The notes under the pieces are model-generated. The model searched no databases, was not told the DNA's origin, and saw only the letters and a program-made list of their open reading frames with translations. Positions 1 to 64,000 of a stretch of 64,000 bases of DNA are shown one piece after another (position 1 is the stretch's first letter; the number at the start of each line of letters is the position of its first letter). The stretch covers positions 8,826 to 72,825 of the forward strand of contig CAZFDK010000005.1 of assembly GCA_964518305.1 (NCBI GenBank). Direction: 5' to 3'. Origin of the DNA: an uncultured Gemmatimonadota bacterium. Lineage in GTDB: Bacteria > Gemmatimonadota > Gemmatimonadetes > Palauibacterales > Palauibacteraceae. Both the position numbers and the translations under genes were made by a program.

Positions 1-575
1 CGGGCTCCGCGGTGCGGTGGCTCCGGGACGAGCTGGGCGTTATCGAGGAGGCCGGCGAGACCGAGGAGCTGGCGGCCCGTGCTCGCGACGACGACGGCAC
101 GTACCTGGTCCCGGCTTTCACCGGTCTGGGGGCGCCCCACTGGGATGCCGACGCCCGTGGGGCCCTGGTCGGCCTCAGCCGTGACAGCGGTGCCGAGGAG
201 ATCGCCAGGGCGACCCTGGCGTCGGTGGCGTATCAGACCCGTGACCTGGTGGACGCCATGGTCGGCGAGGCGGCGATCACACCCGACCGGCTTCGCGTCG
301 ACGGCGGGCTGTCGCAAAACGGGTGGGCCATGGGCTTCCTGAGCGACATGCTGGACCTGCCCGTGGAGCGGCCGGCGGTGACCGAGACGACGGCTCTGGG
401 GGCCGCCTATCTGGCGGGCCTCGAGGTCGGCTTCTTCGGGGGCATGGACGAGCTGCGGGACCACTGGAGCCTGGACCGGCGGTGGGAGCCGGAGCTGGAT
501 GCCGGCCGGCGCCGGGAACTCCTCCAGGGATGGCGGAGGGCCGTCTCCCGCGTGCTCACCTCGGAGGGCGGCTGA
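1..575 (+). CDS. glpK: Glycerol kinase, C-terminal part (gene begins upstream of window)
   Basis: 187-aa frame open to the window edge; conserved GlpK C-terminal region (…LVPAFTGLGAPHWD…DGGLSQN…) is recognisable. Stop at 573-575. Confidence 0.8.
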   Translation, partial: GSAVRWLRDELGVIEEAGETEELAARARDDDGTYLVPAFTGLGAPHWDADARGALVGLSRDSGAEEIARATLASVAYQTRDLVDAMVGEAAITPDRLRVDGGLSQNGWAMGFLSDMLDLPVERPAVTETTALGAAYLAGLEVGFFGGMDELRDHWSLDRRWEPELDAGRRRELLQGWRRAVSRVLTSEGG

Positions 576-628
576 GCCGGCGGAGGTGGTCCGGTCGGGA
601 CCGGCCGGGTCCGCGAAGGCGCTCCGTC

Positions 629-2404
629 TCAGGCGACCCCGAGCGGGTACAGGACCCAGATCAGGACGATGGCCACCGTCCCCAGCACGAGCTGCATGGG
701 CAGACCGGCCCGCAGGAAGTCGGTGAATTTGTACCCTCCGGGACCGTAGACCATTAGGTTCGTCTGGTAGCTGAGCGGCGTGGAGAAGGAGAACGACGCG
801 GCGACGGTGGCAGCGATCACCAGGGGGCGCGGGTCCAGCCCCTGCGCGCCTGCCGCGGCCACCACCACGGGGAACGCCAGGGCGGCCGCGGCCTGGTTCA
901 CGATCATCTCGGTCAGCAGAGCCGTGCCCAGAAAGACGCCGATGAGGACGCCGAGCGGGCCGAAGGCGTCCCCCGCGGCCTCGAGCCCCTGTCCCAGGAA
1001 CGCCGCGGCCCCGCTGGACCGGAGCGCGGCCGCAAGGCCGATGGCGCCACCGACCAGGACCAGGACCGACCAGTCTACCGACCGCCGGGCCTCGCCCGCG
1101 CTCAGGCACCCCGTGACCAGCATGGCGACGCCGCCGCCCAGGGCCGCCATGGGCAGGTCGATGAGGCCGGTGGCGGCGACGACGATCACCGCCCCGAGAA
1201 TGCCGATGGCCGTGACCTTCTTCTCGCGCCTCAGGGCCTCGGACCCCTCCACGGCGGTCACGAGGTAGAAGTCCTGCGCGTCGCTGAACGCGCGGGAGAA
1301 ACCGGGGGCTGCTTCCAGAAGCAGCGTGTCCCCGGCCTTCAGGACCACCGCGTCCAGGGGCTCGTCCAGCTCCTCTCCGTGCCGGTGGATCGCGACCACC
1401 GCGGCGTTGTACCGGGGGCGAAAATCGGCCTCGGCCACGGTGGAGCCTACCAGCGGCGACCCGGGCGAGACGACGGCCTCGTGCAGCTTCTGGGGCCCCG
1501 TGCCCGTCCCGGGCGGTGAGTAGCGGGCCGTCCGAAGGTCGCGCCGTCGCCGCAGCTCGACGATCTGCTCCCGGACGCCGGCGAAGGCCAGCCGGTCGCC
1601 GGCGACCAGCTCGGTGTCCGGCTCCACCGGGGCGAAGGCTGCCACCTCCTCCCGCTCCAGGCGCACCAGGAAGAGGCCCGAGATGTCCTGGAGGCCGGAC
1701 TGCTCGACCGTCTGTCCGGCCAGGGAGGAGTCCGGGTGCAACTCCATCTCGGTGACGTATCGGCGCGGCTTCCGCTCCGGCAGCTTCGCCGAGGAGCGGC
1801 CGGGCAGGATCCTCGGGGCCACGAACACCAGATAGACGACGGCCAGGACGATGAGCGGCACCCCCACCCGGGCCAGCTCGAAGAAACCGATGCCCGCCAT
1901 GCCCCCGGCCTCGAGCAGGCCGTCCATGACCACGTTGGTGGACGTCCCGATCAGCGTGCACATGCCGCCGAGGACGGACGCATAGGAAAGAGGGATCAGC
2001 AGTTTCGAGGCGGGCACCCCCCTCCTGCGGCTCCACCCAAGGAGCGTCGGGATGCCCATGGCCACCAGGGCGGTGTTGGAGAGGAAGGCCGATCCCGCCG
2101 CCGTGGTCGTGGTGAGACGGAAGAGGACGGACCGGAGCGAGCCTCCGGCACCGAGCACCTTCGGCGCCAGGTCCTGGAGCACGCCGGTGGCGCGGAGGCC
2201 GGCCGCCACCACCAGCAGGCTCCCGATGGTGAGAACGGCCGGGTTCGAGAAGCCTTCCAGGACGGTCTCCAGCTCCGCCGCCCGCGTCATCACCAGGGTG
2301 AAGAGGGCCACCAGTACCACCAGGTCGAGGCTGGCCCATTCCCGGGCCGCGGCCACCAGGGTGAGGACGAGGACGGAAAGGGTTATGGCCGCGTCGAGGC
2401 TCAT
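629..2404 (-). CDS. DASS/SLC13-family (ArsB/NhaD superfamily) anion permease with central TrkA-C-like domains
   Basis: The true start is the M of 'MSLDAAITLSVLVLTL…' inside the 864-aa ORF (ATG 2404..2402). The protein is hydrophobic with 'LLIPLSYASVLGGMCTLIGTSTN' transporter motifs and two soluble TrkA-C-like inserts. Its ATG overlaps the upstream gene's TGA as ATGA. Confidence 0.75.
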   Translation of the reverse strand: MSLDAAITLSVLVLTLVAAAREWASLDLVVLVALFTLVMTRAAELETVLEGFSNPAVLTIGSLLVVAAGLRATGVLQDLAPKVLGAGGSLRSVLFRLTTTTAAGSAFLSNTALVAMGIPTLLGWSRRRGVPASKLLIPLSYASVLGGMCTLIGTSTNVVMDGLLEAGGMAGIGFFELARVGVPLIVLAVVYLVFVAPRILPGRSSAKLPERKPRRYVTEMELHPDSSLAGQTVEQSGLQDISGLFLVRLEREEVAAFAPVEPDTELVAGDRLAFAGVREQIVELRRRRDLRTARYSPPGTGTGPQKLHEAVVSPGSPLVGSTVAEADFRPRYNAAVVAIHRHGEELDEPLDAVVLKAGDTLLLEAAPGFSRAFSDAQDFYLVTAVEGSEALRREKKVTAIGILGAVIVVAATGLIDLPMAALGGGVAMLVTGCLSAGEARRSVDWSVLVLVGGAIGLAAALRSSGAAAFLGQGLEAAGDAFGPLGVLIGVFLGTALLTEMIVNQAAAALAFPVVVAAAGAQGLDPRPLVIAATVAASFSFSTPLSYQTNLMVYGPGGYKFTDFLRAGLPMQLVLGTVAIVLIWVLYPLGVA

Positions 2405-3252
2405 CCGGGTGCCTCCTGCCCGCCGGCGTCTCCATCGCTCGGCGCCGTGCCCGGGGCGCTTCCGGGTGGGAGCCGCTCCAGGAACCCGGAGGCCGCCGGA
2501 TGTCCGCCGCCTCCCCGGTCCTCGGCGATGGAGGCCACGTCCACCTCGCCGCGGCTCCGGAGAGACCACCGGCGATCGCCGGACGCCGTCTCCCGGTACG
2601 CCCCGGCGAAGGGGGCGTCCGGATGCTCCTCCAGCAGCCGGTCGCAGACGAGGGAGACGTTGGAAGTGGCGTTCACCACCGGCACCCGGTGGCCCGCCAG
2701 CTCGGCGAGACGGGCGTTGCCGGCGGTCTGGCCGGCCACCTTTTCGCGGTAGCGCTGGATCGCCTCGCCCTCCCGCCGCAGCCCGTCCACATCGAGCCGA
2801 TCCCACAGCTCGAACTCCATCGGGTAGCTGGAGAGCGCCGCGGTCACCGCCCGCGTGTCCTCCATCTCGAAACGGGCCAGGTCGCTGTCCTCCACGTGCC
2901 GGAGCAGGACCGGCACCTCGCGGTCCGGCTGGAAGACGCGCCAGCTGAGCACCGCCGCCGAGTGACTTCGGTCGAAGGTGACGAAGGGGAGGTCCGCCAT
3001 CTCGTCCTCCCAGGTGGAGTGGTGGTCCACCACCTGCACCTCGCTGTGTCGCTCCACCATCTTCATCAGCCGCTCGCGGGGCAGGCCGAGGTCCAGGATC
3101 AGGACGCGGCTCCCGGGGCGGAGGTCGTCGGGAAAGGGCTGTGCCGGATGATGGGGAACGTAGCGGCTTCCGTCGCCGAGCTGCTTCCAGGCGGACCAGG
3201 CGGCCCCGAAGCCGTCCAGGCACCCCCGGTGGTAGAAGACGTAGGTGCGCAT
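2401..3252 (-). CDS. DHH-superfamily phosphoesterase (COG2404-like)
   Basis: 283-aa ORF. N-terminal 'YHRGCLDGFGAAW' matches the DHH phosphohydrolase N-motif (H-x-x-C-x-DG-x-x-S/A-A). Stop TGA 2403..2401 overlaps the permease ATG. Confidence 0.6.
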   Translation of the reverse strand: MRTYVFYHRGCLDGFGAAWSAWKQLGDGSRYVPHHPAQPFPDDLRPGSRVLILDLGLPRERLMKMVERHSEVQVVDHHSTWEDEMADLPFVTFDRSHSAAVLSWRVFQPDREVPVLLRHVEDSDLARFEMEDTRAVTAALSSYPMEFELWDRLDVDGLRREGEAIQRYREKVAGQTAGNARLAELAGHRVPVVNATSNVSLVCDRLLEEHPDAPFAGAYRETASGDRRWSLRSRGEVDVASIAEDRGGGGHPAASGFLERLPPGSAPGTAPSDGDAGGQEAPG

Positions 3253-3277
3253 GGGGATCAGCGTCCGACCGCCATCT

Positions 3278-4391
3278 TCATTCTCCGTCCCCCAGGTGCT
3301 CCTGGCGGAGGTAGGCCTCGATGAACTCGTCCAGGTCGCCGTCCAGGACCCGGTGCGGATCGTGGCGGGTCAGCCCGGTGCGGTGGTCCTTCACGCGCTC
3401 CTGCGGGTCGAAGAAGTAGGAGCGGATCTGCTGGCCGAACTCGATCTCTCCCGCGCTCTGCTCCAGCTTCTCGCGTTCCCGCTCCTGCTCCTCGCGGGCC
3501 CGCTGGTAGAGCTCGGCGCGGAGCATCTGCCAGGCCTTGCGGCGGTTCTGATGCTGGCTGCGCTCCTGCTGGCAGCTCACCGTCACCCCGGTGGGCTCGT
3601 GCCGGAGACGGACGGCGGACTCCGTCCGGTTCACGTGCTGTCCGCCCGGTCCCGACGCCCGGTACGAGCCGAACTCGACGTCGGACTCGTCAATGTCGAT
3701 CTCGATGGACTCGTCGACGGCCGGGGCCACGAAGACGGCGGCGAAGGAAGTGTGTCGGCGGTCGTCGCCGCCGAAGGGCGAGATGCGGATCAGCCGGTGC
3801 ACGCCGTGCTCGGCCCGCAGGTATCCGTAGGCCCAGGGGCCCTGGATCTCGAAGGCGGCCCGCTGGATCCCCGCCTCCTGGCCCGGCCGGGCGTCCAGGA
3901 CCTCCACGTCGAAGCCCCGGTCTGCCGCCCAGGTGCGGTAGAGGTCGGCGAGCTCCGAGGCCCAGTCCATGGCGTCGGTGCCCCCGGCTCCCGGCTTGAC
4001 GCGCAGATACGCGTCCTCCCGGGCGTGCTCGCCCTGGAGCATCCTCCGGCGCTCGATCTCGTCCAGCCGGCGCGTGGCCTCCTCGAGTCGATCGAGCAGC
4101 TCGCCGGCCAGGTCGTCGTCCTCGCCTTCCACGAGGGCCAGGAACTCCTCGACCTCTCCCAGGCGCTCCTCGACGCCGGCGAACGACTCCGACCAGTCCT
4201 CCAGCTCGTCGATCCGCTTCTGCACCCGGCGGGCCCGATCCGGGTCGTCCCAGAAGTCCGGCCGCGCCGTCCGCTGGCGGAGCTGCCTCATCTCCTCCCG
4301 CTTCTCGCCCCAGTCAAAGATACCCCCGCAGCTCGTCGAGGCGGCGCTTCTGCTCGGCGAGTCGCTCCGTGAGGTCGGTGGCGTCGCTCAT
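3278..4391 (-). CDS. prfB: Peptide chain release factor 2, with programmed +1 ribosomal frameshift
   Basis: Main frame 3278..4291 contains the GGQ motif (SGPGGQHVNRTESAVRL) and the RF2 body. Upstream on the minus strand, ATG at 4391 encodes MSDATDLTERLAEQKRRLDELRGYL followed by in-frame TGA. Minus-strand sequence is AGC GGG GGU AUC UUU GAC = canonical RF2 shift site 'CUU UGA C' with an upstream GGGGG SD-like element (plus coords 4313..4327). The +1 shift continues LDWGEKREEMRQL… into the 337-aa ORF. Confidence 0.9.
4313..4327 (-). promoter_or_regulatory. prfB: prfB +1 programmed frameshift site (internal SD-like GGGGG + CUU UGA C)
   Basis: Reverse complement of 4311-4327 reads GGGGGTATCTTTGACTG, an exact match to the classical E. 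coli-type RF2 autoregulatory frameshift element. Confidence 0.85.
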
Positions 4392-4404
4392 GGTGGGTCG
4401 CCGT

Positions 4405-4764
4405 TCACTGTTCATCGAGAAGCTCGATGTGGTCGGGTCGGTTCGGAACGGTGCACAGGAACTGGAAGGGCTCGTCGCCCTCGGCGCGGTAGGAGTGGGC
4501 CACGCCGGCGGGGATGTACACCACGTCGCCGGCCTCCACGGTGACCTCGTCGTCGCCGATCGTCACCGTGGCTCGCCCCTGAAGTACGTACTGCTCGTGT
4601 TCCACTTCGTTCGTGTGCCGTGGCATTCCCCCACCGGGCTCCATGGTGAATCGGCGGAGCGCGAAGTTCGGGGCGTCCTCCGGACCGATGAGGACCTGCT
4701 TCACGGTTCCCTCTCCGGCCTGGACCCTCTCGCCCGGGACGTCGTCGGCTCGGGTGAGCTTCAT
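4405..4764 (-). CDS. Cupin-domain protein
   Basis: 119 aa. Cupin motifs G(X)5HXH…E-like 'MPRHTNEVEHEQYVLQG…' and 'VVYIPAGVAHSY'. ATG overlaps the stop of the upstream small ORF. Confidence 0.6.
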   Translation of the reverse strand: MKLTRADDVPGERVQAGEGTVKQVLIGPEDAPNFALRRFTMEPGGGMPRHTNEVEHEQYVLQGRATVTIGDDEVTVEAGDVVYIPAGVAHSYRAEGDEPFQFLCTVPNRPDHIELLDEQ

Positions 4765-5012
4765 CGGAGTCGGTCGTGCTCGTCCATCCGGTTCTCGTCC
4801 TCGAGGTCGATGGGCGGATCCACCCGTAGCCGCTTCCGGACCCGGGAGCGGGCGTCCCGGACGCGCTCGATCTCGTGCGACCGCCCCTCGAAGTAGATTT
4901 CCTCTCCCACTGGCACGTCCTCCTCGCTGGCCGGCACCTCGATCCAGCCGCCGGGCCGGAGTCGGGCGCGGGCCCGCGTGCCGTTCGGAAGGGTGATGAA
5001 GATTTCATCCAT
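4761..5012 (-). CDS. Hypothetical small protein (83 aa), translationally coupled to the cupin gene
   Basis: ORF with a stop/start overlap to the downstream cupin. No recognisable domain, and high GC makes spurious ORFs common. Confidence 0.35.
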   Translation of the reverse strand: MDEIFITLPNGTRARARLRPGGWIEVPASEEDVPVGEEIYFEGRSHEIERVRDARSRVRKRLRVDPPIDLEDENRMDEHDRLR

Positions 5013-5188
5013 GACGTCGTTCTCTCCCGATTGTCTCTATCGATGGGTGAGCGGTGGACCCGCCCCGGCGGCCCGGCCGCGCTCGACCCGGCGGCGCGCG
5101 CCTCGTAGCGACACGGATCCCGACAAGATACGCGGATCGGAGGTGCTCTTCAGCCCGTGGGTCGGAGCGCGGGCCACGACCGGGACGC

Positions 5189-7363
5189 TCAGCGCACGTC
5201 GCCGACCCGACGCGCCTCCCGCACGCCCCCGACCTCGCGCACGCGAGCGACGAGCTCGTCCAGGTGCCGCCGGCTCTCCACGTCCACGACCAGCTCGCCG
5301 CGGGCCCAGCCGTCGCCGGTCTCCACGTCGGCGGAGCGGATGTTGGTGCCCGACTGGCTCACGGAGCGGGCCACGTCGGCCAGGAGGCCCTGGCGGTCGG
5401 GGCCCTCGAAGCGCACCCGCGCCGGGTGCCGGCTCCCCTCCACCGAGGGCCACCGCACCGAGACCTCCCGCTCCTCCCGATCGTCCAGCGCCCGGTAGTT
5501 GGGGCACGAGCGGCGATGCACGGTGACGCCCTGTCCCCGGGTCACGTATCCCACGATCTCGTCGCCGGGGACGGGCTGACAGCAGCCGGCGTAGCTGACC
5601 ATGAGGTCGGCGACCCCCTCCAGCACCGCGTCCTGTCCGCGTTCGGGGCCGCCGCCCCCGCCAGACTCGGACCCCGACGGGGCGCTCCGTCCGTCCGGCG
5701 ACTGGTCGTCTTCGTCGGAGTCGCCGAACAGGCGCCGGGAGACCCGTCTCCGCGACACGTCGTTCCGGCCCAGGGCGGACACCAGGGAGGAGGCCTCGTG
5801 CCCGGCGCCCAGCTCCTCGGCCACTTCCGCCAGGCGGTCGTCGGCCGGGAGCGCCGCTCCCCGCTCGTCGGCCATCTCCTCGAGCACGCCGCGCCCGATC
5901 TCCAGGGCGTGGTCCTGCTCCTGCTCCCGCAGCCACTTCCGGATGTCGTGACGCGCCTTGCTGGTGACGGCGAACTCCAGCCAGTCCCGGCTCGGCGTCT
6001 GTCCCGAGTCGGTGACGATCTCCACCGCGTCGCCGCTCTCCAGCTCGTGGTCCAGGGGGCGCATCCGGCCGTCGATCTTCGCGCCCCGGGCCCGGAGCCC
6101 CACCTCGGTGTGGATGGCGAAGGCGAAGTCCAGGGCCGTGGAGCCGTCGCGGAGCTCCTGCACGTCGCCCTGCGGGGTGAAGACGAAGATCTCCTCCTCG
6201 AAGAGGTCGACCTTCAGGAACTCGAGAAACTCCTCGGGGTCCTCGGTGCCCTGCTGCCACTCCAGCACGCGCCGGAACCACGTGAGCTTCTCGTCCACCT
6301 CGCTGGCGCCCCGCTCTCCTTCCTTGTAGCGCCAGTGCGCGGCGATCCCGTACTCGGCGGTCTCGTGCATCTCCCGGGTGCGGATCTGCACCTCGTACCG
6401 ACGATCGCCGGGCCCGAAGACCACGGTGTGCAGGCTTCGGTAGAGGTTGGACTTGGGGCGCGCGATGTAGTCGTCGAACTGCTCCGTGATGGGCGACCAC
6501 TGGGAGTGCACGAGCCCCAGGGCGTGATAGCAGTCGTGGACCGACTCCACGATCACCCGCACCGCCAGGGCGTCGTAGATCTCCTCGAAGGGCACCTCGC
6601 GCCGCTCCATCTTCCGGTAGATCGACCACAGGTGTTTGGCGCGGCCGTTGATCTCGGCGTCGACGTCGGCCTCCTCCAGCTCCTCCTGCAGCGGATCCAC
6701 GAAGTCCGCGATGCGAGACTCCCGGGCGTCCCGGGTCGCCGCCACCTTTCGGGCGACTCGCTCCCACTGCTCGGGCTCCAGGTGGCGGAACGCCAGGTCC
6801 TCGAGCTCGGCCTTGACGCGGTGCATGCCCAGGCGGTGGGCCATGGGGGCGTAGAATCCACGGGTCTCACGCGCGATGCGCCGGCGCCGCTCCTCCTCCA
6901 GCGCGTCGAGCGTGCGCATGTTGTGCAGGCGGTCGGCCAGCTTGATCAGGAGGACCCGTGCGTCCTCGGCCGTCGACAGGATCAGCTTCCGGTAGGTCTC
7001 GATCTGACGGTCGGCCCCGGCCGGCAGCTCGAAGTGGCGGATCTTGGTGAGGCCGTCCACGAGGACCGCGACCTCGGTCCCGAACTCGGACGCGATCTCC
7101 TCCAGGTCGGCGTCGGTGTCCTCCACTGTGTCGTGGAGGAGCGCGGCGGCCAGGCTGGCCGTGTCGGCGTAGAAGTCGGCCAGGATGGCGGCCACCGCCA
7201 GCGGGTGCTCCACGTACGGGGCGCCGGAGGCCCGGCTCTGCCCCGCGTGCGCCCGGCGAGCGTACTCCCACGCTCGGGCCAGGAGCCCCGCGTCGAGGGG
7301 CGCCGGGGCCTCGTCCACGATGGACTGCAGGCGGTCGGGCAGGGTCTCCGCGGCTCGAGTCAT
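5189..7363 (-). CDS. rel: Bifunctional (p)ppGpp synthetase/hydrolase (RelA/SpoT homologue)
   Basis: 724 aa with an HD hydrolase domain (…HPLAVAAILADFYADTASLAAALLHDTVEDTD…), a synthetase domain (…RPKSNLYRSLHTVV…), TGS and C-terminal ACT regions. Confidence 0.92.
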   Translation of the reverse strand: MTRAAETLPDRLQSIVDEAPAPLDAGLLARAWEYARRAHAGQSRASGAPYVEHPLAVAAILADFYADTASLAAALLHDTVEDTDADLEEIASEFGTEVAVLVDGLTKIRHFELPAGADRQIETYRKLILSTAEDARVLLIKLADRLHNMRTLDALEEERRRRIARETRGFYAPMAHRLGMHRVKAELEDLAFRHLEPEQWERVARKVAATRDARESRIADFVDPLQEELEEADVDAEINGRAKHLWSIYRKMERREVPFEEIYDALAVRVIVESVHDCYHALGLVHSQWSPITEQFDDYIARPKSNLYRSLHTVVFGPGDRRYEVQIRTREMHETAEYGIAAHWRYKEGERGASEVDEKLTWFRRVLEWQQGTEDPEEFLEFLKVDLFEEEIFVFTPQGDVQELRDGSTALDFAFAIHTEVGLRARGAKIDGRMRPLDHELESGDAVEIVTDSGQTPSRDWLEFAVTSKARHDIRKWLREQEQDHALEIGRGVLEEMADERGAALPADDRLAEVAEELGAGHEASSLVSALGRNDVSRRRVSRRLFGDSDEDDQSPDGRSAPSGSESGGGGGPERGQDAVLEGVADLMVSYAGCCQPVPGDEIVGYVTRGQGVTVHRRSCPNYRALDDREEREVSVRWPSVEGSRHPARVRFEGPDRQGLLADVARSVSQSGTNIRSADVETGDGWARGELVVDVESRRHLDELVARVREVGGVREARRVGDVR

Positions 7364-7500
7364 ACTCGCACGTACCCGCGGATACGGCGAACCGATCCGG
7401 CTCCCGATGTCGCGGGGCGTCGGCTGCCGGTTGCCCCGCCGCGACGGCGCGGAGTAGCTTGCCGCTCCCGTCCGACTCGGGATCAGCGAGAGGAGCTGCC

Positions 7501-7752
7501 ATGGCGGAAGAGAAGATCGGAAGCGTCACGCACTACTTCGACAGGCCCCAGGTCGGGGCCATCGAGCTCACGGGGGACCTGGAGGTGGGCGACCGGGTCG
7601 CCTTCCGGGGTCACACCACGGAGTTCGAGCAGGAGATTGATTCCATGGAGCTGGAGCACGAGTCCGTGGAGACGGCGGTGGCCGGCGAGGAGATCGCCGT
7701 GAAGGTGGACCAGCGGGTCCGGGAGGGCGACGAGGTCTACCGGCTGGATTGA
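7501..7752 (+). CDS. Small conserved hypothetical protein (beta-barrel, EF-Tu domain-2-like)
   Basis: ORF 7459..7752. Likely start is ATG 7501 (MAEEKIGS…) preceded by the SD 'GAGAGGAG'. Divergent from rel. Confidence 0.5.
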   Translation: MAEEKIGSVTHYFDRPQVGAIELTGDLEVGDRVAFRGHTTEFEQEIDSMELEHESVETAVAGEEIAVKVDQRVREGDEVYRLD

Positions 7753-7807
7753 CCGGGCCGCGCGGCCGCTGTACCGCGCCAGGGAAGAGAGAGCCGCGCA
7801 CGGAACA

Positions 7808-7850
7808 TGATATAGATGACATGCTATATCGATAACAGACGATATAGCGG
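7808..7850. promoter_or_regulatory. AT-rich island with inverted repeats (ATATAG…CTATAT; GATATAG) upstream of the arsR-family gene; putative operator/promoter
   Basis: Sequence 'tgatatagatgacatgctatatcgataacagacgatatagcg' is ~35% GC in a ~70% GC background and contains ATATAG/CTATAT inverted copies. Confidence 0.45.
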
Positions 7851-7859
7851 CACCTCGTA

Positions 7860-8219
7860 ATGGCACCTCCACGTGGAGCACAGATGGGCGAGCCAGGCGG
7901 ACAGAAGGCAGGAGCGGCCGCCGTCGTCGGGAGCGCCGGCGACGCCGACCCGGAGCAGCTGACCCGGCGGCTGAAGGCCCTCGCTCACCCGGTCCGGCTC
8001 CGGATGGTGGAGATGATCCGCGAGCGGGGCGAGGTCTGTGCCTGCGAGTTCGAGGGGCACTTCGACCTCACCCAGCCCACGCTCTCCCATCACCTGAAGG
8101 CACTCCGGGAGGCCGGCCTGGTGACCAGCCGCCGGGAGGGCGTCCGGTCGCTGCACCGGATCGAGCCCGAGGCCTTCCGGACGCTGGCACGGTGGAGCGA
8201 AGACGTCGCCGCGAGATGA
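7860..8219 (+). CDS. ArsR/SmtB-family metalloregulatory transcriptional repressor
   Basis: 119 aa. Winged HTH with 'LKALAHPVRLRMVEMIRERGEVCACEFEGHFDLTQPTLSHHLKALREAGLV', including the CxC metal-sensing site typical of ArsR. Confidence 0.85.
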   Translation: MAPPRGAQMGEPGGQKAGAAAVVGSAGDADPEQLTRRLKALAHPVRLRMVEMIRERGEVCACEFEGHFDLTQPTLSHHLKALREAGLVTSRREGVRSLHRIEPEAFRTLARWSEDVAAR

Positions 8220-8228
8220 GGCCCTCCG

Positions 8229-8278
8229 TGCGGCGTCGATTTTCGGTGCGAAGCCAGCGCATCCGACGCGTTTTTTTT
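8229..8278 (+). terminator. Putative intrinsic terminator after arsR (GCGTCG…CGACGC stem followed by T8)
   Basis: 'gcgtcgattttcggtgcgaagccagcgcatccgacgc' followed by 'gtttttttt'. Inverted repeat GCGTCG/CGACGC immediately 5' of a T-run; the loop is long, so moderate confidence only. Confidence 0.4.
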
Positions 8279-8353
8279 ACTGCAATTTATCGATAGAAAT
8301 CTATATAACCGCCCGCCGGGCGCTTCGGCGGGCCCGAACCGAGGAGGCTGACG

Positions 8354-8599
8354 ATGCCGACCATCGAAATCCTGGGGCGCGAGAACTGCCCGAACTGCGC
8401 GAAGGTCGAAGAGATGGCCCGCGCCCTGGACGGTGAGCTCGAGGAGGAGCTCTCCGTCGAGAAGGTCGAGAACTTCGAGGAGATCGCCCGGCGCGGCGTG
8501 ATGAGCATGCCCGGGATCGTCGTCGACGGCGAGGTGAAGTCCTCGGGCCGCGTCCCGAACCGGGACGAGCTCCGGGCGTGGATCCGGGGCAGGGAGTGA
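8354..8599 (+). CDS. Thioredoxin-fold small redox-active disulfide protein (Thioredoxin_3 / 'redox-active disulfide protein 2'-like)
   Basis: 81 aa. 'EILGRENCPNCAKVEEMARA…' CxxC motif, a size and architecture typical of the small Trx-like proteins paired with COG0701 permeases downstream of ArsR. Confidence 0.75.
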   Translation: MPTIEILGRENCPNCAKVEEMARALDGELEEELSVEKVENFEEIARRGVMSMPGIVVDGEVKSSGRVPNRDELRAWIRGRE

Positions 8600-8680
8600 G
8601 CCGCCAGGTGGGAGGCCATCGCCGACGCGCTCGTCGGGGGCCTGCTCGGCCTGTCCACCACCGCAGGGTGGGGCGGGGCC

Positions 8681-9055
8681 GTGCACTTCTTCGTCTACGA
8701 CCTTCTGGAGATCGGCTTCCTGCTGGTGCTCGTGACCCACGTCATGGGCCTGGTGAACGCCTTCCTCCAGGCCGGGATCCACGGCTTCGTGCCCACCGGG
8801 TTCTTCCAGAGTCACATCGGTGGGAACAACCCCCTGGCCGTGCCCGTCTCGGTGATCCTGGCCGTACCGATGTACGCCAACGCCGCCGGCGTCATCCCCG
8901 TGTTGGAGGCGCTGGTGGCCAGAGGGATTCCGCTGGGGACGGCCCTGGCCTTCATGATGGCCGTGGTGGGACTCTCCCTGCCGGAGGCGATGATGCTCCG
9001 GAAGGCCATGAAGCCGCGGCTGCTGGGCGTGTTCTTCGGCAGCGAATCACGCTGA
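8681..9055 (+). pseudogene. C-terminal half of a COG0701/DUF318-type permease (N-terminally truncated; possible remnant)
   Basis: 124-aa frame (GTG start in the ORF track) with permease-like TM sequence '…GIPLGTALAFMMAVVGLSLPEAMMLRKAMKPRLLGVFFG'. Permease-like hydrophobic sequence is already present in the same frame directly after the Trx-like gene's TGA (8600..8680: SARWEAIADALVGGLLGLSTTAGWGG…) with no canonical start. Full-length family members are ~300-350 aa, so the N-half is missing. Confidence 0.45.
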
Positions 9056-9142
9056 AAAAGGGGTAAGCCCGGGGAGGCGTGCCGCGGGGCTGAGCCTGTG
9101 CGGGCACCGATCACCCGATAGGAGATCACCTCGAGCCAGCCG

Positions 9143-9538
9143 TTGTTCGGTATGAGCCAAAAAGCGTTGGCGCTCGCTGCCGTGGTTTTTGGAGCGGTCA
9201 CGATTGTTGCCGGCACCCGTGTTCTCACCGGCTCCGATCCGGGATACGTCGTCTTCCTGCCCTTGCTCATCTACAATACGACGATGGGCGTGGTGTACAT
9301 CGGGGTGGGTGCAATTGGTTGGCGTAGCCTCGATCACGGCCGGAACGGAGCGGCTGCGGTATTCCTCCTCAACCTACTCGTCCTTGCAGCCATCTGGATC
9401 CTGTACACGTCCGGTGGCGCGGTGGCGATCGACAGTCTTCGGGCCATGATGCTGCGGACTGCTGTCTGGGGGGTGCTCTTCGTGGGCTTCCGGTGGCTCA
9501 ACCGCAGGTCTGCCGGCGCTGACGGGAAGGCTCAGTGA
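9143..9538 (+). CDS. Hypothetical small integral membrane protein (4 predicted TM helices)
   Basis: 131-aa hydrophobic ORF. No recognisable family. Confidence 0.4.
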   Translation: MFGMSQKALALAAVVFGAVTIVAGTRVLTGSDPGYVVFLPLLIYNTTMGVVYIGVGAIGWRSLDHGRNGAAAVFLLNLLVLAAIWILYTSGGAVAIDSLRAMMLRTAVWGVLFVGFRWLNRRSAGADGKAQ

Positions 9539-9800
9539 AGGACTCGTTGTGCCTGTTCAGAGTCGCGATAGAGCGCGTTCGTTGCAGCTCCTGCTCGGTA
9601 CAGCCGTCGCTCGATCGGCCTCTTCAACTGGGTGGATTCGGATCGGCGGGTGATCTCCCCTGGACTCGGCGAGCAGGGTCAGGCGATCGGCTACCTCGAG
9701 AGATGCACCCCCGGGGCCCTCGAAGTGGCCTGGGCGGCGAGGCGCAACCTGCGGGTCGTCGGCGAGCCCGCCTGGGACTTCGACCTGGAGCAGGCGCGCT

Positions 9801-10409
9801 TCACCACTCGGCGCTCTCGCGCAGCGGCTGCCGGAAGTCCACGTGGCAGGCGGAGCAGCGCTGGAGGAGCTCGGTGGTGAGGGCGACGATCCGGTCCATG
9901 TCCCGGTCACCGGCGACCTTCGCCAGCTCCATGGCCTTCTCGTGCCAGTACTGGTCCGCCGCCACGAATTCCTCGAGCCCCTTTTCGCCGAGCGCGCTCC
10001 GGATTCGCTCGATCTCGCGCGGGGGAATCTTCGCGTGCTCCGCCATGGCCCGGGCAGCCTCCTGGACGACGTCGTAGTTGCCGCGCCAGATCCCGGCCTG
10101 CACCGCAGCCATGTTCTGCTCGAGGTTCCGCATGATGAGCAGAAGGGGAAGGGTGTCCCGGGTCGAGTGCACGGGTTCGTACGGGATGCCCGTCCGCTGA
10201 GTCAGGCCGGCGGTGTCTCGGGCCGCCTCGGCCGCAGATCGCTCCGCGGATGCCGTGCCGGGAGATGCTCCTCGGGCGGGCACGACGGAGTCACCTGCTC
10301 CCCCTCCGGCAGAGGCCCGTGAGCCGTCCTCCGGGCCGCATCCGGCAGCGGCCAGCATCAAGGACGAAGCAGCGACGAGTGCCGTACTGCGTCGACCGAG
10401 TGTCAGCAT
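9801..10409 (-). CDS. Cytochrome c' (class II c-type cytochrome) lipoprotein
   Basis: C-terminal single CxxCH (…LLQRCSACHVDF) within a four-helix-bundle-sized protein. The internal M (MLTLGRRSTALVAASSLMLAAAGC) gives a lipoprotein signal with a lipobox Cys; the ORF track extends 11 aa further upstream. Confidence 0.65.
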   Translation of the reverse strand: MLTLGRRSTALVAASSLMLAAAGCGPEDGSRASAGGGAGDSVVPARGASPGTASAERSAAEAARDTAGLTQRTGIPYEPVHSTRDTLPLLLIMRNLEQNMAAVQAGIWRGNYDVVQEAARAMAEHAKIPPREIERIRSALGEKGLEEFVAADQYWHEKAMELAKVAGDRDMDRIVALTTELLQRCSACHVDFRQPLRESAEW

Positions 10410-10555
10410 CACGTGCTCCCTTCCGGGGGCACTGCGAGGCAACCAGCAATCACGACGTCCAGTGTATTATCACATAGCGACGGCACGTTATACAATCCAG
10501 CAATCCAGCGTCTCCGTCTTCGGAATCATCGCGAAGGGGAAACCTGGCCCAGATA

Positions 10556-10685
10556 GTGAGTAAATACTTATTAACTGCGTGGGCGAAACCCGACGGTTCG
10601 TCGTTCAGGTGACTCGCCGTTCCCCGCCTCCGGAATCGAGCCGGAACCTGACGCGGAGTATGTGAGTAAGTATTTATTTACATAG
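10556..10685. promoter_or_regulatory. Divergent promoter region (cyt c' / TetR) with two AT-rich repeated boxes GTGAGTAAATACTTATT / GTGAGTAAGTATTTATT
   Basis: Two near-identical 17-20-nt AT-rich elements ~107 nt apart (10556-10575 and 10663-10685) in an otherwise GC-rich intergenic region. Likely operator sites for the adjacent TetR-family regulator and/or promoter elements. Confidence 0.45.
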
Positions 10686-10802
10686 GTCGTCCGGGTGCTC
10701 CGGTCTCGTCGCGGCTGGACACCGGCCGGGAGGAGGGAACGCAACGGGGCCGGAGTGGCTGAACAGAGTCGATACCTCGACAGCGGTGGAGAAGGGGAGA
10801 CA

Positions 10803-11447
10803 GTGAGCAGCAGCGAGCAGAGACGGACCTACAAGTCGGGCGAGCAGCGCCGCGCGGAGATCATCACCGCGACGCTGGCGATCCTGGCGGAGAAGGGGAT
10901 GCACGCGTGGACGACTGCGGCGCTCGCCCAACGGGTGGGCGTCTCGGAGGCCGCGATCTTCAAGCACTTCGAGAATAAGGATGAGATCCTGACGGCCGCG
11001 CTGCGGCACCAGGCCCGGGAGCTCCGGTCCCGGATCGAGGAATACGAAGCACAGGGGAGCGCCTGGGAGCGGGCCGAGGGGCTGATCGGTCACCTGCTGG
11101 CCTACCTGGAGCGCACCCAGGGGGGACCACTCGTGATCCTTCTCGGCCAGGCGTCACGGATCCAGCCGGAGATGAAGGAAGAGGTCGGGCGCACGCGGGA
11201 TCTGCTCCAGCTGCGGCTCCGGCAGTTTGCCGCTGAGGCGCTGGAGGAGTCCGGGCAGTCGGCCGAGTTGGATGCCGGCGCGATTGCGGAGACGACGCAC
11301 GCGATCATGCTCTCGGCGGCGCTCCGCGGCATGATCTCGGACGAGAGAGAGGACCTCGTGGACGCCGCGTCGCCGATGCTCGGCGTCCTGCGCCACTGCC
11401 TGGGCAGGGGAGCCGGGTTCAAGACGCAGGAGGAGGGAGACCAGTGA
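10803..11447 (+). CDS. TetR/AcrR-family transcriptional regulator
   Basis: N-terminal HTH 'RRAEIITATLAILAEKGMHAWTTAALAQRVGVSEAAIFKHFENKDEIL'. ORF track begins at 10695; GTG 10803 after the SD 'GGAGAAGGGGAGA' is the more likely start. Immediately precedes the efflux genes. Confidence 0.8.
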   Translation: MSSSEQRRTYKSGEQRRAEIITATLAILAEKGMHAWTTAALAQRVGVSEAAIFKHFENKDEILTAALRHQARELRSRIEEYEAQGSAWERAEGLIGHLLAYLERTQGGPLVILLGQASRIQPEMKEEVGRTRDLLQLRLRQFAAEALEESGQSAELDAGAIAETTHAIMLSAALRGMISDEREDLVDAASPMLGVLRHCLGRGAGFKTQEEGDQ

Positions 11448-12829
11448 ACGGGAAGCCAGTCGTTCGAGCCGCAGTGCTCGCGTTGAGCCTCGCCATCCCG
11501 ATGGCGCCGGCGACGGCGGCCGGCCAGCGGGCGGCGGCTCCGGCGCGGCAGACTGCTCCGGTGCCCCTCGACGAAGCGATCCGCCGGGCCTCGGAGACCC
11601 ACCCGTCGATTCGGGCGTCGGAGGCGGGCACGGAGGCGGCCCGGGCGCGGCTGGACCGGGCGCAGTCCGACTCGTGGCCGGACCTGAGCCTGGTGGGCAG
11701 CGCGACCCAGTATCAGAAGCCCATGGTGGTCCACCCGATCCACGGCTTCACGCCCGGCGAGACGCCCCCCTTCGACGAGACGCTCCTGCAGGGCGGCGCG
11801 CGGCTGGACTACACGCTGTTCGGCGACGGGCGTTCGGGACGGGTTCGGAGCGCCCGGGCGGCGGCCGACGCCAGCCGGGCCGGGACCCGGTCGACAGCCG
11901 CCGACGTGGCCTCCGAGGCCTCGGCCGCCTACCTGACGGCGCTCACCCGCCGGCGCGTGCTCGAGGCCCACGACCGGCGGGTGTCGGCGCTGGAGGCGGA
12001 GCTGGGCCGGGCCCGCGAACAGCACGAGTTGGGACAGTCGCCCCGGGTGCAGGTGATCCGGGCCGAGGCGGAGCTGTCGAGCGCCCGGGCGGAGCGGACG
12101 CAGGTCGCGTCGGACCTGGAGGTGGCCCGCCGTCGCCTCGCCCGGCTGATGGGCGCGGCCCCGGAGGAAGTGGAGCGCCGGGGCGTGGAGGCGGTCTCCC
12201 CGGTCGATTCCGTCACGGCGAGACGGTCCGAGTGGATCGCCCGGGCCGAGCGGGGCAGTCCCGTTCTCGAGCGCGTCCGGCGCGAGCGGGAGGCCGCCGA
12301 GGCGGCGGCCGACGCCGCCCGCTCGGCCCGCCTCCCGAACCTGGAGCTCGGCGCCAGCTGGATGGACCGGGGGAGCGCCGACGGGAACTTCCTCGCCGAG
12401 TGGGGCGTCGGGCTCGACGTGTCGGTGCCGCTGTTCACTCGCGGGCGCGTGAGCGGCGAGATCGATCGCGCCGAGGCCGAGGGTCGCCGGGCCGCGGCGG
12501 CGGCCGAGGCCACCCGGCTCCGGATCGCGGACGCCGTCGACGAGGCTATTTCCGCTCTCGAGGCGGCCCGCTCCCGCCTCGCCGCGCTCCATGACGCCGT
12601 CCGGCAGGCCGAGGAAGTGGCACGCATCGAGAAGCTGCGGCTCGAGGCCGGACGGAGCGTCCAGCCGGATTACCTGGACGCCGAGGCCCGGCTCATGAGC
12701 GCGCGGGCCAGTCGGGCCGAGGCCGAGCACGCGGTGGTCCGGGCCCGGGTCCAGCTGGCCCGGATCACGGGCGAGCTCGACGCCGCGTGGGTCGAGGAGA
12801 ACATCCGAACCGGAGGGGACGGACGATGA
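11444..12829 (+). CDS. TolC-family outer membrane efflux protein
   Basis: 461 aa with a signal peptide and coiled-coil/beta-barrel repeat pattern of outer membrane factors. Start overlaps the tetR stop and the end overlaps the next gene. Confidence 0.8.
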   Translation: MNGKPVVRAAVLALSLAIPMAPATAAGQRAAAPARQTAPVPLDEAIRRASETHPSIRASEAGTEAARARLDRAQSDSWPDLSLVGSATQYQKPMVVHPIHGFTPGETPPFDETLLQGGARLDYTLFGDGRSGRVRSARAAADASRAGTRSTAADVASEASAAYLTALTRRRVLEAHDRRVSALEAELGRAREQHELGQSPRVQVIRAEAELSSARAERTQVASDLEVARRRLARLMGAAPEEVERRGVEAVSPVDSVTARRSEWIARAERGSPVLERVRREREAAEAAADAARSARLPNLELGASWMDRGSADGNFLAEWGVGLDVSVPLFTRGRVSGEIDRAEAEGRRAAAAAEATRLRIADAVDEAISALEAARSRLAALHDAVRQAEEVARIEKLRLEAGRSVQPDYLDAEARLMSARASRAEAEHAVVRARVQLARITGELDAAWVEENIRTGGDGR

Positions 12830-13836
12830 GCTCGAAGCGAGCGAGAATCGCGATGGCGGCCGTGGCGGTGGCCCTGGCGGCGGGGGCCGGCTGGTACCTG
12901 CTCTCCGGGGACGGGGAGGGGGACGACGTCCTGACGGCCTCGGGCACCGTGGAGGCCACGGAGGCCCACCTCGGCTTCCAGGCGGCGGGCCGGATCCGCG
13001 GAATTCGGGTCGAGGAGGGGGACTCCGTGGGCGCCGGCGACACGCTGGCCGTGCTGGACCGGCGGGAGCTGCTGGCCCGGCGCGAGGCCGCGGAGGCGGA
13101 GATCGCGGCGGCCCGGGCCGCCCTCCGCGAGCTGGAGACCGGCTCGCGGCCGCAAGAGCTCGAGCAGGCTCGATCGGCGGTCCGCGCCGCCGAGCAGAAG
13201 CGCGAGGACGCCCGGCGGGACTTCGAGCGCACGAAGAAGCTCTACCAGGGCGGGGCGGCGAGCCGGGAGGCCTTCGACAAGGCCCGGACGCGCCTGGAGG
13301 TGGCCACCGCCGAGCTCGAGCAGGCCCGCGAGGAGCTGAGCCTGGCGGAGGAGGGCCCGCGGCCCGAGAAGCTCCAGGCCCAGAGGGCGCGGCTCCGGGG
13401 AGCGCGGGCGTCCCTGCGGTCGGTGGAGGCCCGGCTGGACAACATGGTCATCACGGCCCCCTACACCGGCCTGATCACGGTTCGGCACCGGGAGCCCGGC
13501 GAGAGCACGCCGCCGGGCGCCGCCGTCTTCACGCTCATGGACCCGACCGACCGCTGGGTCCGGATCTACGTGCGCGAGGACCGGATCGGCGCGGTGAGCC
13601 TGGGCCAGCGGGCCACGATCACCTCGGACACCTACCGCGACCGGTCCTACGGGGGGCGCGTCAGCTTCGTCGCCTCGGAGGCGGAGTTCACGCCGACGAA
13701 CGTCCAGACGCAGGAGGAGCGGGTGAAGCTGGTCTACGCCGTCAAGGTGCGGATCACCGGCGACCCGGACCGGGTGCTGAAGCCCGGGATGCCCGCCGAC
13801 GTCGAGATTCGCCTCGGGGGCGGGAGCGACCGGTGA
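12826..13836 (+). CDS. HlyD-family membrane fusion protein (YbhG-like)
   Basis: Start MSSKRARIAMAAVAVALAAGAGWYLL (TM anchor), long coiled-coil, C-terminal beta-barrel '…ITGDPDRVLKPGMPADVEI'. ATGA overlap with the TolC stop. Confidence 0.8.
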   Translation: MSSKRARIAMAAVAVALAAGAGWYLLSGDGEGDDVLTASGTVEATEAHLGFQAAGRIRGIRVEEGDSVGAGDTLAVLDRRELLARREAAEAEIAAARAALRELETGSRPQELEQARSAVRAAEQKREDARRDFERTKKLYQGGAASREAFDKARTRLEVATAELEQAREELSLAEEGPRPEKLQAQRARLRGARASLRSVEARLDNMVITAPYTGLITVRHREPGESTPPGAAVFTLMDPTDRWVRIYVREDRIGAVSLGQRATITSDTYRDRSYGGRVSFVASEAEFTPTNVQTQEERVKLVYAVKVRITGDPDRVLKPGMPADVEIRLGGGSDR

Positions 13837-14807
13837 CCCGCGACGACGCGGCGGTCCGGGCCCGGGCGCTCTCCCGGCGCTTCGGGGAGCTGGCCGCCGT
13901 CGACGGCCTCGACTTCGAGGTCCGTCCCGGCGAGCTGTTCGGGCTCGTGGGGCCCGACGGGGCGGGGAAGACCACCACGCTACGCATGCTCGCCGGCGTG
14001 CTGCCGCCGAGCGGCGGCGACGCCGTCGTCCTGGGGACCGGGATCGGCGAGGACCCCGAGGCGCCGAAGAGCGAGATCGCGTACATGCCCCAGCGCTTCG
14101 GCCTGTACACGGATCTCACGGTGCGGGAAAACCTGGACTTCTACGCGGACCTCTTCCGGGTGCCGGAGCCCGAGCGAAGCGAGAGGCGCGAGCGGCTGTA
14201 CGAGTTCTCGGGGCTCGCCCCCTTCGGGGACCGGCTGGCAGGCGACCTGTCCGGGGGCATGAAACAGAAGCTCGGGCTCTCCTGTGCGCTGATCCACGAG
14301 CCGGAGCTGCTGCTCCTGGACGAGCCCACCTTCGGCGTCGATCCGATCTCACGCCGGGACCTGTGGATGATCGTCCACGAGATGGTGGCCCGGGGGGTGA
14401 CGGCGATCGTGAGCACCGCCTACATGGACGAGGCGGAGCGCTTCGATCGGGTGGGCCTGCTTGACGGGGGACGGCTTTTGGCGCTGGACACGCCGGACCG
14501 CCTCGCGCGGGACCTGGAGGGTCGGCTGCTCTCGGTTCGGGCCGCCCCGCTTCGGGAGGCCCGGGACCGGCTCGGGAGACTTCCCTTCGTCGTTCGCGCC
14601 GCCGTCTTCGGCGACCGGGTGCACGCCACCGTCGACGACGCAGAGGGGCGACGGGCCGAGACGGAGCGCGGGCTCGAGCAGGCGGGCCTCGCCGACGTCG
14701 ACGTGGAGCCGATCGAGCCGTCCATGGAGGACGTGTTCATGGAACGGGTCCCCGAAGGGGGACGTGCGGCCGCCGGGACCGTCGATCCGGAGGTCGCCGA
14801 TGGCTGA
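13833..14807 (+). CDS. ABC transporter ATP-binding protein (first of two; YbhF N-half-like)
   Basis: Walker A 'GPDGAGKTTT', signature 'LSGGMKQKLGLSCAL', Walker B 'LLLLDEPTFGVD'. GTG start overlapping the HlyD stop. Confidence 0.85.
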   Translation: MTRDDAAVRARALSRRFGELAAVDGLDFEVRPGELFGLVGPDGAGKTTTLRMLAGVLPPSGGDAVVLGTGIGEDPEAPKSEIAYMPQRFGLYTDLTVRENLDFYADLFRVPEPERSERRERLYEFSGLAPFGDRLAGDLSGGMKQKLGLSCALIHEPELLLLDEPTFGVDPISRRDLWMIVHEMVARGVTAIVSTAYMDEAERFDRVGLLDGGRLLALDTPDRLARDLEGRLLSVRAAPLREARDRLGRLPFVVRAAVFGDRVHATVDDAEGRRAETERGLEQAGLADVDVEPIEPSMEDVFMERVPEGGRAAAGTVDPEVADG

Positions 14808-15816
14808 CGGCAGCCCGCGGGAACGGGTCCGCGGGGCGGGTCACGCCGGGGACGGGCGGTCGGCTGCCGGCGACGTGGCGGTGTGGGCGAAGGAGCTCAC
14901 CCGCCGGTTCGGCGACTTCACGGCGGTGGATCACGTCAGCTTCGAGGTCGCCGACGGGGAGATCTTCGGGTTCCTGGGGCCGAACGGCGCCGGGAAGACC
15001 ACGACGATCAAGATGCTCGCCGGGCTTCTCCGACCCACCGAGGGCGAGGGCCGCGTCACGGGATACGACGTGGCAAAGGAGCGGCAGGCCATCCGACGCA
15101 GCATCGGCTACATGTCCCAGCTCTTCTCCCTGTACGCCGATCTCACGGTGGAGGAGAACATCGACTTCTTCGGCCGCCTGTACGGCCTCCGGCGCGGGCG
15201 CCGGGAGGAGCGGAAGGAGTGGGCGCTCGAGATGGCGGGGCTGGGCGACCGGCGCGACCGGATCACCGGGGACCTGCCGCTGGGCTGGAAGCAGCGCCTG
15301 GCCCTGGGGTGCGCGGTGCTCCACGAGCCGCCGATCCTCTTCCTGGACGAGCCCACCTCCGGCGTCGATCCCTCCTCGCGGCGCGCCTTCTGGGACCTGA
15401 TCCACGACCTCGCCGAGGGGGGGACCACGGTCTTCGTCACCACCCACTACATGCAGGAGGCGGAGTACTGCGACCGGCTGGCGCTCATGAACCGGGGCGA
15501 GCTCATCGCCCTGGACGAGCCGGCCCGGCTCCGGGAGCAGATGACCGAGCCCCTGCTCGAGGTCCGGGTGGACGACCCCGTTCGGGGCGTGGAGGCGCTG
15601 CAGGGGGCGCCGGGCGTGATCGAGGCGGCCATGTTCGGCCGCCGGCTCCACCTGGCGCTGGAGGAGGGGGCCGACCTCGAGGACGCGAGAAGAGCGGTGG
15701 CCCGACGCCTCGAGGAGGCCGGCGTCGAGCTGGAGAGCGTCGCGCGGGTCGTCCCGTCGCTGGAGGACGTGTTCGTCGGGCGGGTGCGCGCCGCCGGCGG
15801 GGCGCCGACCGAGTGA
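14800..15816 (+). CDS. ABC transporter ATP-binding protein (second; YbhF C-half-like)
   Basis: Walker A 'GPNGAGKTTT', 'LPLGWKQRLALGCAV', 'ILFLDEPTSGVD'. Internal ATG 14800 of the 451-aa ORF; overlaps the previous stop. Confidence 0.85.
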   Translation: MADGSPRERVRGAGHAGDGRSAAGDVAVWAKELTRRFGDFTAVDHVSFEVADGEIFGFLGPNGAGKTTTIKMLAGLLRPTEGEGRVTGYDVAKERQAIRRSIGYMSQLFSLYADLTVEENIDFFGRLYGLRRGRREERKEWALEMAGLGDRRDRITGDLPLGWKQRLALGCAVLHEPPILFLDEPTSGVDPSSRRAFWDLIHDLAEGGTTVFVTTHYMQEAEYCDRLALMNRGELIALDEPARLREQMTEPLLEVRVDDPVRGVEALQGAPGVIEAAMFGRRLHLALEEGADLEDARRAVARRLEEAGVELESVARVVPSLEDVFVGRVRAAGGAPTE

Positions 15817-15829
15817 GGGAGGACCGGCG

Positions 15830-16951
15830 ATGATCGACCTCGGCCGGCTGTGGGCGATGGCCCGCAAGGAGGCCCTCCAGCTGCGGCGGGACACCCGGAG
15901 CCTCATTCTCGCCTTCCTGCTCCCGGTGACGCTGGTGGTGCTCTTCGGATACGCCATCAGCTGGGACGTGGAGAACATCCAGACCGCGGTGCTGGACCAG
16001 GACCACTCGGCCCGCAGCCGCGAGCTGCTCGACGCCTTTCGCGCCTCCGGCTACTTCGAGTTCGTGGATGTCCCGGAGGACTACGCCCGGGGCCCGGAGG
16101 AGCTCCTGGACCGCGGCGACGCCCGGATCGTCCTGGTGGTGCCGCCCGACTTCTCGGAGGATCTGGACGCCGAGCGGACGGCCGAGGTCCAGGCGCTGGT
16201 GGACGGCACCGACGCCAACACGGCGACGATCACGCTCGGCTACGCCCGGGCGATCGTTCAGGACTACTCCCGGAGCGTCCGCTTCGCCGGCCGCACGGTC
16301 TCGCCCCCGGTGCAGTCCGACTCCCGGGTGTGGTACAACGAGGAACTCGAGAGCAAGAACATGATCGTGCCCGGGCTGGTGGCGGTGATCATGATGATCA
16401 TCGCCGCCATGCTCACCTCGCTGACCATCGCCCGGGAGTGGGAGCGGGGGACCATGGAGCAGCTGGCCTCCACGCCCGTGGGGAGAGCGGAGGTGGTGCT
16501 GGGCAAGCTCCTCCCCTACGTGGCCATCGGCCTCGTCGACGTGGTCCTGGTCAGCGTCATCGGCGTCTGGCTGTTCGGCGTGCCCTTCCGGGGGAACGCA
16601 GGCCTCCTGATGATCCTGTCCCTGGCCTTCATCATCGGCGCCGCCACGCTGGGCATGTTCATCTCCGCGGTGGCGAAGTCCCAGCTGCTGGCCACCCAGC
16701 TGGCGATGATCCTCACGTTCCTGCCGGCCTTCCTCCTCTCCGGGTTCATGTACGCCATCGAGGTCATGCCGGCGGCGCTGGAGGCGGTGACCTACCTGAT
16801 CCCGGCGCGCTATTTCCTGGTGGTCACCCGGGGCATCTTCCTCAAGGGCGTCGGTGTCGAGGTGCTACGGGTCCAGGGACTGCTGATGATCGCCTTCGCC
16901 GCGGTCGGAATCTTCGCGTCGATTCGCGTCTTCCGGAAGGCGATCCGATGA
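15830..16951 (+). CDS. ABC-2 family transporter permease (YbhS-like)
   Basis: 373 aa with N-terminal TM, a large periplasmic loop, then 5 TM helices. ABC-2 type. Confidence 0.8.
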   Translation: MIDLGRLWAMARKEALQLRRDTRSLILAFLLPVTLVVLFGYAISWDVENIQTAVLDQDHSARSRELLDAFRASGYFEFVDVPEDYARGPEELLDRGDARIVLVVPPDFSEDLDAERTAEVQALVDGTDANTATITLGYARAIVQDYSRSVRFAGRTVSPPVQSDSRVWYNEELESKNMIVPGLVAVIMMIIAAMLTSLTIAREWERGTMEQLASTPVGRAEVVLGKLLPYVAIGLVDVVLVSVIGVWLFGVPFRGNAGLLMILSLAFIIGAATLGMFISAVAKSQLLATQLAMILTFLPAFLLSGFMYAIEVMPAALEAVTYLIPARYFLVVTRGIFLKGVGVEVLRVQGLLMIAFAAVGIFASIRVFRKAIR

Positions 16952-18087
16952 CCGACCGGCCGCTCCGGGACCGGACCGCCGATTCCCTCCTCCGGATGGC
17001 CGGGCTGCTGGTGAAGGAGTTCCGTCAGATCTTCCGGGATCCCCGCCTGGCACGCGTCATCTTCATCAGTCCCCTTATCCAGCTCGTGGTCTTCGGCTAC
17101 GCGGTCTCCACCGACCTGTGGAAGACCTCCACCCTCGTCGTGGACCACGACCGGACCCAGGCCTCGCGGCAGCTCGTGGAGTCGCTCACCTCCTCCGGCT
17201 ACTTCCGGGTGACCGGCCGATCCGACCGGGGAGGGGACATCGTCGACGCGCTGGACCACGGCGACGCGGTGGTGGGACTTCAGATCCCGCCGGACTTCTC
17301 GACACGCCTCCGCGACGGAGACGCTCGCGTCCAGCTGCTCTTCGACGGCACGAACTCCAACACCGCCTCCGTGGCCAAGTCCTACGCCGAGCGGATCGTC
17401 CTGCAGTACGGCCTCGAGCGCGCCTCGGCCGCCCCGCCGGAGGCCGTGGAGCTCCGGGAGCGGGCCTGGTACAACCCGAGCCTGGAGAGCCGCAACTACA
17501 ACGTCCCGGCGGTCGTCGGGGCCCTCATCCTCCTGGTCTGCCTGCTCCTCACCTCGCTCGCCGTGGTCCGGGAACGGGAGATCGGCACGCTCGAGCAGCT
17601 CGAGGTGAGCCCGCTGACCCCCGGGGAGCTGATCGTGGGGAAGACCCTCCCCTTCGCGGTCATCGGCCTGGTGGATTTGGCGATCGTCACCGGCGCCGCG
17701 CTGCTCTGGTTCGACGTCCCCTTCCGGGGAACCGTGGGCCCGCTGCTGCTGGCCAGCGTCCTGTACCTGCTGTCGGGACTCGGCCTGGGGCTTTTCATCT
17801 CCACGATCTCGAAGACCCAGCAGGAGGCCTTCATGGGCAGCTTCCTGGTCTTCATGCCCGCCATCCTGCTCTCCGGCTTCATGTTCCCCGTGAGCAGCAT
17901 GCCGCGGAGCTTCCAGTGGCTGACGCTGGTCAACCCGGTGCGGCACTACATCGAGATCGTCCGTGACGTCTTCCTCAAGGGGACCGGCGTCTGGACCATG
18001 TGGCCGAAGTTCGCCGCCCTGCTGGCCCTGGGCGCCGGGCTCCTGTTGATCGCCACCGTTCGCTTCCGGCGAGAGACCGGGGGATGA
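16948..18087 (+). CDS. ABC-2 family transporter permease (YbhR-like)
   Basis: Starts at internal ATG 16948 (MTDRPLRDRTADSLLRMAGLLVKEFRQIFRDPRL…) of the 745-aa track ORF. Paralogous to the preceding permease. Confidence 0.8.
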   Translation: MTDRPLRDRTADSLLRMAGLLVKEFRQIFRDPRLARVIFISPLIQLVVFGYAVSTDLWKTSTLVVDHDRTQASRQLVESLTSSGYFRVTGRSDRGGDIVDALDHGDAVVGLQIPPDFSTRLRDGDARVQLLFDGTNSNTASVAKSYAERIVLQYGLERASAAPPEAVELRERAWYNPSLESRNYNVPAVVGALILLVCLLLTSLAVVREREIGTLEQLEVSPLTPGELIVGKTLPFAVIGLVDLAIVTGAALLWFDVPFRGTVGPLLLASVLYLLSGLGLGLFISTISKTQQEAFMGSFLVFMPAILLSGFMFPVSSMPRSFQWLTLVNPVRHYIEIVRDVFLKGTGVWTMWPKFAALLALGAGLLLIATVRFRRETGG

Positions 18088-18109
18088 GACCGCCGCGGAA
18101 TTCCACCGT

Positions 18110-18667
18110 CTAACCCACGCCGTCGGAAGCTGGCTCGCCGCTCTTCTGCTGCTCGGGAAGCCGAACGTCCTCCAGGAAGAACGCCGCCAGCTCGGCGCGG
18201 CCCGAGAGGCCCGCCTTCCGGTACACGCTGGAGGCGTGCTGCCGGCAGGTGCGCTCGCTCCGGTCCGTGCGGCGGGCGATCTGCCGGTGGCTGTAGCCCT
18301 TGATCAGCAGCAGGGCCACCTCGCGCTCCGCCGGGGTCAGGTCCCAGGCGCGGAACTGCTCCTCCATGGCCTCGCCCAGCTCCCTCAACAGCCGGCCGGC
18401 CCGCTCCCGCCAGGCGTCACGCTCCTCCTCGCGCCGCTCCAGCTCCTCCCGGGTGCGGTCCAGGGTGCGGGAGGTGCGGCGCCACGCCCGCCACAGGTAG
18501 ACGGCGAGCCCCAGGCTCAGGGCGATCAGGAAGACCTCGACCACCACGTGGGGGGTGAGCCAGGACGCCGGGGCATCCAGGGCCAGGTCCACGACCCCGC
18601 CTACCACCACGGCCAGGAAGGCCAGGACCACCAGGGGCGTGACGCGGGAGACGTCCGGCTCCCTCAT
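18110..18667 (-). CDS. LuxR-family transcriptional regulator with N-terminal membrane segments
   Basis: C-terminal 'TPAEREVALLLIKGYSHRQIARRTDRSERTCRQHASSVYRKAGLSGRAEL' = LuxR/GerE HTH. N-terminus has two TM helices plus a coiled coil. Start chosen at MREPDVSR. Confidence 0.7.
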   Translation of the reverse strand: MREPDVSRVTPLVVLAFLAVVVGGVVDLALDAPASWLTPHVVVEVFLIALSLGLAVYLWRAWRRTSRTLDRTREELERREEERDAWRERAGRLLRELGEAMEEQFRAWDLTPAEREVALLLIKGYSHRQIARRTDRSERTCRQHASSVYRKAGLSGRAELAAFFLEDVRLPEQQKSGEPASDGVG

Positions 18668-18852
18668 CGGGGACCGCTCCTCCCACGTGCGTGGGGGTGA
18701 CCTCTCAGGATGCCGTCCCCACACGGGTTATCCGGGCCCGTACGGATGTCGGATGGCGCCGGGATCCATCCCGGGTTTTCGTGGTCGACGCGGGGACGGG
18801 ATGTCGCCGCGGAGACGATGAGCAACGTGAAACCCACAGAGGGAGGTCGGCG

Positions 18853-19410
18853 ATGGACGCGGCACACATTCACTTGATGCTGAACCACGTTCCCGTGCTG
18901 GGGGCCGTCTTCGGCGCCGTGCTGCTCGGCGTGGGCCTGCTCCGGAGCGACGAGACGTGGCAGCGGATCGCGCTCTGGATGCTGCTGGTCACGGGCGTGG
19001 CCAGCGTGGTGGTCTACCTCACCGGCGAGCCGGCCGAGGAGCTGGTGGAGGGAGCGGCGGGCTTCTCGCACGACGCCGTGGAGCGGCACGAGGAGATCGC
19101 GGAGTGGTCCATGTACACGGGCGGCGCCGTGGGCGCGGCGGCCCTCGGTGCCATCGGCTGGTCCCGGTCCCGCCCGCTCCCGCGAGGGCTGATGACGGGC
19201 CTCTTCGTCCTGAACCTGGCCCTGGTGGGCGTCGTGGCGTGGACGGCCAACTCCGGCGGCAAGGTCAGCCACCCCGAGCTCCGGGGCGAGACGGCCGCCG
19301 TCCGGGGCGGCGACGAGGACGGGAGCGGCGCTCCGGCGGCCGGAGACGGAGAGGAGCACCGGGGGGACGAGGGCGGAGAGGCGGAGGAGCACGGGGCCGG
19401 GAGCGGCTGA
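18853..19410 (+). CDS. Hypothetical integral membrane protein with acidic Gly/Glu/His-rich C-terminal tail
   Basis: Internal ATG 18853 after 'GGGAGG'. Four TM helices, then '…GGDEDGSGAPAAGDGEEHRGDEGGEAEEHGAGSG'. Confidence 0.5.
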   Translation: MDAAHIHLMLNHVPVLGAVFGAVLLGVGLLRSDETWQRIALWMLLVTGVASVVVYLTGEPAEELVEGAAGFSHDAVERHEEIAEWSMYTGGAVGAAALGAIGWSRSRPLPRGLMTGLFVLNLALVGVVAWTANSGGKVSHPELRGETAAVRGGDEDGSGAPAAGDGEEHRGDEGGEAEEHGAGSG

Positions 19411-19430
19411 GCCGACCCACCGGGCCGTCC

Positions 19431-20438
19431 TCACCGGCCGCCTCCCGGCTCCCCGGTCCGGCCCGTCCCGTCCTCCATGGGCACGGTCATCCGCATCTTT
19501 CGGCGGAGCAGCTCGGCGGGCACGGCCTCCCCCGCGCCCTCGAGGGCGGCGTCCTCCCAGGACCCGTAGACCGGATTCGGGACCACGATCCATCGCCGGC
19601 CCCACCACCGTTCTCCGACCCGCGGCTCTCGCGCGGGCCGGCCGCCCGGGCGAGCCACGGCCTCGCCCCGGACCCAGCGGCCGGGCTGGGGCTCGTCGGT
19701 GAAGTCGCCCAGGTTGTCTCCCATCAGCAGCAGGATCCGGTGTCCCTCGGCAACGTGCTCTCGGCGGGCCACCTTGGTGCCGTCCCAGCCGGGGCGCTCT
19801 CCCTCGGTGAGCAGCACGTCCAGGGTGTCGGCCAGGGGGAAGCCGAGCCGTTCGAGGTTCCGGCGCGTCGCTGGCTCCAGGTCGGCATCGCGATTCGTGA
19901 CGTAGAAGACACGCACGCCCCGCTCGCGGGCGAAGCGGGTGAAGGCGAGCGCCCCGGGGACCGCGGGAGCCCGGGCCTCGCGTACCCAGGGATCCCAGGT
20001 GTCGGGGCCGTAGGTGCCCCCGAGACGGATGAGGCGCGCCTGGTACGGCGAGTTGTCGAGCACCGTCTCGTCCACGTCCAGGATCACGGCCGGCGGCTTG
20101 GTCCGGTACGGCTCCTCCTGCTCCCGTGCCGCCGTCCAGGAGGAGTCACCGAGCGCCTCCTCCAGCCGAAGCCGGGCGAGCCGGTAGGCCTGGAGCGAGG
20201 CCCCGCGGAACTCGGCCGAGACCTGCGTCCACAGGGTGGCGTCCACGTCCCCGAGGGCCGGGTTCACCGCCGCCGTCGCGCCTCCGGCCACCGGCAGCGA
20301 GTCCCGCCGGGCGGTGGGGCCGGCCTCGGGGGCGGATCCGGCGGAGGTGGCGGCGCAGCCGGCGGCGCCGGCGGCCAGCGCGAGGGCCAGCGCCGCGGCG
20401 AGCAGCGGGCGCGGAAGGGAGGCGTGGGGACGGCTCAT
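19431..20438 (-). CDS. Class B acid phosphatase / 5'-nucleotidase lipoprotein e(P4)-family (HAD superfamily)
   Basis: Lipoprotein signal MSRPHASLPRPLLAAALALALAAGAAGC. HAD motif I 'DVDETVLDN'. 335 aa. Confidence 0.7.
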   Translation of the reverse strand: MSRPHASLPRPLLAAALALALAAGAAGCAATSAGSAPEAGPTARRDSLPVAGGATAAVNPALGDVDATLWTQVSAEFRGASLQAYRLARLRLEEALGDSSWTAAREQEEPYRTKPPAVILDVDETVLDNSPYQARLIRLGGTYGPDTWDPWVREARAPAVPGALAFTRFARERGVRVFYVTNRDADLEPATRRNLERLGFPLADTLDVLLTEGERPGWDGTKVARREHVAEGHRILLLMGDNLGDFTDEPQPGRWVRGEAVARPGGRPAREPRVGERWWGRRWIVVPNPVYGSWEDAALEGAGEAVPAELLRRKMRMTVPMEDGTGRTGEPGGGR

Positions 20439-20580
20439 GGCTTTTCGCTGCGTGGGAGGACGGTGAGGGCGCGCACGGACCCGAGGGTAGATGCAGCTCG
20501 GAGTCGCGGGAAGGGGGGAGCGGACCGACGGGGACCGCCGCCCGCCGGGCGGGGCGCTCCCCCTCGACCCCGGAGTCGGA

Positions 20581-23379
<2,799 letters not shown>

Positions 23380-23475
23380 GGGCCGATCTCTCCTGTGGTC
23401 GGGCTGCACGCTCGTGCTGCGGGCCGCCGGCCGGTCGGCCGGCGCTCGTGTCGAATCGATCCTAGGATTCAAAAG

Positions 23476-23569
23476 CTGACGCCGGGGACGCGGGGCGTCA
23501 GTCGGGAACGATCTGACGGGGGGGGTCGGGTATATCCCGGCTGGCTCGTGGGGGATCTCCCCACGAGCC
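23476..23569. terminator. Two strong GC hairpins plus an 11-bp palindrome between the methyltransferase 3' end and acnA 5' region
   Basis: CTGACGCC-N10-GGCGTCAG (23476-23501). GGGTATATCCC palindrome (~23527-23537). GGCTCGTGGGG-GATCT-CCCCACGAGCC (23543-23569). Likely a U-tract-independent terminator for the minus-strand methyltransferase and/or a regulatory structure of the acnA leader. Confidence 0.4.
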
Positions 23570-23590
23570 GGACTCCGGCGGGGGCTCCGT

Positions 23591-24274
23591 TCAGGAGTGG
23601 TCGGGCCGCTTACGGTAGAGAGCGTTCACGGTGACCCGCGTCCCCCCTTCGTGCTCGGCCTCCACGGTCTCGGTGGGCCGGTCCGGCACCAGGCCGTGGC
23701 GCGCCGCCTCGCGGTCCAGCCGGTCCGCCTCCAGGAGGAGGAGCGGGCCCGACGAGAAGCCGCGCCACAGGTGGTCGTGACCCTCGACCGGCCGGAGCCC
23801 CTCCTCGCCGGGAGACGACCCGGGGCCGAAGGTGGCGGACAGGAGCAGCCCTCCGGCCTTGAGGACCCGGGCGGACTCGCCCAGCGCATCACGGAGGTCC
23901 TCCAGATCGCGGGCGTGGTGATAGACACCCAGGGCGACGACCAGGGCGAACGAGGCATCGTCGAAGCGGCCGAGGTCCTGCATCCGGCCCCGCCGCACCC
24001 GGCGGCGCGCCTCCTCCGCCCCGATCACGTCCGAGATCCGGCGCCGTGTCTCTTCCACCATCGCCGGGGAGGTGTCGAGGGCGTGGACGTCGAACCCCCG
24101 TCGGGCCAGGAAGACGGCGTTCCGGCCCCCGGCGCACCCCACGTCGAGGACGCGGTCCGGGGAGTCCGCGTCCACGACTCCGCGGTCGACGAGCCGTCTG
24201 AGCCTGTGGTCGGGGTCGCGCCCGGCGAACCGTTCGACCTGCTCCGGCTGGTTCCAGAAGTCCTCCGTGCTCAC
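23591..24274 (-). CDS. Class I SAM-dependent methyltransferase
   Basis: Motif I 'VLDVGCAGGRNAVFLARRG', motif post-I 'ALD'. 227 aa. Confidence 0.7.
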   Translation of the reverse strand: MSTEDFWNQPEQVERFAGRDPDHRLRRLVDRGVVDADSPDRVLDVGCAGGRNAVFLARRGFDVHALDTSPAMVEETRRRISDVIGAEEARRRVRRGRMQDLGRFDDASFALVVALGVYHHARDLEDLRDALGESARVLKAGGLLLSATFGPGSSPGEEGLRPVEGHDHLWRGFSSGPLLLLEADRLDREAARHGLVPDRPTETVEAEHEGGTRVTVNALYRKRPDHS

Positions 24275-24296
24275 CCGGAACGCCGGGGCCCGCTCG

Positions 24297-26195
24297 TCAC
24301 TGGATACGGAGGACGAGGAGTCGACTCGTGGACGACGAGCCGAGGAGGGTGTTCCCGGGACCCGTCAGGCGCACCGTCAGGTCGTTGCCCGGCGGTGCCG
24401 AGACGCGGAAGTACCGTGCCGCCGAGCTCCGCACGTCCATGCTGACCGTCGTCCGCTGCGGGGACCCCAGGTCGGTCACCTCCAGCGGATAGACCTCGGG
24501 GAAGGCGGAGCCGGCACCCTCGTTCTCGTGGAGTTGCCGGAAGACCAGCGGCAAGTTCCAGGTCCGAAGCTGCAACCGGTCCGAGGTGTTCGGGACGGTA
24601 TCGTCGGCCGCCGGCACGGCGGCGAATTCGCGAATGAGGTCGTCCCACGACACGGTGCTGCCGGCGACCTGCTGCACCGCCGCCTCGACGTTGGTGATGC
24701 CGGTGGCCAGGTCCCCGCCCCCCCGGGCAAGCGCATGGAAGAGCTGCTGCTCGTTGCTGCCGGCCACCGCACCGCTCCCCGACGGACCGTAGTGGTCGCC
24801 GAGCCACCGCAGAAAGAGATAGGAGAATCCGCGCATCTCCAGCGATTCCGTCCCCCGGGGGTCCTCGACGGCCAGGGCTCTCGTGCTGTCCGGGTTGATC
24901 AGGAAGCGCCGGAGCCGCAGGAAGTTCTGGAGGTGGAAGTTGTTGAATTCATCGACCTTCGGGGAGTCCGCTGCCGCCTCGCTCAGGTCGAGGTTGGCCC
25001 GCACCGGCAGGCCGGCGCGCTTCAGTCCCACGACCTCCTCGGCGATGTGGGACAGGCCCTCGTCCAGCCAGGTGTCCTCGAGCTGGTTGAATCCCCCGCC
25101 CTGCTTGATGACACGGTTGCCGGTGTTGATCAGGTGCTCGAACTCGCCCGGGCTGGCGCCGATCCCGGACCGAAGCGCCGTTTCCACGGAGACGCTGTCG
25201 CTGAACTGGCCCGTGGGATCGGGGGCCAGGAGATAGACGATCTCGGCCTCGTTAGCCCCCGGGCAGGTGCCGTCCGTGTCGCTGCCGTTCTTGCTCGTGT
25301 CGCCCGAGTCTGCCAGGTCAGCAGGGACGAAGAAGCCGCCGATGCGGACGTCCGAGCCCCGCTCGGTGAGCCTGTTCACCTCGGGGGTGAACATCACGAG
25401 GACATGGCCGTTCCCGTCGATGTCGGTGGCCTGGCCGAAATACGCCTCCGGCACGCCGAGCACCGACCGGTCGTACTCGTCGGCCAACCCGGTCCAGTCG
25501 ACCTGTGAGACGGCGTCGTCGGCGATGGCCGTGTCGGCGAGGATGGCCACCTCCTGGCCGACCGACTCGACCTCGGCCGTGACCGTGTCCGCATCCGCCG
25601 TGTCGCAGCTGACGGAGAGATCGGATTGCACGGTGAGCCGTACCTGCAGCGTGTCCCCCTCGTCGGGCGGAGTGCCGCTGGGGAGGAGGGACTCGCGGCT
25701 GACCCCGCTGCGTGTGGAGTAGGAGGACCGGGACGCGGGGCGCGCGTTGCGGCGGTCCAGCTCCCGGAGGGCGTTCTGCCGGATCCGGCGCGTCAGCTCG
25801 CCTCCTCGCATCCGGCTCCGAGCCGAGGCCGGGGCCCCCCTCACCGAGAGCTGCGGAGGGGCGACGGGCGCCAGGGACCCGGAGGCACCGGAGCCGCCCT
25901 CGACCCGGAGTGCGAGCGACGTGAAGCCCGGGCTCCGGCTGGGCTCCTGGGACATGACCACGTACTCGGCGGGCCCATCCTCACCGGCGAGCCGGAAGGA
26001 CAGGCAGCCGTCGCTGTCGGGGCTTTCCGAGCGGAGCTCTCCCACGGAGAGCTGAAGGAGTTCACCGGGCTCGCAGTCGGACGGGCTGGTGATATCTCCT
26101 CCTCCGCACCCGGCGAGGAGAACCGCCGCCAGAACGAGGGCCGAAGCGGTGTCCTGCCGCGAGGGCACCGGTCCCCCGGGAGCGGCCGGGGTCAA
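24297..26195 (-). CDS. Large secreted lipoprotein of unknown function, co-transcribed with the BlaI-family repressor
   Basis: 632 aa. Lipoprotein signal '…ALVLAAVLLAGC'. No HExxH or other catalytic signature was spotted. Its start overlaps the BlaI stop by 4 nt. Confidence 0.6.
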   Translation of the reverse strand: MTPAAPGGPVPSRQDTASALVLAAVLLAGCGGGDITSPSDCEPGELLQLSVGELRSESPDSDGCLSFRLAGEDGPAEYVVMSQEPSRSPGFTSLALRVEGGSGASGSLAPVAPPQLSVRGAPASARSRMRGGELTRRIRQNALRELDRRNARPASRSSYSTRSGVSRESLLPSGTPPDEGDTLQVRLTVQSDLSVSCDTADADTVTAEVESVGQEVAILADTAIADDAVSQVDWTGLADEYDRSVLGVPEAYFGQATDIDGNGHVLVMFTPEVNRLTERGSDVRIGGFFVPADLADSGDTSKNGSDTDGTCPGANEAEIVYLLAPDPTGQFSDSVSVETALRSGIGASPGEFEHLINTGNRVIKQGGGFNQLEDTWLDEGLSHIAEEVVGLKRAGLPVRANLDLSEAAADSPKVDEFNNFHLQNFLRLRRFLINPDSTRALAVEDPRGTESLEMRGFSYLFLRWLGDHYGPSGSGAVAGSNEQQLFHALARGGGDLATGITNVEAAVQQVAGSTVSWDDLIREFAAVPAADDTVPNTSDRLQLRTWNLPLVFRQLHENEGAGSAFPEVYPLEVTDLGSPQRTTVSMDVRSSAARYFRVSAPPGNDLTVRLTGPGNTLLGSSSTSRLLVLRIQ

Positions 26196-26572
26196 CTCAC
26201 CGCTTTCTCGGTGCTCCGCTCCCCCTCGAGAAGCGCGCTGAGCTCGCGGGCCTCCTCCTCCGAGATCTCCTTCTGCTCGACCAGGGAGCTGAGGAGTGCC
26301 GTGGGGGAGTTTCGGAAGATCCGATCCAGGATGTATCCCACGGCGCTCCTGCCCGCCTCTTCACGGGCCACCGTGGGATAGTAGCGGTACGCCTTCCCCT
26401 CGCGCTCGTGGCGGACGTGCCCCTTCTCCTCCAGCGTCTGGAAGACCGTCAGGACGCTCGTGTAGGCGAGATCCTCCTCGATCTCCTCTTTCGCCTCCCG
26501 GACCGTGGAGGAGCCCCGATCCCAGAGAATGTTCATGATGTCCAGCTGCCGGTCGGTGAACTGAATGTCCAA
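26192..26572 (-). CDS. BlaI/MecI/CopY-family transcriptional repressor
   Basis: C-terminal 126 codons of the 511-aa track ORF: '(L)DIQFTDRQLDIMNILWDRGSSTVREAKEEIEEDLAYTSVLTVFQTLEEKGHVRHEREGKAYRYYP…' = penicillinase-repressor winged helix. Probable TTG start at 26572 preceded by AGGAGGA; alternative ATG at 26536. Confidence 0.75.
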   Translation of the reverse strand: MDIQFTDRQLDIMNILWDRGSSTVREAKEEIEEDLAYTSVLTVFQTLEEKGHVRHEREGKAYRYYPTVAREEAGRSAVGYILDRIFRNSPTALLSSLVEQKEISEEEARELSALLEGERSTEKAVS

Positions 26573-27175
26573 CAGAATCCTCCTGGCGTGTCGCCTGTCG
26601 AGGTCTGGGTTCTCGTTGCCCGTGTGCGCCGCAAGAGGGGGTTTTACGTACGGACATGCGGAAAGGTCCCCCCGGCAGGTGTCAGGACCGGAGCGAGTCA
26701 CTCGGCGTCTATCTGCCGCTCCAGCTCTTTTCTCAGGACCCGTAAGTTCGTTCTTGCCTTGACGAAGCGGTCCCGGTCGCCGGCCTCGACGGTCTCCCCG
26801 TCGGCCACCAGACGACAGGCCTCCAGTCCAGCGGCCAATGCCTCCAGCGTGTCGGGATAGACCGTGGCCCGGGCTTCCCGCCCGTCGCGTCCACTCTCCG
26901 GCTCCCCGTCGTCGTGGTCCAGCGTCCTCACCTCCCGCTTCCTGGCTCCCGTTCCGCCGCTCCGGCCGTCGATGCACGCCTCCGGGCCCGGAGGACCCGT
27001 GGACTGATAACTCAACCGGGTCCGCAATGGTCCGTGTTCCCGGCCACCCGGGTGCTGCAGCTACGCTGTTCGCCCGGCGGTGCGCCGCACCCACACCTTC
27101 CCATACCCTGTCGGCGGTCGCCGGTGCTACGTCGGTGATGGTGTACGTTGCGGCGGGAGAGGATGTAGAGCGCTC

Positions 27176-27622
27176 ATGGGCGTCGACTTCACAGCCGGGA
27201 TGGTGGTCGTCTTCGCCCTCACGGCGGCGGCCGCGGTGAGCTTCGCCATCGGCTGGCTCCCGGCGGAGATCACGGCCCTCGCGGTGGCGGTGCTCCTGGC
27301 CGTCCTGTCGCCGTGGACGGCCGTGGCCCCCGCCGACGCCATCGCCGGGTTCTCGAGCGCGGCCACGGTCACCGTTCTGGCCATGTTCATCCTGAGCGAA
27401 GGCGTGCGGCGGACGGGTATCGTCCACCGGCTCGGCGACCGTCTCCTTCCCCTCCGAGCGCGCGAGCGAGCGATGACGGCTGGCGGCCACCATCGGCCTC
27501 GGGGGATCGGCCGCGGGGCTCGTCAACAACACGCCGCTGGTGGCGGTGCTGATCCCCATGGACGTGCGGCTGGCCAGGCGCACGCGAAGCTCGCCGCCGT
27601 GGCCCTCCTCTGGACGGTGTGA
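27176..27622 (+). pseudogene. Remnant of a second DASS/SLC13-family anion permease (N-terminal ~100 aa intact, then frameshifted and truncated)
   Basis: 'MGVDFTAGMVVVFALTAAAAVSFAIGWLPAEITALAVAVLLAVL…FSSAATVTVLAMFILSEGVRRTGIVHRLGDRLL' parallels the N-terminus of the intact permease at 629..2404. The conserved 'LVNNTPLVAVLIPM' motif is found in a different frame (~27520-27560). The reading frame ends at 27622, 39 nt before the convergent S9 peptidase stop. Confidence 0.5.
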
Positions 27623-27660
27623 GGACGGGGTGGCGGCAGACGGGCTCTCGGGGGTCGGCC

Positions 27661-29799
27661 TCAGTTGTCGGCATCCTCCAGCGTCTGCCGGAAGAAGTCC
27701 GCCGTCCGACGGTACGCCTCGACCCAATGTCGGTGCATCAGGAAGTCGTGCACGTCGCCGGGAATCACGAACTCCTCGAAGGGGACGTCCCGGGCGCGGA
27801 GTCGCTCTGCCAGGCGGACGGATTCCCGGAATGGAACTGTCCGATCATCGTCGCCGTGGACGAAGAGTACCGGTGAGCTCCAGCTGTCGGTCCACGCCAT
27901 GGGCGACGAGCGCCAGGCCAGCTGCTGAACGGTCTCCAGCGAGTCCACCTGGTAGGGCAGGTCCACTCCGTCGAACTCGAACTCGATGTTCCAGTCGTGG
28001 ACGCCGTGGAAGTCGGCCCCGGCGGCGAAGAGATCGGACGCGCGTGCCAGCCCCAGCGCCGTCAGATATCCGCCGTAAGAGCCGCCGTAGAGGCCGATCC
28101 GGTCGCCGTCCACCTCGGGCCGACTCCGAAGCCAGAGTCCGGCGCCGAGGACGTCCAGGAACTCGCTGGCGCCGCGGGCGCCCCACCGGCGGGCCTCCCG
28201 GAACTCGAGGCCGTAGCCGATGCCGCTCCGGTAATTGAGCGACAGCACGACGTAGCCCTGGCTCGCCAGATGCTGGTTCATGGCGTACGAGTTGTGGTAA
28301 TAGCGCATGTAGTGCCAGCCCAGGAGCATCTGTCGCCGGGAGCCGCCGTGGAGAAAGAGCACGGCCGGGCGCCCGTCACCGGTCTCCGCTCCCGGCGGCA
28401 TGAAGAGCTGTCCGCGGACGCGCTTGCCGTCGGCCCCGGAGAGGGTGACCGGCTCGGGCTCCACCAGCCGCTTCCCGGGGAACTCCTCGGGCAGGTTCTG
28501 AGGCGCCAGTGCCCGGTCCTCGCCGTCCTCCGAGGCGATGCGGGCGTGTCCTGGCCGGCGCGCTCCCGAGGCCAGGTAGGCCACCGCGTCGCCCCCGGAG
28601 GCGACGACCGGGGACCACTGGATGCCGTCGTCCGACGTCAGCCGCCGCGCCTCACCCCGGCCGTCGGTCGGGACGCGCCACACGTGACGGCGGTCGAGGT
28701 CCCCGATGTTCGAAGTGTACAGCACGGCCTCCCGGTCCGGTGTCATCGCGGCGCTCTCGACGATCCCGTCGCCCGGGGTCAGCTTCACGGGCTCGCCTCC
28801 CCCCACCGGCAGGGCGTAGAGGTGGCGCCAACCGTCCCGCTCCCACGGAAAAACCAGGCGATCATCGCTGCTCCAGAGCAGCTGCCGCTCGCCGGCCAGG
28901 GGATAGAAGGCGCTGCCCCTGCCCTCCGGCGCTTTCCAGACCACGCGGCCCTCGCCGGAATCCGCGTCCGCCACCCGGAGCTCCCAGCCCGGTCCGGTGC
29001 GGTCGGTGGCGTAGGGCGGATCGGAGGCGGTGTGGACGCGGATGAACGCCACCTGGCTCCCGTCCGGCGACCACGCCGGGCTACGGTCCTCCGACAGGCC
29101 AGGGTCGAGGTACGTGAGGTCGTCGGAGCCGGGATCGTAGATCGCCACGAAGGCGTGCTCCCCGCGGTCGGTGACGAAGGCGATGCGGTCGCCCGACGGG
29201 GACCACCTGATCTCCTCCACGCTCCCCTTCTCGCGCACCGCGCGTCGGGCTTCGCCGTCCCCGGCCGCCGGCACCAGCCACAGGTCGCCGTCCCGGACGA
29301 GAGCCACCCGGCGTCCGTCGGGTGAGGGGGCGGGGCTGTGTCCCTCGGCCAGCCTCGTCGGATCGCCGTCTCCCGAGACGGGGACGCTCCAGATGGCCCG
29401 CTCCCGGCCGCCCGGGGCGTGCGACGGGTTGGGGCTGAGGCCGGCGTCGTTCGGCGCCCCGCCCCGCACGTAGACCACGCGCCGGCCGGTGCCCGTGAAG
29501 GACACGTCACCGATGGCCTGGCCGTCGTCGCGGGCGTAGGGCGTGACGCGCCGACCCCGGTAGTCCGGCGGGGCGGCCACGTAGACGTTCCGGACGCCCT
29601 CCTCGTACAGCGCCCACGCCAGTCGTCCGCCCTCCGGCGCCGCCGTGAGCTCCGAGGGGAAGGGGGCGCTCATGACTTCGGCCACGGTGAGGCCCTCCCG
29701 GGCGTCCTGCGCACCCGCCCGTTCCGGGAGGGCCAGCAGGGCGCCGGCGGCGAGGGTCAGCGCGAGGACGGCGACGCGGGAGCCTGCGGCGAAGCGCAT
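27661..29799 (-). CDS. S9-family serine peptidase (prolyl oligopeptidase / acylaminoacyl-peptidase-like) with N-terminal beta-propeller, secreted
   Basis: Signal peptide MRFAAGSRVAVLALTLAAGALLALPERAGAQ. WD40/TolB-like propeller repeats. Catalytic region 'LYGGSYGGYLTALG' (GxSxGG) with downstream Asp/His (…VHGDDDRTVP…GDVHDF). Confidence 0.85.
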   Translation of the reverse strand: MRFAAGSRVAVLALTLAAGALLALPERAGAQDAREGLTVAEVMSAPFPSELTAAPEGGRLAWALYEEGVRNVYVAAPPDYRGRRVTPYARDDGQAIGDVSFTGTGRRVVYVRGGAPNDAGLSPNPSHAPGGRERAIWSVPVSGDGDPTRLAEGHSPAPSPDGRRVALVRDGDLWLVPAAGDGEARRAVREKGSVEEIRWSPSGDRIAFVTDRGEHAFVAIYDPGSDDLTYLDPGLSEDRSPAWSPDGSQVAFIRVHTASDPPYATDRTGPGWELRVADADSGEGRVVWKAPEGRGSAFYPLAGERQLLWSSDDRLVFPWERDGWRHLYALPVGGGEPVKLTPGDGIVESAAMTPDREAVLYTSNIGDLDRRHVWRVPTDGRGEARRLTSDDGIQWSPVVASGGDAVAYLASGARRPGHARIASEDGEDRALAPQNLPEEFPGKRLVEPEPVTLSGADGKRVRGQLFMPPGAETGDGRPAVLFLHGGSRRQMLLGWHYMRYYHNSYAMNQHLASQGYVVLSLNYRSGIGYGLEFREARRWGARGASEFLDVLGAGLWLRSRPEVDGDRIGLYGGSYGGYLTALGLARASDLFAAGADFHGVHDWNIEFEFDGVDLPYQVDSLETVQQLAWRSSPMAWTDSWSSPVLFVHGDDDRTVPFRESVRLAERLRARDVPFEEFVIPGDVHDFLMHRHWVEAYRRTADFFRQTLEDADN

Positions 29800-30129
29800 G
29801 GGAACCTCCGGTGGCGGAGCGTGGCGGGTGCGACGAGGAAGCGTTCGGCCGGCGGGCCCGGAGCCCGCCCGGGGCGAATATCACGGTCACGCAGGGCGGG
29901 AGAAAGCGCTTCGATGGCGGTGGGCGATCGGCCATCTTGTAATGAGTACGACGCGACGGGTGGCGGAGCTGCCACTCTGCGGAGGAAGCGCCCCCTCGTG
30001 GCTCTTCGAGCGGATGACCGACCTGGCCGGCGCCGGATATCGCCGAGCGGGAGCGGGCCGACGCGCTGGAGCGGATCGCCGGTCTCACCGACGAGTAGCC
30101 GCAGCAGGAATCACGGACACGGGAGGAAC

Positions 30130-30444
30130 ATGGACGTCAGCCGCTGGAACGACCGACACGACGACGAGGAAGAGCCGGACGCGGAGACGCTCCGCGCCGA
30201 GCTGGAGGGGAAGGGGTACACGGTCTCGCGGCACGTGTACCGCCCGGGCACCTATTTCGACGAGCACAACCACCGGCACGACAAGATCGACGCCGTGGTC
30301 TCGGGACGCTTCCGGATGACCGCAGACGGGCAAGAGGTGGTGCTCGGAGCCGGAGACTGGGCTTCGATCCCGGCCGGCACCACGCACACGGCCAGGGTGC
30401 TCGGCGACGAGCCCGTGGTCAGCCTGGACGCCACGCGCGCCTGA
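30130..30444 (+). CDS. Cupin-domain protein
   Basis: 104-aa C-terminal part of the 368-aa track ORF starting at ATG 30130 after GGGAGGA. 'FDEHNHRHDKIDAVVSG…WASIPAGTTHTARV' cupin motifs. Confidence 0.6.
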   Translation: MDVSRWNDRHDDEEEPDAETLRAELEGKGYTVSRHVYRPGTYFDEHNHRHDKIDAVVSGRFRMTADGQEVVLGAGDWASIPAGTTHTARVLGDEPVVSLDATRA

Positions 30445-30708
30445 CCCGGTCGGGGCACGGTGCCCGCCCTTCGGGCCCGCAGCCGGAACCGCGCAGGGCC
30501 GGAGCCGGGTGCTGATGTGGGGAGATCTCCTCGGGGAGACGTCGGGAAGAACTCGCGGTAGACCCGAAACCGGGCAAAAAGACTTTTCAACACGCTGAGG
30601 ACGGGACAGACTCTCGCATGAACTCGCATGGACGAGGATCTGCGGCGGTACCGACGAGCCGTAGCGATCGAGTTTAAGCACGTCGGGAACTCAACGGAGG
30701 GTCGAGCC

Positions 30709-31362
30709 ATGAAGAAGAGCCTGAGCATCGCCGCGGTATTCACTGCCCTGTTGCTGATCGCCACTCCCGCTGCGCTCAGCGCGCAGGGCGCGAGCACATT
30801 CAATGTCGACGCCCGGGGTGGCGTGGAGGTCCCGGTCTCCGACATGGCGGACGTGGCGGACCTCGGTCCGACCGCGGGCGCGTCGGTCCGTTATCGGGTT
30901 CACCCGCGAGTCGACGTTCGTGTCGACGGCGAGCTCGGATTGCTCTCCGGGCTCGAGGGGGAGACCGCAACACCGGACGTGGAACTGTGGAGAGCCATGG
31001 GCGGGGCGAACGTCCGGATCCTGGGTGCAGCGAGCCCGGTGGACGTCTCGGCTCACGTCCTCGGCGGCCTCACCTCCTACAACACCGAGATCTTCCCCCA
31101 GGTGGTCTTCGACCCCGAGACGGGTGAGGCCGTGGGCGACTTCGGCGAGACCTATCCCACCGTCGCCGGCGGCCTGGAGATCGGATATCCCGTCTTCAGC
31201 TCCATGAATCTCTCCGGGGACCTCTTCGTCCGGGGATCCTGGACGCTGATGTTCACCGACGAGGCGGAGACGGCCATCTTCAACGAGTTCCGCTCCGGCA
31301 TCGGCGGCTTCGACCAGGCGACGACGGTTCCCGTCACGCTGGGGCTGAAGCTGGGCTTCTGA
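30709..31362 (+). CDS. Small outer-membrane beta-barrel protein (OmpA-like/OmpW-like 8-strand barrel family)
   Basis: Signal peptide MKKSLSIAAVFTALLLIATPAALSAQG. Alternating amphipathic beta-strand pattern. C-terminal 'LGLKLGF' aromatic terminus typical of OMPs. Confidence 0.65.
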   Translation: MKKSLSIAAVFTALLLIATPAALSAQGASTFNVDARGGVEVPVSDMADVADLGPTAGASVRYRVHPRVDVRVDGELGLLSGLEGETATPDVELWRAMGGANVRILGAASPVDVSAHVLGGLTSYNTEIFPQVVFDPETGEAVGDFGETYPTVAGGLEIGYPVFSSMNLSGDLFVRGSWTLMFTDEAETAIFNEFRSGIGGFDQATTVPVTLGLKLGF

Positions 31363-31409
31363 GGTTTCCGGCGGTCCCGTGAGCCGGTCGGGCCGCCTCA
31401 GGGGCCGCC

Positions 31410-32102
31410 TCAGCGCCCGCTGCCCTGGCCCGTGCTCCTGCCGGGATCCGGGGCCGAGCCCGGCAGCGGGTCCCGGCCCCTCCGGCGCAGGAGGCGGCGC
31501 ACGCGAACGTGCTCTTCACGCTCGCGCTCATCCAGGACCCTCTCGATCTCCTCGATCTCGTTCTCCAGGTCCGGGATGACCCGCTGCTCGAGGGTGTTGA
31601 GCTGTCGGGTCGTACGCCGGAGGGCGCGAGCGAGGCTCCGGAGCAGCATCTCCCGTGACGCTGCGTCCAGGAGCAGTCCCGTGAGCGATTCGAACTCGGC
31701 GGCGGCCCGGACGGCGGCAGGGCCGGCCGAGGTGGCCGGCGTGCCTCGCGCCTCCAGGGTACGCCCGGGCTCGTCCCGCTCGGCGATCTCGGCCGCCGAG
31801 ACGCCCCACACTTCCACCGGTCGGAGGCGAACCCGGAGGTCGCGCGTGGGCCAACCCAGCGCCGCCAGGTCGTGATCGGGACGGGCAGAGTGCGCGTCCA
31901 GGAGGGCCGGATACGCGCGGGTGGCCTGCTCGGAGACCCGGGCCCGGGCATCGGCCGCGGGCCGGGCGATGCGGAACAGCTCGCTCACCAGAGCTCGCCG
32001 CTTTCGCTTCAGCAGGTCGCGGCCCCGGCGGACGCGCTCCAGGCGCCGGCGGGCCCGCACCAGGTTGAACCGGGTCGGAGGACGTCGGCTGACGCCGTTC
32101 AC
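31410..32102 (-). CDS. ntpD: V-type ATP synthase subunit D
   Basis: 'RPPTRFNLVRARRRLERVRRGRDLLKRKRRALVSEL' = V/A-ATPase D N-terminal signature. Last gene of the operon. Confidence 0.85.
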   Translation of the reverse strand: MNGVSRRPPTRFNLVRARRRLERVRRGRDLLKRKRRALVSELFRIARPAADARARVSEQATRAYPALLDAHSARPDHDLAALGWPTRDLRVRLRPVEVWGVSAAEIAERDEPGRTLEARGTPATSAGPAAVRAAAEFESLTGLLLDAASREMLLRSLARALRRTTRQLNTLEQRVIPDLENEIEEIERVLDEREREEHVRVRRLLRRRGRDPLPGSAPDPGRSTGQGSGR

Positions 32103-33511
32103 GGCTCGTTCTCCTCGCCCCGGGTCGAGTCGCCCGCACCGGCGCCTCCGCCGTGCCGGCTCCAGACCTCGTCGTCGACGCGCCCCAGGTCGGCGCGGGG
32201 AAGTTCGCGGAGGAGCTCCCAGCCGAGCTCCACGCTCTCCGCCACGGTCCGCCGCTCGTCGCCCTGGTGGACGAACTCCTCCTCGAACCGGTCGGCGAAC
32301 TCCAGAGCCCGCCGGTCCTCGTCCGGGAGCCCGCCCTCGCCGACGATGGCGGCCGTCTCCCGGGCGTCGCGTCCCCGGGAGTAGACGGCGTAGAGCTGGT
32401 CGGCCCAGGCCCGGTGGTCGGCGACCGTCTTGTGCTCGCCCACACCGGCGTTCATGAGGCGCGACAGGGAGGGGAGGACGTCCACGGGGGGGAAGAGCCC
32501 GCGGCGGTGCAGCTCGCGCCCGAGGACGATCTGTCCCTCCGTGATGTAGCCGGTCAGATCCGGCACGGGATGGGTGATATCGTCGTTTGGCATGGTGAGG
32601 ACCGGCATCTGGGTCAGGGAGCCGTCGCGTCCTTCGACCACTCCGGCCCGCTCGAAGAGGGTGGCGAGGTCCGTGTACATGTGCCCGGGGAAGCCCCGCC
32701 GGCCCGGCATCTCCTCCCGTGCGGCGCTGATCTCCCGCAGAGCCTCGCAGTAGTGAGTGATGTCGGCGCTCACCACGAGCACCTCCATCTCTTCGTCGAA
32801 GGCCAGGTGCTCGGCCAGGGACAGGGCGTGGCGGGGCGCAAGGAGTCGCTCGATGGTCGGGTCGGCGGCCCGGTTCAGGAAGAGGGTCGTCCGGGCCATC
32901 GCGTCGCTCCCCCGAAAGCGATCCAGGAACCGGCGGGTCTCGCGCTCCGTGATTCCCAGCGCCACGAAGATCACGGCGAACGGCCGCTCGCCGGGGATCC
33001 GCGCCCCCTCGACGACCCGTGCCGCCAGCTCCAGCCCCGGGAGGCCCGGCCCGGAGAACACCGGGAGCTTCTGACCGCGGACGAGGGTGTTCATGCCGTC
33101 GATGACCGAGATGCCGGTCTCGATGAAGTCCGACGGCCGGTCCCGGCGCACCGGGTTGAGGGGATGCCCGGAGAGCGGACGGCGATCGGCGCCCGCGGGC
33201 TCAGGGAGGTCGTCCAGGGGGCGCCCGTTGCCCGAGAAGACGCGACCCAGCATCTCGCGGCCCACGGCAGCCGTGGCCAGCCGGCCGGTGAGCGTCACGT
33301 CCACATCGCCGGGGGCCAGGCCCAGGGTCTCCTCCAGGACCTGGACGACCGTCACCTCCCGTCCGGCCTCGATGACCTGCCCCCGGAGCGACCGCCCCTC
33401 GTCGGTCTCGATCTCCGCCCACTCGTCCATGACGGCCCGGCGCGTGCCCTCGAGGAAGAGCAGGGGACCGCGCGCGGCCGCGACGCCGTGGTGAATCCTC
33501 GGAATCGTCAC
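32099..33511 (-). CDS. ntpB: V-type ATP synthase subunit B
   Basis: 470 aa. ATP-synthase alpha/beta-family nucleotide-binding fold without a catalytic P-loop ('…PVFSGPGLPG…'), typical of the B subunit. Overlaps neighbours by 4 nt. Confidence 0.9.
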   Translation of the reverse strand: MTIPRIHHGVAAARGPLLFLEGTRRAVMDEWAEIETDEGRSLRGQVIEAGREVTVVQVLEETLGLAPGDVDVTLTGRLATAAVGREMLGRVFSGNGRPLDDLPEPAGADRRPLSGHPLNPVRRDRPSDFIETGISVIDGMNTLVRGQKLPVFSGPGLPGLELAARVVEGARIPGERPFAVIFVALGITERETRRFLDRFRGSDAMARTTLFLNRAADPTIERLLAPRHALSLAEHLAFDEEMEVLVVSADITHYCEALREISAAREEMPGRRGFPGHMYTDLATLFERAGVVEGRDGSLTQMPVLTMPNDDITHPVPDLTGYITEGQIVLGRELHRRGLFPPVDVLPSLSRLMNAGVGEHKTVADHRAWADQLYAVYSRGRDARETAAIVGEGGLPDEDRRALEFADRFEEEFVHQGDERRTVAESVELGWELLRELPRADLGRVDDEVWSRHGGGAGAGDSTRGEENEP

Positions 33512-35352
33512 GGTCCGTTCCCCTCCGCTCTCTCCTCCGGGGCCGTGTCGCCTTCGGTGCCCTGGTCCTGGTCGCCGGCGGCCTCCCGGCGGGGGACTCT
33601 GCTCGCCAGCTCCTCCGCGCGGCGGGCGCGCTCGGCCAGCTCGTCCTCCGGCGCCTGCCGCACCCGGCGGACGGCCTCCCGCACCGGACCGATCTGCAGC
33701 CGGCCGTACTCCACGCCCTCTTCCAGGACAGCCGCGGCCGCCTCGCTGTAGTCCAGGATCAGCGAGGCGAGCAGGTGCGTCTTCTCCGGCGGTGAATAGG
33801 CGTCGACCGGGTCGAAGGCGTTCTGGGCCAGCACCAATTCCCGCAGCATGCGAGCGGCCTCCAGCAGGAGGCGGTCGTCGTCCTCGAGGGACTCGGGCCC
33901 CACCAGGTTGACGATCTCTCTCAGGTCGCGCTCACGGTCCAGGAGCTCCAGCGCGTCGCGCCGCACCTCGGGCCAGTCCCGGGCCACCTCCTCGGCGAAC
34001 CACTCGCCGGTCTGCTCCTCGTACAGGCTGTAGCTGGTCTCCCAGTCCACCGCGGGGTAGTGCCGCTGGTTGGCGAGCTCGCTGTCCAGCGCCCAGACGC
34101 CGCCCGCCACGCGCAGGGAGGCCTGCGTCACGGGCTCGGAGAAGTCGCCGCCGGGGGGAGAGACGGCGGTGACGAGTGTGAGGGCGCCGGTGCGCTCGGG
34201 GCTTCCCGGCACCCGCACGTGGCCCGACCGCTCGTAGATCTTGCCCAGGCGGTCGGCCAGGTAGGTGGGATATCCCTCCTCACCCGGCATCTCCTGGAGC
34301 CGCGAGCTGATTTCCCGGAGGGCCTCGGCCCACCGCGAGATCGAGTCGGCCAGCAGCGCGACCCGGAGCCCCATGTCCCGGTAGTATTCCGCGATCGTGA
34401 TTCCGAGGTACACGGACGCCTCTCGGGCGACGACGGGCATGTTGGAGGTGTTCACCACCAGGACCGTCCGCTCCATGAGCGGGCGTCCCGTGCTCGGATC
34501 CTCCAGCTCCGGAAACTCCGACAGGAGCTCGGCCATCTCGTTTCCCCGCTCGCCGCAGCCCACGTAGACGATGACGTCGGCGTCTCCGTGGCGTGCCAGG
34601 GTCTGCTCCACGACGGTCTTCCCGGTACCGAATCCGCCGGGCACCGAGACGCTCCCGCCCTCGGCCACCGGGAAGAGGAGGTCGAAGACGCGCTGGCCAG
34701 TGACGAACGGGCGGCCGGCGGGGAGGCGCTCCACGGCGGGGCGCGGGCGTCGCACCGGCCACGTCCGGAGCAGTGTGAGCTCGCGTCCGTCCTCCATGCG
34801 TCCGAGGGTCTCGTCCACGGCGTACTCGCCGCCCTCGATCTCGGCCAGCGTACCTCCTCGGCCCCGCGGCACCAGGACCCGGTGCGGAATCTCCGGGGTC
34901 TCCGCGACGTGGCCCAGCACGTCGCCCGGGGCCACTTCCTCTCCGGCCGATCGCTCCGGCGTGAACGACCAGCCCCGCCCGCGGTCGAGGGTCTCCGCCC
35001 GGATCCCGGGCTCGATGAACGGTCCCGTCTCGTCGGCGACCAGCTCCAGCGGACGCCCGACGCCGTCCAGCACGGAGCCGAGGAGCCCGGGACCGAGCTC
35101 CGCCGCGAGGGTGGAGCCGGTCCGCTCCACCGGCTCGCCCAGCTCCAGCCCGGAGCTGTCCTCGAACAGCTGGAGGACGGCGGTGTCGCCCCGGGTTCGG
35201 ATCACCTCGCCGGCGAGGCCCGACTCGCCCACCCGGATCAGCTCGTAGAGAGCCGCCGAGGGGAGCGGGGCGGCCTCGACCAGGGCCCCGGCCACCCGGG
35301 TCACCCGGGCCCGCGCCGGCCCGCCACCTCGTTCCCCGCCGTCTCCGCTCAT
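33508..35352 (-). CDS. ntpA: V-type ATP synthase catalytic subunit A
   Basis: Start at internal ATG 35352 (MSGDGG…). P-loop 'GGFGTGKTVV'. 'non-homologous region' insert typical of A subunits. Confidence 0.9.
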   Translation of the reverse strand: MSGDGGERGGGPARARVTRVAGALVEAAPLPSAALYELIRVGESGLAGEVIRTRGDTAVLQLFEDSSGLELGEPVERTGSTLAAELGPGLLGSVLDGVGRPLELVADETGPFIEPGIRAETLDRGRGWSFTPERSAGEEVAPGDVLGHVAETPEIPHRVLVPRGRGGTLAEIEGGEYAVDETLGRMEDGRELTLLRTWPVRRPRPAVERLPAGRPFVTGQRVFDLLFPVAEGGSVSVPGGFGTGKTVVEQTLARHGDADVIVYVGCGERGNEMAELLSEFPELEDPSTGRPLMERTVLVVNTSNMPVVAREASVYLGITIAEYYRDMGLRVALLADSISRWAEALREISSRLQEMPGEEGYPTYLADRLGKIYERSGHVRVPGSPERTGALTLVTAVSPPGGDFSEPVTQASLRVAGGVWALDSELANQRHYPAVDWETSYSLYEEQTGEWFAEEVARDWPEVRRDALELLDRERDLREIVNLVGPESLEDDDRLLLEAARMLRELVLAQNAFDPVDAYSPPEKTHLLASLILDYSEAAAAVLEEGVEYGRLQIGPVREAVRRVRQAPEDELAERARRAEELASRVPRREAAGDQDQGTEGDTAPEERAEGNGP

Positions 35353-35690
35353 CGCAGCTGTACCCGGTAGCCCACGGCGCGCCGCAGGAGCTCCACGACC
35401 CACTCCTCGGGCGCCCCGGGCTCCTCCCACGAGGGGTCGGGGAAGGGGACCACCACCGGCACGGCGGTGGCCTCCAGCGACCGGCGAAATTCCCCCGCGA
35501 GGCCGTCGAACAGGTCCCGCTGGACGAAGACCACAGCCACGTCGGGCTCGTCCACGAACCGGCGGATGATGTCTTCCGCACCGGCAGGGTCGGTGGCGGG
35601 GCGCACGGGGAGGCCCGCCAGGCGGAAGCCGCGGGCCGTCTGCGGCCGGGCCACGACCCACACCGCCCCCTCGTCGCTCACGGCGTTCAC
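35349..35690 (-). CDS. V-type ATP synthase subunit F
   Basis: ~113 aa from GTG 35690 (GTGA overlap with the subunit C stop). '…VWVVARPQTARGFRLAGLPV…VAVVFVQRDLFD…' matches the F-subunit fold. Confidence 0.7.
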   Translation of the reverse strand: MNAVSDEGAVWVVARPQTARGFRLAGLPVRPATDPAGAEDIIRRFVDEPDVAVVFVQRDLFDGLAGEFRRSLEATAVPVVVPFPDPSWEEPGAPEEWVVELLRRAVGYRVQLR

Positions 35691-36703
35691 GACAGTGACA
35701 CCGGGCGGAAGGCGGAAGCCGGCGCGCCCATGGCCGCCGACCACACGAGCTTCCTGAGCTCCCGGGCTTCGACGCGGGAGCGGAGGACCAGGTGCAGGAA
35801 GGGCCACGGTCCCAGGGGAGCCCGCCGGGCTCGATCGCGGGTCCGGCGGATGTCGGCGTCGAGGAGATGGTCTTTCAGACGCGCCGGGGCTACCGTCGGA
35901 TCGGAGAGCAGCCCGCCGAGTCGGCCACCCAGCGCCTCGGCCACGAGCCGACGCCTCTCGTCGTCGTCCTCGACCGTGTAGATGCTCGTAAAGCGCTTCT
36001 GAGGGAGCGCCCCGCCGCCCGGGAGGTGGAGCTCGTCGGGCCCCGGCTGTCCTTCGGCCGCACCGGCCAGCAGGAGCGTCCACGCGTTGGCCCGGTCGAC
36101 GATCCGAGCCGCGAACTCCCGGAGCTCCCGGTCTCCCGACGCTGCGGCGGCGGACCTGCGCGCGAAGGCGCGGTCCAGACTCAGCTCCGCACGGTACAGG
36201 TCGGCCGGAGACGGGGTCGGGCTCACGGCGTCGGTCAGGGCACCGGCGAGGGGATGCCCCTCCTCCCGCAGGAGCTCCGAGAGACGTTCGATGCTGCGCG
36301 CCTCCGCCATCCGCTCCAGGGCGGGCCGCGGCAGGGTCGGGGTGGGGACGAGCCCCCGGAGGCGCCGTCCCGGACTCGCTCCCTCCCGGACGCCCCGGAG
36401 GAGGGCTCGCAGACTTCGCCGATCCTCCGCCTCGAAGACCACCGGAAGCCGCTCGCGGAGGTCACCCGCCCACCGGTGGAGGACGGCCAGGCGCCAGCCG
36501 TGTACGCGGCCGACCGCCCGGTCCATTCCCGGGGGGGTGGTGGGCAGATCCTCCCCGTCCGGAGGATAGCCTGCGCGTGACAGGCGGGCGGCGAGGTCAC
36601 CGGGAGACCCGGCCCCCGCCGCGTCCCGAAGCACGGAGCGCGACAGCAGGCTCGAGCCCAGCCCCCGCGAGCGGGCGTTCAGCGGTCCCCAGTCTCCGCC
36701 CAT
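35687..36703 (-). CDS. ntpC: V-type ATP synthase subunit C (d)
   Basis: 338 aa; positional and compositional match to the C/d subunit between E and F. Start overlaps the 3' end of subunit E by ~25 nt, so the true start may be downstream. Confidence 0.7.
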   Translation of the reverse strand: MGGDWGPLNARSRGLGSSLLSRSVLRDAAGAGSPGDLAARLSRAGYPPDGEDLPTTPPGMDRAVGRVHGWRLAVLHRWAGDLRERLPVVFEAEDRRSLRALLRGVREGASPGRRLRGLVPTPTLPRPALERMAEARSIERLSELLREEGHPLAGALTDAVSPTPSPADLYRAELSLDRAFARRSAAAASGDRELREFAARIVDRANAWTLLLAGAAEGQPGPDELHLPGGGALPQKRFTSIYTVEDDDERRRLVAEALGGRLGGLLSDPTVAPARLKDHLLDADIRRTRDRARRAPLGPWPFLHLVLRSRVEARELRKLVWSAAMGAPASAFRPVSLS

Positions 36704-37311
36704 CGCTCCGTCAGCTCCTCCAGGACCGCGGGGGTCAGCTCGGACCAGTCCCGCTTCAGGCGGCGGGCGAGGGTGGCGTCGACAGTGAGCCCGCCGCCGG
36801 GTGTGGTGGCCCGGAAGCCCACCCCGACGTCGTCGCCGGCCTCGACGCGGACGTCACCGTTCATCTCGGGGTCGCTCTCGGCGTCCATCTCGGCCAGGGC
36901 CTCACGGATCGGTTCCTCCAGCGCCGGGTGGCAGCGGAAGACCACCTCCCGGCTCTCCGGCAGGCAGGACCGCGCCTCCCGGATTCGGGAGGGGAGCTGA
37001 TGTCGATAGGGCTCGGAGTCGGCGGCCGCGTCGAGGAGCTCCGTGGCCGCCGAGCGCACCCGGCCGAGCAGCTCGTCGCGGGCCTCCATCACCTGCTCTC
37101 GCACGTCGATCTCCTCCCGCTCCCGTTCGGCGCGGAGGTCGCTCCGGAGCTCCTCCTCGGCCTCCTGCAGCGCGTGCCGTCGCTGCTCCTCGGCCTCCCG
37201 GCGCGCCTCCTCGACGATGCGCTCGGCCTCCTCTTCGGCCTCCCGCCGGATCTCTTTCTCTTCCTCCCGGGAGCGCTCCCGCATCTCCCGGAGCAGGCCG
37301 TCGATCCCCAT
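36679..37311 (-). CDS. ntpE: V-type ATP synthase subunit E
   Basis: 210 aa. Highly charged coiled-coil N-terminus (REEEKEIRREAEEEAERIVEEARREAEEQRR) and globular C-terminus. Confidence 0.75.
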   Translation of the reverse strand: MGIDGLLREMRERSREEEKEIRREAEEEAERIVEEARREAEEQRRHALQEAEEELRSDLRAEREREEIDVREQVMEARDELLGRVRSAATELLDAAADSEPYRHQLPSRIREARSCLPESREVVFRCHPALEEPIREALAEMDAESDPEMNGDVRVEAGDDVGVGFRATTPGGGLTVDATLARRLKRDWSELTPAVLEELTERWAETGDR

Positions 37312-37318
37312 CCCGGCC

Positions 37319-37546
37319 TCAGCCTCCTCCGCCCTGGAGCATGATCACCAGGGCGACCACGAATCCCAGAACGACCATGGTCTCCGGAATGGCGATCATG
37401 AGGATCGCTGTAGTGCTCAGCTCGGGCTTCTCCGCGAGCGTGGCAGCCACCGAGGAGCCGATCTTGGATTGTGCCCACGCCGTGGCCAGAGCGGGAATCC
37501 CCACTGCCAGCGCGGCGCTCAGCGTCAGCCAGAAGACGTCGTCCAT
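37319..37546 (-). CDS. ntpK: V-type ATP synthase proteolipid subunit K (c)
   Basis: 75 aa, two TM helices, conserved carboxylate in helix 2 (…IAIPETMVVLGF…). Confidence 0.85.
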   Translation of the reverse strand: MDDVFWLTLSAALAVGIPALATAWAQSKIGSSVAATLAEKPELSTTAILMIAIPETMVVLGFVVALVIMLQGGGG

Positions 37547-37570
37547 GGCATGCGTCCTTTCAGGGGTTCA

Positions 37571-39460
37571 TCAGGTGTCCAGGGAAGCGCCGGCCCGGTC
37601 CTCGGGCCGCACGTGCCGGAAGGGGCGATATTGCTCGCCGCCGGGGCTGTAGAACTTGTCGAAGAACTCGACGTAGTGGAGCCGGAGGCCGTGGATCGTG
37701 GGGCCGAAGATACCCAGGGCGAAGTTCACGAGGTGAAAGAGCAGGCCGAAGAGGGCCCCCACCAGGGCGCTTCCCACCGTGCCCACAAGCTGGTTCGCCA
37801 CCACGGCCATGACGACCGAGGCCGTTCCCAGGGCCATGATTCGGGCGTAGGAGAGGATGTTGCCCAGGGCGGAGATGAGCTCCACCGGCGCCAGCACCCC
37901 CTCCACGATGATCAGCACGGGAAAAGCCACCAGCAGCGCCACGACGGCGGGGGTGAAGAAGGCGCCCGGCAGGACCCGGACGGCGGCCAGCAGCGCGACC
38001 ACCACCAGCACGACCATCAGGGCGTACAGCCCCCGTCCCGCGGCCTCACGCGGCTCGTTCCGCACGGAAGAGACGGCGCCGAGGACGAAGCCGATGATCA
38101 CGTGCACGGTGCCCAGGGCCACCGCCAGGCCCAGGAAGGGAATCAGCGCCTCCTCGCGGTTGAAGATCAGGGGCTCCAGATCGAAGAGACGGTGTCCCAG
38201 GTCCCCGAGGAATTCGCCGTACACGAGTCCGAAGACCACCGTGAAGGCGGCGCACGCCCCGGCGACCTCGGAGACCGATCGGCGGGTGGAGTCGGGGTCC
38301 GAGCGGTGGTGCAGTCCGGCCGCCAGCGCGCCGAGGGCCAGCCCGTACGCGACATCTCCGAGGATGATCCCGAAGAACATGGGGAAGAAGACGGCCACAT
38401 AGGGCGTAGGATCGATGCTGCCGTAGCTCGGGAGCGGGAGCATCCGGGTGAGGGCCTCGAAGGGACGGAAGAGGCGCGGGTTGGAGAGCGCCACCGGGGC
38501 CTCCTCGCCCCGCCACTGCTCCGTAGACACTTTTTCCACTGCCGCGGCGGCACCGAAGTCTTCCTCGATCCGCCGGCGCACGTCGTCCAGCTCCTCCTCC
38601 GGAACCCATCCCTCGAGCACGAAGGCCCGCTCCGTCTCGGCGGCCGTGCGCAACGCCTCGATCAGCGCCAGACGATCTCGAACGGCGAGCTGGACGCCAC
38701 GGAGATCGACACCGTGCTCCTCGGCCAGCTCCTGCCGCTCCTGCTCCAGTCGACGAATCTTGTCCCGGAGCTCTGTCCGCCGGTCCCGCATGGCGCCGGT
38801 GGCCTCCTCGAGGGTCGTTCCGGCGGGTAGACGTGTCGGGAGGCCCACCTCCTCGACGCCGGCTCCGGACAGCACCTCGTCGATGGTGTGGGCGGCCCGG
38901 CCCGAGGCACGGAGCAGGGCGGCCCGACCCTCGTCGCGCTCCTCGCCGACTGTGAGCTCGAAGCCCTCGCCGATCCTGTCGTCCAGCGCTTCCCGCAGCC
39001 GCTCCGTATTGCCCGACTCTCCGGTTCGGAGCACCAGAAACCAGCTGCGCACGTCGCCGTCGCCCAGCGACTCCGGGAGCACATCGCCGAAGCGGTGGAA
39101 GAGGTCGAGGAAGCGGTCGAGGTCGACGGCGCGTCGCTCCAAGTCGTGGGCCCGACCGACAAGGTCCTCGGCCCTGCGGCGGAGGCGGCGGGCCAGCTGC
39201 TCCCAGCGCCGGAGGTCGGCGGCGGAGATTGGTTCGGGAACCTCCTCCGACGTCTCCGGCTCCGGCAGGGCTTCCAGCGCCCCCTCGACGTCCTCGAGAG
39301 CCTCCCGCAGACGGATTTCCTCGTCCCGATGGAGGGACTCCGGGACCGGCTGCAGTTCCTCGGCTGACGGTCGGGTCAGGTGAACCGTGCCTGCGTCCTG
39401 GACGATGCCCACCATCTCGGGCAGCCGATTCCGGGGGCCCAGGATCCGAACCCGCGCCAT
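37571..39460 (-). CDS. ntpI: V-type ATP synthase subunit I (a)
   Basis: ~630 aa. Soluble coiled-coil N-half plus a 7-8-TM C-half with conserved Arg (…LRLHYVEFFDKFY…). Start chosen at MARVRILG (39460); the ORF track gives 39472. Confidence 0.85.
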   Translation of the reverse strand: MARVRILGPRNRLPEMVGIVQDAGTVHLTRPSAEELQPVPESLHRDEEIRLREALEDVEGALEALPEPETSEEVPEPISAADLRRWEQLARRLRRRAEDLVGRAHDLERRAVDLDRFLDLFHRFGDVLPESLGDGDVRSWFLVLRTGESGNTERLREALDDRIGEGFELTVGEERDEGRAALLRASGRAAHTIDEVLSGAGVEEVGLPTRLPAGTTLEEATGAMRDRRTELRDKIRRLEQERQELAEEHGVDLRGVQLAVRDRLALIEALRTAAETERAFVLEGWVPEEELDDVRRRIEEDFGAAAAVEKVSTEQWRGEEAPVALSNPRLFRPFEALTRMLPLPSYGSIDPTPYVAVFFPMFFGIILGDVAYGLALGALAAGLHHRSDPDSTRRSVSEVAGACAAFTVVFGLVYGEFLGDLGHRLFDLEPLIFNREEALIPFLGLAVALGTVHVIIGFVLGAVSSVRNEPREAAGRGLYALMVVLVVVALLAAVRVLPGAFFTPAVVALLVAFPVLIIVEGVLAPVELISALGNILSYARIMALGTASVVMAVVANQLVGTVGSALVGALFGLLFHLVNFALGIFGPTIHGLRLHYVEFFDKFYSPGGEQYRPFRHVRPEDRAGASLDT

Positions 39461-39468
39461 GGTCAGGA

Positions 39469-39816
39469 TCACGGCGCCTCCTCCACCAGCTTCCGAACGA
39501 CGGCCCGGGCGAGCTGATCCACCGTCTCCTCGGTGGCCTGGCGATAGCGATGCGCGGTACGCTCCGCCCGTCGGCGTATCTCCTCGATGGCTTCGCGGTG
39601 CTCCGTCCGGACCCGCTCCCGGATATCGGTCAGCTCCTCCTCCAGCCGGGCGGCCTCGTCGCGGTGGAGGGCCCGCGCCTGCTCCCGCGCCGACTCGATT
39701 ACGTCCGCAGCGCGTCGGCGCGCCTCGGCGCGCGAGGCTTCCAGCTCGGACTCGGCCGCCAGCAGGCGGGCTAGGTCGCTGTCGACGGCCATATCCCGCT
39801 CGATGTCAGGACTCAT
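39469..39816 (-). CDS. V-type ATP synthase subunit G/H (peripheral stalk, coiled-coil)
   Basis: 115-aa Ala/Arg/Glu-rich coiled coil at the first position of the operon, matching the Thermus/Enterococcus order G-I-K-E-C-F-A-B-D. Confidence 0.6.
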   Translation of the reverse strand: MSPDIERDMAVDSDLARLLAAESELEASRAEARRRAADVIESAREQARALHRDEAARLEEELTDIRERVRTEHREAIEEIRRRAERTAHRYRQATEETVDQLARAVVRKLVEEAP

Positions 39817-40052
39817 GGAGGGCCGGGCAGGGGGACACGTCGAGGCCCGGCAGGGAATCCTGCACCGCGCGGAGGCCCGCCGGGCCAGAGGCTCGACCGC
39901 AAGCTACCGTCGGGACGGTGGGGAGACTGTCGGGAGATGGGCAGGAGCGCGGGGCGGGAGAAGCGGAGCCGCGATGTGGGGAAACCTCCCACCCTTGTAG
40001 CGGGCGCCCCCGAGCCGTCCTGCAGCTCGGGCCTCGTCCATGCCCCGGGACG

Positions 40053-40625
40053 TTACATCGAGGAGCCCGCCGTGTCGGACATGGCACCGTGAGGGGCCGT
40101 GCTGGTGCCGCTGTCCGCCGCCGAGCCGTGCAGCTCCGTGGCGTCGGAGGAGCCCATGCCGGCGCGCTGCATGGCGCTGTCGGCCGCCGCGGTGTTGCCC
40201 AGGGCTCGATGGGCCATGAAGACGCCGAACCAGGCGGCACGGACGTCCGGGTGCTCAGAGGTCAGGGACTCGAACTGCTCGAGGGCGGCGCGGTAGTTCC
40301 CGGCACGGTACGCCGCGTTGCCGCTGTCAAGGGCGGACTGAATCTCCGGCGGAAGGTTCGAGCGCGGTGACGCGCCGTTCCCTTCCCGCATGCCCATGCC
40401 ACTCGCTCCGGGCGGGGTCTGACGGCGCGAGTTCCGGACGCTGTCCACCGCCTCGTTGAGCCCGCGTCCACCGATGGAGAAGCGGCTCTCGCCGCTCCCA
40501 GCCCCGTTTCCGCCGCTTTCGCCGCCGCACCCGGCGACGACGGGCAGGAGGGCCACGAGCAGGGCCACCGTCATGGCCGCTACGCGCGGTCGCGCGCCGT
40601 CGAACGCCTCTCTGGCGCGCCCCAT
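40053..40625 (-). CDS. Lipoprotein with a TPR-like helical repeat
   Basis: Lipobox '…MTVALLVALLPVVAGCGG'. 'ALDSGNAAYRAGNYRAALEQFESLTSEHPDVRAAWFGVFMAHRALGNTAAADSAMQRA' is a TPR-like pair. Lies downstream of the cytochrome cluster on the same strand. Confidence 0.55.
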   Translation of the reverse strand: MGRAREAFDGARPRVAAMTVALLVALLPVVAGCGGESGGNGAGSGESRFSIGGRGLNEAVDSVRNSRRQTPPGASGMGMREGNGASPRSNLPPEIQSALDSGNAAYRAGNYRAALEQFESLTSEHPDVRAAWFGVFMAHRALGNTAAADSAMQRAGMGSSDATELHGSAADSGTSTAPHGAMSDTAGSSM

Positions 40626-40627
40626 CG

Positions 40628-42433
40628 TCACGAGCCACCTCCCAGGGGATCGGAGAGGTGGCAAGCGAGGCACACCTGCCGGTTACGGTCGGCGTACCGC
40701 TGGGCGTCGAAGTCCGGTCCGTGGGGGCTCACGCTGAACGCTCCCGTGGTCGAATGGCACTGGATGCAGTCTCTCTGTCGATGGCAACTGGCGCAGCTCT
40801 CGAGCGACTGGCGGGCCGCCTGACCGTGGCGCAGGAGCCAGAGGGGCTGGGCGTCGTGGAATCCCGGTCCGATGCGCCCGCTGCTCCCCATGCCGGTCTG
40901 CTGGTGACACTCCCGGCAGAACGCTCCCGTGCTGTGGCACGTGGAGCATTCCATGCGGTTCCCGTACGCCGCGGAGGCGTGACGGGCCATGAAGTTCTCC
41001 GGGTGGAAGCCGCCGGGCTCGCTCCGCGCCGCGGGGCCGGGCCACGGCGCCCCGTCCGAATCGGCCGACGAGCTCGTGTCCGCGGCCGTGGTGTCGGTGT
41101 GGGTCGTGTCCGCGGCCTGGGCCCGCGCGCCCGCCGTCGACCCCCCGGCGGCCGGGCCTCCCTCCGCGCCAGCCGTGGCGGCGGGCGAGGCGACCGCCGG
41201 AAGCTCCCGGCGCTGCCCGGCTTCACGGGCATCGGCCACACCGCCGGCGTGACAGTCGGTGCAGGAGGCCTCCGTGTGGCAGGAGGTGCAATTGCCGGGG
41301 TCGGCGGCTGCCAGGTCGCCGTGGGCCGTGGGGAAATCGGGCACGCGGTGCGAGGCCGGGGCGCGGCGCTCCACCGCGACCCCGGGGGCGTCCGTGCGAC
41401 GTCCGTCCGGCAGCCGGGCCACGGTGGAGGACGGCGCGTCGCGGTGGCAGGTCGTGCAGCTCTGCCGCGTGTGACAGGTGGAGCACTCGCCGGGTCGAGC
41501 CCGCTCGCCGTGGACGTCGAGCCATCCCTCCGACTCGTGTGTCTCCGGCGTCGGATAGCGGGCGGCGAGGTCGGGGAGTTCCATCCCGGCCGGTGCGGCG
41601 GGCATCGAGGCCACCGTCTCGCGCTCCGCCCCCTCCACGTGGCAGCTGGTGCAGCGCTCCTGAGTGTGGCAGGTCTGGCAGGTAGCCAGGGAGCGCTCCG
41701 CGGACTCGCCGTGAGTTTCGATCAGAAAGCCGCCCCGGTCGTGGTCGGCGGGTTCCGGCAGGGAGGCGATGCGACCGCGGTCGAATCCGGTCTCGGCCAG
41801 GGGACGGTGGCAGGTGGCGCAGCTGGCGTCCACGTAGTGCTTCGTCGCCTCGTGCTCGTGGCAGCTCAGGCACCGGTTCGGGACGGCCCGACCGGTGACG
41901 GCCATGCGTGTCGCCCCCGCCGGTGTGTGGCACGACTCGCAGGAGGCGGCCTCCTCTCCTTCCCGCTCCATCTCGGCGGCGTGGTCGGCGTGGTCGTAGA
42001 TCAGGTTGCCCGGCCGACGCTCCGGTCCCGACCACTCCACCCGCTCCGCCTGCTCGCCGTCGTGGCAGTTGGCACAGGACTCCGGATTCGGGTAGAAGGT
42101 CGCCGTGTCCCCCCGGCTGATGCCCCCGTGACAGCCCGTGCACAGCGCGAAGAGCCCGGCATGGTCCTCGTGCGGGAAGGCCTCCGAGGTGTCGGCGCTG
42201 ACCGTATCGGGCCCGCCGGCCCGGGCCGGCGGGCGCCTCTCCGTCCCACTCGGGGACGCCGCGGCCGCGGACGCTGCGTCGCTTCCGGCGTGCGCCACCG
42301 ATGCCACGAGGGCGGCGACCCCCAGCGCCAGAGCTCCGGCCGAGAGACGCACGGAGATTCGGTCCCGCACCTTCACCGGCGGCTCCCGTCCAGGGCTGGG
42401 TCGCCACCCAGGTCCAGGCGGAGAGTGCTCCAT
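40628..42433 (-). CDS. Large multiheme c-type cytochrome (~16 CxxCH motifs), secreted
   Basis: CxxCH: CTGCH, CANCH, CESCH, CLSCH, CATCH, CQTCH, CTSCH, CSTCH, CTTCH, CTSCH, CTDCH, CSTCH, CRECH, CASCH, CIQCH, CLACH. Signal peptide '…RISVRLSAGALALGVAALVASVAHA'. ATG start at 42433 (60-nt overlap with the porin gene); an alternative GTG at 42376 overlaps the porin stop as GTGA. Confidence 0.85.
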   Translation of the reverse strand: MEHSPPGPGWRPSPGREPPVKVRDRISVRLSAGALALGVAALVASVAHAGSDAASAAAASPSGTERRPPARAGGPDTVSADTSEAFPHEDHAGLFALCTGCHGGISRGDTATFYPNPESCANCHDGEQAERVEWSGPERRPGNLIYDHADHAAEMEREGEEAASCESCHTPAGATRMAVTGRAVPNRCLSCHEHEATKHYVDASCATCHRPLAETGFDRGRIASLPEPADHDRGGFLIETHGESAERSLATCQTCHTQERCTSCHVEGAERETVASMPAAPAGMELPDLAARYPTPETHESEGWLDVHGERARPGECSTCHTRQSCTTCHRDAPSSTVARLPDGRRTDAPGVAVERRAPASHRVPDFPTAHGDLAAADPGNCTSCHTEASCTDCHAGGVADAREAGQRRELPAVASPAATAGAEGGPAAGGSTAGARAQAADTTHTDTTAADTSSSADSDGAPWPGPAARSEPGGFHPENFMARHASAAYGNRMECSTCHSTGAFCRECHQQTGMGSSGRIGPGFHDAQPLWLLRHGQAARQSLESCASCHRQRDCIQCHSTTGAFSVSPHGPDFDAQRYADRNRQVCLACHLSDPLGGGS

Positions 42434-43908
42434 CCGCGGAGCTGGTTCCAGTCGACGGCGCTCGGGCGGTTGTCGAAGTACTGTCGGTACATCGAGACGC
42501 CCGTGTCCAGCCGCACGTCGTCCAGGGGACGGATCTCCAGCGACGCGGTGCCCCCGGCCAGCATGCCCTCTCCGATGCGGTACTCCTCGATCTGCTGACT
42601 CGCCGTCAGGCTCATCCGCAGCGCCACCAGGTCGAAGGGCTGCCACCGTCCGCCCAGCTCGCCGGAGCTGAGAAAGGCCCCGGCTCCCCGCTCGACCCGG
42701 TAGCGGCCGCGGAGCCGGAGATCCGCGGTCGGCGACCACTGTCCGGAGGCGGAGGCGAACCACGCGTTGTCCTCCACGGGGCCCAGGCTGGGCTCCGTAT
42801 CGGTGTCATCGTAAGTCCGTGCACCGCCGCTGATCTCCAGGCCGAGCTCCGGCGTGACCGACCAGGAGGCGCCGAGCTGCCCTTCGTGATAGGCCACCGG
42901 GCTGAACAAGCCCCATATGGTCCAGAGCTCGAAATACGGCATGTAGCGGCGCCCGCGTGCCTCGAGGACCAGGTCACCGGTCACCGGCACCCTGGCCGAG
43001 AGCCGAGACTTGCCGATTTTGCCCCGGGCGAAGTCGTAGTCCATGGAGCCCGTGAGGCGGATCGGATTCAGGAGGGACGTCCGGCCGTCCAGCGAGGCCC
43101 TCTCCGAGAGCAGCGCGGCCCGATTGGACAGGATCTCCCTCTGGTAGCGGGCCGTGAGCGAGCTCCCGGCTCCGGCTTCCGCGGTGGCGGCGCCCCCGAT
43201 GAGCCAGGCCTCCCTGTCCGGCAGGAAATCCTCCACGCCCTGCAGGGCGTCGTTCCGCGGATCGTGCAGTCCGCGGGCGAGGCTCCGGCCGCCGTAGACT
43301 TCGAGCGAGAAGCCGCCCAGGGGCTCCGCCATGACGCTGGCCCCGTCGTAGCTGGCGAACCCCAGGCCGGCGCGCGTGCGCTGGCGCCCGAGTCGCACGC
43401 GCAGGTTCGGGCGATTGTACTGGGCGTACGCGACGATGGCGTCGAACGAGTCGTCGCTCTGGGGCCAGGTGAAGTCGCCCCCCACGTCCTGCCTGCCCCG
43501 CACGTGAACCGTCGCCGAGAGACCCTCCAGCCCGAAGCCCCAGGCGGTGAACCGGAGGTCCTGGGTGGTGTGGAGCGCGTGCTCGGTAGGGGTGGAGCGA
43601 TAGAAGGTGCACCGGCCGGCGGTGCACGTCACCGGCCGCCCCTGGTAGGAGAGTCCGCCCCCGGGAAGCTCCGTCACCTGGCTTCGCGCCACCGTGTCCT
43701 GGACGATGGGCCGTACCTCCACGGTCCGGGCCGTGGCCCAGGCCTGCCCCCGGAAGTCCTGCGCGTCCGCGGCTCCGGGGAGTAGTGAAAGCGCCAGCAC
43801 CGCCAGGAGCAGGGAGGGTGCGGCCGACCGCGGCGTCGCCGTCGACCCGGTCGTGGCGCGAGGATGGCCGTCCGGGGGCAAGTGGCGGTCGGCGGAGTGT
43901 GCTGTCAC
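42373..43908 (-). CDS. Outer-membrane beta-barrel protein, candidate porin of a porin-cytochrome (MtrB/OmbB/PioB-like) complex
   Basis: 511 aa. Signal peptide (…LLLAVLALSLLPGAADAQD). Long alternating beta-strand sequence rich in G/S/T/Y/R with C-terminal aromatic strands. Embedded between multiheme cytochrome genes with 4-nt overlaps. Confidence 0.65.
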   Translation of the reverse strand: MTAHSADRHLPPDGHPRATTGSTATPRSAAPSLLLAVLALSLLPGAADAQDFRGQAWATARTVEVRPIVQDTVARSQVTELPGGGLSYQGRPVTCTAGRCTFYRSTPTEHALHTTQDLRFTAWGFGLEGLSATVHVRGRQDVGGDFTWPQSDDSFDAIVAYAQYNRPNLRVRLGRQRTRAGLGFASYDGASVMAEPLGGFSLEVYGGRSLARGLHDPRNDALQGVEDFLPDREAWLIGGAATAEAGAGSSLTARYQREILSNRAALLSERASLDGRTSLLNPIRLTGSMDYDFARGKIGKSRLSARVPVTGDLVLEARGRRYMPYFELWTIWGLFSPVAYHEGQLGASWSVTPELGLEISGGARTYDDTDTEPSLGPVEDNAWFASASGQWSPTADLRLRGRYRVERGAGAFLSSGELGGRWQPFDLVALRMSLTASQQIEEYRIGEGMLAGGTASLEIRPLDDVRLDTGVSMYRQYFDNRPSAVDWNQLRGWSTLRLDLGGDPALDGSRR

Positions 43909-44645
43909 GGCGTGTCACCTCCTTCGACCGGCGGCATCAGGTGACAGCGGGCGCATCGCTCGCGGGGCCGGTGGTCCGCCTGGTCCTGGTGGCAGGCGAG
44001 ACAGACGTTCCGCGGGCTACGGTCCATCGTTCTCGTGTTCACCGGCAGGGAGGTGGCCTCGTGGCAGCCGCTGCCAGTGCAGGTGGCGTGGACGGCGAGC
44101 GTGTGGCTCTCCTCCGGGGCTTCCCGGTGACAGGATGCGCAGTCGACCTCGGCTCCGTGGTGCTCCTCGTGGCACCCGGTGCACTGGACCGAGGCGGCCG
44201 AGAGCTCCGTCCCCCCTGTATGGCACTCGGCGCACTCGATGCTCTCGTGCGATGCGTGGCCGAAGGGGAGATCCCTTCCGCGAACCGTGTCCACGGACAT
44301 CGGCAGGTCCCTGGTCACCGGGTACGATCCCGCCGCCTCGAGCTCCGAGCGCTCGTGGCAGTTCGCGCAGGGCTCGGCGGTGGATCCGGAGTGGTGGCAG
44401 GAGCGGCATCCGCGGATCGAGGTGACCGTGAGCGTGCCGTGCCCCTCCTCGGTGGAGTGGCAGTCCGTGCACGCCACGTCCGTGTGCCCGGCGTGCCGGA
44501 AGGGAACCGTGTCCCCGTCGGCGACGAACGTCGTATCGCCGGCACCTGCGTCCTCCTGGGCCGCGGCGGTGCCCGGGAGGAGCGCCGCCGCAGCGAGGAC
44601 GGTCAGGAGATAGGGGAGCGCCCCCCCGCTTCCGAAATGACGCAC
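43905..44645 (-). CDS. Periplasmic multiheme c-type cytochrome (8 CxxCH; OmaB/MtrA-like position)
   Basis: Signal peptide MRHFGSGGALPYLLTVLAAAALLPGTAAAQ. CTDCH, CRSCH, CANCH, CAECH, CTGCH, CASCH, CLACH, CARCH. 246 aa, ~1 heme per 28 aa. Confidence 0.85.
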   Translation of the reverse strand: MRHFGSGGALPYLLTVLAAAALLPGTAAAQEDAGAGDTTFVADGDTVPFRHAGHTDVACTDCHSTEEGHGTLTVTSIRGCRSCHHSGSTAEPCANCHERSELEAAGSYPVTRDLPMSVDTVRGRDLPFGHASHESIECAECHTGGTELSAASVQCTGCHEEHHGAEVDCASCHREAPEESHTLAVHATCTGSGCHEATSLPVNTRTMDRSPRNVCLACHQDQADHRPRERCARCHLMPPVEGGDTP

Positions 44646-44670
44646 GTCACCGATCGCCGCTCCCGCGAAG

Positions 44671-46245
44671 TTACTGGGAGCTGCTGACGTTTACGGTGGG
44701 GGGAGCCTCCATCTGGGGCTCGAGGCTCAGGTTCACACCCAGCCCGTACTGCTCGTTCACCGCGGTGATGGACGCCCGGAGCAGCGCCTCCAGCAGGAAG
44801 GGGTTGTGGACGCCGTTGCCGCTTCCCTTGTGGGAGCCGAAGTGGGTGGGGTTCGATCCCACGGTGAAGTCACCCCACTGCAGCCGGTCGTCGGTGTGAG
44901 CCACCTGCGCGTTCCACAGCGCGCCCTCCGCGATTGTGAAGGTGCTGTCGGCCGGGTTGATCTCGGCCTCGCCCGAGTCGGCCAGCACCTGCGTCAGGAG
45001 CCCGGAGTCGTCCTCCTCGAGGACGTGGTCGCCGTCGGTGTCCGTCCACAGCTGGTCCATGAGGTCGTTGATCCTGTTCTTCGACGTCACGAACAGGTTG
45101 CGTGCCGTCTCGGCGGAGCCGTGGCAGCCGCTCGTCGCGCACGCGTCAAAGCTCTGCTCCTGGATCGTGCAGTCCTCCTTGGGCAGACCCTGGTCGTCCA
45201 GGCAGGGCGTGGCCTCGAAGGTGTGGCCCACGGCCTCGACCTGGAAGTTGCCCTCTTCGTCTGTGATGGTGCGCTGCGCGACGTGGCAGGTGGCGCAGAG
45301 CTCGGGGTTGCCCTCGGAGCCGTGCGACGAAGCGAAGGTCCCGCTCAGGTCCGTGTTCGGGGGAATCCAGCCGACGTCCTCGCCGATTACCAGGTTGCCC
45401 TGGAAGGCGTGCGGGCCGTGCAGGTTCGGCGACGTCAGGCCCGGCGTGCCGCGCCGCGAGTGGCAGCGCACGCAGAGGTTCTCCTCGCTCGGAACGTCGA
45501 TCGGTGCCCGGAGCTGCGCGACATTGTCAGAGCCGTGCGGGTCGTGGCAGGTGGCGCAGGTGATGGACGAGAGCTGATCATCGTCCTTGCCGGCGAAGTT
45601 GGCGTCCACGCCGAACTGGTTCTGCATGGCGGCCTCGCCCTCGTGGCAGTCCAGGCAGGAGCCGCTGACGAAGCCGAAGTCCTTCACGGAGGCGATGCCG
45701 TGGGCGGACTGGGCCCACTGGTTGGTGAAGGGATGGTGGGCGCCGGAGTGGCACTCACCGCAGCCGGTCTCGAGATCCACACCGGCCTGAATGCTGGCCA
45801 GGGGCTGGTTGCCATCCGGGTTCTCGACGTGGCTCTGGCCGGGCCCGTGGCAGGATTCGCACTGGACGTCGTGGTAGCGCTCGGAGTCGACGCCATCGTA
45901 GCCGGCCGCGCCTTCGAAGGAGTTGCCCCGCTCGTTGACGGTGTGGCAGCCCTCGCAGAAGTCCTGCACGCCGTCGCTCTGCTGCAGACCTTCCCATGCC
46001 CCGGCGTGTCCGGACCCCTCCCACTGGCTCTGGGTGCCGGAGTGACAGTTGCCGCAGACGGTGACCTTGGCGTCCTGCTGGCTGTAACCCAGGAAGCCCT
46101 CGGCCGCGGAGGCGGGCTGCTCGAAGAGGGGACGTTCCTGGAAGACGACCTTCTCGTCCACGCAGCCGGTCACCGCGAAGGCCGCGGTCAGCGGGAGGAG
46201 AAGCAGGGCGACTTTCAGGGTTCGCTTTGCGTTCTCCGGAGTCAT
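44671..46245 (-). CDS. Lipoprotein multiheme c-type cytochrome (OmcB-like outer-membrane cytochrome candidate)
   Basis: Start at internal ATG 46245 (MTPENAKRTLKVALLLLPLTAAFAVTGC = lipoprotein signal) with SD GGAGGGAG. CxxCH: CGNCH, CEGCH, CESCH, CGECH, CLDCH, CATCH, CVRCH, CATCH, plus CATSGCH (Cx4CH). Confidence 0.85.
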   Translation of the reverse strand: MTPENAKRTLKVALLLLPLTAAFAVTGCVDEKVVFQERPLFEQPASAAEGFLGYSQQDAKVTVCGNCHSGTQSQWEGSGHAGAWEGLQQSDGVQDFCEGCHTVNERGNSFEGAAGYDGVDSERYHDVQCESCHGPGQSHVENPDGNQPLASIQAGVDLETGCGECHSGAHHPFTNQWAQSAHGIASVKDFGFVSGSCLDCHEGEAAMQNQFGVDANFAGKDDDQLSSITCATCHDPHGSDNVAQLRAPIDVPSEENLCVRCHSRRGTPGLTSPNLHGPHAFQGNLVIGEDVGWIPPNTDLSGTFASSHGSEGNPELCATCHVAQRTITDEEGNFQVEAVGHTFEATPCLDDQGLPKEDCTIQEQSFDACATSGCHGSAETARNLFVTSKNRINDLMDQLWTDTDGDHVLEEDDSGLLTQVLADSGEAEINPADSTFTIAEGALWNAQVAHTDDRLQWGDFTVGSNPTHFGSHKGSGNGVHNPFLLEALLRASITAVNEQYGLGVNLSLEPQMEAPPTVNVSSSQ

Positions 46246-46798
46246 GACCTGCTCCCTCCTCTGTATTCCGTCTCGCGGCGTCCCGTACGGTGTCGCGTCC
46301 GGAACGCCCTCTCTCCCTCCTGGCCACCGTGCGCAGGGTACCGGAACCGCGACCCGACGGACACGATCCCGGCTCACAGTGTGGGCGGAAGCGAAGCTAA
46401 GCAAGCCCTCTGTCCTGCTTCAACCGACTCCCGTCGCGCCGGCCGGAACGGAGGCTACCTCGCGCTCCCGTCGCCGGGAGCCGGCCGGAACCCTGCGCGC
46501 CACCAACGATAGCCCGATCGGCGCGCGTGTCATGTCGGGAGCCCCCGGTGCGGGTTCGTGGGAAGACTCCCCACGTCGACGAAGGCCCTTGCCGGACCCC
46601 CACCGTCCGCTGAGGGGAGGCTTCCCACACGCCTGCGGCGGATTACACCACACCTGCCTCCGTGCGGGCCCCGACAGACGCTTTACGTCGACGTCTCTAG
46701 CTTGCGGTGCGAGCTTGAGGACGGGCCGGATCCGACGCCCGGCGCGCCCCCCGAGCGGCGCGAGCCGCCGGAACGTCCATCATCCCCGGGAGGCACCG

Positions 46799-47983
46799 AT
46801 GTTCGTCCCCAACGAGTACGGCTGGAAGAAGGACGAGACCCTGGCCGAGAACCTGGAGCGCCAGGGCATCAACCGCCGGGAGTTCCTGACATACTGCGGA
46901 GAGATGGGCGTGGTCCTCGGGGTCGGGAGCGCCATGGGGCCCACCATCATGCAGTCCCTCTCCGACCAGCAGCGGCCCAGCGTCATCTGGCTTCAGCTGC
47001 AGGAGTGCACGGGATGCGTGGAGAGCGTCCTCCGCACGGAGTCACCGACCATCGGGGACCTGATCCTGAACAAGCTGTCGCTGGACTATCAGCACACCCT
47101 GATGGCAGCCGCCGGACACCGGGCCGAGGAGGTTCTCCAGCGGACCATGGAGGAGAAGGAGGGAGAGTACCTCCTCGTGGTCACCGGATCGGTGCCGATG
47201 AACGACGGCGGCGTCTACACCACCGTGGGAGGGCGGACTGCACACGACGTGCTCGTGGAGGCCGCCGACGGTGCCGCCGGTGTGATCGCCGTGGGCGCTT
47301 GCGCCCATTACGGAAGCGTCCAGGCCGCTGATCCCAACCCCACGGGCGCCGTCCGGACGGACGAGATCGTCACCGACCAGCCCGTGGTGAACATCGCCGG
47401 GTGTCCGCCGATCGCGGACACCGTCACGGCAACGCTGGTCCACTACCTGACCTTCGGGAGCATGCCGAGCCTCGACGGGGAGGGGCGGCCAGAGTTCGCC
47501 TACGGGGCACGGATCCACGACCAGTGTCCGAAGCGCGCCAACTACGACGCCGGGCAGTTCGTCCAGGAGTTCGACGACGAGGGGGCCCGACGGGGCTGGT
47601 GCCTGTACGAGGTCGGGTGCAAGGGGCCCGCGACCTTCTCGCCGTGCCCCATCTTCCAGTGGAACTCCGGCACGGACTGGCCCATCGGGGCCGGTCACCC
47701 GTGCATCGGATGCACGGAGCCGCACTTCTGGGACTCGATGACCCCGTTCTACGAGAGGCTTCCCGGCGTGGCCGGATTCGGGGTCGAGCGCACGGCCGAC
47801 GAGATCGGCCTCGGCCTGGCCGTCGGAGCCGCCGCGGGCGTCGGAGCTCACGCGGTCGCTACGGGCGTGCAACGCGTGCGTGATAAGAGAAAGGGACGAG
47901 AGCTGCCGGTGGCGGACGAAGACGGCGGTGAGAGCTCGCCCGGAGCCGAGGGTGGCGAATCGAACGCGGAACAGAGGGAGTGA
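46799..47983 (+). CDS. hyaA: [NiFe]-hydrogenase small subunit, Tat-exported, with C-terminal membrane anchor (group 1-like uptake hydrogenase)
   Basis: Twin-arginine signal 'INRREFLTYCGEMGVVLGVGSAMG'. Fe-S cluster Cys motifs (ECTGC…, GCPP…, CPIFQW…HPCIGC). C-terminal hydrophobic helix. Confidence 0.92.
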   Translation: MFVPNEYGWKKDETLAENLERQGINRREFLTYCGEMGVVLGVGSAMGPTIMQSLSDQQRPSVIWLQLQECTGCVESVLRTESPTIGDLILNKLSLDYQHTLMAAAGHRAEEVLQRTMEEKEGEYLLVVTGSVPMNDGGVYTTVGGRTAHDVLVEAADGAAGVIAVGACAHYGSVQAADPNPTGAVRTDEIVTDQPVVNIAGCPPIADTVTATLVHYLTFGSMPSLDGEGRPEFAYGARIHDQCPKRANYDAGQFVQEFDDEGARRGWCLYEVGCKGPATFSPCPIFQWNSGTDWPIGAGHPCIGCTEPHFWDSMTPFYERLPGVAGFGVERTADEIGLGLAVGAAAGVGAHAVATGVQRVRDKRKGRELPVADEDGGESSPGAEGGESNAEQRE

Positions 47984-47986
47984 CCC

Positions 47987-49825
47987 ATGCCGAACCGAGT
48001 CGTCGTCGACCCGATCACCCGAATCGAGGGGCATCTCCGGATCGAGGCCCAGGAGGAGAACGGGCGGATCCAGGACGCCTGGGCTTCGTCCACCCAGTTC
48101 CGCGGCATCGAGACCATCATGGAGGGGCGGGACCCGCGTGACGCCTGGGCGTTCACCCAGCGGATCTGCGGGGTGTGCACCGTGGTGCACGCCATCGCCT
48201 CCCTCCGCGCCGTGGAGGACGCCCTCGACATACGGATCCCGCCGAACGCCAACCTGATCCGGAACATCGTCCACGGCATCCAGACCATCCAGGACCACGT
48301 GATCCACTTCTATCACCTCCACGCCCTGGACTGGGTGGACGTGATGAGCGCCCTCGAGGCCGATCCGGCGGCGGCAGCCGACCTGGCCGGAAAGGTGTCG
48401 CCCTGGCCGAAGCACTCCCGCAACTACTTTCGCGAGATCAAGGGGCGCCTGGAGACGTTCGCGGAGAGCGGACAGCTGGGGATCTTCGCGAACGCCTACT
48501 GGGGGCACGACGCCTACAAGCTGCCCCCGGCCGCCAACCTCATGGCCGTGGCCCACTACCTGGAGGCGCTGGACTGGCAGCGGGATGTCATTCGGATCCA
48601 CACGATCTTCGGGGGCAAGAACCCGCACCCGAACTTCGTGGTGGGCGGGATGGCTTCTGCCATCAACCTGGACGACACGGCCACCATCAACGCCGAGAGC
48701 CTCACGGACATTCACGACATGATCGGCCGCGCCCGGCGCTTCGTGGAGCAGGTGTACTGGCCCGACCTGCTGACCATCGCCTCCTTCTACAAGGAGTGGG
48801 CCGCGATCGGTGACGGGGTGCCCAACTACCTGGCCTGCGGCGAGTTTCCCGAGAACGACGTCCGGGACATCGACTCGCTCTACTTTCCCCGGGGCATCGT
48901 CCTCGACAACGACCTGTCCACGGTGCACGAGTACGACCCCTCTCTGGTGAAGGAGTATGTGGACAGCTCCTGGTACAGCTACGAGGACGGTCCGGGCACG
49001 GGGCTCCACCCATACGACGGCGAGACGACGCCGAACTACACGGGGCCGGAACCGCCCTACGACTACCTGCAGGACGAGGAGAAATACACCTGGATGAAGG
49101 CTCCCCGCTACGAGGGGCGGCCCATGGAGGTCGGCCCGCTGGCGAGGATGCTCGTCGGGTACGCCTCCGGCCACGAGGACATCCAGGACGTCGTCGACGA
49201 CGCCCTCGGTCGGCTGGACGTCGGTCCCGAGGCCCTGTTCTCCACCCTGGGCCGGACGGCTGCGCGCGGTGCCGAGACCGTGCTCCTCGCCCGGAAGATG
49301 GAGGACTGGTACGACCGGCTGGTGCAGCGCATCCGGGGCGGCGACACCCGGACCTTCAACGGCGAGAAGTGGGAGCCGGACACGTGGCCGGAGTCGGCCC
49401 GCGGGTACGGCTACTGTGACGCCGCCCGCGGATCGCTGGGCCACTGGGTACGGATCGAGAACCAGGAGATCTCCCGCTACCAGTGCGTGGTCCCCAGCAC
49501 CTGGAACTGCTCCCCGCGAGACGCCGAGGGGCAGATGGGCCCCTACGAGGCCTCGCTGGTGGACAATCATCCCCTGGCCGATGCCGAGGAGCCGGTGGAG
49601 CTGCTGCGCACGATCCACTCCTTCGACCCCTGCATGGCCTGCGGCGCCCACGTCCTGGACGACCGCGGGAACGTGGTCACCAAGGTGCGGGTGGACCACG
49701 GCACCGGCCTGGGCTTCGGGAGTCCCCCGGACGTGCCCGAGGACGATGTCGGGCGGCCGTCGGACGACGACGCTACCCCGGCCGCGGCCACGCCGGACGC
49801 CTCGGAGGGGGGAGGTGGGTCGTGA
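47987..49825 (+). CDS. hyaB: [NiFe]-hydrogenase large subunit
   Basis: N-terminal 'RIEGH' and 'RICGVCT' Ni-Fe ligands. C-terminal 'DPCMACGAH' followed by a cleavable extension (VLDDRGNVV…). Confidence 0.95.
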   Translation: MPNRVVVDPITRIEGHLRIEAQEENGRIQDAWASSTQFRGIETIMEGRDPRDAWAFTQRICGVCTVVHAIASLRAVEDALDIRIPPNANLIRNIVHGIQTIQDHVIHFYHLHALDWVDVMSALEADPAAAADLAGKVSPWPKHSRNYFREIKGRLETFAESGQLGIFANAYWGHDAYKLPPAANLMAVAHYLEALDWQRDVIRIHTIFGGKNPHPNFVVGGMASAINLDDTATINAESLTDIHDMIGRARRFVEQVYWPDLLTIASFYKEWAAIGDGVPNYLACGEFPENDVRDIDSLYFPRGIVLDNDLSTVHEYDPSLVKEYVDSSWYSYEDGPGTGLHPYDGETTPNYTGPEPPYDYLQDEEKYTWMKAPRYEGRPMEVGPLARMLVGYASGHEDIQDVVDDALGRLDVGPEALFSTLGRTAARGAETVLLARKMEDWYDRLVQRIRGGDTRTFNGEKWEPDTWPESARGYGYCDAARGSLGHWVRIENQEISRYQCVVPSTWNCSPRDAEGQMGPYEASLVDNHPLADAEEPVELLRTIHSFDPCMACGAHVLDDRGNVVTKVRVDHGTGLGFGSPPDVPEDDVGRPSDDDATPAAATPDASEGGGGS

Positions 49826-50601
49826 CTGCTCAGCGGCAGCAGGAGGAAGCCGGCCGTCGCGCCACGCACGAGCCCGAGCGGACGGAGCAGCCCGGCCTGG
49901 GCCCCATCCCCCGTCCGCCGGAGGGCGATTACGAGTGGGTCTACCTGTGGCACTGGCCGATCCGCGCCATGCACTGGGTGGCCGCCGTGGCCATCGTGGC
50001 CCTCGTCGTCACGGGATTCTACATCGGAGCGCCCTATTTCATGACCACCGGCGAGCCGGCGAACCAGTACCTGATGGGGTGGATGCGATTCGTCCACTTC
50101 GCGGCCGCAGGCCTGCTGGTGGCCACCGGGATCGTGCGGGCCTACTGGCTCTTCGTCGGCAACAAGTTCGAGAGCTGGCGAGCCCTGTTCCCGTTCCGGC
50201 GGGAGGACTGGGCCAACATGTGGAAGATCGTGAAGCACTACATGCTGATCGGGGAGGAGGAGCCGGAGTACATGGGCCACAATCCGGTCCAGCAGATTTC
50301 CTATACCGGCCTGTACGCCGTGACCGTCGTGATGGTGCTCACAGGCTTCGCCATGTACGGCCAGTCGAATCCCGACGGCTTCTTCTACGCCACCTTCTCC
50401 TGGGTCAACGGGCTCCTGGGCGGCGTGCAGTACACCCGCTTCGTGCATCACGTCCTGACCTGGGTCTTTCTCATCTTCATTCCGATTCACGTCTACCTGA
50501 CCATCCGGGCCGAGATCACGGAATCCACCGGCACGGTCTCGTCCATGGTGAGCGGCGGGCGGTTCCTGCCGCGGGGCGAGGAGTTCGTCGATGAGGAGTG
50601 A
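49822..50601 (+). CDS. hyaC: Ni/Fe-hydrogenase b-type cytochrome subunit
   Basis: GTG start overlapping the hyaB stop (GTGA). Four TM helices with conserved His (…WHWPIRAMHWV…FVHFAAAG…VHHVLTW…). Confidence 0.85.
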   Translation: MTAQRQQEEAGRRATHEPERTEQPGLGPIPRPPEGDYEWVYLWHWPIRAMHWVAAVAIVALVVTGFYIGAPYFMTTGEPANQYLMGWMRFVHFAAAGLLVATGIVRAYWLFVGNKFESWRALFPFRREDWANMWKIVKHYMLIGEEEPEYMGHNPVQQISYTGLYAVTVVMVLTGFAMYGQSNPDGFFYATFSWVNGLLGGVQYTRFVHHVLTWVFLIFIPIHVYLTIRAEITESTGTVSSMVSGGRFLPRGEEFVDEE

Positions 50602-51184
50602 TCGCCCCGGAGAGGCCGGAGCGAGGCGCCGGCCCCGCCCCGGGGGAGCTCCGCCCGGGACGGGAGCACGGGTCGTCGTCATCGGCCTGGGGAACCCGCT
50701 CCTGGCGGACGACGGGGTCGGGCTGGCCGCGCTGGCGCGCCTCCGGGAGGAGTGGAGCCTCCCTTCCGACGTGGAGCTGCTGGACGGAGGCACGTGGGGA
50801 ATGATGCTCCTGCCCGCCGTGGAGGACGCCGACCGCCTGCTCCTGCTGGACGCCATCGACGTGGACGAGGAGCCCGGCGCCACGGTCGTCCTGGAGCGGG
50901 ACGAGCTGCCCCTCTTCCTCGACGGCAAGGTCTCCACGCATCAGGTGGGCATCCGGGAGGTCCTGGCCCTCGCGTCGCTTCGGGGGACCCTCCCGGAGGA
51001 GACGGTGGCCGTGGGCCTGCAGCCCGCCGAGGTGACCACCGAGACCGCCCTCAGCCCGGAGGCGGTGGCCGGCCTGGACGACCTGGTCGTCCGAGCCGTG
51101 GAGCGCCTCAGGGGTTGGGGGGTCGGTGCCGAGCACCAGGCCTCCGGGGGCGAGAGCACGCTGGCCGAGCCCGGCCGGGCCTGA
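50591..51184 (+). CDS. hyaD: Hydrogenase maturation endopeptidase (HyaD/HybD family)
   Basis: 'VVVIGLGNPLLADDGVGLAA…LLDGGTWGMMLL…LLLLDAID' = HycI/HyaD protease motifs. Confidence 0.85.
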   Translation: MRSDRPGEAGARRRPRPGGAPPGTGARVVVIGLGNPLLADDGVGLAALARLREEWSLPSDVELLDGGTWGMMLLPAVEDADRLLLLDAIDVDEEPGATVVLERDELPLFLDGKVSTHQVGIREVLALASLRGTLPEETVAVGLQPAEVTTETALSPEAVAGLDDLVVRAVERLRGWGVGAEHQASGGESTLAEPGRA

Positions 51185-51228
51185 GGACCGAGGATCTGGC
51201 CGATGCCGGACGGGACGGGGAGCCGACC

Positions 51229-51666
51229 GTGCACGAGATGAGTCTCGCCATGGAGGTGGGGCGAATGGCCGCCGAGCAGGTGGACCGGGAGGCCCTGCCC
51301 CGCGTCTCGGCCGTCGGCGTGGAGGTGGGCGACCGGGCGGGCGTGGTGGTCGATGCCCTGGAGTTCTGCCTCGAGGCCGTGCTCACCGAGCCCCCCTTCG
51401 ATGAGGCCCGTCCGGTGGTGGAGCGCTGCCGGGGCGACGTCCTCCGGCTGTCGTGGATCGACGTGGAGGAGGAAGAGGACGGGAGAGTGGAGGACGACCG
51501 GAGCGACGGCGAAGCGGCGCTGGATCGAGCCGCGGCCGGCACGACGGGCGGAAGGAGCGGGCCGAGCCCGCTGGGGGATGCGCCGCTCCCCTCCGAGGCC
51601 GGTCCGCCGCCCGGCGCCGGAGACGGAAGCAGAGCAGACTCGAACGAACGGGAAGGTGTCCGATGA
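51229..51666 (+). CDS. hypA: HypA-like hydrogenase Ni-insertion protein, atypical (lacks the Zn-finger cysteines)
   Basis: GTG start giving 'MHEMSLAMEVGRMAAEQV…', where the MHE N-terminus is the HypA Ni-binding motif. The C-terminal half is acidic/low-complexity (…DVEEEEDGRVEDDRSDGE…) with no CxxC…CxxC pair. Confidence 0.55.
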   Translation: MHEMSLAMEVGRMAAEQVDREALPRVSAVGVEVGDRAGVVVDALEFCLEAVLTEPPFDEARPVVERCRGDVLRLSWIDVEEEEDGRVEDDRSDGEAALDRAAAGTTGGRSGPSPLGDAPLPSEAGPPPGAGDGSRADSNEREGVR

Positions 51667-52355
51667 CGGTCCGCCGCATTCAGGTGCGCGAGAAAGTGAT
51701 GAAGAAAAACGACGAGCTGGCGGCCGACGTGCGGAGCCGGCTCACCGATTCGGGAGTGATCACCTACAACCTGGTCTCCTCGCCGGGGTCCGGGAAGACG
51801 GCCCTCCTGGAGGGCACGCTGGAGCGGCTGGACGCCGAGTTCCCCATCGCCGTCGTCACCGGAGACGTGCAGACGGAGAACGACGCGAACCGAATCGCGC
51901 GCCTCACGCCGCGGCTCGTGCAGGCCGTGGTCACCGACGGGGCGTGCCACCTGGACGCCCGGCAGGTCTCCGAGGCCCTGGACGCCGTGGACCTGGACGA
52001 GACGCGTCTCCTGTTCATCGAGAACGTGGGCAACCTGGTCTGTCCCGCGAGCTGGGACCTGGGCGAGCAGGACAAGGTCGTGCTGTTCTCGGTGACGGAG
52101 GGCGAGGACAAGCCGGTCAAGTACCCGAAGATGTTCCGGCTCGCCAGCTATGCGGTGATCACGAAGATGGACCTGCTCCCGCACCTGGACTTCGACGTCG
52201 ACCGGGCGGTGGAGCACGCCCGCGAGATCAATCCCGACCTCCGCTTCTTCTTCACCTCGGCCCGTAGCGGCGAGGGCATGGAGGAGTGGTGCGACTTCCT
52301 CCGATCCGAGGTCGGGACCGGGGAGTTCGCCCGAGCGTCGCTGGGCACCGACTAG
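51663..52355 (+). CDS. hypB: Hydrogenase nickel incorporation GTPase HypB
   Basis: Internal ATG 51663 of the 300-aa track ORF. G1 'SSPGSGKTALL', CH motif region '…GACHLDA…', G3 'FIENVGNLVCP'. No His-rich N-terminal tract. Confidence 0.88.
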   Translation: MTVRRIQVREKVMKKNDELAADVRSRLTDSGVITYNLVSSPGSGKTALLEGTLERLDAEFPIAVVTGDVQTENDANRIARLTPRLVQAVVTDGACHLDARQVSEALDAVDLDETRLLFIENVGNLVCPASWDLGEQDKVVLFSVTEGEDKPVKYPKMFRLASYAVITKMDLLPHLDFDVDRAVEHAREINPDLRFFFTSARSGEGMEEWCDFLRSEVGTGEFARASLGTD

Positions 52356-52378
52356 GAAAAGAGAAGAGGAGCGAGAAT

Positions 52379-52705
52379 ATGTGTCTGGGCGTGCCGGGCA
52401 GGGTGGTCGAGGTGAAGGGCGACGTCGCCGTCGTGGACTTCTGGGGCGTTCGGCGCGAGACGCGGCTCGACGTGGTCGACGAGCCGGTGTCGCCGGGCGA
52501 CTACATCCTCAACCACGTGGGCTTCGCGATCCGCAAGATCCCGGAGTCCGAGATCGGAGAGACGCTGGCCCTGTACAGCGAGCTGCTGGAGGAGGCCGGA
52601 GAGGACATGATGGCCGAGGACGTGCGCGACGAAATCGAGCAGGCGAGCATGCCCTCGTCGGATCCCGAGCCGGGCGTGCCGTCCGGCCTGGAGGGAAGCC
52701 GATGA
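52379..52705 (+). CDS. hypC: Hydrogenase assembly chaperone HypC/HupF
   Basis: Begins 'MCLGVPGRVVEV' (essential Cys2); ~108 aa. Confidence 0.88.
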   Translation: MCLGVPGRVVEVKGDVAVVDFWGVRRETRLDVVDEPVSPGDYILNHVGFAIRKIPESEIGETLALYSELLEEAGEDMMAEDVRDEIEQASMPSSDPEPGVPSGLEGSR

Positions 52706-53883
52706 GCGACGCGGTCGGAGGGCCCACGCCTGCCGCTCCCCCCGCGCCGGGCCCCACCGGCGGCGCCGGCGAGTCGGTGGGGGAGCTCAAGTTTCGTGAT
52801 CCCGAGAAGGCGCAGGCCCTGTCGGAGGCCCTCGAGCGGGTGGTGGGCGAGGTGGACCGGGACTCGGTCTCGGTCATGCACGTGTGCGGGAGCCACGAGC
52901 AGTCCATCGCCAAGTACGGCATCCGGACCATCCTCCCGGAGGCGCTGGACGTGATCATGGGGCCGGGCTGCCCGGTCTGCGTCACCGACATGCCCGAGGT
53001 GGACGAGGCCGTGGCGCTGGCCCGGCAGGGCGTCCGGGTCGCCACCTACGGCGACATGCTGCAGGTGCCGGGGACGGTGTCCTCCCTGGCCGACGCCCAG
53101 GCCGGCGGAGCCGAGGTGGACGTGGTGTACAGCGCCTCCCAGGCCGTGGAGCTGGCGCGGGAGACCGACGACGAGGTGGTCTTCTTCGCCAGCGGCTTCG
53201 AGACCACCGCCGTGGCCACCGCCGCCGTGGTGCTGGACGACCCGCCGGACAACTTCTCGGTGCTCTCGGCGCACAAGTACATCCCGCCGGTCATGGAGAT
53301 CGTGGCCGAGATGCCCCACACCCGGGTGGAGGGTTACCTGGCCGCGGGGCACGCCGCCACGATCACCGGCTCCGGCCTCTTCGAGCGCTTCGTGGACCGT
53401 CACCGCATCCCGGTGGCCGTGGCCGGATTCGAGCCCCTGGACGTGCTGGCCGGCCTGGTCCAGCTCGTGGAGCTCGTTCGGGACGGGGAGCCCCGCGTCG
53501 TGAACATGTATCCGCGGTGCGTCACCGAGGAGGGGAACCGGAACGCCCAGGAGCAGCTGTGGGAGGTGTTCCGCACCACGGGCGGCAAGTGGCGGGGCAT
53601 CGCTCACGTCCCCAACGGCAACCTGCGGATCCGGGACGAGTATGCGGGCGTCGACGCCCGCCGGCGCTTCGACATCGACGTCGGCGCGCTCCGGCGCGGC
53701 TCCCCGACCCCCCTGACGCAGGCCTGCATCTGCGGTGACATCATGGCCGGCCGATCCTCGCCCCACGATTGCCCGCTCTTCGGCGAGGAGTGCACGCCGG
53801 AGAATCCGGTGGGCGCCTGCATGGTGAGCAGCGAGGGCACCTGCAAGATCTGGCACCAGTACGGAGGACATCCCGACCTATGA
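52702..53883 (+). CDS. hypD: Hydrogenase formation protein HypD
   Basis: Conserved 'CGSHEQ', 'GPGCPVCV', and C-terminal 'CxCGDIMAG…CPLFGEECTPENPVGACMVSSEGTC' Fe-S motifs. ATGA overlaps at both ends. Confidence 0.92.
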   Translation: MSDAVGGPTPAAPPAPGPTGGAGESVGELKFRDPEKAQALSEALERVVGEVDRDSVSVMHVCGSHEQSIAKYGIRTILPEALDVIMGPGCPVCVTDMPEVDEAVALARQGVRVATYGDMLQVPGTVSSLADAQAGGAEVDVVYSASQAVELARETDDEVVFFASGFETTAVATAAVVLDDPPDNFSVLSAHKYIPPVMEIVAEMPHTRVEGYLAAGHAATITGSGLFERFVDRHRIPVAVAGFEPLDVLAGLVQLVELVRDGEPRVVNMYPRCVTEEGNRNAQEQLWEVFRTTGGKWRGIAHVPNGNLRIRDEYAGVDARRRFDIDVGALRRGSPTPLTQACICGDIMAGRSSPHDCPLFGEECTPENPVGACMVSSEGTCKIWHQYGGHPDL

Positions 53884-54953
53884 GCGAGGCCGCGCGGAGG
53901 AACGGACGGGAAGCGGGAGGCCCGACGACGGCCGTCGAGAAGGTCACCCTCAAGCACGGCGCCGGGGGCGGCGCCATGCGTCAGTTGATCGAGGAGTCGC
54001 TGGCGGCGGGCTTCCTGGACGAGCGCGACGGCGAGGTCGGGCTCTCCGCCATGGACGACGGGGCCGCCTTCGGGCTGCCCGACGGCCGCTGGCTCGTCCT
54101 GACCACCGACTCCCACGTCATCCATCCCTACCGCTTCCCCGGCGGAGACATCGGCCGCCTCGCGGTGGCCGGGACGGTGAACGATCTGGCCATGATGGGT
54201 GCTGCCGAGCCGCTGGGGCTCACCTCGGCGATGGTCGTGGAGGAGGGCCTGCCCCGGGACGAGCTCGAGGAGATTCAGTCTTCGATGCGGGCTACCTGCC
54301 GGGAGGCGGGAACCCGCGTCGTCACGGGCGACACCAAGGTCATGGGCCGCGGCGAGATCGACGGGATCGTGATCAACACCACGGGCGTGGGGTTCGCCGA
54401 TCCGCTGGTCCGGGATTCCGGCCTCCGGCCCGGGGACCGCGTCATCCTCACTGGGGAGATCGGTGATCACGGAATCGCCCTCATGGCGCTCCGCCACGAG
54501 CTGGACCTCCGGGGTGACCTGGTCTCGGACGTGGCCCCGCTCAACGGTCTGGTGGGACGGGCTCTCGGGGCCGCCGACGGCGGCATTACGGCCCTCAAGG
54601 ACCCGACCCGCGGCGGCGTGGCCAGCGCCCTGCACGAGATGGCGGAGAAGGCCGGCGTCTCGGTCGTGGTGCAGGAGCGGGCCGTCCCCGTCTCCGACGT
54701 GGTACGGTCGGCGGCCGAGATGCTGGGCCTGGACCCCTTCCACATCGCCAACGAGGGGAAGGCCCTGCTGGGCGTGCGCCCGGGATCGGCGCAGGCGGTG
54801 CTGGAGGCCATCCGGGAGCATCCGGCCGGCGGTCGCGCCGCCATCGTCGGTGAGGTCTCGGACGATCATCCCGGCCGGGTCGTACTGGACACCGGAATCG
54901 GGCGGCGACTGGTGACGGAGCCGCAGGGCGAGCCCCTGCCCCGGATCTGCTGA
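53880..54953 (+). CDS. hypE: Hydrogenase maturation carbamoyl dehydratase HypE
   Basis: AIR-synthase-like fold. Ends with the diagnostic C-terminal 'PRIC' (reactive Cys). Confidence 0.92.
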   Translation: MSEAARRNGREAGGPTTAVEKVTLKHGAGGGAMRQLIEESLAAGFLDERDGEVGLSAMDDGAAFGLPDGRWLVLTTDSHVIHPYRFPGGDIGRLAVAGTVNDLAMMGAAEPLGLTSAMVVEEGLPRDELEEIQSSMRATCREAGTRVVTGDTKVMGRGEIDGIVINTTGVGFADPLVRDSGLRPGDRVILTGEIGDHGIALMALRHELDLRGDLVSDVAPLNGLVGRALGAADGGITALKDPTRGGVASALHEMAEKAGVSVVVQERAVPVSDVVRSAAEMLGLDPFHIANEGKALLGVRPGSAQAVLEAIREHPAGGRAAIVGEVSDDHPGRVVLDTGIGRRLVTEPQGEPLPRIC

Positions 54954-55750
54954 TGCGCGTGGGCGTCCTCACCTCGGCCCGGGCACCGGGGCTGGAGCGG
55001 CTTCTGGAGCGGAGCGCCGGAAGCGGTTCGCCGTATCGCATCGCCGGTCTGGTGGCAAGCGACCCCGAGAGTTCGGCGGTGACGGCGGCGGAGGCGGCAG
55101 GCGTGCCCACCGCGGTGCACGACCTGGAGACCTTCTGCCGCCGACGCGGCGCGGACATCGGCGACCGTGAGGTCCGGGAGGCCTTCGACCGGCAGCTGGC
55201 GCTCCGGCTCCGCTCCTTCGGCGCCGAGGCCGTGGTCATGTGCGGCTACCTGTGGATCGCCACGCGCGCCCTGCTCGAGGCGTTTCCGGACAGGGTGTTC
55301 AACATCCACGACGCGGACCTGACGCTCCGGGGCGAAGACGGCGTGCCCCGGTACCGCGGACTGCGCTCGACGCGGGACGCGGTGTTCGCCGGCGAGCCGG
55401 AGACGCGAAGCACGGTGCACCTGGCCACGGAGCGTGTGGATGTCGGTCCGCCGCTGCTCCTCTCCGGGCCCTTCCCGGTCCACCCCATGGTCGAAGAGGC
55501 CCGCGAATGGCGCGCCGAGGACCTCCTGGAGGCCTACGCGTACGCTCAGCGCGAGTGGATGATGAAGGCGTGCTGGGGAACGCTACTGGACCGGACCCTC
55601 GAGCTGGGGGCCCTGGGGCGGATCCGTGTCCCCGACGACGGCCCGATCACGGTGAACGGAGAGGCCGCACCGGCGGAGCTGGACGAGCGCCACGCTCGTG
55701 CGGGATCCGGCGGACCGGAGGCACTCCGCGCGGTCGGGGGGCGTCCGTGA
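54953..55750 (+). CDS. hypX: Formyltransferase-domain protein; putative N-terminal module of a split HypX (hydrogenase CO-ligand synthase)
   Basis: 265 aa PurN/Fmt-like: 'MRVGVLTSARAPGLERLL…' and 'VFNIHDADLTLRG' (equivalent of NIHPSLLP). TGATG overlap with hypE. Directly followed by a crotonase-fold gene, reproducing the two-domain HypX architecture. Confidence 0.6.
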   Translation: MRVGVLTSARAPGLERLLERSAGSGSPYRIAGLVASDPESSAVTAAEAAGVPTAVHDLETFCRRRGADIGDREVREAFDRQLALRLRSFGAEAVVMCGYLWIATRALLEAFPDRVFNIHDADLTLRGEDGVPRYRGLRSTRDAVFAGEPETRSTVHLATERVDVGPPLLLSGPFPVHPMVEEAREWRAEDLLEAYAYAQREWMMKACWGTLLDRTLELGALGRIRVPDDGPITVNGEAAPAELDERHARAGSGGPEALRAVGGRP

Positions 55751-55767
55751 CGGCGGCCGCGGACGGC

Positions 55768-56616
55768 ATGGAGAACATCCGCATGGAGCGGGAGGGCGGG
55801 GTGGGGATCATCACCATCGACCGCCCGGACCGCTTCAACTCCCTGGACGTGTCCACGGCGAAGGATTTCCGGAAGGCGGGGCTCCAGTATTCCCGCGAGG
55901 AGGACGTCCGGGCCGTGGTCCTCCGCGGCCGCGGCGACGTGTTCTGCAGCGGCGCCGACCTGAAGTACGTGCGGGACCACGGCGACGAGGAGGACTTCGG
56001 CTACCTGCAGCCCGAGGGAGTGGGGGCCGAGGAGGGCGGTCACGGCCGGGCCTTCAAGGAGATCCTGGAGTACATCCACAGCGCGATCTCGGAGATGAAG
56101 CGTGCACCGAAGCCCTTCCTGGCCGGCGTGGACGGCATGGCGGCGGCCGGGGGCTTCGGCATCGCCATGGCCTGCGACCTGGTCTTCGCGTCGGAGGACG
56201 CCCGCTTCGAGTGGGCCTACCACAAGACCGGTCTCACCGGGGCCGAGAGCTCCACCTTCTTCCTGCCCCGGCTCCTCGGGCTCCGAAAAGCGCTGGAGCT
56301 GGTGTTTCTGAACCCCCGGCTGAGCGCCCGGGAGGCCGCGGAGATGGGGCTGGTGAACCGGGTGTGGGCGGCGGAGGACTTCGACGACGAGCTGAGGGGC
56401 GTGGCCCGGGAGCTCGCCTCCGGGCCCACGGAGGCCTACGCCGTCGCCAAGCGGCTGGTGCACCAGGCCGCCGGCATCGACCAGCTGGACTACCACATGG
56501 ACGAGGAGCTTGAGAACCTGTCGCGGATCGCCGACGGCGAGGACTTCGCCGAGGGGCTGGAGGCCTTCTTCGAGGGGCGAAAACCCGACTTCGGCGGCGG
56601 GGACGTGTCCCGATGA
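55768..56616 (+). CDS. hypX: Enoyl-CoA hydratase/isomerase (crotonase)-fold protein; putative C-terminal module of a split HypX
   Basis: 'MENIRMEREGGVGIITIDRPDRFNSLD…VVLRGRGDVFCSGADL…FLAGVDGMAAAGGFGIAMACDLVFASEDARF' = crotonase oxyanion-hole motifs. Alternative GTG start at 55747 would overlap the formyltransferase stop. The two genes are in different reading frames. Confidence 0.6.
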   Translation: MENIRMEREGGVGIITIDRPDRFNSLDVSTAKDFRKAGLQYSREEDVRAVVLRGRGDVFCSGADLKYVRDHGDEEDFGYLQPEGVGAEEGGHGRAFKEILEYIHSAISEMKRAPKPFLAGVDGMAAAGGFGIAMACDLVFASEDARFEWAYHKTGLTGAESSTFFLPRLLGLRKALELVFLNPRLSAREAAEMGLVNRVWAAEDFDDELRGVARELASGPTEAYAVAKRLVHQAAGIDQLDYHMDEELENLSRIADGEDFAEGLEAFFEGRKPDFGGGDVSR

Positions 56617-57257
56617 CTGCCGCGTTGGAGGGGGCGCTGATCGGGCTGGTGGCCGGCGCCGGCCACGTGCTGGCCGGCGCCGACCACCTGGCGGTGGTCT
56701 CCCCGCTGGCCGCCAGCCGCCGGTCCGGCGCGTGGCGGACCGGCTTGCGGTGGGGGCTCGGCCACGCCGGCGGGGTGGCGGTGATCGGGGTGGCGGCGGC
56801 CCTGCTGCGGGAAGCGCTCCCCATGGAGCAGGTCACGGCGTGGAGCGAGCGGGCGGTGGGCATCAGCCTCATGGCCGTCGGGCTGTGGGCCCTGACGGCC
56901 GTGGTTCGGGTCCTGAGAGAATCCGAGGACGGCGATGGCCCCTCGCACGAGGTCCTGCATGGTCGGGAGGGGCGCGCGGCGTTCGCCGTGGGGCTTTTGC
57001 ACGGCACGGCCGGGGCCGGCCACGTCCTGGGCGTGCTGCCGGCCCTGGCGCTGCCCACCCGGCTCGGATCCATCGCCTACCTCCTCTCCTTCGCCGCCGG
57101 CACCGTGGCGGCGATGACGGTCTACGCGGCGGTGGTCGGCCAGGCCGGGCGGCGTCTGTCGCTCTCCGGACGCAACGCCTACGCGGGTCTGCTGGCCGGA
57201 TGCTCGGCCCTGTCGGTGGTCGTCGGGGCCTTCTGGCTCGGGCTGGTGGGGCCGTAG
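56613..57257 (+). CDS. hupE: HupE/UreJ-family membrane protein (putative Ni2+ uptake for hydrogenase)
   Basis: Two internally repeated halves each with an 'AG(A)GHVLxGxDHL'-type motif (GAGHVLAGADHLAVV; GTAGAGHVLGVLPAL). ~6 TM helices. Terminal gene of the hyp operon. Confidence 0.5.
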   Translation: MTAALEGALIGLVAGAGHVLAGADHLAVVSPLAASRRSGAWRTGLRWGLGHAGGVAVIGVAAALLREALPMEQVTAWSERAVGISLMAVGLWALTAVVRVLRESEDGDGPSHEVLHGREGRAAFAVGLLHGTAGAGHVLGVLPALALPTRLGSIAYLLSFAAGTVAAMTVYAAVVGQAGRRLSLSGRNAYAGLLAGCSALSVVVGAFWLGLVGP

Positions 57258-57275
57258 ACGTGGCGGGTCGGGACC

Positions 57276-58232
57276 TCAGACGGCCAGTCCCGCGGCGAAG
57301 AGAGTCGCGTACGCGACGGCGAGCTGTCCCGCCTGCGGCGTGAGAGGCAGGAGATGCTTCCAGCGGTCGGCCCTCCTGACTCTCCGGAAGATCACGACGG
57401 CGTACGGAGCCGTCAGCAGGGGGAGGAGCACGGCGACGTCGTGACCGGAGCGCGGCACGAACCAGACGGGAACGGCGTACGCCAGGGCCGTGAGGACGCC
57501 CATCTCCACCTCCGTCCAGTCCCGGCCGATGATCACGGCCAGCGTCCGCTCCCCCTTCTCGCGATCGAAGCGAAGATCACGGATGTTGTCGATGAGGAGG
57601 ATGTTCGTGATCAGCGCGGCCATGGGCAGGCCGGCGGCCACCGACTCCAGCGTCAGCGCGTCTCCGGGTACGCCCGTCGGGAAACCCGTCGCCAGGTTCG
57701 ACGCGGCCTGGACGTAGTAGGTGCCGGAGACCGAGACGATGCCGAAGAATAGGAAGAAGAGCGGGTCGCCGAGTCCGCGGTCGCCGAGCCGGAGCGGATC
57801 GGACGAGTACGCCAGGCTGGCGCCGGCGCTGACGACCCCGAGGGCGAGCGCCGGCAGGCCACCGATCCGGACCAGGTAGGCGCCCGGGACCGCCGCCAGC
57901 AGGTAGCATCCGGCGGTGGCCCGGGCCAGGAGACGGAGGTCGACGACGCCCGCCTCCAGGGCACGGACCAGGAGCGGGTGCTCACGATCGTCGGGATGGC
58001 GGCGGAGGTTGTGGTAGTTGTCCGCGATCACTCCGCCGAGCTGGATCAGCCATCCGGCGGCCAGGGCCGCGGTCGCTGCCCACGGGGCGAAGACGCCGTC
58101 GTGGAGGGCGAGGCCCGCGGCCACGACGACCGGTGCCAGCGCGGTGGGAAGAGTGTGGCGCGGATAGACGAGCATCCGCACCCAGACGTCGCGCCGGGTG
58201 GGGACCTCGGTTGACGGGGAGGGGGCCGACAT
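57276..58232 (-). CDS. UbiA-family aromatic prenyltransferase (MenA-like)
   Basis: 318 aa, 8-9 TM. Asp-rich motif region 'IADNYHNLRRHPDDREHP' and second motif '…DNIRDLRFDREKGERT' consistent with UbiA/MenA. Confidence 0.65.
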   Translation of the reverse strand: MSAPSPSTEVPTRRDVWVRMLVYPRHTLPTALAPVVVAAGLALHDGVFAPWAATAALAAGWLIQLGGVIADNYHNLRRHPDDREHPLLVRALEAGVVDLRLLARATAGCYLLAAVPGAYLVRIGGLPALALGVVSAGASLAYSSDPLRLGDRGLGDPLFFLFFGIVSVSGTYYVQAASNLATGFPTGVPGDALTLESVAAGLPMAALITNILLIDNIRDLRFDREKGERTLAVIIGRDWTEVEMGVLTALAYAVPVWFVPRSGHDVAVLLPLLTAPYAVVIFRRVRRADRWKHLLPLTPQAGQLAVAYATLFAAGLAV

Positions 58233-58367
58233 GCAGGGGTTTCTCGTGGTCGGGGACGGAACCGACGGGGTCGAAGCTGGATATCATGTGGAGAGACTCC
58301 GCGGGACGCCAGCGTTCGTGCCGGCTACCGTGGATTGGTCAGGTCAGCGCGGGAGGAGAGAGTAGCG

Positions 58368-59765
58368 ATGAGCATGTCCTGGCTACCGGGGCCCGGCGAG
58401 GCAGTCCTGATGCTGCAGCATATGCAGCAGCCGGGCCCGCACACCCGCCCCGGCGAGGAGATGGGCGCCCCGCTTCCCGGCGGGATCGCCGAGGTGCTGC
58501 GATTCTTCTTCTCCGGCGTCCCGCAGTGGATCCAGATCGGCGGGGCGATTCTCGGCTTCATCGTGGCCGTATGGCTGGCCGTCTTCCTGTGGAACCGTCG
58601 TCTCGAGATCTGGGAGTGGATCCGCACCCGTCCGGCGATGGTCCAGTCCGCGATGGGGCTGGCCGTGGTGATCTTCATCACCGGCGCGGCCTGGTTCGGC
58701 CAGGAGGCGTGGAACTACACGCAGCACGAGAATGCCTTCTGCGTCTCCTGCCACGTGATGGGGGGCTCCTTCGAGCGCTTCACGCAGAGCGAGCACTCTG
58801 AGCTCGAGTGCCACGACTGTCACCAGCAGCCCATCAGCGCCAGCATGCGGCAGGTCTACCTCTGGGTGGTGGAGCGCCCCGAGGAGATCGGGGGGCACGC
58901 GCCGGTCGCGAACGAGGTCTGTGCGGAGTGCCACATCCAGTCGGATCCGGACAGCACCTGGCAGCGCATCGCGGCCACCGCCGGCCACCGGATCCACCTG
59001 GAGTCGGATTCCTCCGCGCTGGAGGACGTGATGTGCGTTACCTGCCACGGGGAGGAGGTGCACCGATTCGTGCCGGCCGACCAGACCTGCGCCCAGTCGG
59101 ACTGCCACGCCGAGAGCGACACCGAGATCGTACTGGGCAAGATGGCCTCCTCCCAGACCACCTTCCACTGCCTGAGCTGCCACGAATACACGGCTCCGGC
59201 CCCGGAGCAGGCCTCGCTGGACACCGCCCTGACGGCGCTCAGCCCCTCCCGCACGCAGTGCCTGGCGTGTCACGAGATGCAGGAGGAACTGGAGACGCTC
59301 CAGGTGGGCGAGGACCCCCACGGCCCCGGGTGCGGCCAGTGCCACAACCCGCACTCACAGGAGCAGCCGGATGTGGCCTTCGCCACCTGTACGGGCGCCG
59401 GATGCCACGCGAGCCCCGACACCCTGACGCCCTTCCACCGGGACCTGGCCGGGGCGAAGCTCGAGGACTGCGCCGCCTGCCACGAGGCCCATACGTGGGA
59501 GGTGGAGGGAAGCAACTGCGGTGCGTGCCACGCGGACATCGCCGGCGCCGAGCCGGGGGAGCCGCTTCCGGGCGACCATCCGGAGATGAATGTCGGTGAC
59601 ACGGCGGTGGCTGCATCGGGACTCCCGGACGGCCACCCCTCAGTGAGGGCGTCGGGCGACCTCCCCGCCGTGTCGACCGTCCGGGGCGAGCTTCCCGAGG
59701 GGCATCCGTCGATGCCGCCGAGGTGGCGGTCGCTGCCCTCCGACCACCCGTCCGTGCAACCTTAA
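58368..59765 (+). CDS. Membrane-anchored multiheme c-type cytochrome with C-terminal (LPxGHPS)x4 repeats
   Basis: Start ATG 58368 after GGGAGGAGAG. N-terminal TM (GGAILGFIVAVWLAVFLW) plus a second TM. CxxCH: CVSCH, CHDCH, CAECH, CVTCH, CLSCH, CLACH, CGQCH, CAACH, CGACH, plus CAQSDCH and CTGAGCH (Cx4CH). C-terminal tail 'LPGDHPEM…LPDGHPSV…LPEGHPSM…LPSDHPSV'. Confidence 0.85.
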   Translation: MSMSWLPGPGEAVLMLQHMQQPGPHTRPGEEMGAPLPGGIAEVLRFFFSGVPQWIQIGGAILGFIVAVWLAVFLWNRRLEIWEWIRTRPAMVQSAMGLAVVIFITGAAWFGQEAWNYTQHENAFCVSCHVMGGSFERFTQSEHSELECHDCHQQPISASMRQVYLWVVERPEEIGGHAPVANEVCAECHIQSDPDSTWQRIAATAGHRIHLESDSSALEDVMCVTCHGEEVHRFVPADQTCAQSDCHAESDTEIVLGKMASSQTTFHCLSCHEYTAPAPEQASLDTALTALSPSRTQCLACHEMQEELETLQVGEDPHGPGCGQCHNPHSQEQPDVAFATCTGAGCHASPDTLTPFHRDLAGAKLEDCAACHEAHTWEVEGSNCGACHADIAGAEPGEPLPGDHPEMNVGDTAVAASGLPDGHPSVRASGDLPAVSTVRGELPEGHPSMPPRWRSLPSDHPSVQP

Positions 59766-59892
59766 GGCGGGCGACGACGGCCCCGCACGAATCCGGATCG
59801 TCTGCAGTGAACGCCCCCCGCTCGTACGTTTAACGTTCGCGCGTACCGGCGGTCGCGCCCGGCTCTCCATCCGTGTATCAGCCCCGTACCCG

Positions 59893-61110
59893 ATGGCCGA
59901 ACGACCTGGTGACGACACGATCCGTTTCCATCCACCGGTCCGACGGCCGGCGACCGGCCGAGCACCGTCGGCCGTGCTCGTCGCGCTGGCCCTTGTCCTG
60001 ACCCTTCCTGTCGCCCTCCCCGCACAGGAGTCCGGCGTCGTGGCGGCGGCGGACGTGGCCTCGGGCGACGTCTCGCTCCTCGATGCCACCTGCTGGGGCG
60101 TGGCGGCCCGGATGAGCATGGGGGGAGAGGTCCATCAGCTGTCGCCGGCGTCGGGAGGAGCCCGAGCCTACGTGGCGCATTCGGTGCGGCGGCCCGGTGC
60201 ATCCGGGAACGGCGGAGCCGATCGGGGACCGGCGCCTCCGGCCGAGGCGAAGAGCGTCGCCGCGGTGGGGGCCGTGACGGTGCTGGATCTGGCGGCGCGG
60301 CGGACCACGGGCCGGTTCCATCTCGGGCGCACCGGGACCATCACGGACGTGTGGGCGGGGCACGAGGGGAGCCGCATCTGGGTCGCGGCGGAGCGGAACG
60401 GCCGAGTGCTCACGCTCGACGCGGACACCGGTGAGCTCCTGATGAAGTGGACGATCGGAGAGAGCTCCCCGCAGTCCGGGGCCGTGAGCCGCGACGACCG
60501 CTATCTCTTCGTCACGAACCGCGAGGCCGGGACCCTGACCGTCATCGATCGCGTGACCGTGGCGGCGAACACGGTACCGCTGGGCCGGGGTGTCGGGAGC
60601 GTGGCCGTCGGTCCGCAGGGCGAGGCATGGGTCGCCGATCGGGACGACGACCGCCTGTGGATCGTGGACGGGCGCTCGGAGGAGGTCCTGGGCGAGCTAC
60701 CGTCGGGCGGGTCGGTTCCCGTTCAGCTTCAGCGGCGTCCCGGTGCCGAGGAGATGTGGGCCCTCCACTCGGACAGCGGCGGGGTGCAGATCTTCGACAC
60801 CGGGGGACTGCGGCGGGTCGGGAGCGTGCAGCTGCCGGGCCGGCCGCGCGCTCTCCGCTTCTCGCCCGACGGCCGGCGAGCGCTGGTGACGGTGCCGGAC
60901 CCGGGCCTCGTGGTCATGGTCGATGCGGTCGGGCGGCGGGTGCTGGACACGGCGCGCGTTCCCCTGCGGCCGGGTGCCCTGGGCTGGTTCCCCTGCCCGG
61001 ACGGCCGTTGCGGGCCCGGTGCCTCCCGGTGGCGAAAGGGCCGAGCGGGGCTCCCCGGCGAGCACTGGAGCAAGGCCGACCTGGTCGGCGACCTGTGGTG
61101 CGGCGGCTGA
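59893..61110 (+). CDS. Secreted beta-propeller protein (YVTN/lactonase-type 7-bladed propeller-like)
   Basis: Signal peptide (…VLVALALVLTLPVALPAQES). Repeated '…G…(V/L)xVxDxxxxxV…' blade pattern, e.g. 'RYLFVTNREAGTLTVID', 'EAWVADRDDDRLWIVD', 'RALVTVPDPGLVVMVD'. Confidence 0.6.
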   Translation: MAERPGDDTIRFHPPVRRPATGRAPSAVLVALALVLTLPVALPAQESGVVAAADVASGDVSLLDATCWGVAARMSMGGEVHQLSPASGGARAYVAHSVRRPGASGNGGADRGPAPPAEAKSVAAVGAVTVLDLAARRTTGRFHLGRTGTITDVWAGHEGSRIWVAAERNGRVLTLDADTGELLMKWTIGESSPQSGAVSRDDRYLFVTNREAGTLTVIDRVTVAANTVPLGRGVGSVAVGPQGEAWVADRDDDRLWIVDGRSEEVLGELPSGGSVPVQLQRRPGAEEMWALHSDSGGVQIFDTGGLRRVGSVQLPGRPRALRFSPDGRRALVTVPDPGLVVMVDAVGRRVLDTARVPLRPGALGWFPCPDGRCGPGASRWRKGRAGLPGEHWSKADLVGDLWCGG

Positions 61111-61284
61111 TGCTGTCTCCCGTCGGCGGGAGATGTCGGTCTGCCGGAGGCGCACGCGTCCGCTGACGTTCCCCGGCTCCGACCCCGGAGTCTTCCCCAC
61201 AGTGCCGGTCCACCCTTCCCCGACGGACGCCCCCGAGACCCGCCGATAGCTTGTCGATCCTGAGTCGGAAGCCGGCCCGTAGGA

Positions 61285-61325
61285 ACATTGACAATACATA
61301 ACTATATAACTAGATAGTTAAATCA
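61285..61325. promoter_or_regulatory. AT-rich promoter/operator island upstream of the efflux operon: TTGACA box and palindrome AACTAT-N8-ATAGTT
   Basis: 'cattgacaatacataactatataactagatagttaaatc' (~25% GC). Contains a consensus -35 TTGACA and a perfect 6-bp inverted repeat with an 8-bp spacer. Confidence 0.5.
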
Positions 61326-61389
61326 ATTCCGGGGGCTCGTCTGGTCGACGCCACCGGAGCCGCCTGTGTTCACGGGGAGGATCGTCCGT

Positions 61390-62799
61390 ATGCCGAAGAC
61401 CACAGCCATCGACAGGGTGGGAGGGCTGCTCGTGGCGGCGGCCACGGCTCTCCTCCTGCCCGCGGCGCCGGCCGGGGCGCAGCAGGCCCCGGGCGCCGAG
61501 CCGGACAGCGTCCTTCGCCGCCCGCTCACGCTCGAGGAGACCGTCGCCGAGGCGATGGAGGGAAACCCGGACCTGAAGGCGAGCCGTCTCCGCGAGCGGA
61601 TGGCCGGTGCCGGCGTCCAGGGGGCGACCAGCGCGCTCCTGCCCCGCGTCGAGGTCACCAGCGGCTGGCAGCGGACGACCGATCCGGTGGGCGTCTTCGG
61701 GACGAAGCTCCGGCAGGGACGCTTCGCGCGCGGGGACCTGGCCATCGACGTCCTGAACGACCCGGCCCCGATCTCCGACTGGACCTCGGCGGCGGAGGTC
61801 CAGTGGAGCGTGGTGGATCCCAGCCGATGGGCGCAGAGGAGCGCGGCCTCCAGCCAGGCGGCCGCGGCCCGGTGGCGCGCGGAGCGGACCCGCGAGGGCA
61901 CGGAGTTCCGGGCGCGGGCCCTCTATTACGGGGCGGCCCGGGCCGAAGCCCAGCTGGAGGCGGCACAGGCCGCCGAGGACGCCGCCGAGTCCAACCTGGA
62001 GCTGTTCCGCAGGCGGCGGGACGAGGGCCTCCTGACCGACGCCGACGTTCTTCAGGCCGAGGCGGAGGTGGAAGCCGCCCGAGCCCGCCGGATCGAGGCG
62101 CGAAAAAACCTCGGGGAGGCTCGGGAGCAGCTGGGGCTCTTCCTGGGCTGGAGTCCCGACTCCGTCCCCGTTCCGGCCGACACGATGGCTTCGCCGGAGG
62201 CGCCGTCGGCGGAGGGGGTGTTCCGCCCGGAGGAACGGGCCGACCTGCAGGCCCTCGAGGCCATGGCCGAAGCGGCGCGTTCCGAGGAGGACGTCGCCTG
62301 GCGCCGGTACCTGCCGGCCCTGGACGCCTTCGGCCGCTGGGCCCTCCACGACGCCGACACGCCGCTCGGCTCCGATGGAGACCACTGGTCGGTGGGCCTC
62401 CAGCTCCGGTGGACGGTCTTCGCGGGCCTCGGCCGAGAGGCGGCCCGGAAGCGGGCGGACCTCTCCGCGCAGGAGGCCAGGCTCCAGTACACGAGCGCGG
62501 TGCGCGAGGCCACTGCCGAGGTACGCCAGGCCCGGCGCGCCGTGGAGTCCGCCCGTCAGCGCCTGGAAGCGACGCGCGCAGCGCGCCGTGCCGCGGAGCG
62601 GGGTCGTGACCTGACGCGGCGCCGGTTCGAGGAGGGGCTCGCCATCGCCTCGGACGTACTCCTGGCCGAGAGCCGGGTGACGGCCATGCGAAGCCGGGCC
62701 ATCGAGGCTCTGGCCGGTTACCACGTAGCACGGGCCCGCCTCCGCTTCGCGCGATCACAGGATGTCAGCGATTCGAGCAGCCCCGGAGAGGGACGATGA
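61390..62799 (+). CDS. TolC-family outer membrane efflux protein
   Basis: Signal peptide 'MPKTTAIDRVGGLLVAAATALLLPAAPAGAQ'. Outer-membrane-factor coiled-coil repeats. Alternative GTG start at 61366. Confidence 0.8.
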   Translation: MPKTTAIDRVGGLLVAAATALLLPAAPAGAQQAPGAEPDSVLRRPLTLEETVAEAMEGNPDLKASRLRERMAGAGVQGATSALLPRVEVTSGWQRTTDPVGVFGTKLRQGRFARGDLAIDVLNDPAPISDWTSAAEVQWSVVDPSRWAQRSAASSQAAAARWRAERTREGTEFRARALYYGAARAEAQLEAAQAAEDAAESNLELFRRRRDEGLLTDADVLQAEAEVEAARARRIEARKNLGEAREQLGLFLGWSPDSVPVPADTMASPEAPSAEGVFRPEERADLQALEAMAEAARSEEDVAWRRYLPALDAFGRWALHDADTPLGSDGDHWSVGLQLRWTVFAGLGREAARKRADLSAQEARLQYTSAVREATAEVRQARRAVESARQRLEATRAARRAAERGRDLTRRRFEEGLAIASDVLLAESRVTAMRSRAIEALAGYHVARARLRFARSQDVSDSSSPGEGR

Positions 62800-62846
62800 T
62801 TGGACACGAACAGAGCGACAGCTCGCCCCCTGCGGGGGGCACGACG

Positions 62847-63914
62847 ATGCGGGCCGCGACCGTTGCGGCGGGGATCTTTCTCGCCGCGGCCCTGGCGGCG
62901 TGCGGCGGAGAGGACGGGGCTCCCCACCGGGAGTCGGTCTCGCCGGTGGACGTCCAGGTGACCGGCGCCGAGACGGCGGCCACGGAGCGCTCCGTGGCCG
63001 CCACCGTGGAGGCGGCCAGCTCCGCCGACATCGCCACGCGGATGAGCGGCACCGTCGAGCGGGTGGCCGTGGACGTCGGGAGCCGTGTCAGCCGCGGCGA
63101 CACGCTCGTGGCCCTGGACGAGGAGGACGTGGAGGCCCGGATCTCCCGGGCCGAGGCCGCGCTCCGGAAGGCGGAGAAGTACTACGACCGCATCCAGTCG
63201 CTGGCCGCCGACGGCGCGGCCACCGAGCAGGAGCTGGACGACGCCCGGGCAGGCCTGGAGCAGGCCCGGGCGGCCCTCGAGGAGGCCAGGGCGCAGCGCG
63301 CCTATGTCGTACTAAGGGCGCCCTTCGACGGCGTCGTGACCCGGCGGAACGTGGACCCGGGCGACCTGGCCTCCCCGGGCCGGCCCGTACTCAACCTGGT
63401 CGAGGCCGGATCCGTGAAGATCGTGGCCGACCTGCCGGCGGAGCTGGCGCCGGAGGTGAAGTCCGGGACCCGGGCGACGGTGGTGGATCCAGCGAGCGGC
63501 CGAACCGCCGCCGCCGAGATCGTGCGCGTGTCGCCGGCCGTGGAGGCCTCCACCCGGCAGTTCCGCGTGGAGGCCCGCTTCCGTGAGGGAGGGAGCGGCG
63601 GACTCGCTCTCTCGCCCGGAAGCTTCGTGCGGCTCCGGCTGCCGGGGTTCGCGCCGCCCTCGGTGTGGGTCCCCCGGGACGCCGTGGTACAGCGCGGCCA
63701 GCTCGCCGGCGTCTTCGTCCTGCGGTCCGATACGCTCCGGCTCCACTGGATCCGGACCGGTGAGCGCCGCGACGGCAGCGTGGAGGCCCTGGCGGGTCTC
63801 TCGCCCGGCGACAGTGTCGTACGGAGCCCGGCGTCCCGCCTGGCGGACGGCACGCCCGCCGGAGACGTGACCAGCCGCTCGTGGGCGCCGACGGACACGG
63901 GAGGCGGTCGATGA
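62847..63914 (+). CDS. Efflux RND transporter periplasmic adaptor (membrane fusion protein), lipoprotein
   Basis: Lipobox 'MRAATVAAGIFLAAALAACGG'. Biotinyl-lipoyl/beta-barrel MFP motifs (…GDTLVALDEED…YVVLRAPFDGVVTRRNVDPGDL…). ORF track start 62796; internal ATG 62847 preferred. Confidence 0.8.
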   Translation: MRAATVAAGIFLAAALAACGGEDGAPHRESVSPVDVQVTGAETAATERSVAATVEAASSADIATRMSGTVERVAVDVGSRVSRGDTLVALDEEDVEARISRAEAALRKAEKYYDRIQSLAADGAATEQELDDARAGLEQARAALEEARAQRAYVVLRAPFDGVVTRRNVDPGDLASPGRPVLNLVEAGSVKIVADLPAELAPEVKSGTRATVVDPASGRTAAAEIVRVSPAVEASTRQFRVEARFREGGSGGLALSPGSFVRLRLPGFAPPSVWVPRDAVVQRGQLAGVFVLRSDTLRLHWIRTGERRDGSVEALAGLSPGDSVVRSPASRLADGTPAGDVTSRSWAPTDTGGGR

Positions 63915-64000
63915 GGACGGGAATAGCCGGCCGCCTGGCCGAGAGCTCGATCACCTCGAAGCTCACGCCGCTGCTCCTGGCGGTGGCGCTGGCCATCGGC
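63911..64000 (+). CDS. RND efflux permease (AcrB/CzcA family), N-terminal 30 codons (continues beyond window)
   Basis: ATG 63911 overlapping the MFP stop (ATGA). 'MRTGIAGRLAESSITSKLTPLLLAVALAIG' resembles the start and TM1 of an RND pump. Too short for the ORF track. Confidence 0.45.
   Translation, partial: MRTGIAGRLAESSITSKLTPLLLAVALAIG

Follow-up and report, generated by a model that had tools for sequence, protein, structure and literature searches.

Where in respiration does a Gemmatimonadota cytochrome with eleven predicted hemes act, and what role could be played by a C-terminal tail in which the motif LPxxHP recurs four times? Both questions are raised by a gene for a 465-residue protein in a 64,000-nucleotide stretch of DNA from an uncultured member of this phylum (the whole stretch is called the window below; Table 1). 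The gene is genuine. Its start methionine is shared by the close homologues P0001 and P0002, and its GC3 of 0.87 is like that of the adjoining genes. A scan of the locus for promoters and terminators found none. Judged from its sequence, the product is an unstudied inner-membrane cytochrome of Gemmatimonadota with eleven hemes, related to the quinol oxidisers NrfH and CymA. It is one of a large family that was recovered here from Gemmatimonadota alone: homologues number more than 750 proteins, the family occurs in at least 273 GTDB species genomes, and all recovered loci come from this phylum. Many homologues carry the JGI label “nitrate/TMAO reductase-like tetraheme cytochrome c subunit”. In the literature searched, we found no characterised member; a multiheme selenoenzyme described in a 2026 paper is an unrelated periplasmic enzyme.

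The nine CxxCH motifs (starting at residues 125, 148, 185, 223, 268, 298, 322, 368, and 384) and two Cx4CH motifs (241 and 341) counted in an earlier, sequence-only reading of this DNA are borne out, as all 33 Cys and His residues of the 11 heme motifs are invariant in an alignment of 62 homologous sequences. In some homologues, the second Cx4CH is replaced by CxxCH. Tetraheme cytochrome c3 is matched by the family profile at E ~0.004, and in this alignment CTxAGCH falls on the Cx4CH site of c3. The 62-sequence alignment further contains 12 invariant or nearly invariant His residues outside the motifs, which together with Met131 would supply the axial ligands for the 11 hemes. The tail, for which a role as an additional heme-ligand array had been suggested, is thus superfluous to the protein's own hemes.

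The same reading left open whether one or two helices span the membrane; hydropathy and an AlphaFold2 helical hairpin (pLDDT 82–97) agree on two, and hydropathy reveals no hydrophobic segment beyond residue 112. The model as a whole is weaker (mean pLDDT 58, heme domain poor), and its Foldseek matches (E >1) are meaningless. In the N-terminal motif region, P35, P37, R45, P52, and Q56 are invariant in the 62 sequences. The inter-helix loop NRRLEIWEWIRTRP is basic, from which we infer by the positive-inside rule that the N-terminal segment is periplasmic. The hairpin would then anchor the protein with both termini and all hemes on the periplasmic side.

Helix 2 (residues 90–110) is followed by the first heme motif at C125, as in the NapC/NirT/NrfH superfamily, and is the equivalent of the single anchor helix of NrfH, whereas helix 1 has no counterpart in NrfH or CymA. 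The family profile matches the NrfH structure (PDB 2j7a_C) with E 9.6e-9 over the helix and hemes 1–3. A phmmer comparison with NrfH gives E 1e-4, the NCBIfam NrfH model E 1.6e-15, and Pfam PF03264 (NapC/NirT) 25.5 bits, just above its cut-off of 24.1; PF03264 matches 42 of 62 family members. Moreover, the CxxCHxM signature is retained as CVSCHVM, with an invariant M131 aligned to Met49 of NrfH. On the other hand, Lys82, a residue important for function in NrfH, is not conserved (S157), and an invariant Q162 takes the place of Asp89. The matches and the signature point to an NrfH/NapC-type quinol-dehydrogenase module in the N-terminal part, formed by helix 2 and hemes 1–4, in which menaquinol might be oxidised (or quinone reduced) beside heme 1, in its CxxCHxM motif and with the Gln in the place of Asp89. 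In a model of ImcH, a Gln faces heme 1 (bioRxiv 10.1101/2023.05.03.539133), and Q162, at the position aligned with Asp89, may be its counterpart, a comparison made by description, the 3D model of our protein being poor.

Gene context suggests what such a module may serve. A conserved operon surrounds the family gene in 66–76 of the 89 related loci and runs from a lipoprotein multiheme cytochrome through the family gene and a 9-heme periplasmic cytochrome to an outer-membrane barrel of ~24 strands and a 16-heme cytochrome. The literature on Gemmatimonadota and multiheme cytochromes does not describe this operon. In many relatives, the family protein is fused at its C-terminus to the 9-heme cytochrome, giving 20 hemes; the separate 9-heme product of the window matches the C-terminal half of one such protein (P0038) with 43% identity and E 1e-39. 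The gene of the window itself lies outside the operon, whose local copy is 12 kb away with NiFe-hydrogenase genes between. At a related locus with a 79–83% identical cluster (L010), the cluster and an 81%-identical orthologue, whose gene is truncated by the end of the contig, adjoin one another and diverge; in the window the two have the same mutual orientation but are separated by the 12-kb hydrogenase/hyp block.

The barrel has no Pfam or NCBIfam match, nor does its family profile match PDB sequences. Fold comparison alone succeeded: Foldseek aligns the model with porins, AlgE, FimD, and MtrB, the E-values lying between 1e-9 and 3e-7 (MtrB, 6r2q_B, at 3e-7). At the level of genes, the operon thus combines an outer-membrane barrel with periplasmic and lipoprotein multiheme cytochromes, as porin–cytochrome conduits do. 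Genes for nitrite, TMAO, or hydroxylamine enzymes do not adjoin the cytochrome gene, and no NrfA-type partner gene lies near it in the window or in the annotated related loci. The proposal of a quinol-oxidising entry point in a CymA/ImcH/CbcL-like role therefore gains support from the NrfH match, the CxxCHxM signature, the operon conserved across 89 loci with its barrel and three other multiheme cytochromes, and the lack of an adjacent nitrite, TMAO, or hydroxylamine enzyme.

Table 1. Features of the window discussed in the text
Feature	Position	Strand	Remarks
Multiheme cytochrome, 16 CxxCH	40628..42380	-	Listed ORF extends to 42763; start probably near 42380
Outer-membrane beta-barrel, ~24 strands, putative conduit porin	42373..43908	-	AlphaFold2 pLDDT 83, all-beta
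9-heme periplasmic c3/c7-like cytochrome	43905..44645	-	Forms the C-terminal part of the family protein in 20-heme relatives
Multiheme cytochrome, lipoprotein-type signal, 577 aa, 8 CxxCH + 1 Cx4CH	44671..46404	-	Opens the conserved operon
NiFe hydrogenase small and large subunits, cytochrome b subunit	46244..50601	+	Between operon and cytochrome gene
MenA-like 1,4-dihydroxy-2-naphthoate prenyltransferase (menaquinone synthesis)	57276..58232	-	Divergent neighbour of the cytochrome gene
Shine-Dalgarno-like GGAGGAG	58352..58358	+	9 nt 5' of the ATG at 58368; read from sequence
CDS, 465-aa undecaheme inner-membrane cytochrome (predicted)	58368..59765	+	Stop included; TAA at 59763–59765
N-terminal segment, residues 1–53	58368..58526	+	Net acidic, presumably periplasmic; conserved PLPGG...R...VPQW motif
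TM helix 1, residues 54–76	58527..58595	+	Hydropathy; AlphaFold2 helix 53–76, pLDDT >90
TM helix 2, residues 90–110	58635..58697	+	Hydropathy, AlphaFold2; aligned to the N-terminal helix of NrfH
NrfH/NapC-like module, hemes 1–4 (CVSCHVM, CHDCH, CAECH, CVTCH)	58716..59057	+	Putative quinol site near heme 1 (Met131, Gln162)
Putative heme-wire part, hemes 5–11, both Cx4CH sites	59058..59543	+	Last four hemes cytochrome-c3-like
C-terminal tail, residues 393–465	59544..59762	+	Predicted disordered, pLDDT ~30 (AlphaFold2); lineage-specific
LPxxHP motif 1, LPGDHP, residue 400	59565..59582	+	
LPxxHP motif 2, LPDGHP, residue 419	59622..59639	+	
LPxxHP motif 3, LPEGHP, residue 442	59691..59708	+	Resembles linker VRGVPPDHPFV of fused relative P0009
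LPxxHP motif 4, LPSDHP, residue 456	59733..59750	+	
YVTN-type beta-propeller, hydrophobic signal-peptide-like N-terminus	59893..61110	+	3' of the cytochrome gene; N-terminus read from translation

Of the immediate neighbours, the prenyltransferase finds its best NCBIfam matches in MenA models, all below their cut-offs, and is syntenic in the loci L007, L008, and L090. An enoyl-CoA hydratase nearby was considered as MenB and set aside, with only generic crotonase models matching, and a 214-residue neighbour has no family match even at E<=10. The beta-propeller is syntenic only with the four-motif forms of the cytochrome (three closely related contigs) and is a candidate docking partner of the tail.

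Within such a conduit, hemes 5–11 would act as a wire passing electrons to the 9-heme cytochrome, separate here and covalently attached in many relatives, and from there onward through the outer-membrane barrel with two further multiheme cytochromes. Electrons might enter the quinone pool from the neighbouring NiFe hydrogenase by way of its cytochrome b. Nothing in the sequence sets the direction, and homologues of CymA and CbcL/MtoC occur in metal reducers and metal oxidisers alike (Zhong & Shi 2018, PMC6295460). The same conduit might hence run in reverse, with electrons from an extracellular donor (Fe(II), a cathode, or a partner cell) and the cytochrome reducing the quinone pool. We regard this as unlikely: An uptake-type NiFe hydrogenase with cytochrome b adjoins the operon here and in 9 other loci, circumstantial evidence that fits the hydrogenase as an electron source for the quinone pool and the conduit as sink.

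The tail poses the second question. A six-frame translation of the whole window contains LPxxHP only six times, and four of these fall within 66 residues of the tail, which is not chance. The repeats noted earlier are thus real, although their spacing of 19, 23, and 14 residues contradicts the claim that they are even. At the DNA level, the motif copies are 72–81% alike and consequently no recent tandem duplicates. The tail is found only in the window (with L090) and in L008 and L007, and is shortened in L009; relatives with at least 86% identity carry four copies, one with 76% identity carries a single copy, and none occurs further out. It is absent from nearly all orthologues, unfused ones included (L001, P0005–P0008), and therefore not required for the function of the family.

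Similarity searches yielded no tail outside this lineage. A word-indexed protein search with the tail alone gave no match, and tail-derived patterns, run against JGI metagenome contigs, matched one ORF of 35 codons, a chance occurrence. An exhaustive phmmer search of 1.84 billion representatives returned 16 matches, all TPR/CHAT proteins with the sequence LPEGHPDIA. TPR_12/KLC-type repeats share the string LP[ED]GHP with the tail. In the TPR/CHAT proteins of ~1000 residues, however, this string starts a helix within regular 42-residue TPR units, whereas the tail has irregular spacing, no TPR helices, and predicted disorder; we judge the resemblance a motif coincidence. The string HLPPDGHPR at the N-terminus of the barrel ORF is a chance occurrence that is not conserved in barrel homologues. 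A C-terminal sorting signal (LPXTG, PEP-CTERM, and the like) was dismissed on a reading of the sequence, as no hydrophobic segment follows the motifs.

The origin of the tail is indicated by phylogeny. Its clade is sister to the fused proteins P0004 and P0009, the latter with VRGVPPDHPFV in its linker, and the tail probably derives from the linker between the two cytochrome domains of such relatives. What has kept it since is less obvious. A linker remnant that drifted and was expanded by slippage after loss of the 9-heme domain, and is tolerated as a disordered appendage, would account for its restriction to one lineage, a copy number changing from 1 to 4 within 76–92% identity, the predicted disorder, a 4-residue indel between repeats 2 and 3 in L007, and a constraint weaker than in the core (dN/dS 0.31–0.44 against 0.18–0.21). 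Yet these dN/dS values are still well below 1, and all 12 motif instances agree at the L, P, H, and P positions, with 0 of 16 columns variable in the motif core against 21 of 65 elsewhere in the tail (p=0.0045). Together with the divergence of the DNA copies, which speaks for maintenance of the motif and against recent copying, this makes a purely neutral tail an unlikely explanation, and the motif core appears to be selectively conserved.

Selection could act on metal binding, with the tail as a periplasmic peptide for Ni, Cu, Zn, or Fe that, for example, scavenges or buffers for neighbouring hydrogenase or cytochrome machinery and uses His, together with Met in 2 of the 4 motifs, as ligands. 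The conserved motif core has four His residues, each followed by Pro-Ser/Glu-Val/Met and with Asp/Glu nearby, and genes for NiFe hydrogenase and Hyp proteins lie within 12 kb. However, with only 4 His and no Cys in 66 residues, the tail differs from His-rich Ni or Cu tails, and every His is placed between Pro residues (PxxHP), an arrangement that is not known to be a metal site. Further, the tail is absent from orthologues that likewise adjoin hydrogenases, and the exhaustive search found nothing similar outside TPR proteins, so that we consider a metal-binding tail highly improbable.

Given its probable linker origin, docking fits the tail better than metal binding. It would be a disordered periplasmic extension, most likely a flexible peptide by which a partner, either the 9-heme cytochrome or the co-syntenic beta-propeller, is docked or tethered. 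A specific version, in which the covalent 20-heme fusion was replaced in this lineage by a linker that has grown to four short linear LPxxHP motifs, which reversibly dock one of these partners on the quinol dehydrogenase, the motif His possibly contacting a partner heme, is, as a detailed scenario, distinctly unlikely.

That the protein instead anchors and supplies a conventional periplasmic reductase (nitrite, nitrate, TMAO/DMSO, or hydroxylamine) in the manner of NrfH, NapC, or TorC, outside any extracellular route, is suggested by its best annotated relatives (NrfH, TorC, and NapC) and by the JGI labels quoted above but is scarcely credible in view of 11 rather than 4–5 hemes, conserved neighbours that are multiheme cytochromes and a beta-barrel, no adjacent reductase gene in the window or the annotated loci, and NCBIfam equivalog scores far below cut-off (NrfH, TIGR03153, 57.4 bits against 134.2 with only profile positions 5–60 matched; TorC 22 against 455; NapC 14 against 349). 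Of the two findings that the sequence-only reading had weighed against itself, one was made, the repeat being lineage-specific; the other, orthology to a characterised reductase-linked cytochrome, was not. On balance, we favour the view that, within a trans-envelope multiheme conduit seen here in no phylum but Gemmatimonadota, the protein is the quinol-linked part in the inner membrane, and that its tail, probably derived from a linker, most likely serves as a docking or tethering peptide.

Gemmatimonadota are abundant in soils and sediments, and their respiratory versatility is poorly known. The gene marks a phylum-wide, uncharacterised operon, often beside an uptake hydrogenase, that comprises all parts of a trans-envelope electron conduit as far as genes tell. 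If functional, it would give these bacteria a capacity for extracellular electron transfer and represent a third architecture, beside ImcH and CbcL, that links the quinone pool to conduits; the fused 20-heme form would be long enough to extend well into the periplasm and far over it. The interest of the His-Pro tail is narrower: it offers a small natural experiment on the fate of an inter-domain linker once its domains separate. Should the tether be real, it would be a new type of protein–protein recognition element in respiratory electron conduits, set in an undescribed, Gemmatimonadota-wide, hydrogenase-associated system of extracellular electron transfer.

Judged by their defining features, the protein is not NrfH, ImcH, CbcL, or CymA. 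With NrfH of Desulfovibrio vulgaris (PDB 2j7a/2vr0) it shares an anchor helix followed directly by CxxCHxM, an equal spacing of hemes 1 and 2 (23 residues), and an alignment that extends through heme 3. It differs by 11 instead of 4 hemes, 465 instead of ~140–160 residues, the extra N-terminal helix, the substitutions at Lys82 and Asp89, the lack of NrfA, and a score far below the NrfH cut-off. ImcH of Geobacter sulfurreducens (GSU3259), for which menaquinol oxidation in extracellular electron transfer has been proposed and shown, resembles our protein as a multiheme cytochrome of the inner membrane that combines an NrfH-like module with additional hemes. It has, however, three TM helices, an atypical CX3CH first motif, and 7 (6–10) hemes, whose motifs (132/156/205/311/428/448/486; Table S3 of PMC6295460) leave long stretches free of heme, in contrast to two helices, a canonical CxxCHxM first motif, no Cx3CH, and 11 closely spaced hemes between residues 125 and 384 in our protein. 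For Gemmatimonas sp. SM23_52, the reported ImcH homologues are built like ImcH and not like our protein.

CymA of Shewanella and TorC/DorC are NapC/NirT-type quinol dehydrogenases that pass electrons to periplasmic partners, and TorC demonstrates that hemes can be added C-terminally to a tetraheme core. They possess 4–5 hemes and a single helix, compared with 11 hemes and two helices here, and CymA homologues are reported only in Proteobacteria (PMC6295460). CbcL, MtoC, and MtrH are inner-membrane entry points with 3–23 c-type hemes, encoded near porin–cytochrome genes (PMC6295460), and end in a six-helix di-heme b domain (HydC/FdnI-like). Our protein has no such domain, with no hydrophobic segment after residue 112 and no Pfam match to it; the comparison with ImcH and CbcL proposed earlier, made by published features, hence separates it from both. 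Like MtrCAB, the Geobacter OmaB-OmbB-OmcB/Ext systems, and PCC3/PCC4, the operon of the window combines a barrel with periplasmic and lipoprotein or extracellular multiheme cytochromes, while its barrel has no sequence match to MtrB/PioB. PCC3/PCC4 have a five-helix b-type inner-membrane protein instead (PMC5566968), and an identity of the operon with them was rejected on this ground. What distinguishes the Gemmatimonadota operon from porin–cytochrome conduits is an inner-membrane cytochrome encoded within it, which is often fused to the periplasmic one.

The + strand ORF that encodes the NrfH-like cytochrome opens with a TTG at 58335 and ends with the stop at 59765. Within it, the ATG at 58368 is the likely start, since GGAGGAG precedes it by 9 nt and the closest homologues start at the same position. 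With a GC3 of 0.87, the gene resembles others in the window (G+C 70–72%). The 465-aa product carries nine CxxCH motifs (residues 125, 148, 185, 223, 268, 298, 322, 368, and 384), two Cx4CH motifs (241 and 341), two hydrophobic helices (~54–76 and ~90–110), and four LPxxHP copies in a C-terminal tail (400, 419, 442, and 456); the sequence-only reading had observed these motif numbers, with one or two helices. The copies are spaced by 19, 23, and 14 residues rather than evenly, as had been stated, and share only 72–81% DNA identity. Six-frame translation of the whole window yields six LPxxHP motifs; four fall within the 66-residue tail, and their clustering is thus not due to chance.

A search of 5.8 billion proteins returned more than 750 homologues, all from Gemmatimonadota wherever the source gives an organism. 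Each Cys and His of the 11 heme motifs is invariant in a 62-sequence alignment of the family. Judged by sequence comparison, both Cx4CH motifs appear to be genuine heme sites, because a profile comparison against the PDB aligns the second one to the Cx4CH of tetraheme cytochrome c3 (E ~0.004) and some homologues have CxxCH in its place; long forms carry 18 + 2 or 17 + 3 motifs. Moreover, M131 and 12 further histidines (H120, 143, 149, 177, 207, 210, 232, 267, 318, 329, 357, and 375) show no or almost no variation. Consequently, axial ligands suffice for 11 hemes without the tail.

The Pfam NapC/NirT profile (PF03264) matches 42 of the 62 family members, the target barely above cut-off, and the NCBIfam NrfH match (E 1.6e-15) is limited to profile positions 5–60 and lies far below cut-off. 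Among PDB entries, the NrfH quinol dehydrogenase 2j7a_C matches best, over the anchor helix and hemes 1–3, with E values of 1e-4 for the single sequence and 9.6e-9 for the family profile. In this alignment, the invariant M131 takes the position of NrfH Met49, the CxxCHxM ligand of heme 1; Q162, likewise invariant, stands at Asp89, and S157 at Lys82. In the model of the ImcH preprint (10.1101/2023.05.03.539133), a Gln faces heme 1, which makes Q162 a suggestive candidate counterpart. In contrast to NrfH, the target possesses helix 1 and a conserved preceding PLPGG...VPQW segment. AlphaFold2 models the two-helix hairpin confidently (pLDDT 82–97) and the heme domain poorly (mean pLDDT 58), which renders the Foldseek result uninformative. 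From the periplasmic location required for c-type hemes and the basic character of the loop between the helices, we infer an N-out, hairpin, C-out topology.

Across the 89 related loci and the 120 best homologues, a tail with four LPxxHP copies is confined to the window form, itself identical to a Logan contig, and to two close homologues, P0001/L008 (92% identity) and P0002/L007 (86%). A third, P0003/L009 (76%), has one copy followed by a genuine stop, and no tail remnants were found in its other frames; the remaining short forms end a few residues past the last heme. An exhaustive search of 1.84 billion representatives matched the tail only to TPR/CHAT proteins with LPEGHPDIA, which lies there inside 42-residue TPR units and is taken as coincidence. 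A word-indexed protein search and a metagenome pattern scan gave nothing relevant. The repeat search proposed by the sequence-only reading thus bears out the repeat itself and confines its relatives to a few close homologues. HLPPDGHPR, located before the signal peptide of the barrel ORF, is not conserved in 119 homologues, and its likeness to the tail motif is therefore due to chance.

As an extension predicted to be disordered (AlphaFold2 pLDDT ~30), the tail is real and maintained by selection but restricted to a narrow lineage. Comparison of the three four-copy sequences gives dN/dS values of 0.31–0.44 for the tail versus 0.18–0.21 for the core. Across all 12 motif instances, L, P, H, and P never change, whereas variation affects 21 of the 65 remaining tail columns (Fisher p=0.0045), which argues for maintenance of LPxxHP by selection, within a small sample of three sequences. 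Neighbour-joining on the core gives the tail clade two fused 20-heme homologues, P0004 and P0009, as its sisters; their linkers open with ADIAGA, as does the tail, and the P0009 linker also contains DVRGVPPDHPFVGG, a near match to tail repeat 3 (TVRGELPEGHPSMP). In the simplest history, a fused ancestor's inter-domain linker gave rise to the tail, and the motif multiplied afterwards. We favour docking or tethering as its candidate function. The YVTN-type propeller gene lies immediately downstream in all four-copy forms, versus a different gene in the one-copy form, and its product is a lead for a docking partner, seen on three closely related contigs only. The tail may instead be a neutral remnant, a possibility to be set against the unchanged motif core, and metal binding is possible as well.

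The neighbourhood of the family gene, first seen on annotated contigs of three homologues, recurs widely. A GTDB scan matched at least 273 species, of which it yielded 80 loci, every one Gemmatimonadota, and tblastn of the window proteins detects the conserved gene order on one strand in 66–76 of 89 loci, the others being mostly short contigs. A fusion of genes 2 and 3, encoding a 20-heme protein, is found in roughly half of the database matches (57 of 120) and in most GTDB loci; the extra domain is 43% identical to the 9-heme cytochrome of the window (E 1e-39). The fused inner-membrane-anchored proteins (580–690 aa) occur in most of the loci L005, L011–L015, L017–L020, and L022–L088, and the linkers of one large subclade share PPLPFDTTxALRR and KGKGD. 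The gene 4 product is confidently modelled (pLDDT 83, pTM 0.75) as a signal peptide followed by ~24 long antiparallel strands matching outer-membrane barrels (porins, AlgE, FimD usher, MtrB; E 1e-9 to 3e-7), and the gene 1 cytochrome has a lipoprotein-type signal with terminal Cys. Judged by gene order, fusion, barrel fold, and lipoprotein signal together, the operon has the set of parts that would make up a porin-cytochrome trans-envelope conduit, including a quinol-linked entry of its own at the inner membrane.

Features of the window and the conserved operon genes to which they correspond
Feature	Position	Strand	Remarks
Gene run with V/A-type ATPase-like N-terminal sequences	32099-39816	-	ORF translations only
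Operon cluster	40053-46404	-	Lipoprotein multiheme cytochrome (9 heme motifs), 9-heme periplasmic cytochrome, ~24-strand barrel without Pfam family, 16-CxxCH cytochrome, TPR lipoprotein
Homologue of operon gene 5	40628-42380	-	Further multiheme cytochrome
Homologue of operon gene 4	42373-43908	-	Operon gene 4 product elsewhere: ~490-aa protein, no Pfam match
Homologue of operon gene 3	43905-44645	-	9-heme cytochrome
Homologue of operon gene 1	44671-46404	-	Operon gene 1 product elsewhere: ~500-aa multiheme cytochrome
NiFe hydrogenase small and large subunits, cytochrome b subunit (49483-50601), HycI protease, HypB/C/D/E	46244-54953	+	
214-aa hydrophobic protein	56613-57257	+	No Pfam or NCBIfam match; contains HVLAGADH
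MenA-like 1,4-dihydroxy-2-naphthoate prenyltransferase	57276-58232	-	Divergent neighbour of target; syntenic in close relatives
Target cytochrome (family gene; operon gene 2)	58368-59765	+	
YVTN/YncE-like seven-bladed beta-propeller	59893-61110	+	Directly downstream of target; hydrophobic signal-peptide-like N-terminus read from translation
TolC-like outer-membrane efflux protein and HlyD-type membrane-fusion protein	61366-63914	+	Downstream of propeller gene

In the window, the usual NrfH-like gene slot (44645 to 44671) is empty, with a gap of 25 nt, and the target lies 12 kb from the operon in divergent orientation. In L010, whose cluster is 79–83% identical to that of the window, the family gene is directly divergent from the cluster; the window layout thus looks like that of L010 with a block separating gene and cluster. 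Besides the hydrogenase subunits, HycI, and HypBCDE, this block encodes a formyltransferase, an enoyl-CoA hydratase, the 214-aa membrane protein, and the MenA-like prenyltransferase, which places a menaquinone-synthesis gene beside the putative menaquinol oxidase. A hydrogenase likewise adjoins the operon in nine of the 89 related loci. In one reading, electrons from H2 would pass through hydrogenase/cytochrome b and menaquinone to the target cytochrome and on to the conduit; no sequence feature fixes the direction of flow through the conduit. HVLAGADH is similar to the Hx5DH signature found in HupE/UreJ nickel transporters. In L014, L015, and L022, homologues of the 214-aa protein (51–54% identity) are encoded upstream of the cluster. 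The TolC-like/HlyD-type pair marks the beginning of an efflux system, with nothing evident to connect it to the target cytochrome. A single MAG, GCA_964607465.1, holds the whole cluster in two copies (L001 and L010), each with a divergent NrfH-like gene that shares 62% (L001) or 81% (L010) identity with the target, and paralogous conduits therefore exist within one genome.

The main interest lies in the Gemmatimonadota-wide operon, of which we found no description in the literature searched, and in its fused 20-heme form, more than in the LPxxHP repeat. Homology and strongly conserved synteny support the proposal that the target acts, plausibly, as a quinol:cytochrome oxidoreductase that supplies the conduit, in the manner of ImcH or CymA. 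The CymA/ImcH/CbcL-like role suggested by the sequence-only reading is supported in this functional sense, whereas the defining features of each named family are absent. Unlike NrfH, the target is not tetraheme, does not conserve Lys82 and Asp89, has no NrfA partner, and does not reach the curated cut-off. ImcH differs from it in having three helices, a CX3CH motif at the first heme, and seven hemes that lie far apart (PMC6295460; 10.1101/2023.05.03.539133). ImcH homologues reported for Gemmatimonas sp. SM23_52 share this architecture, which the target does not. The target has no b-type membrane domain as in CbcL and differs from CymA, which is tetraheme with a single helix. In PCC3/PCC4 clusters, a b-type inner-membrane protein takes the place of a target-like cytochrome (PMC5566968). 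Assigned by the sequence of its N-terminal module to the NapC/NirT/NrfH superfamily, the target represents an uncharacterized family separate from the named ones.
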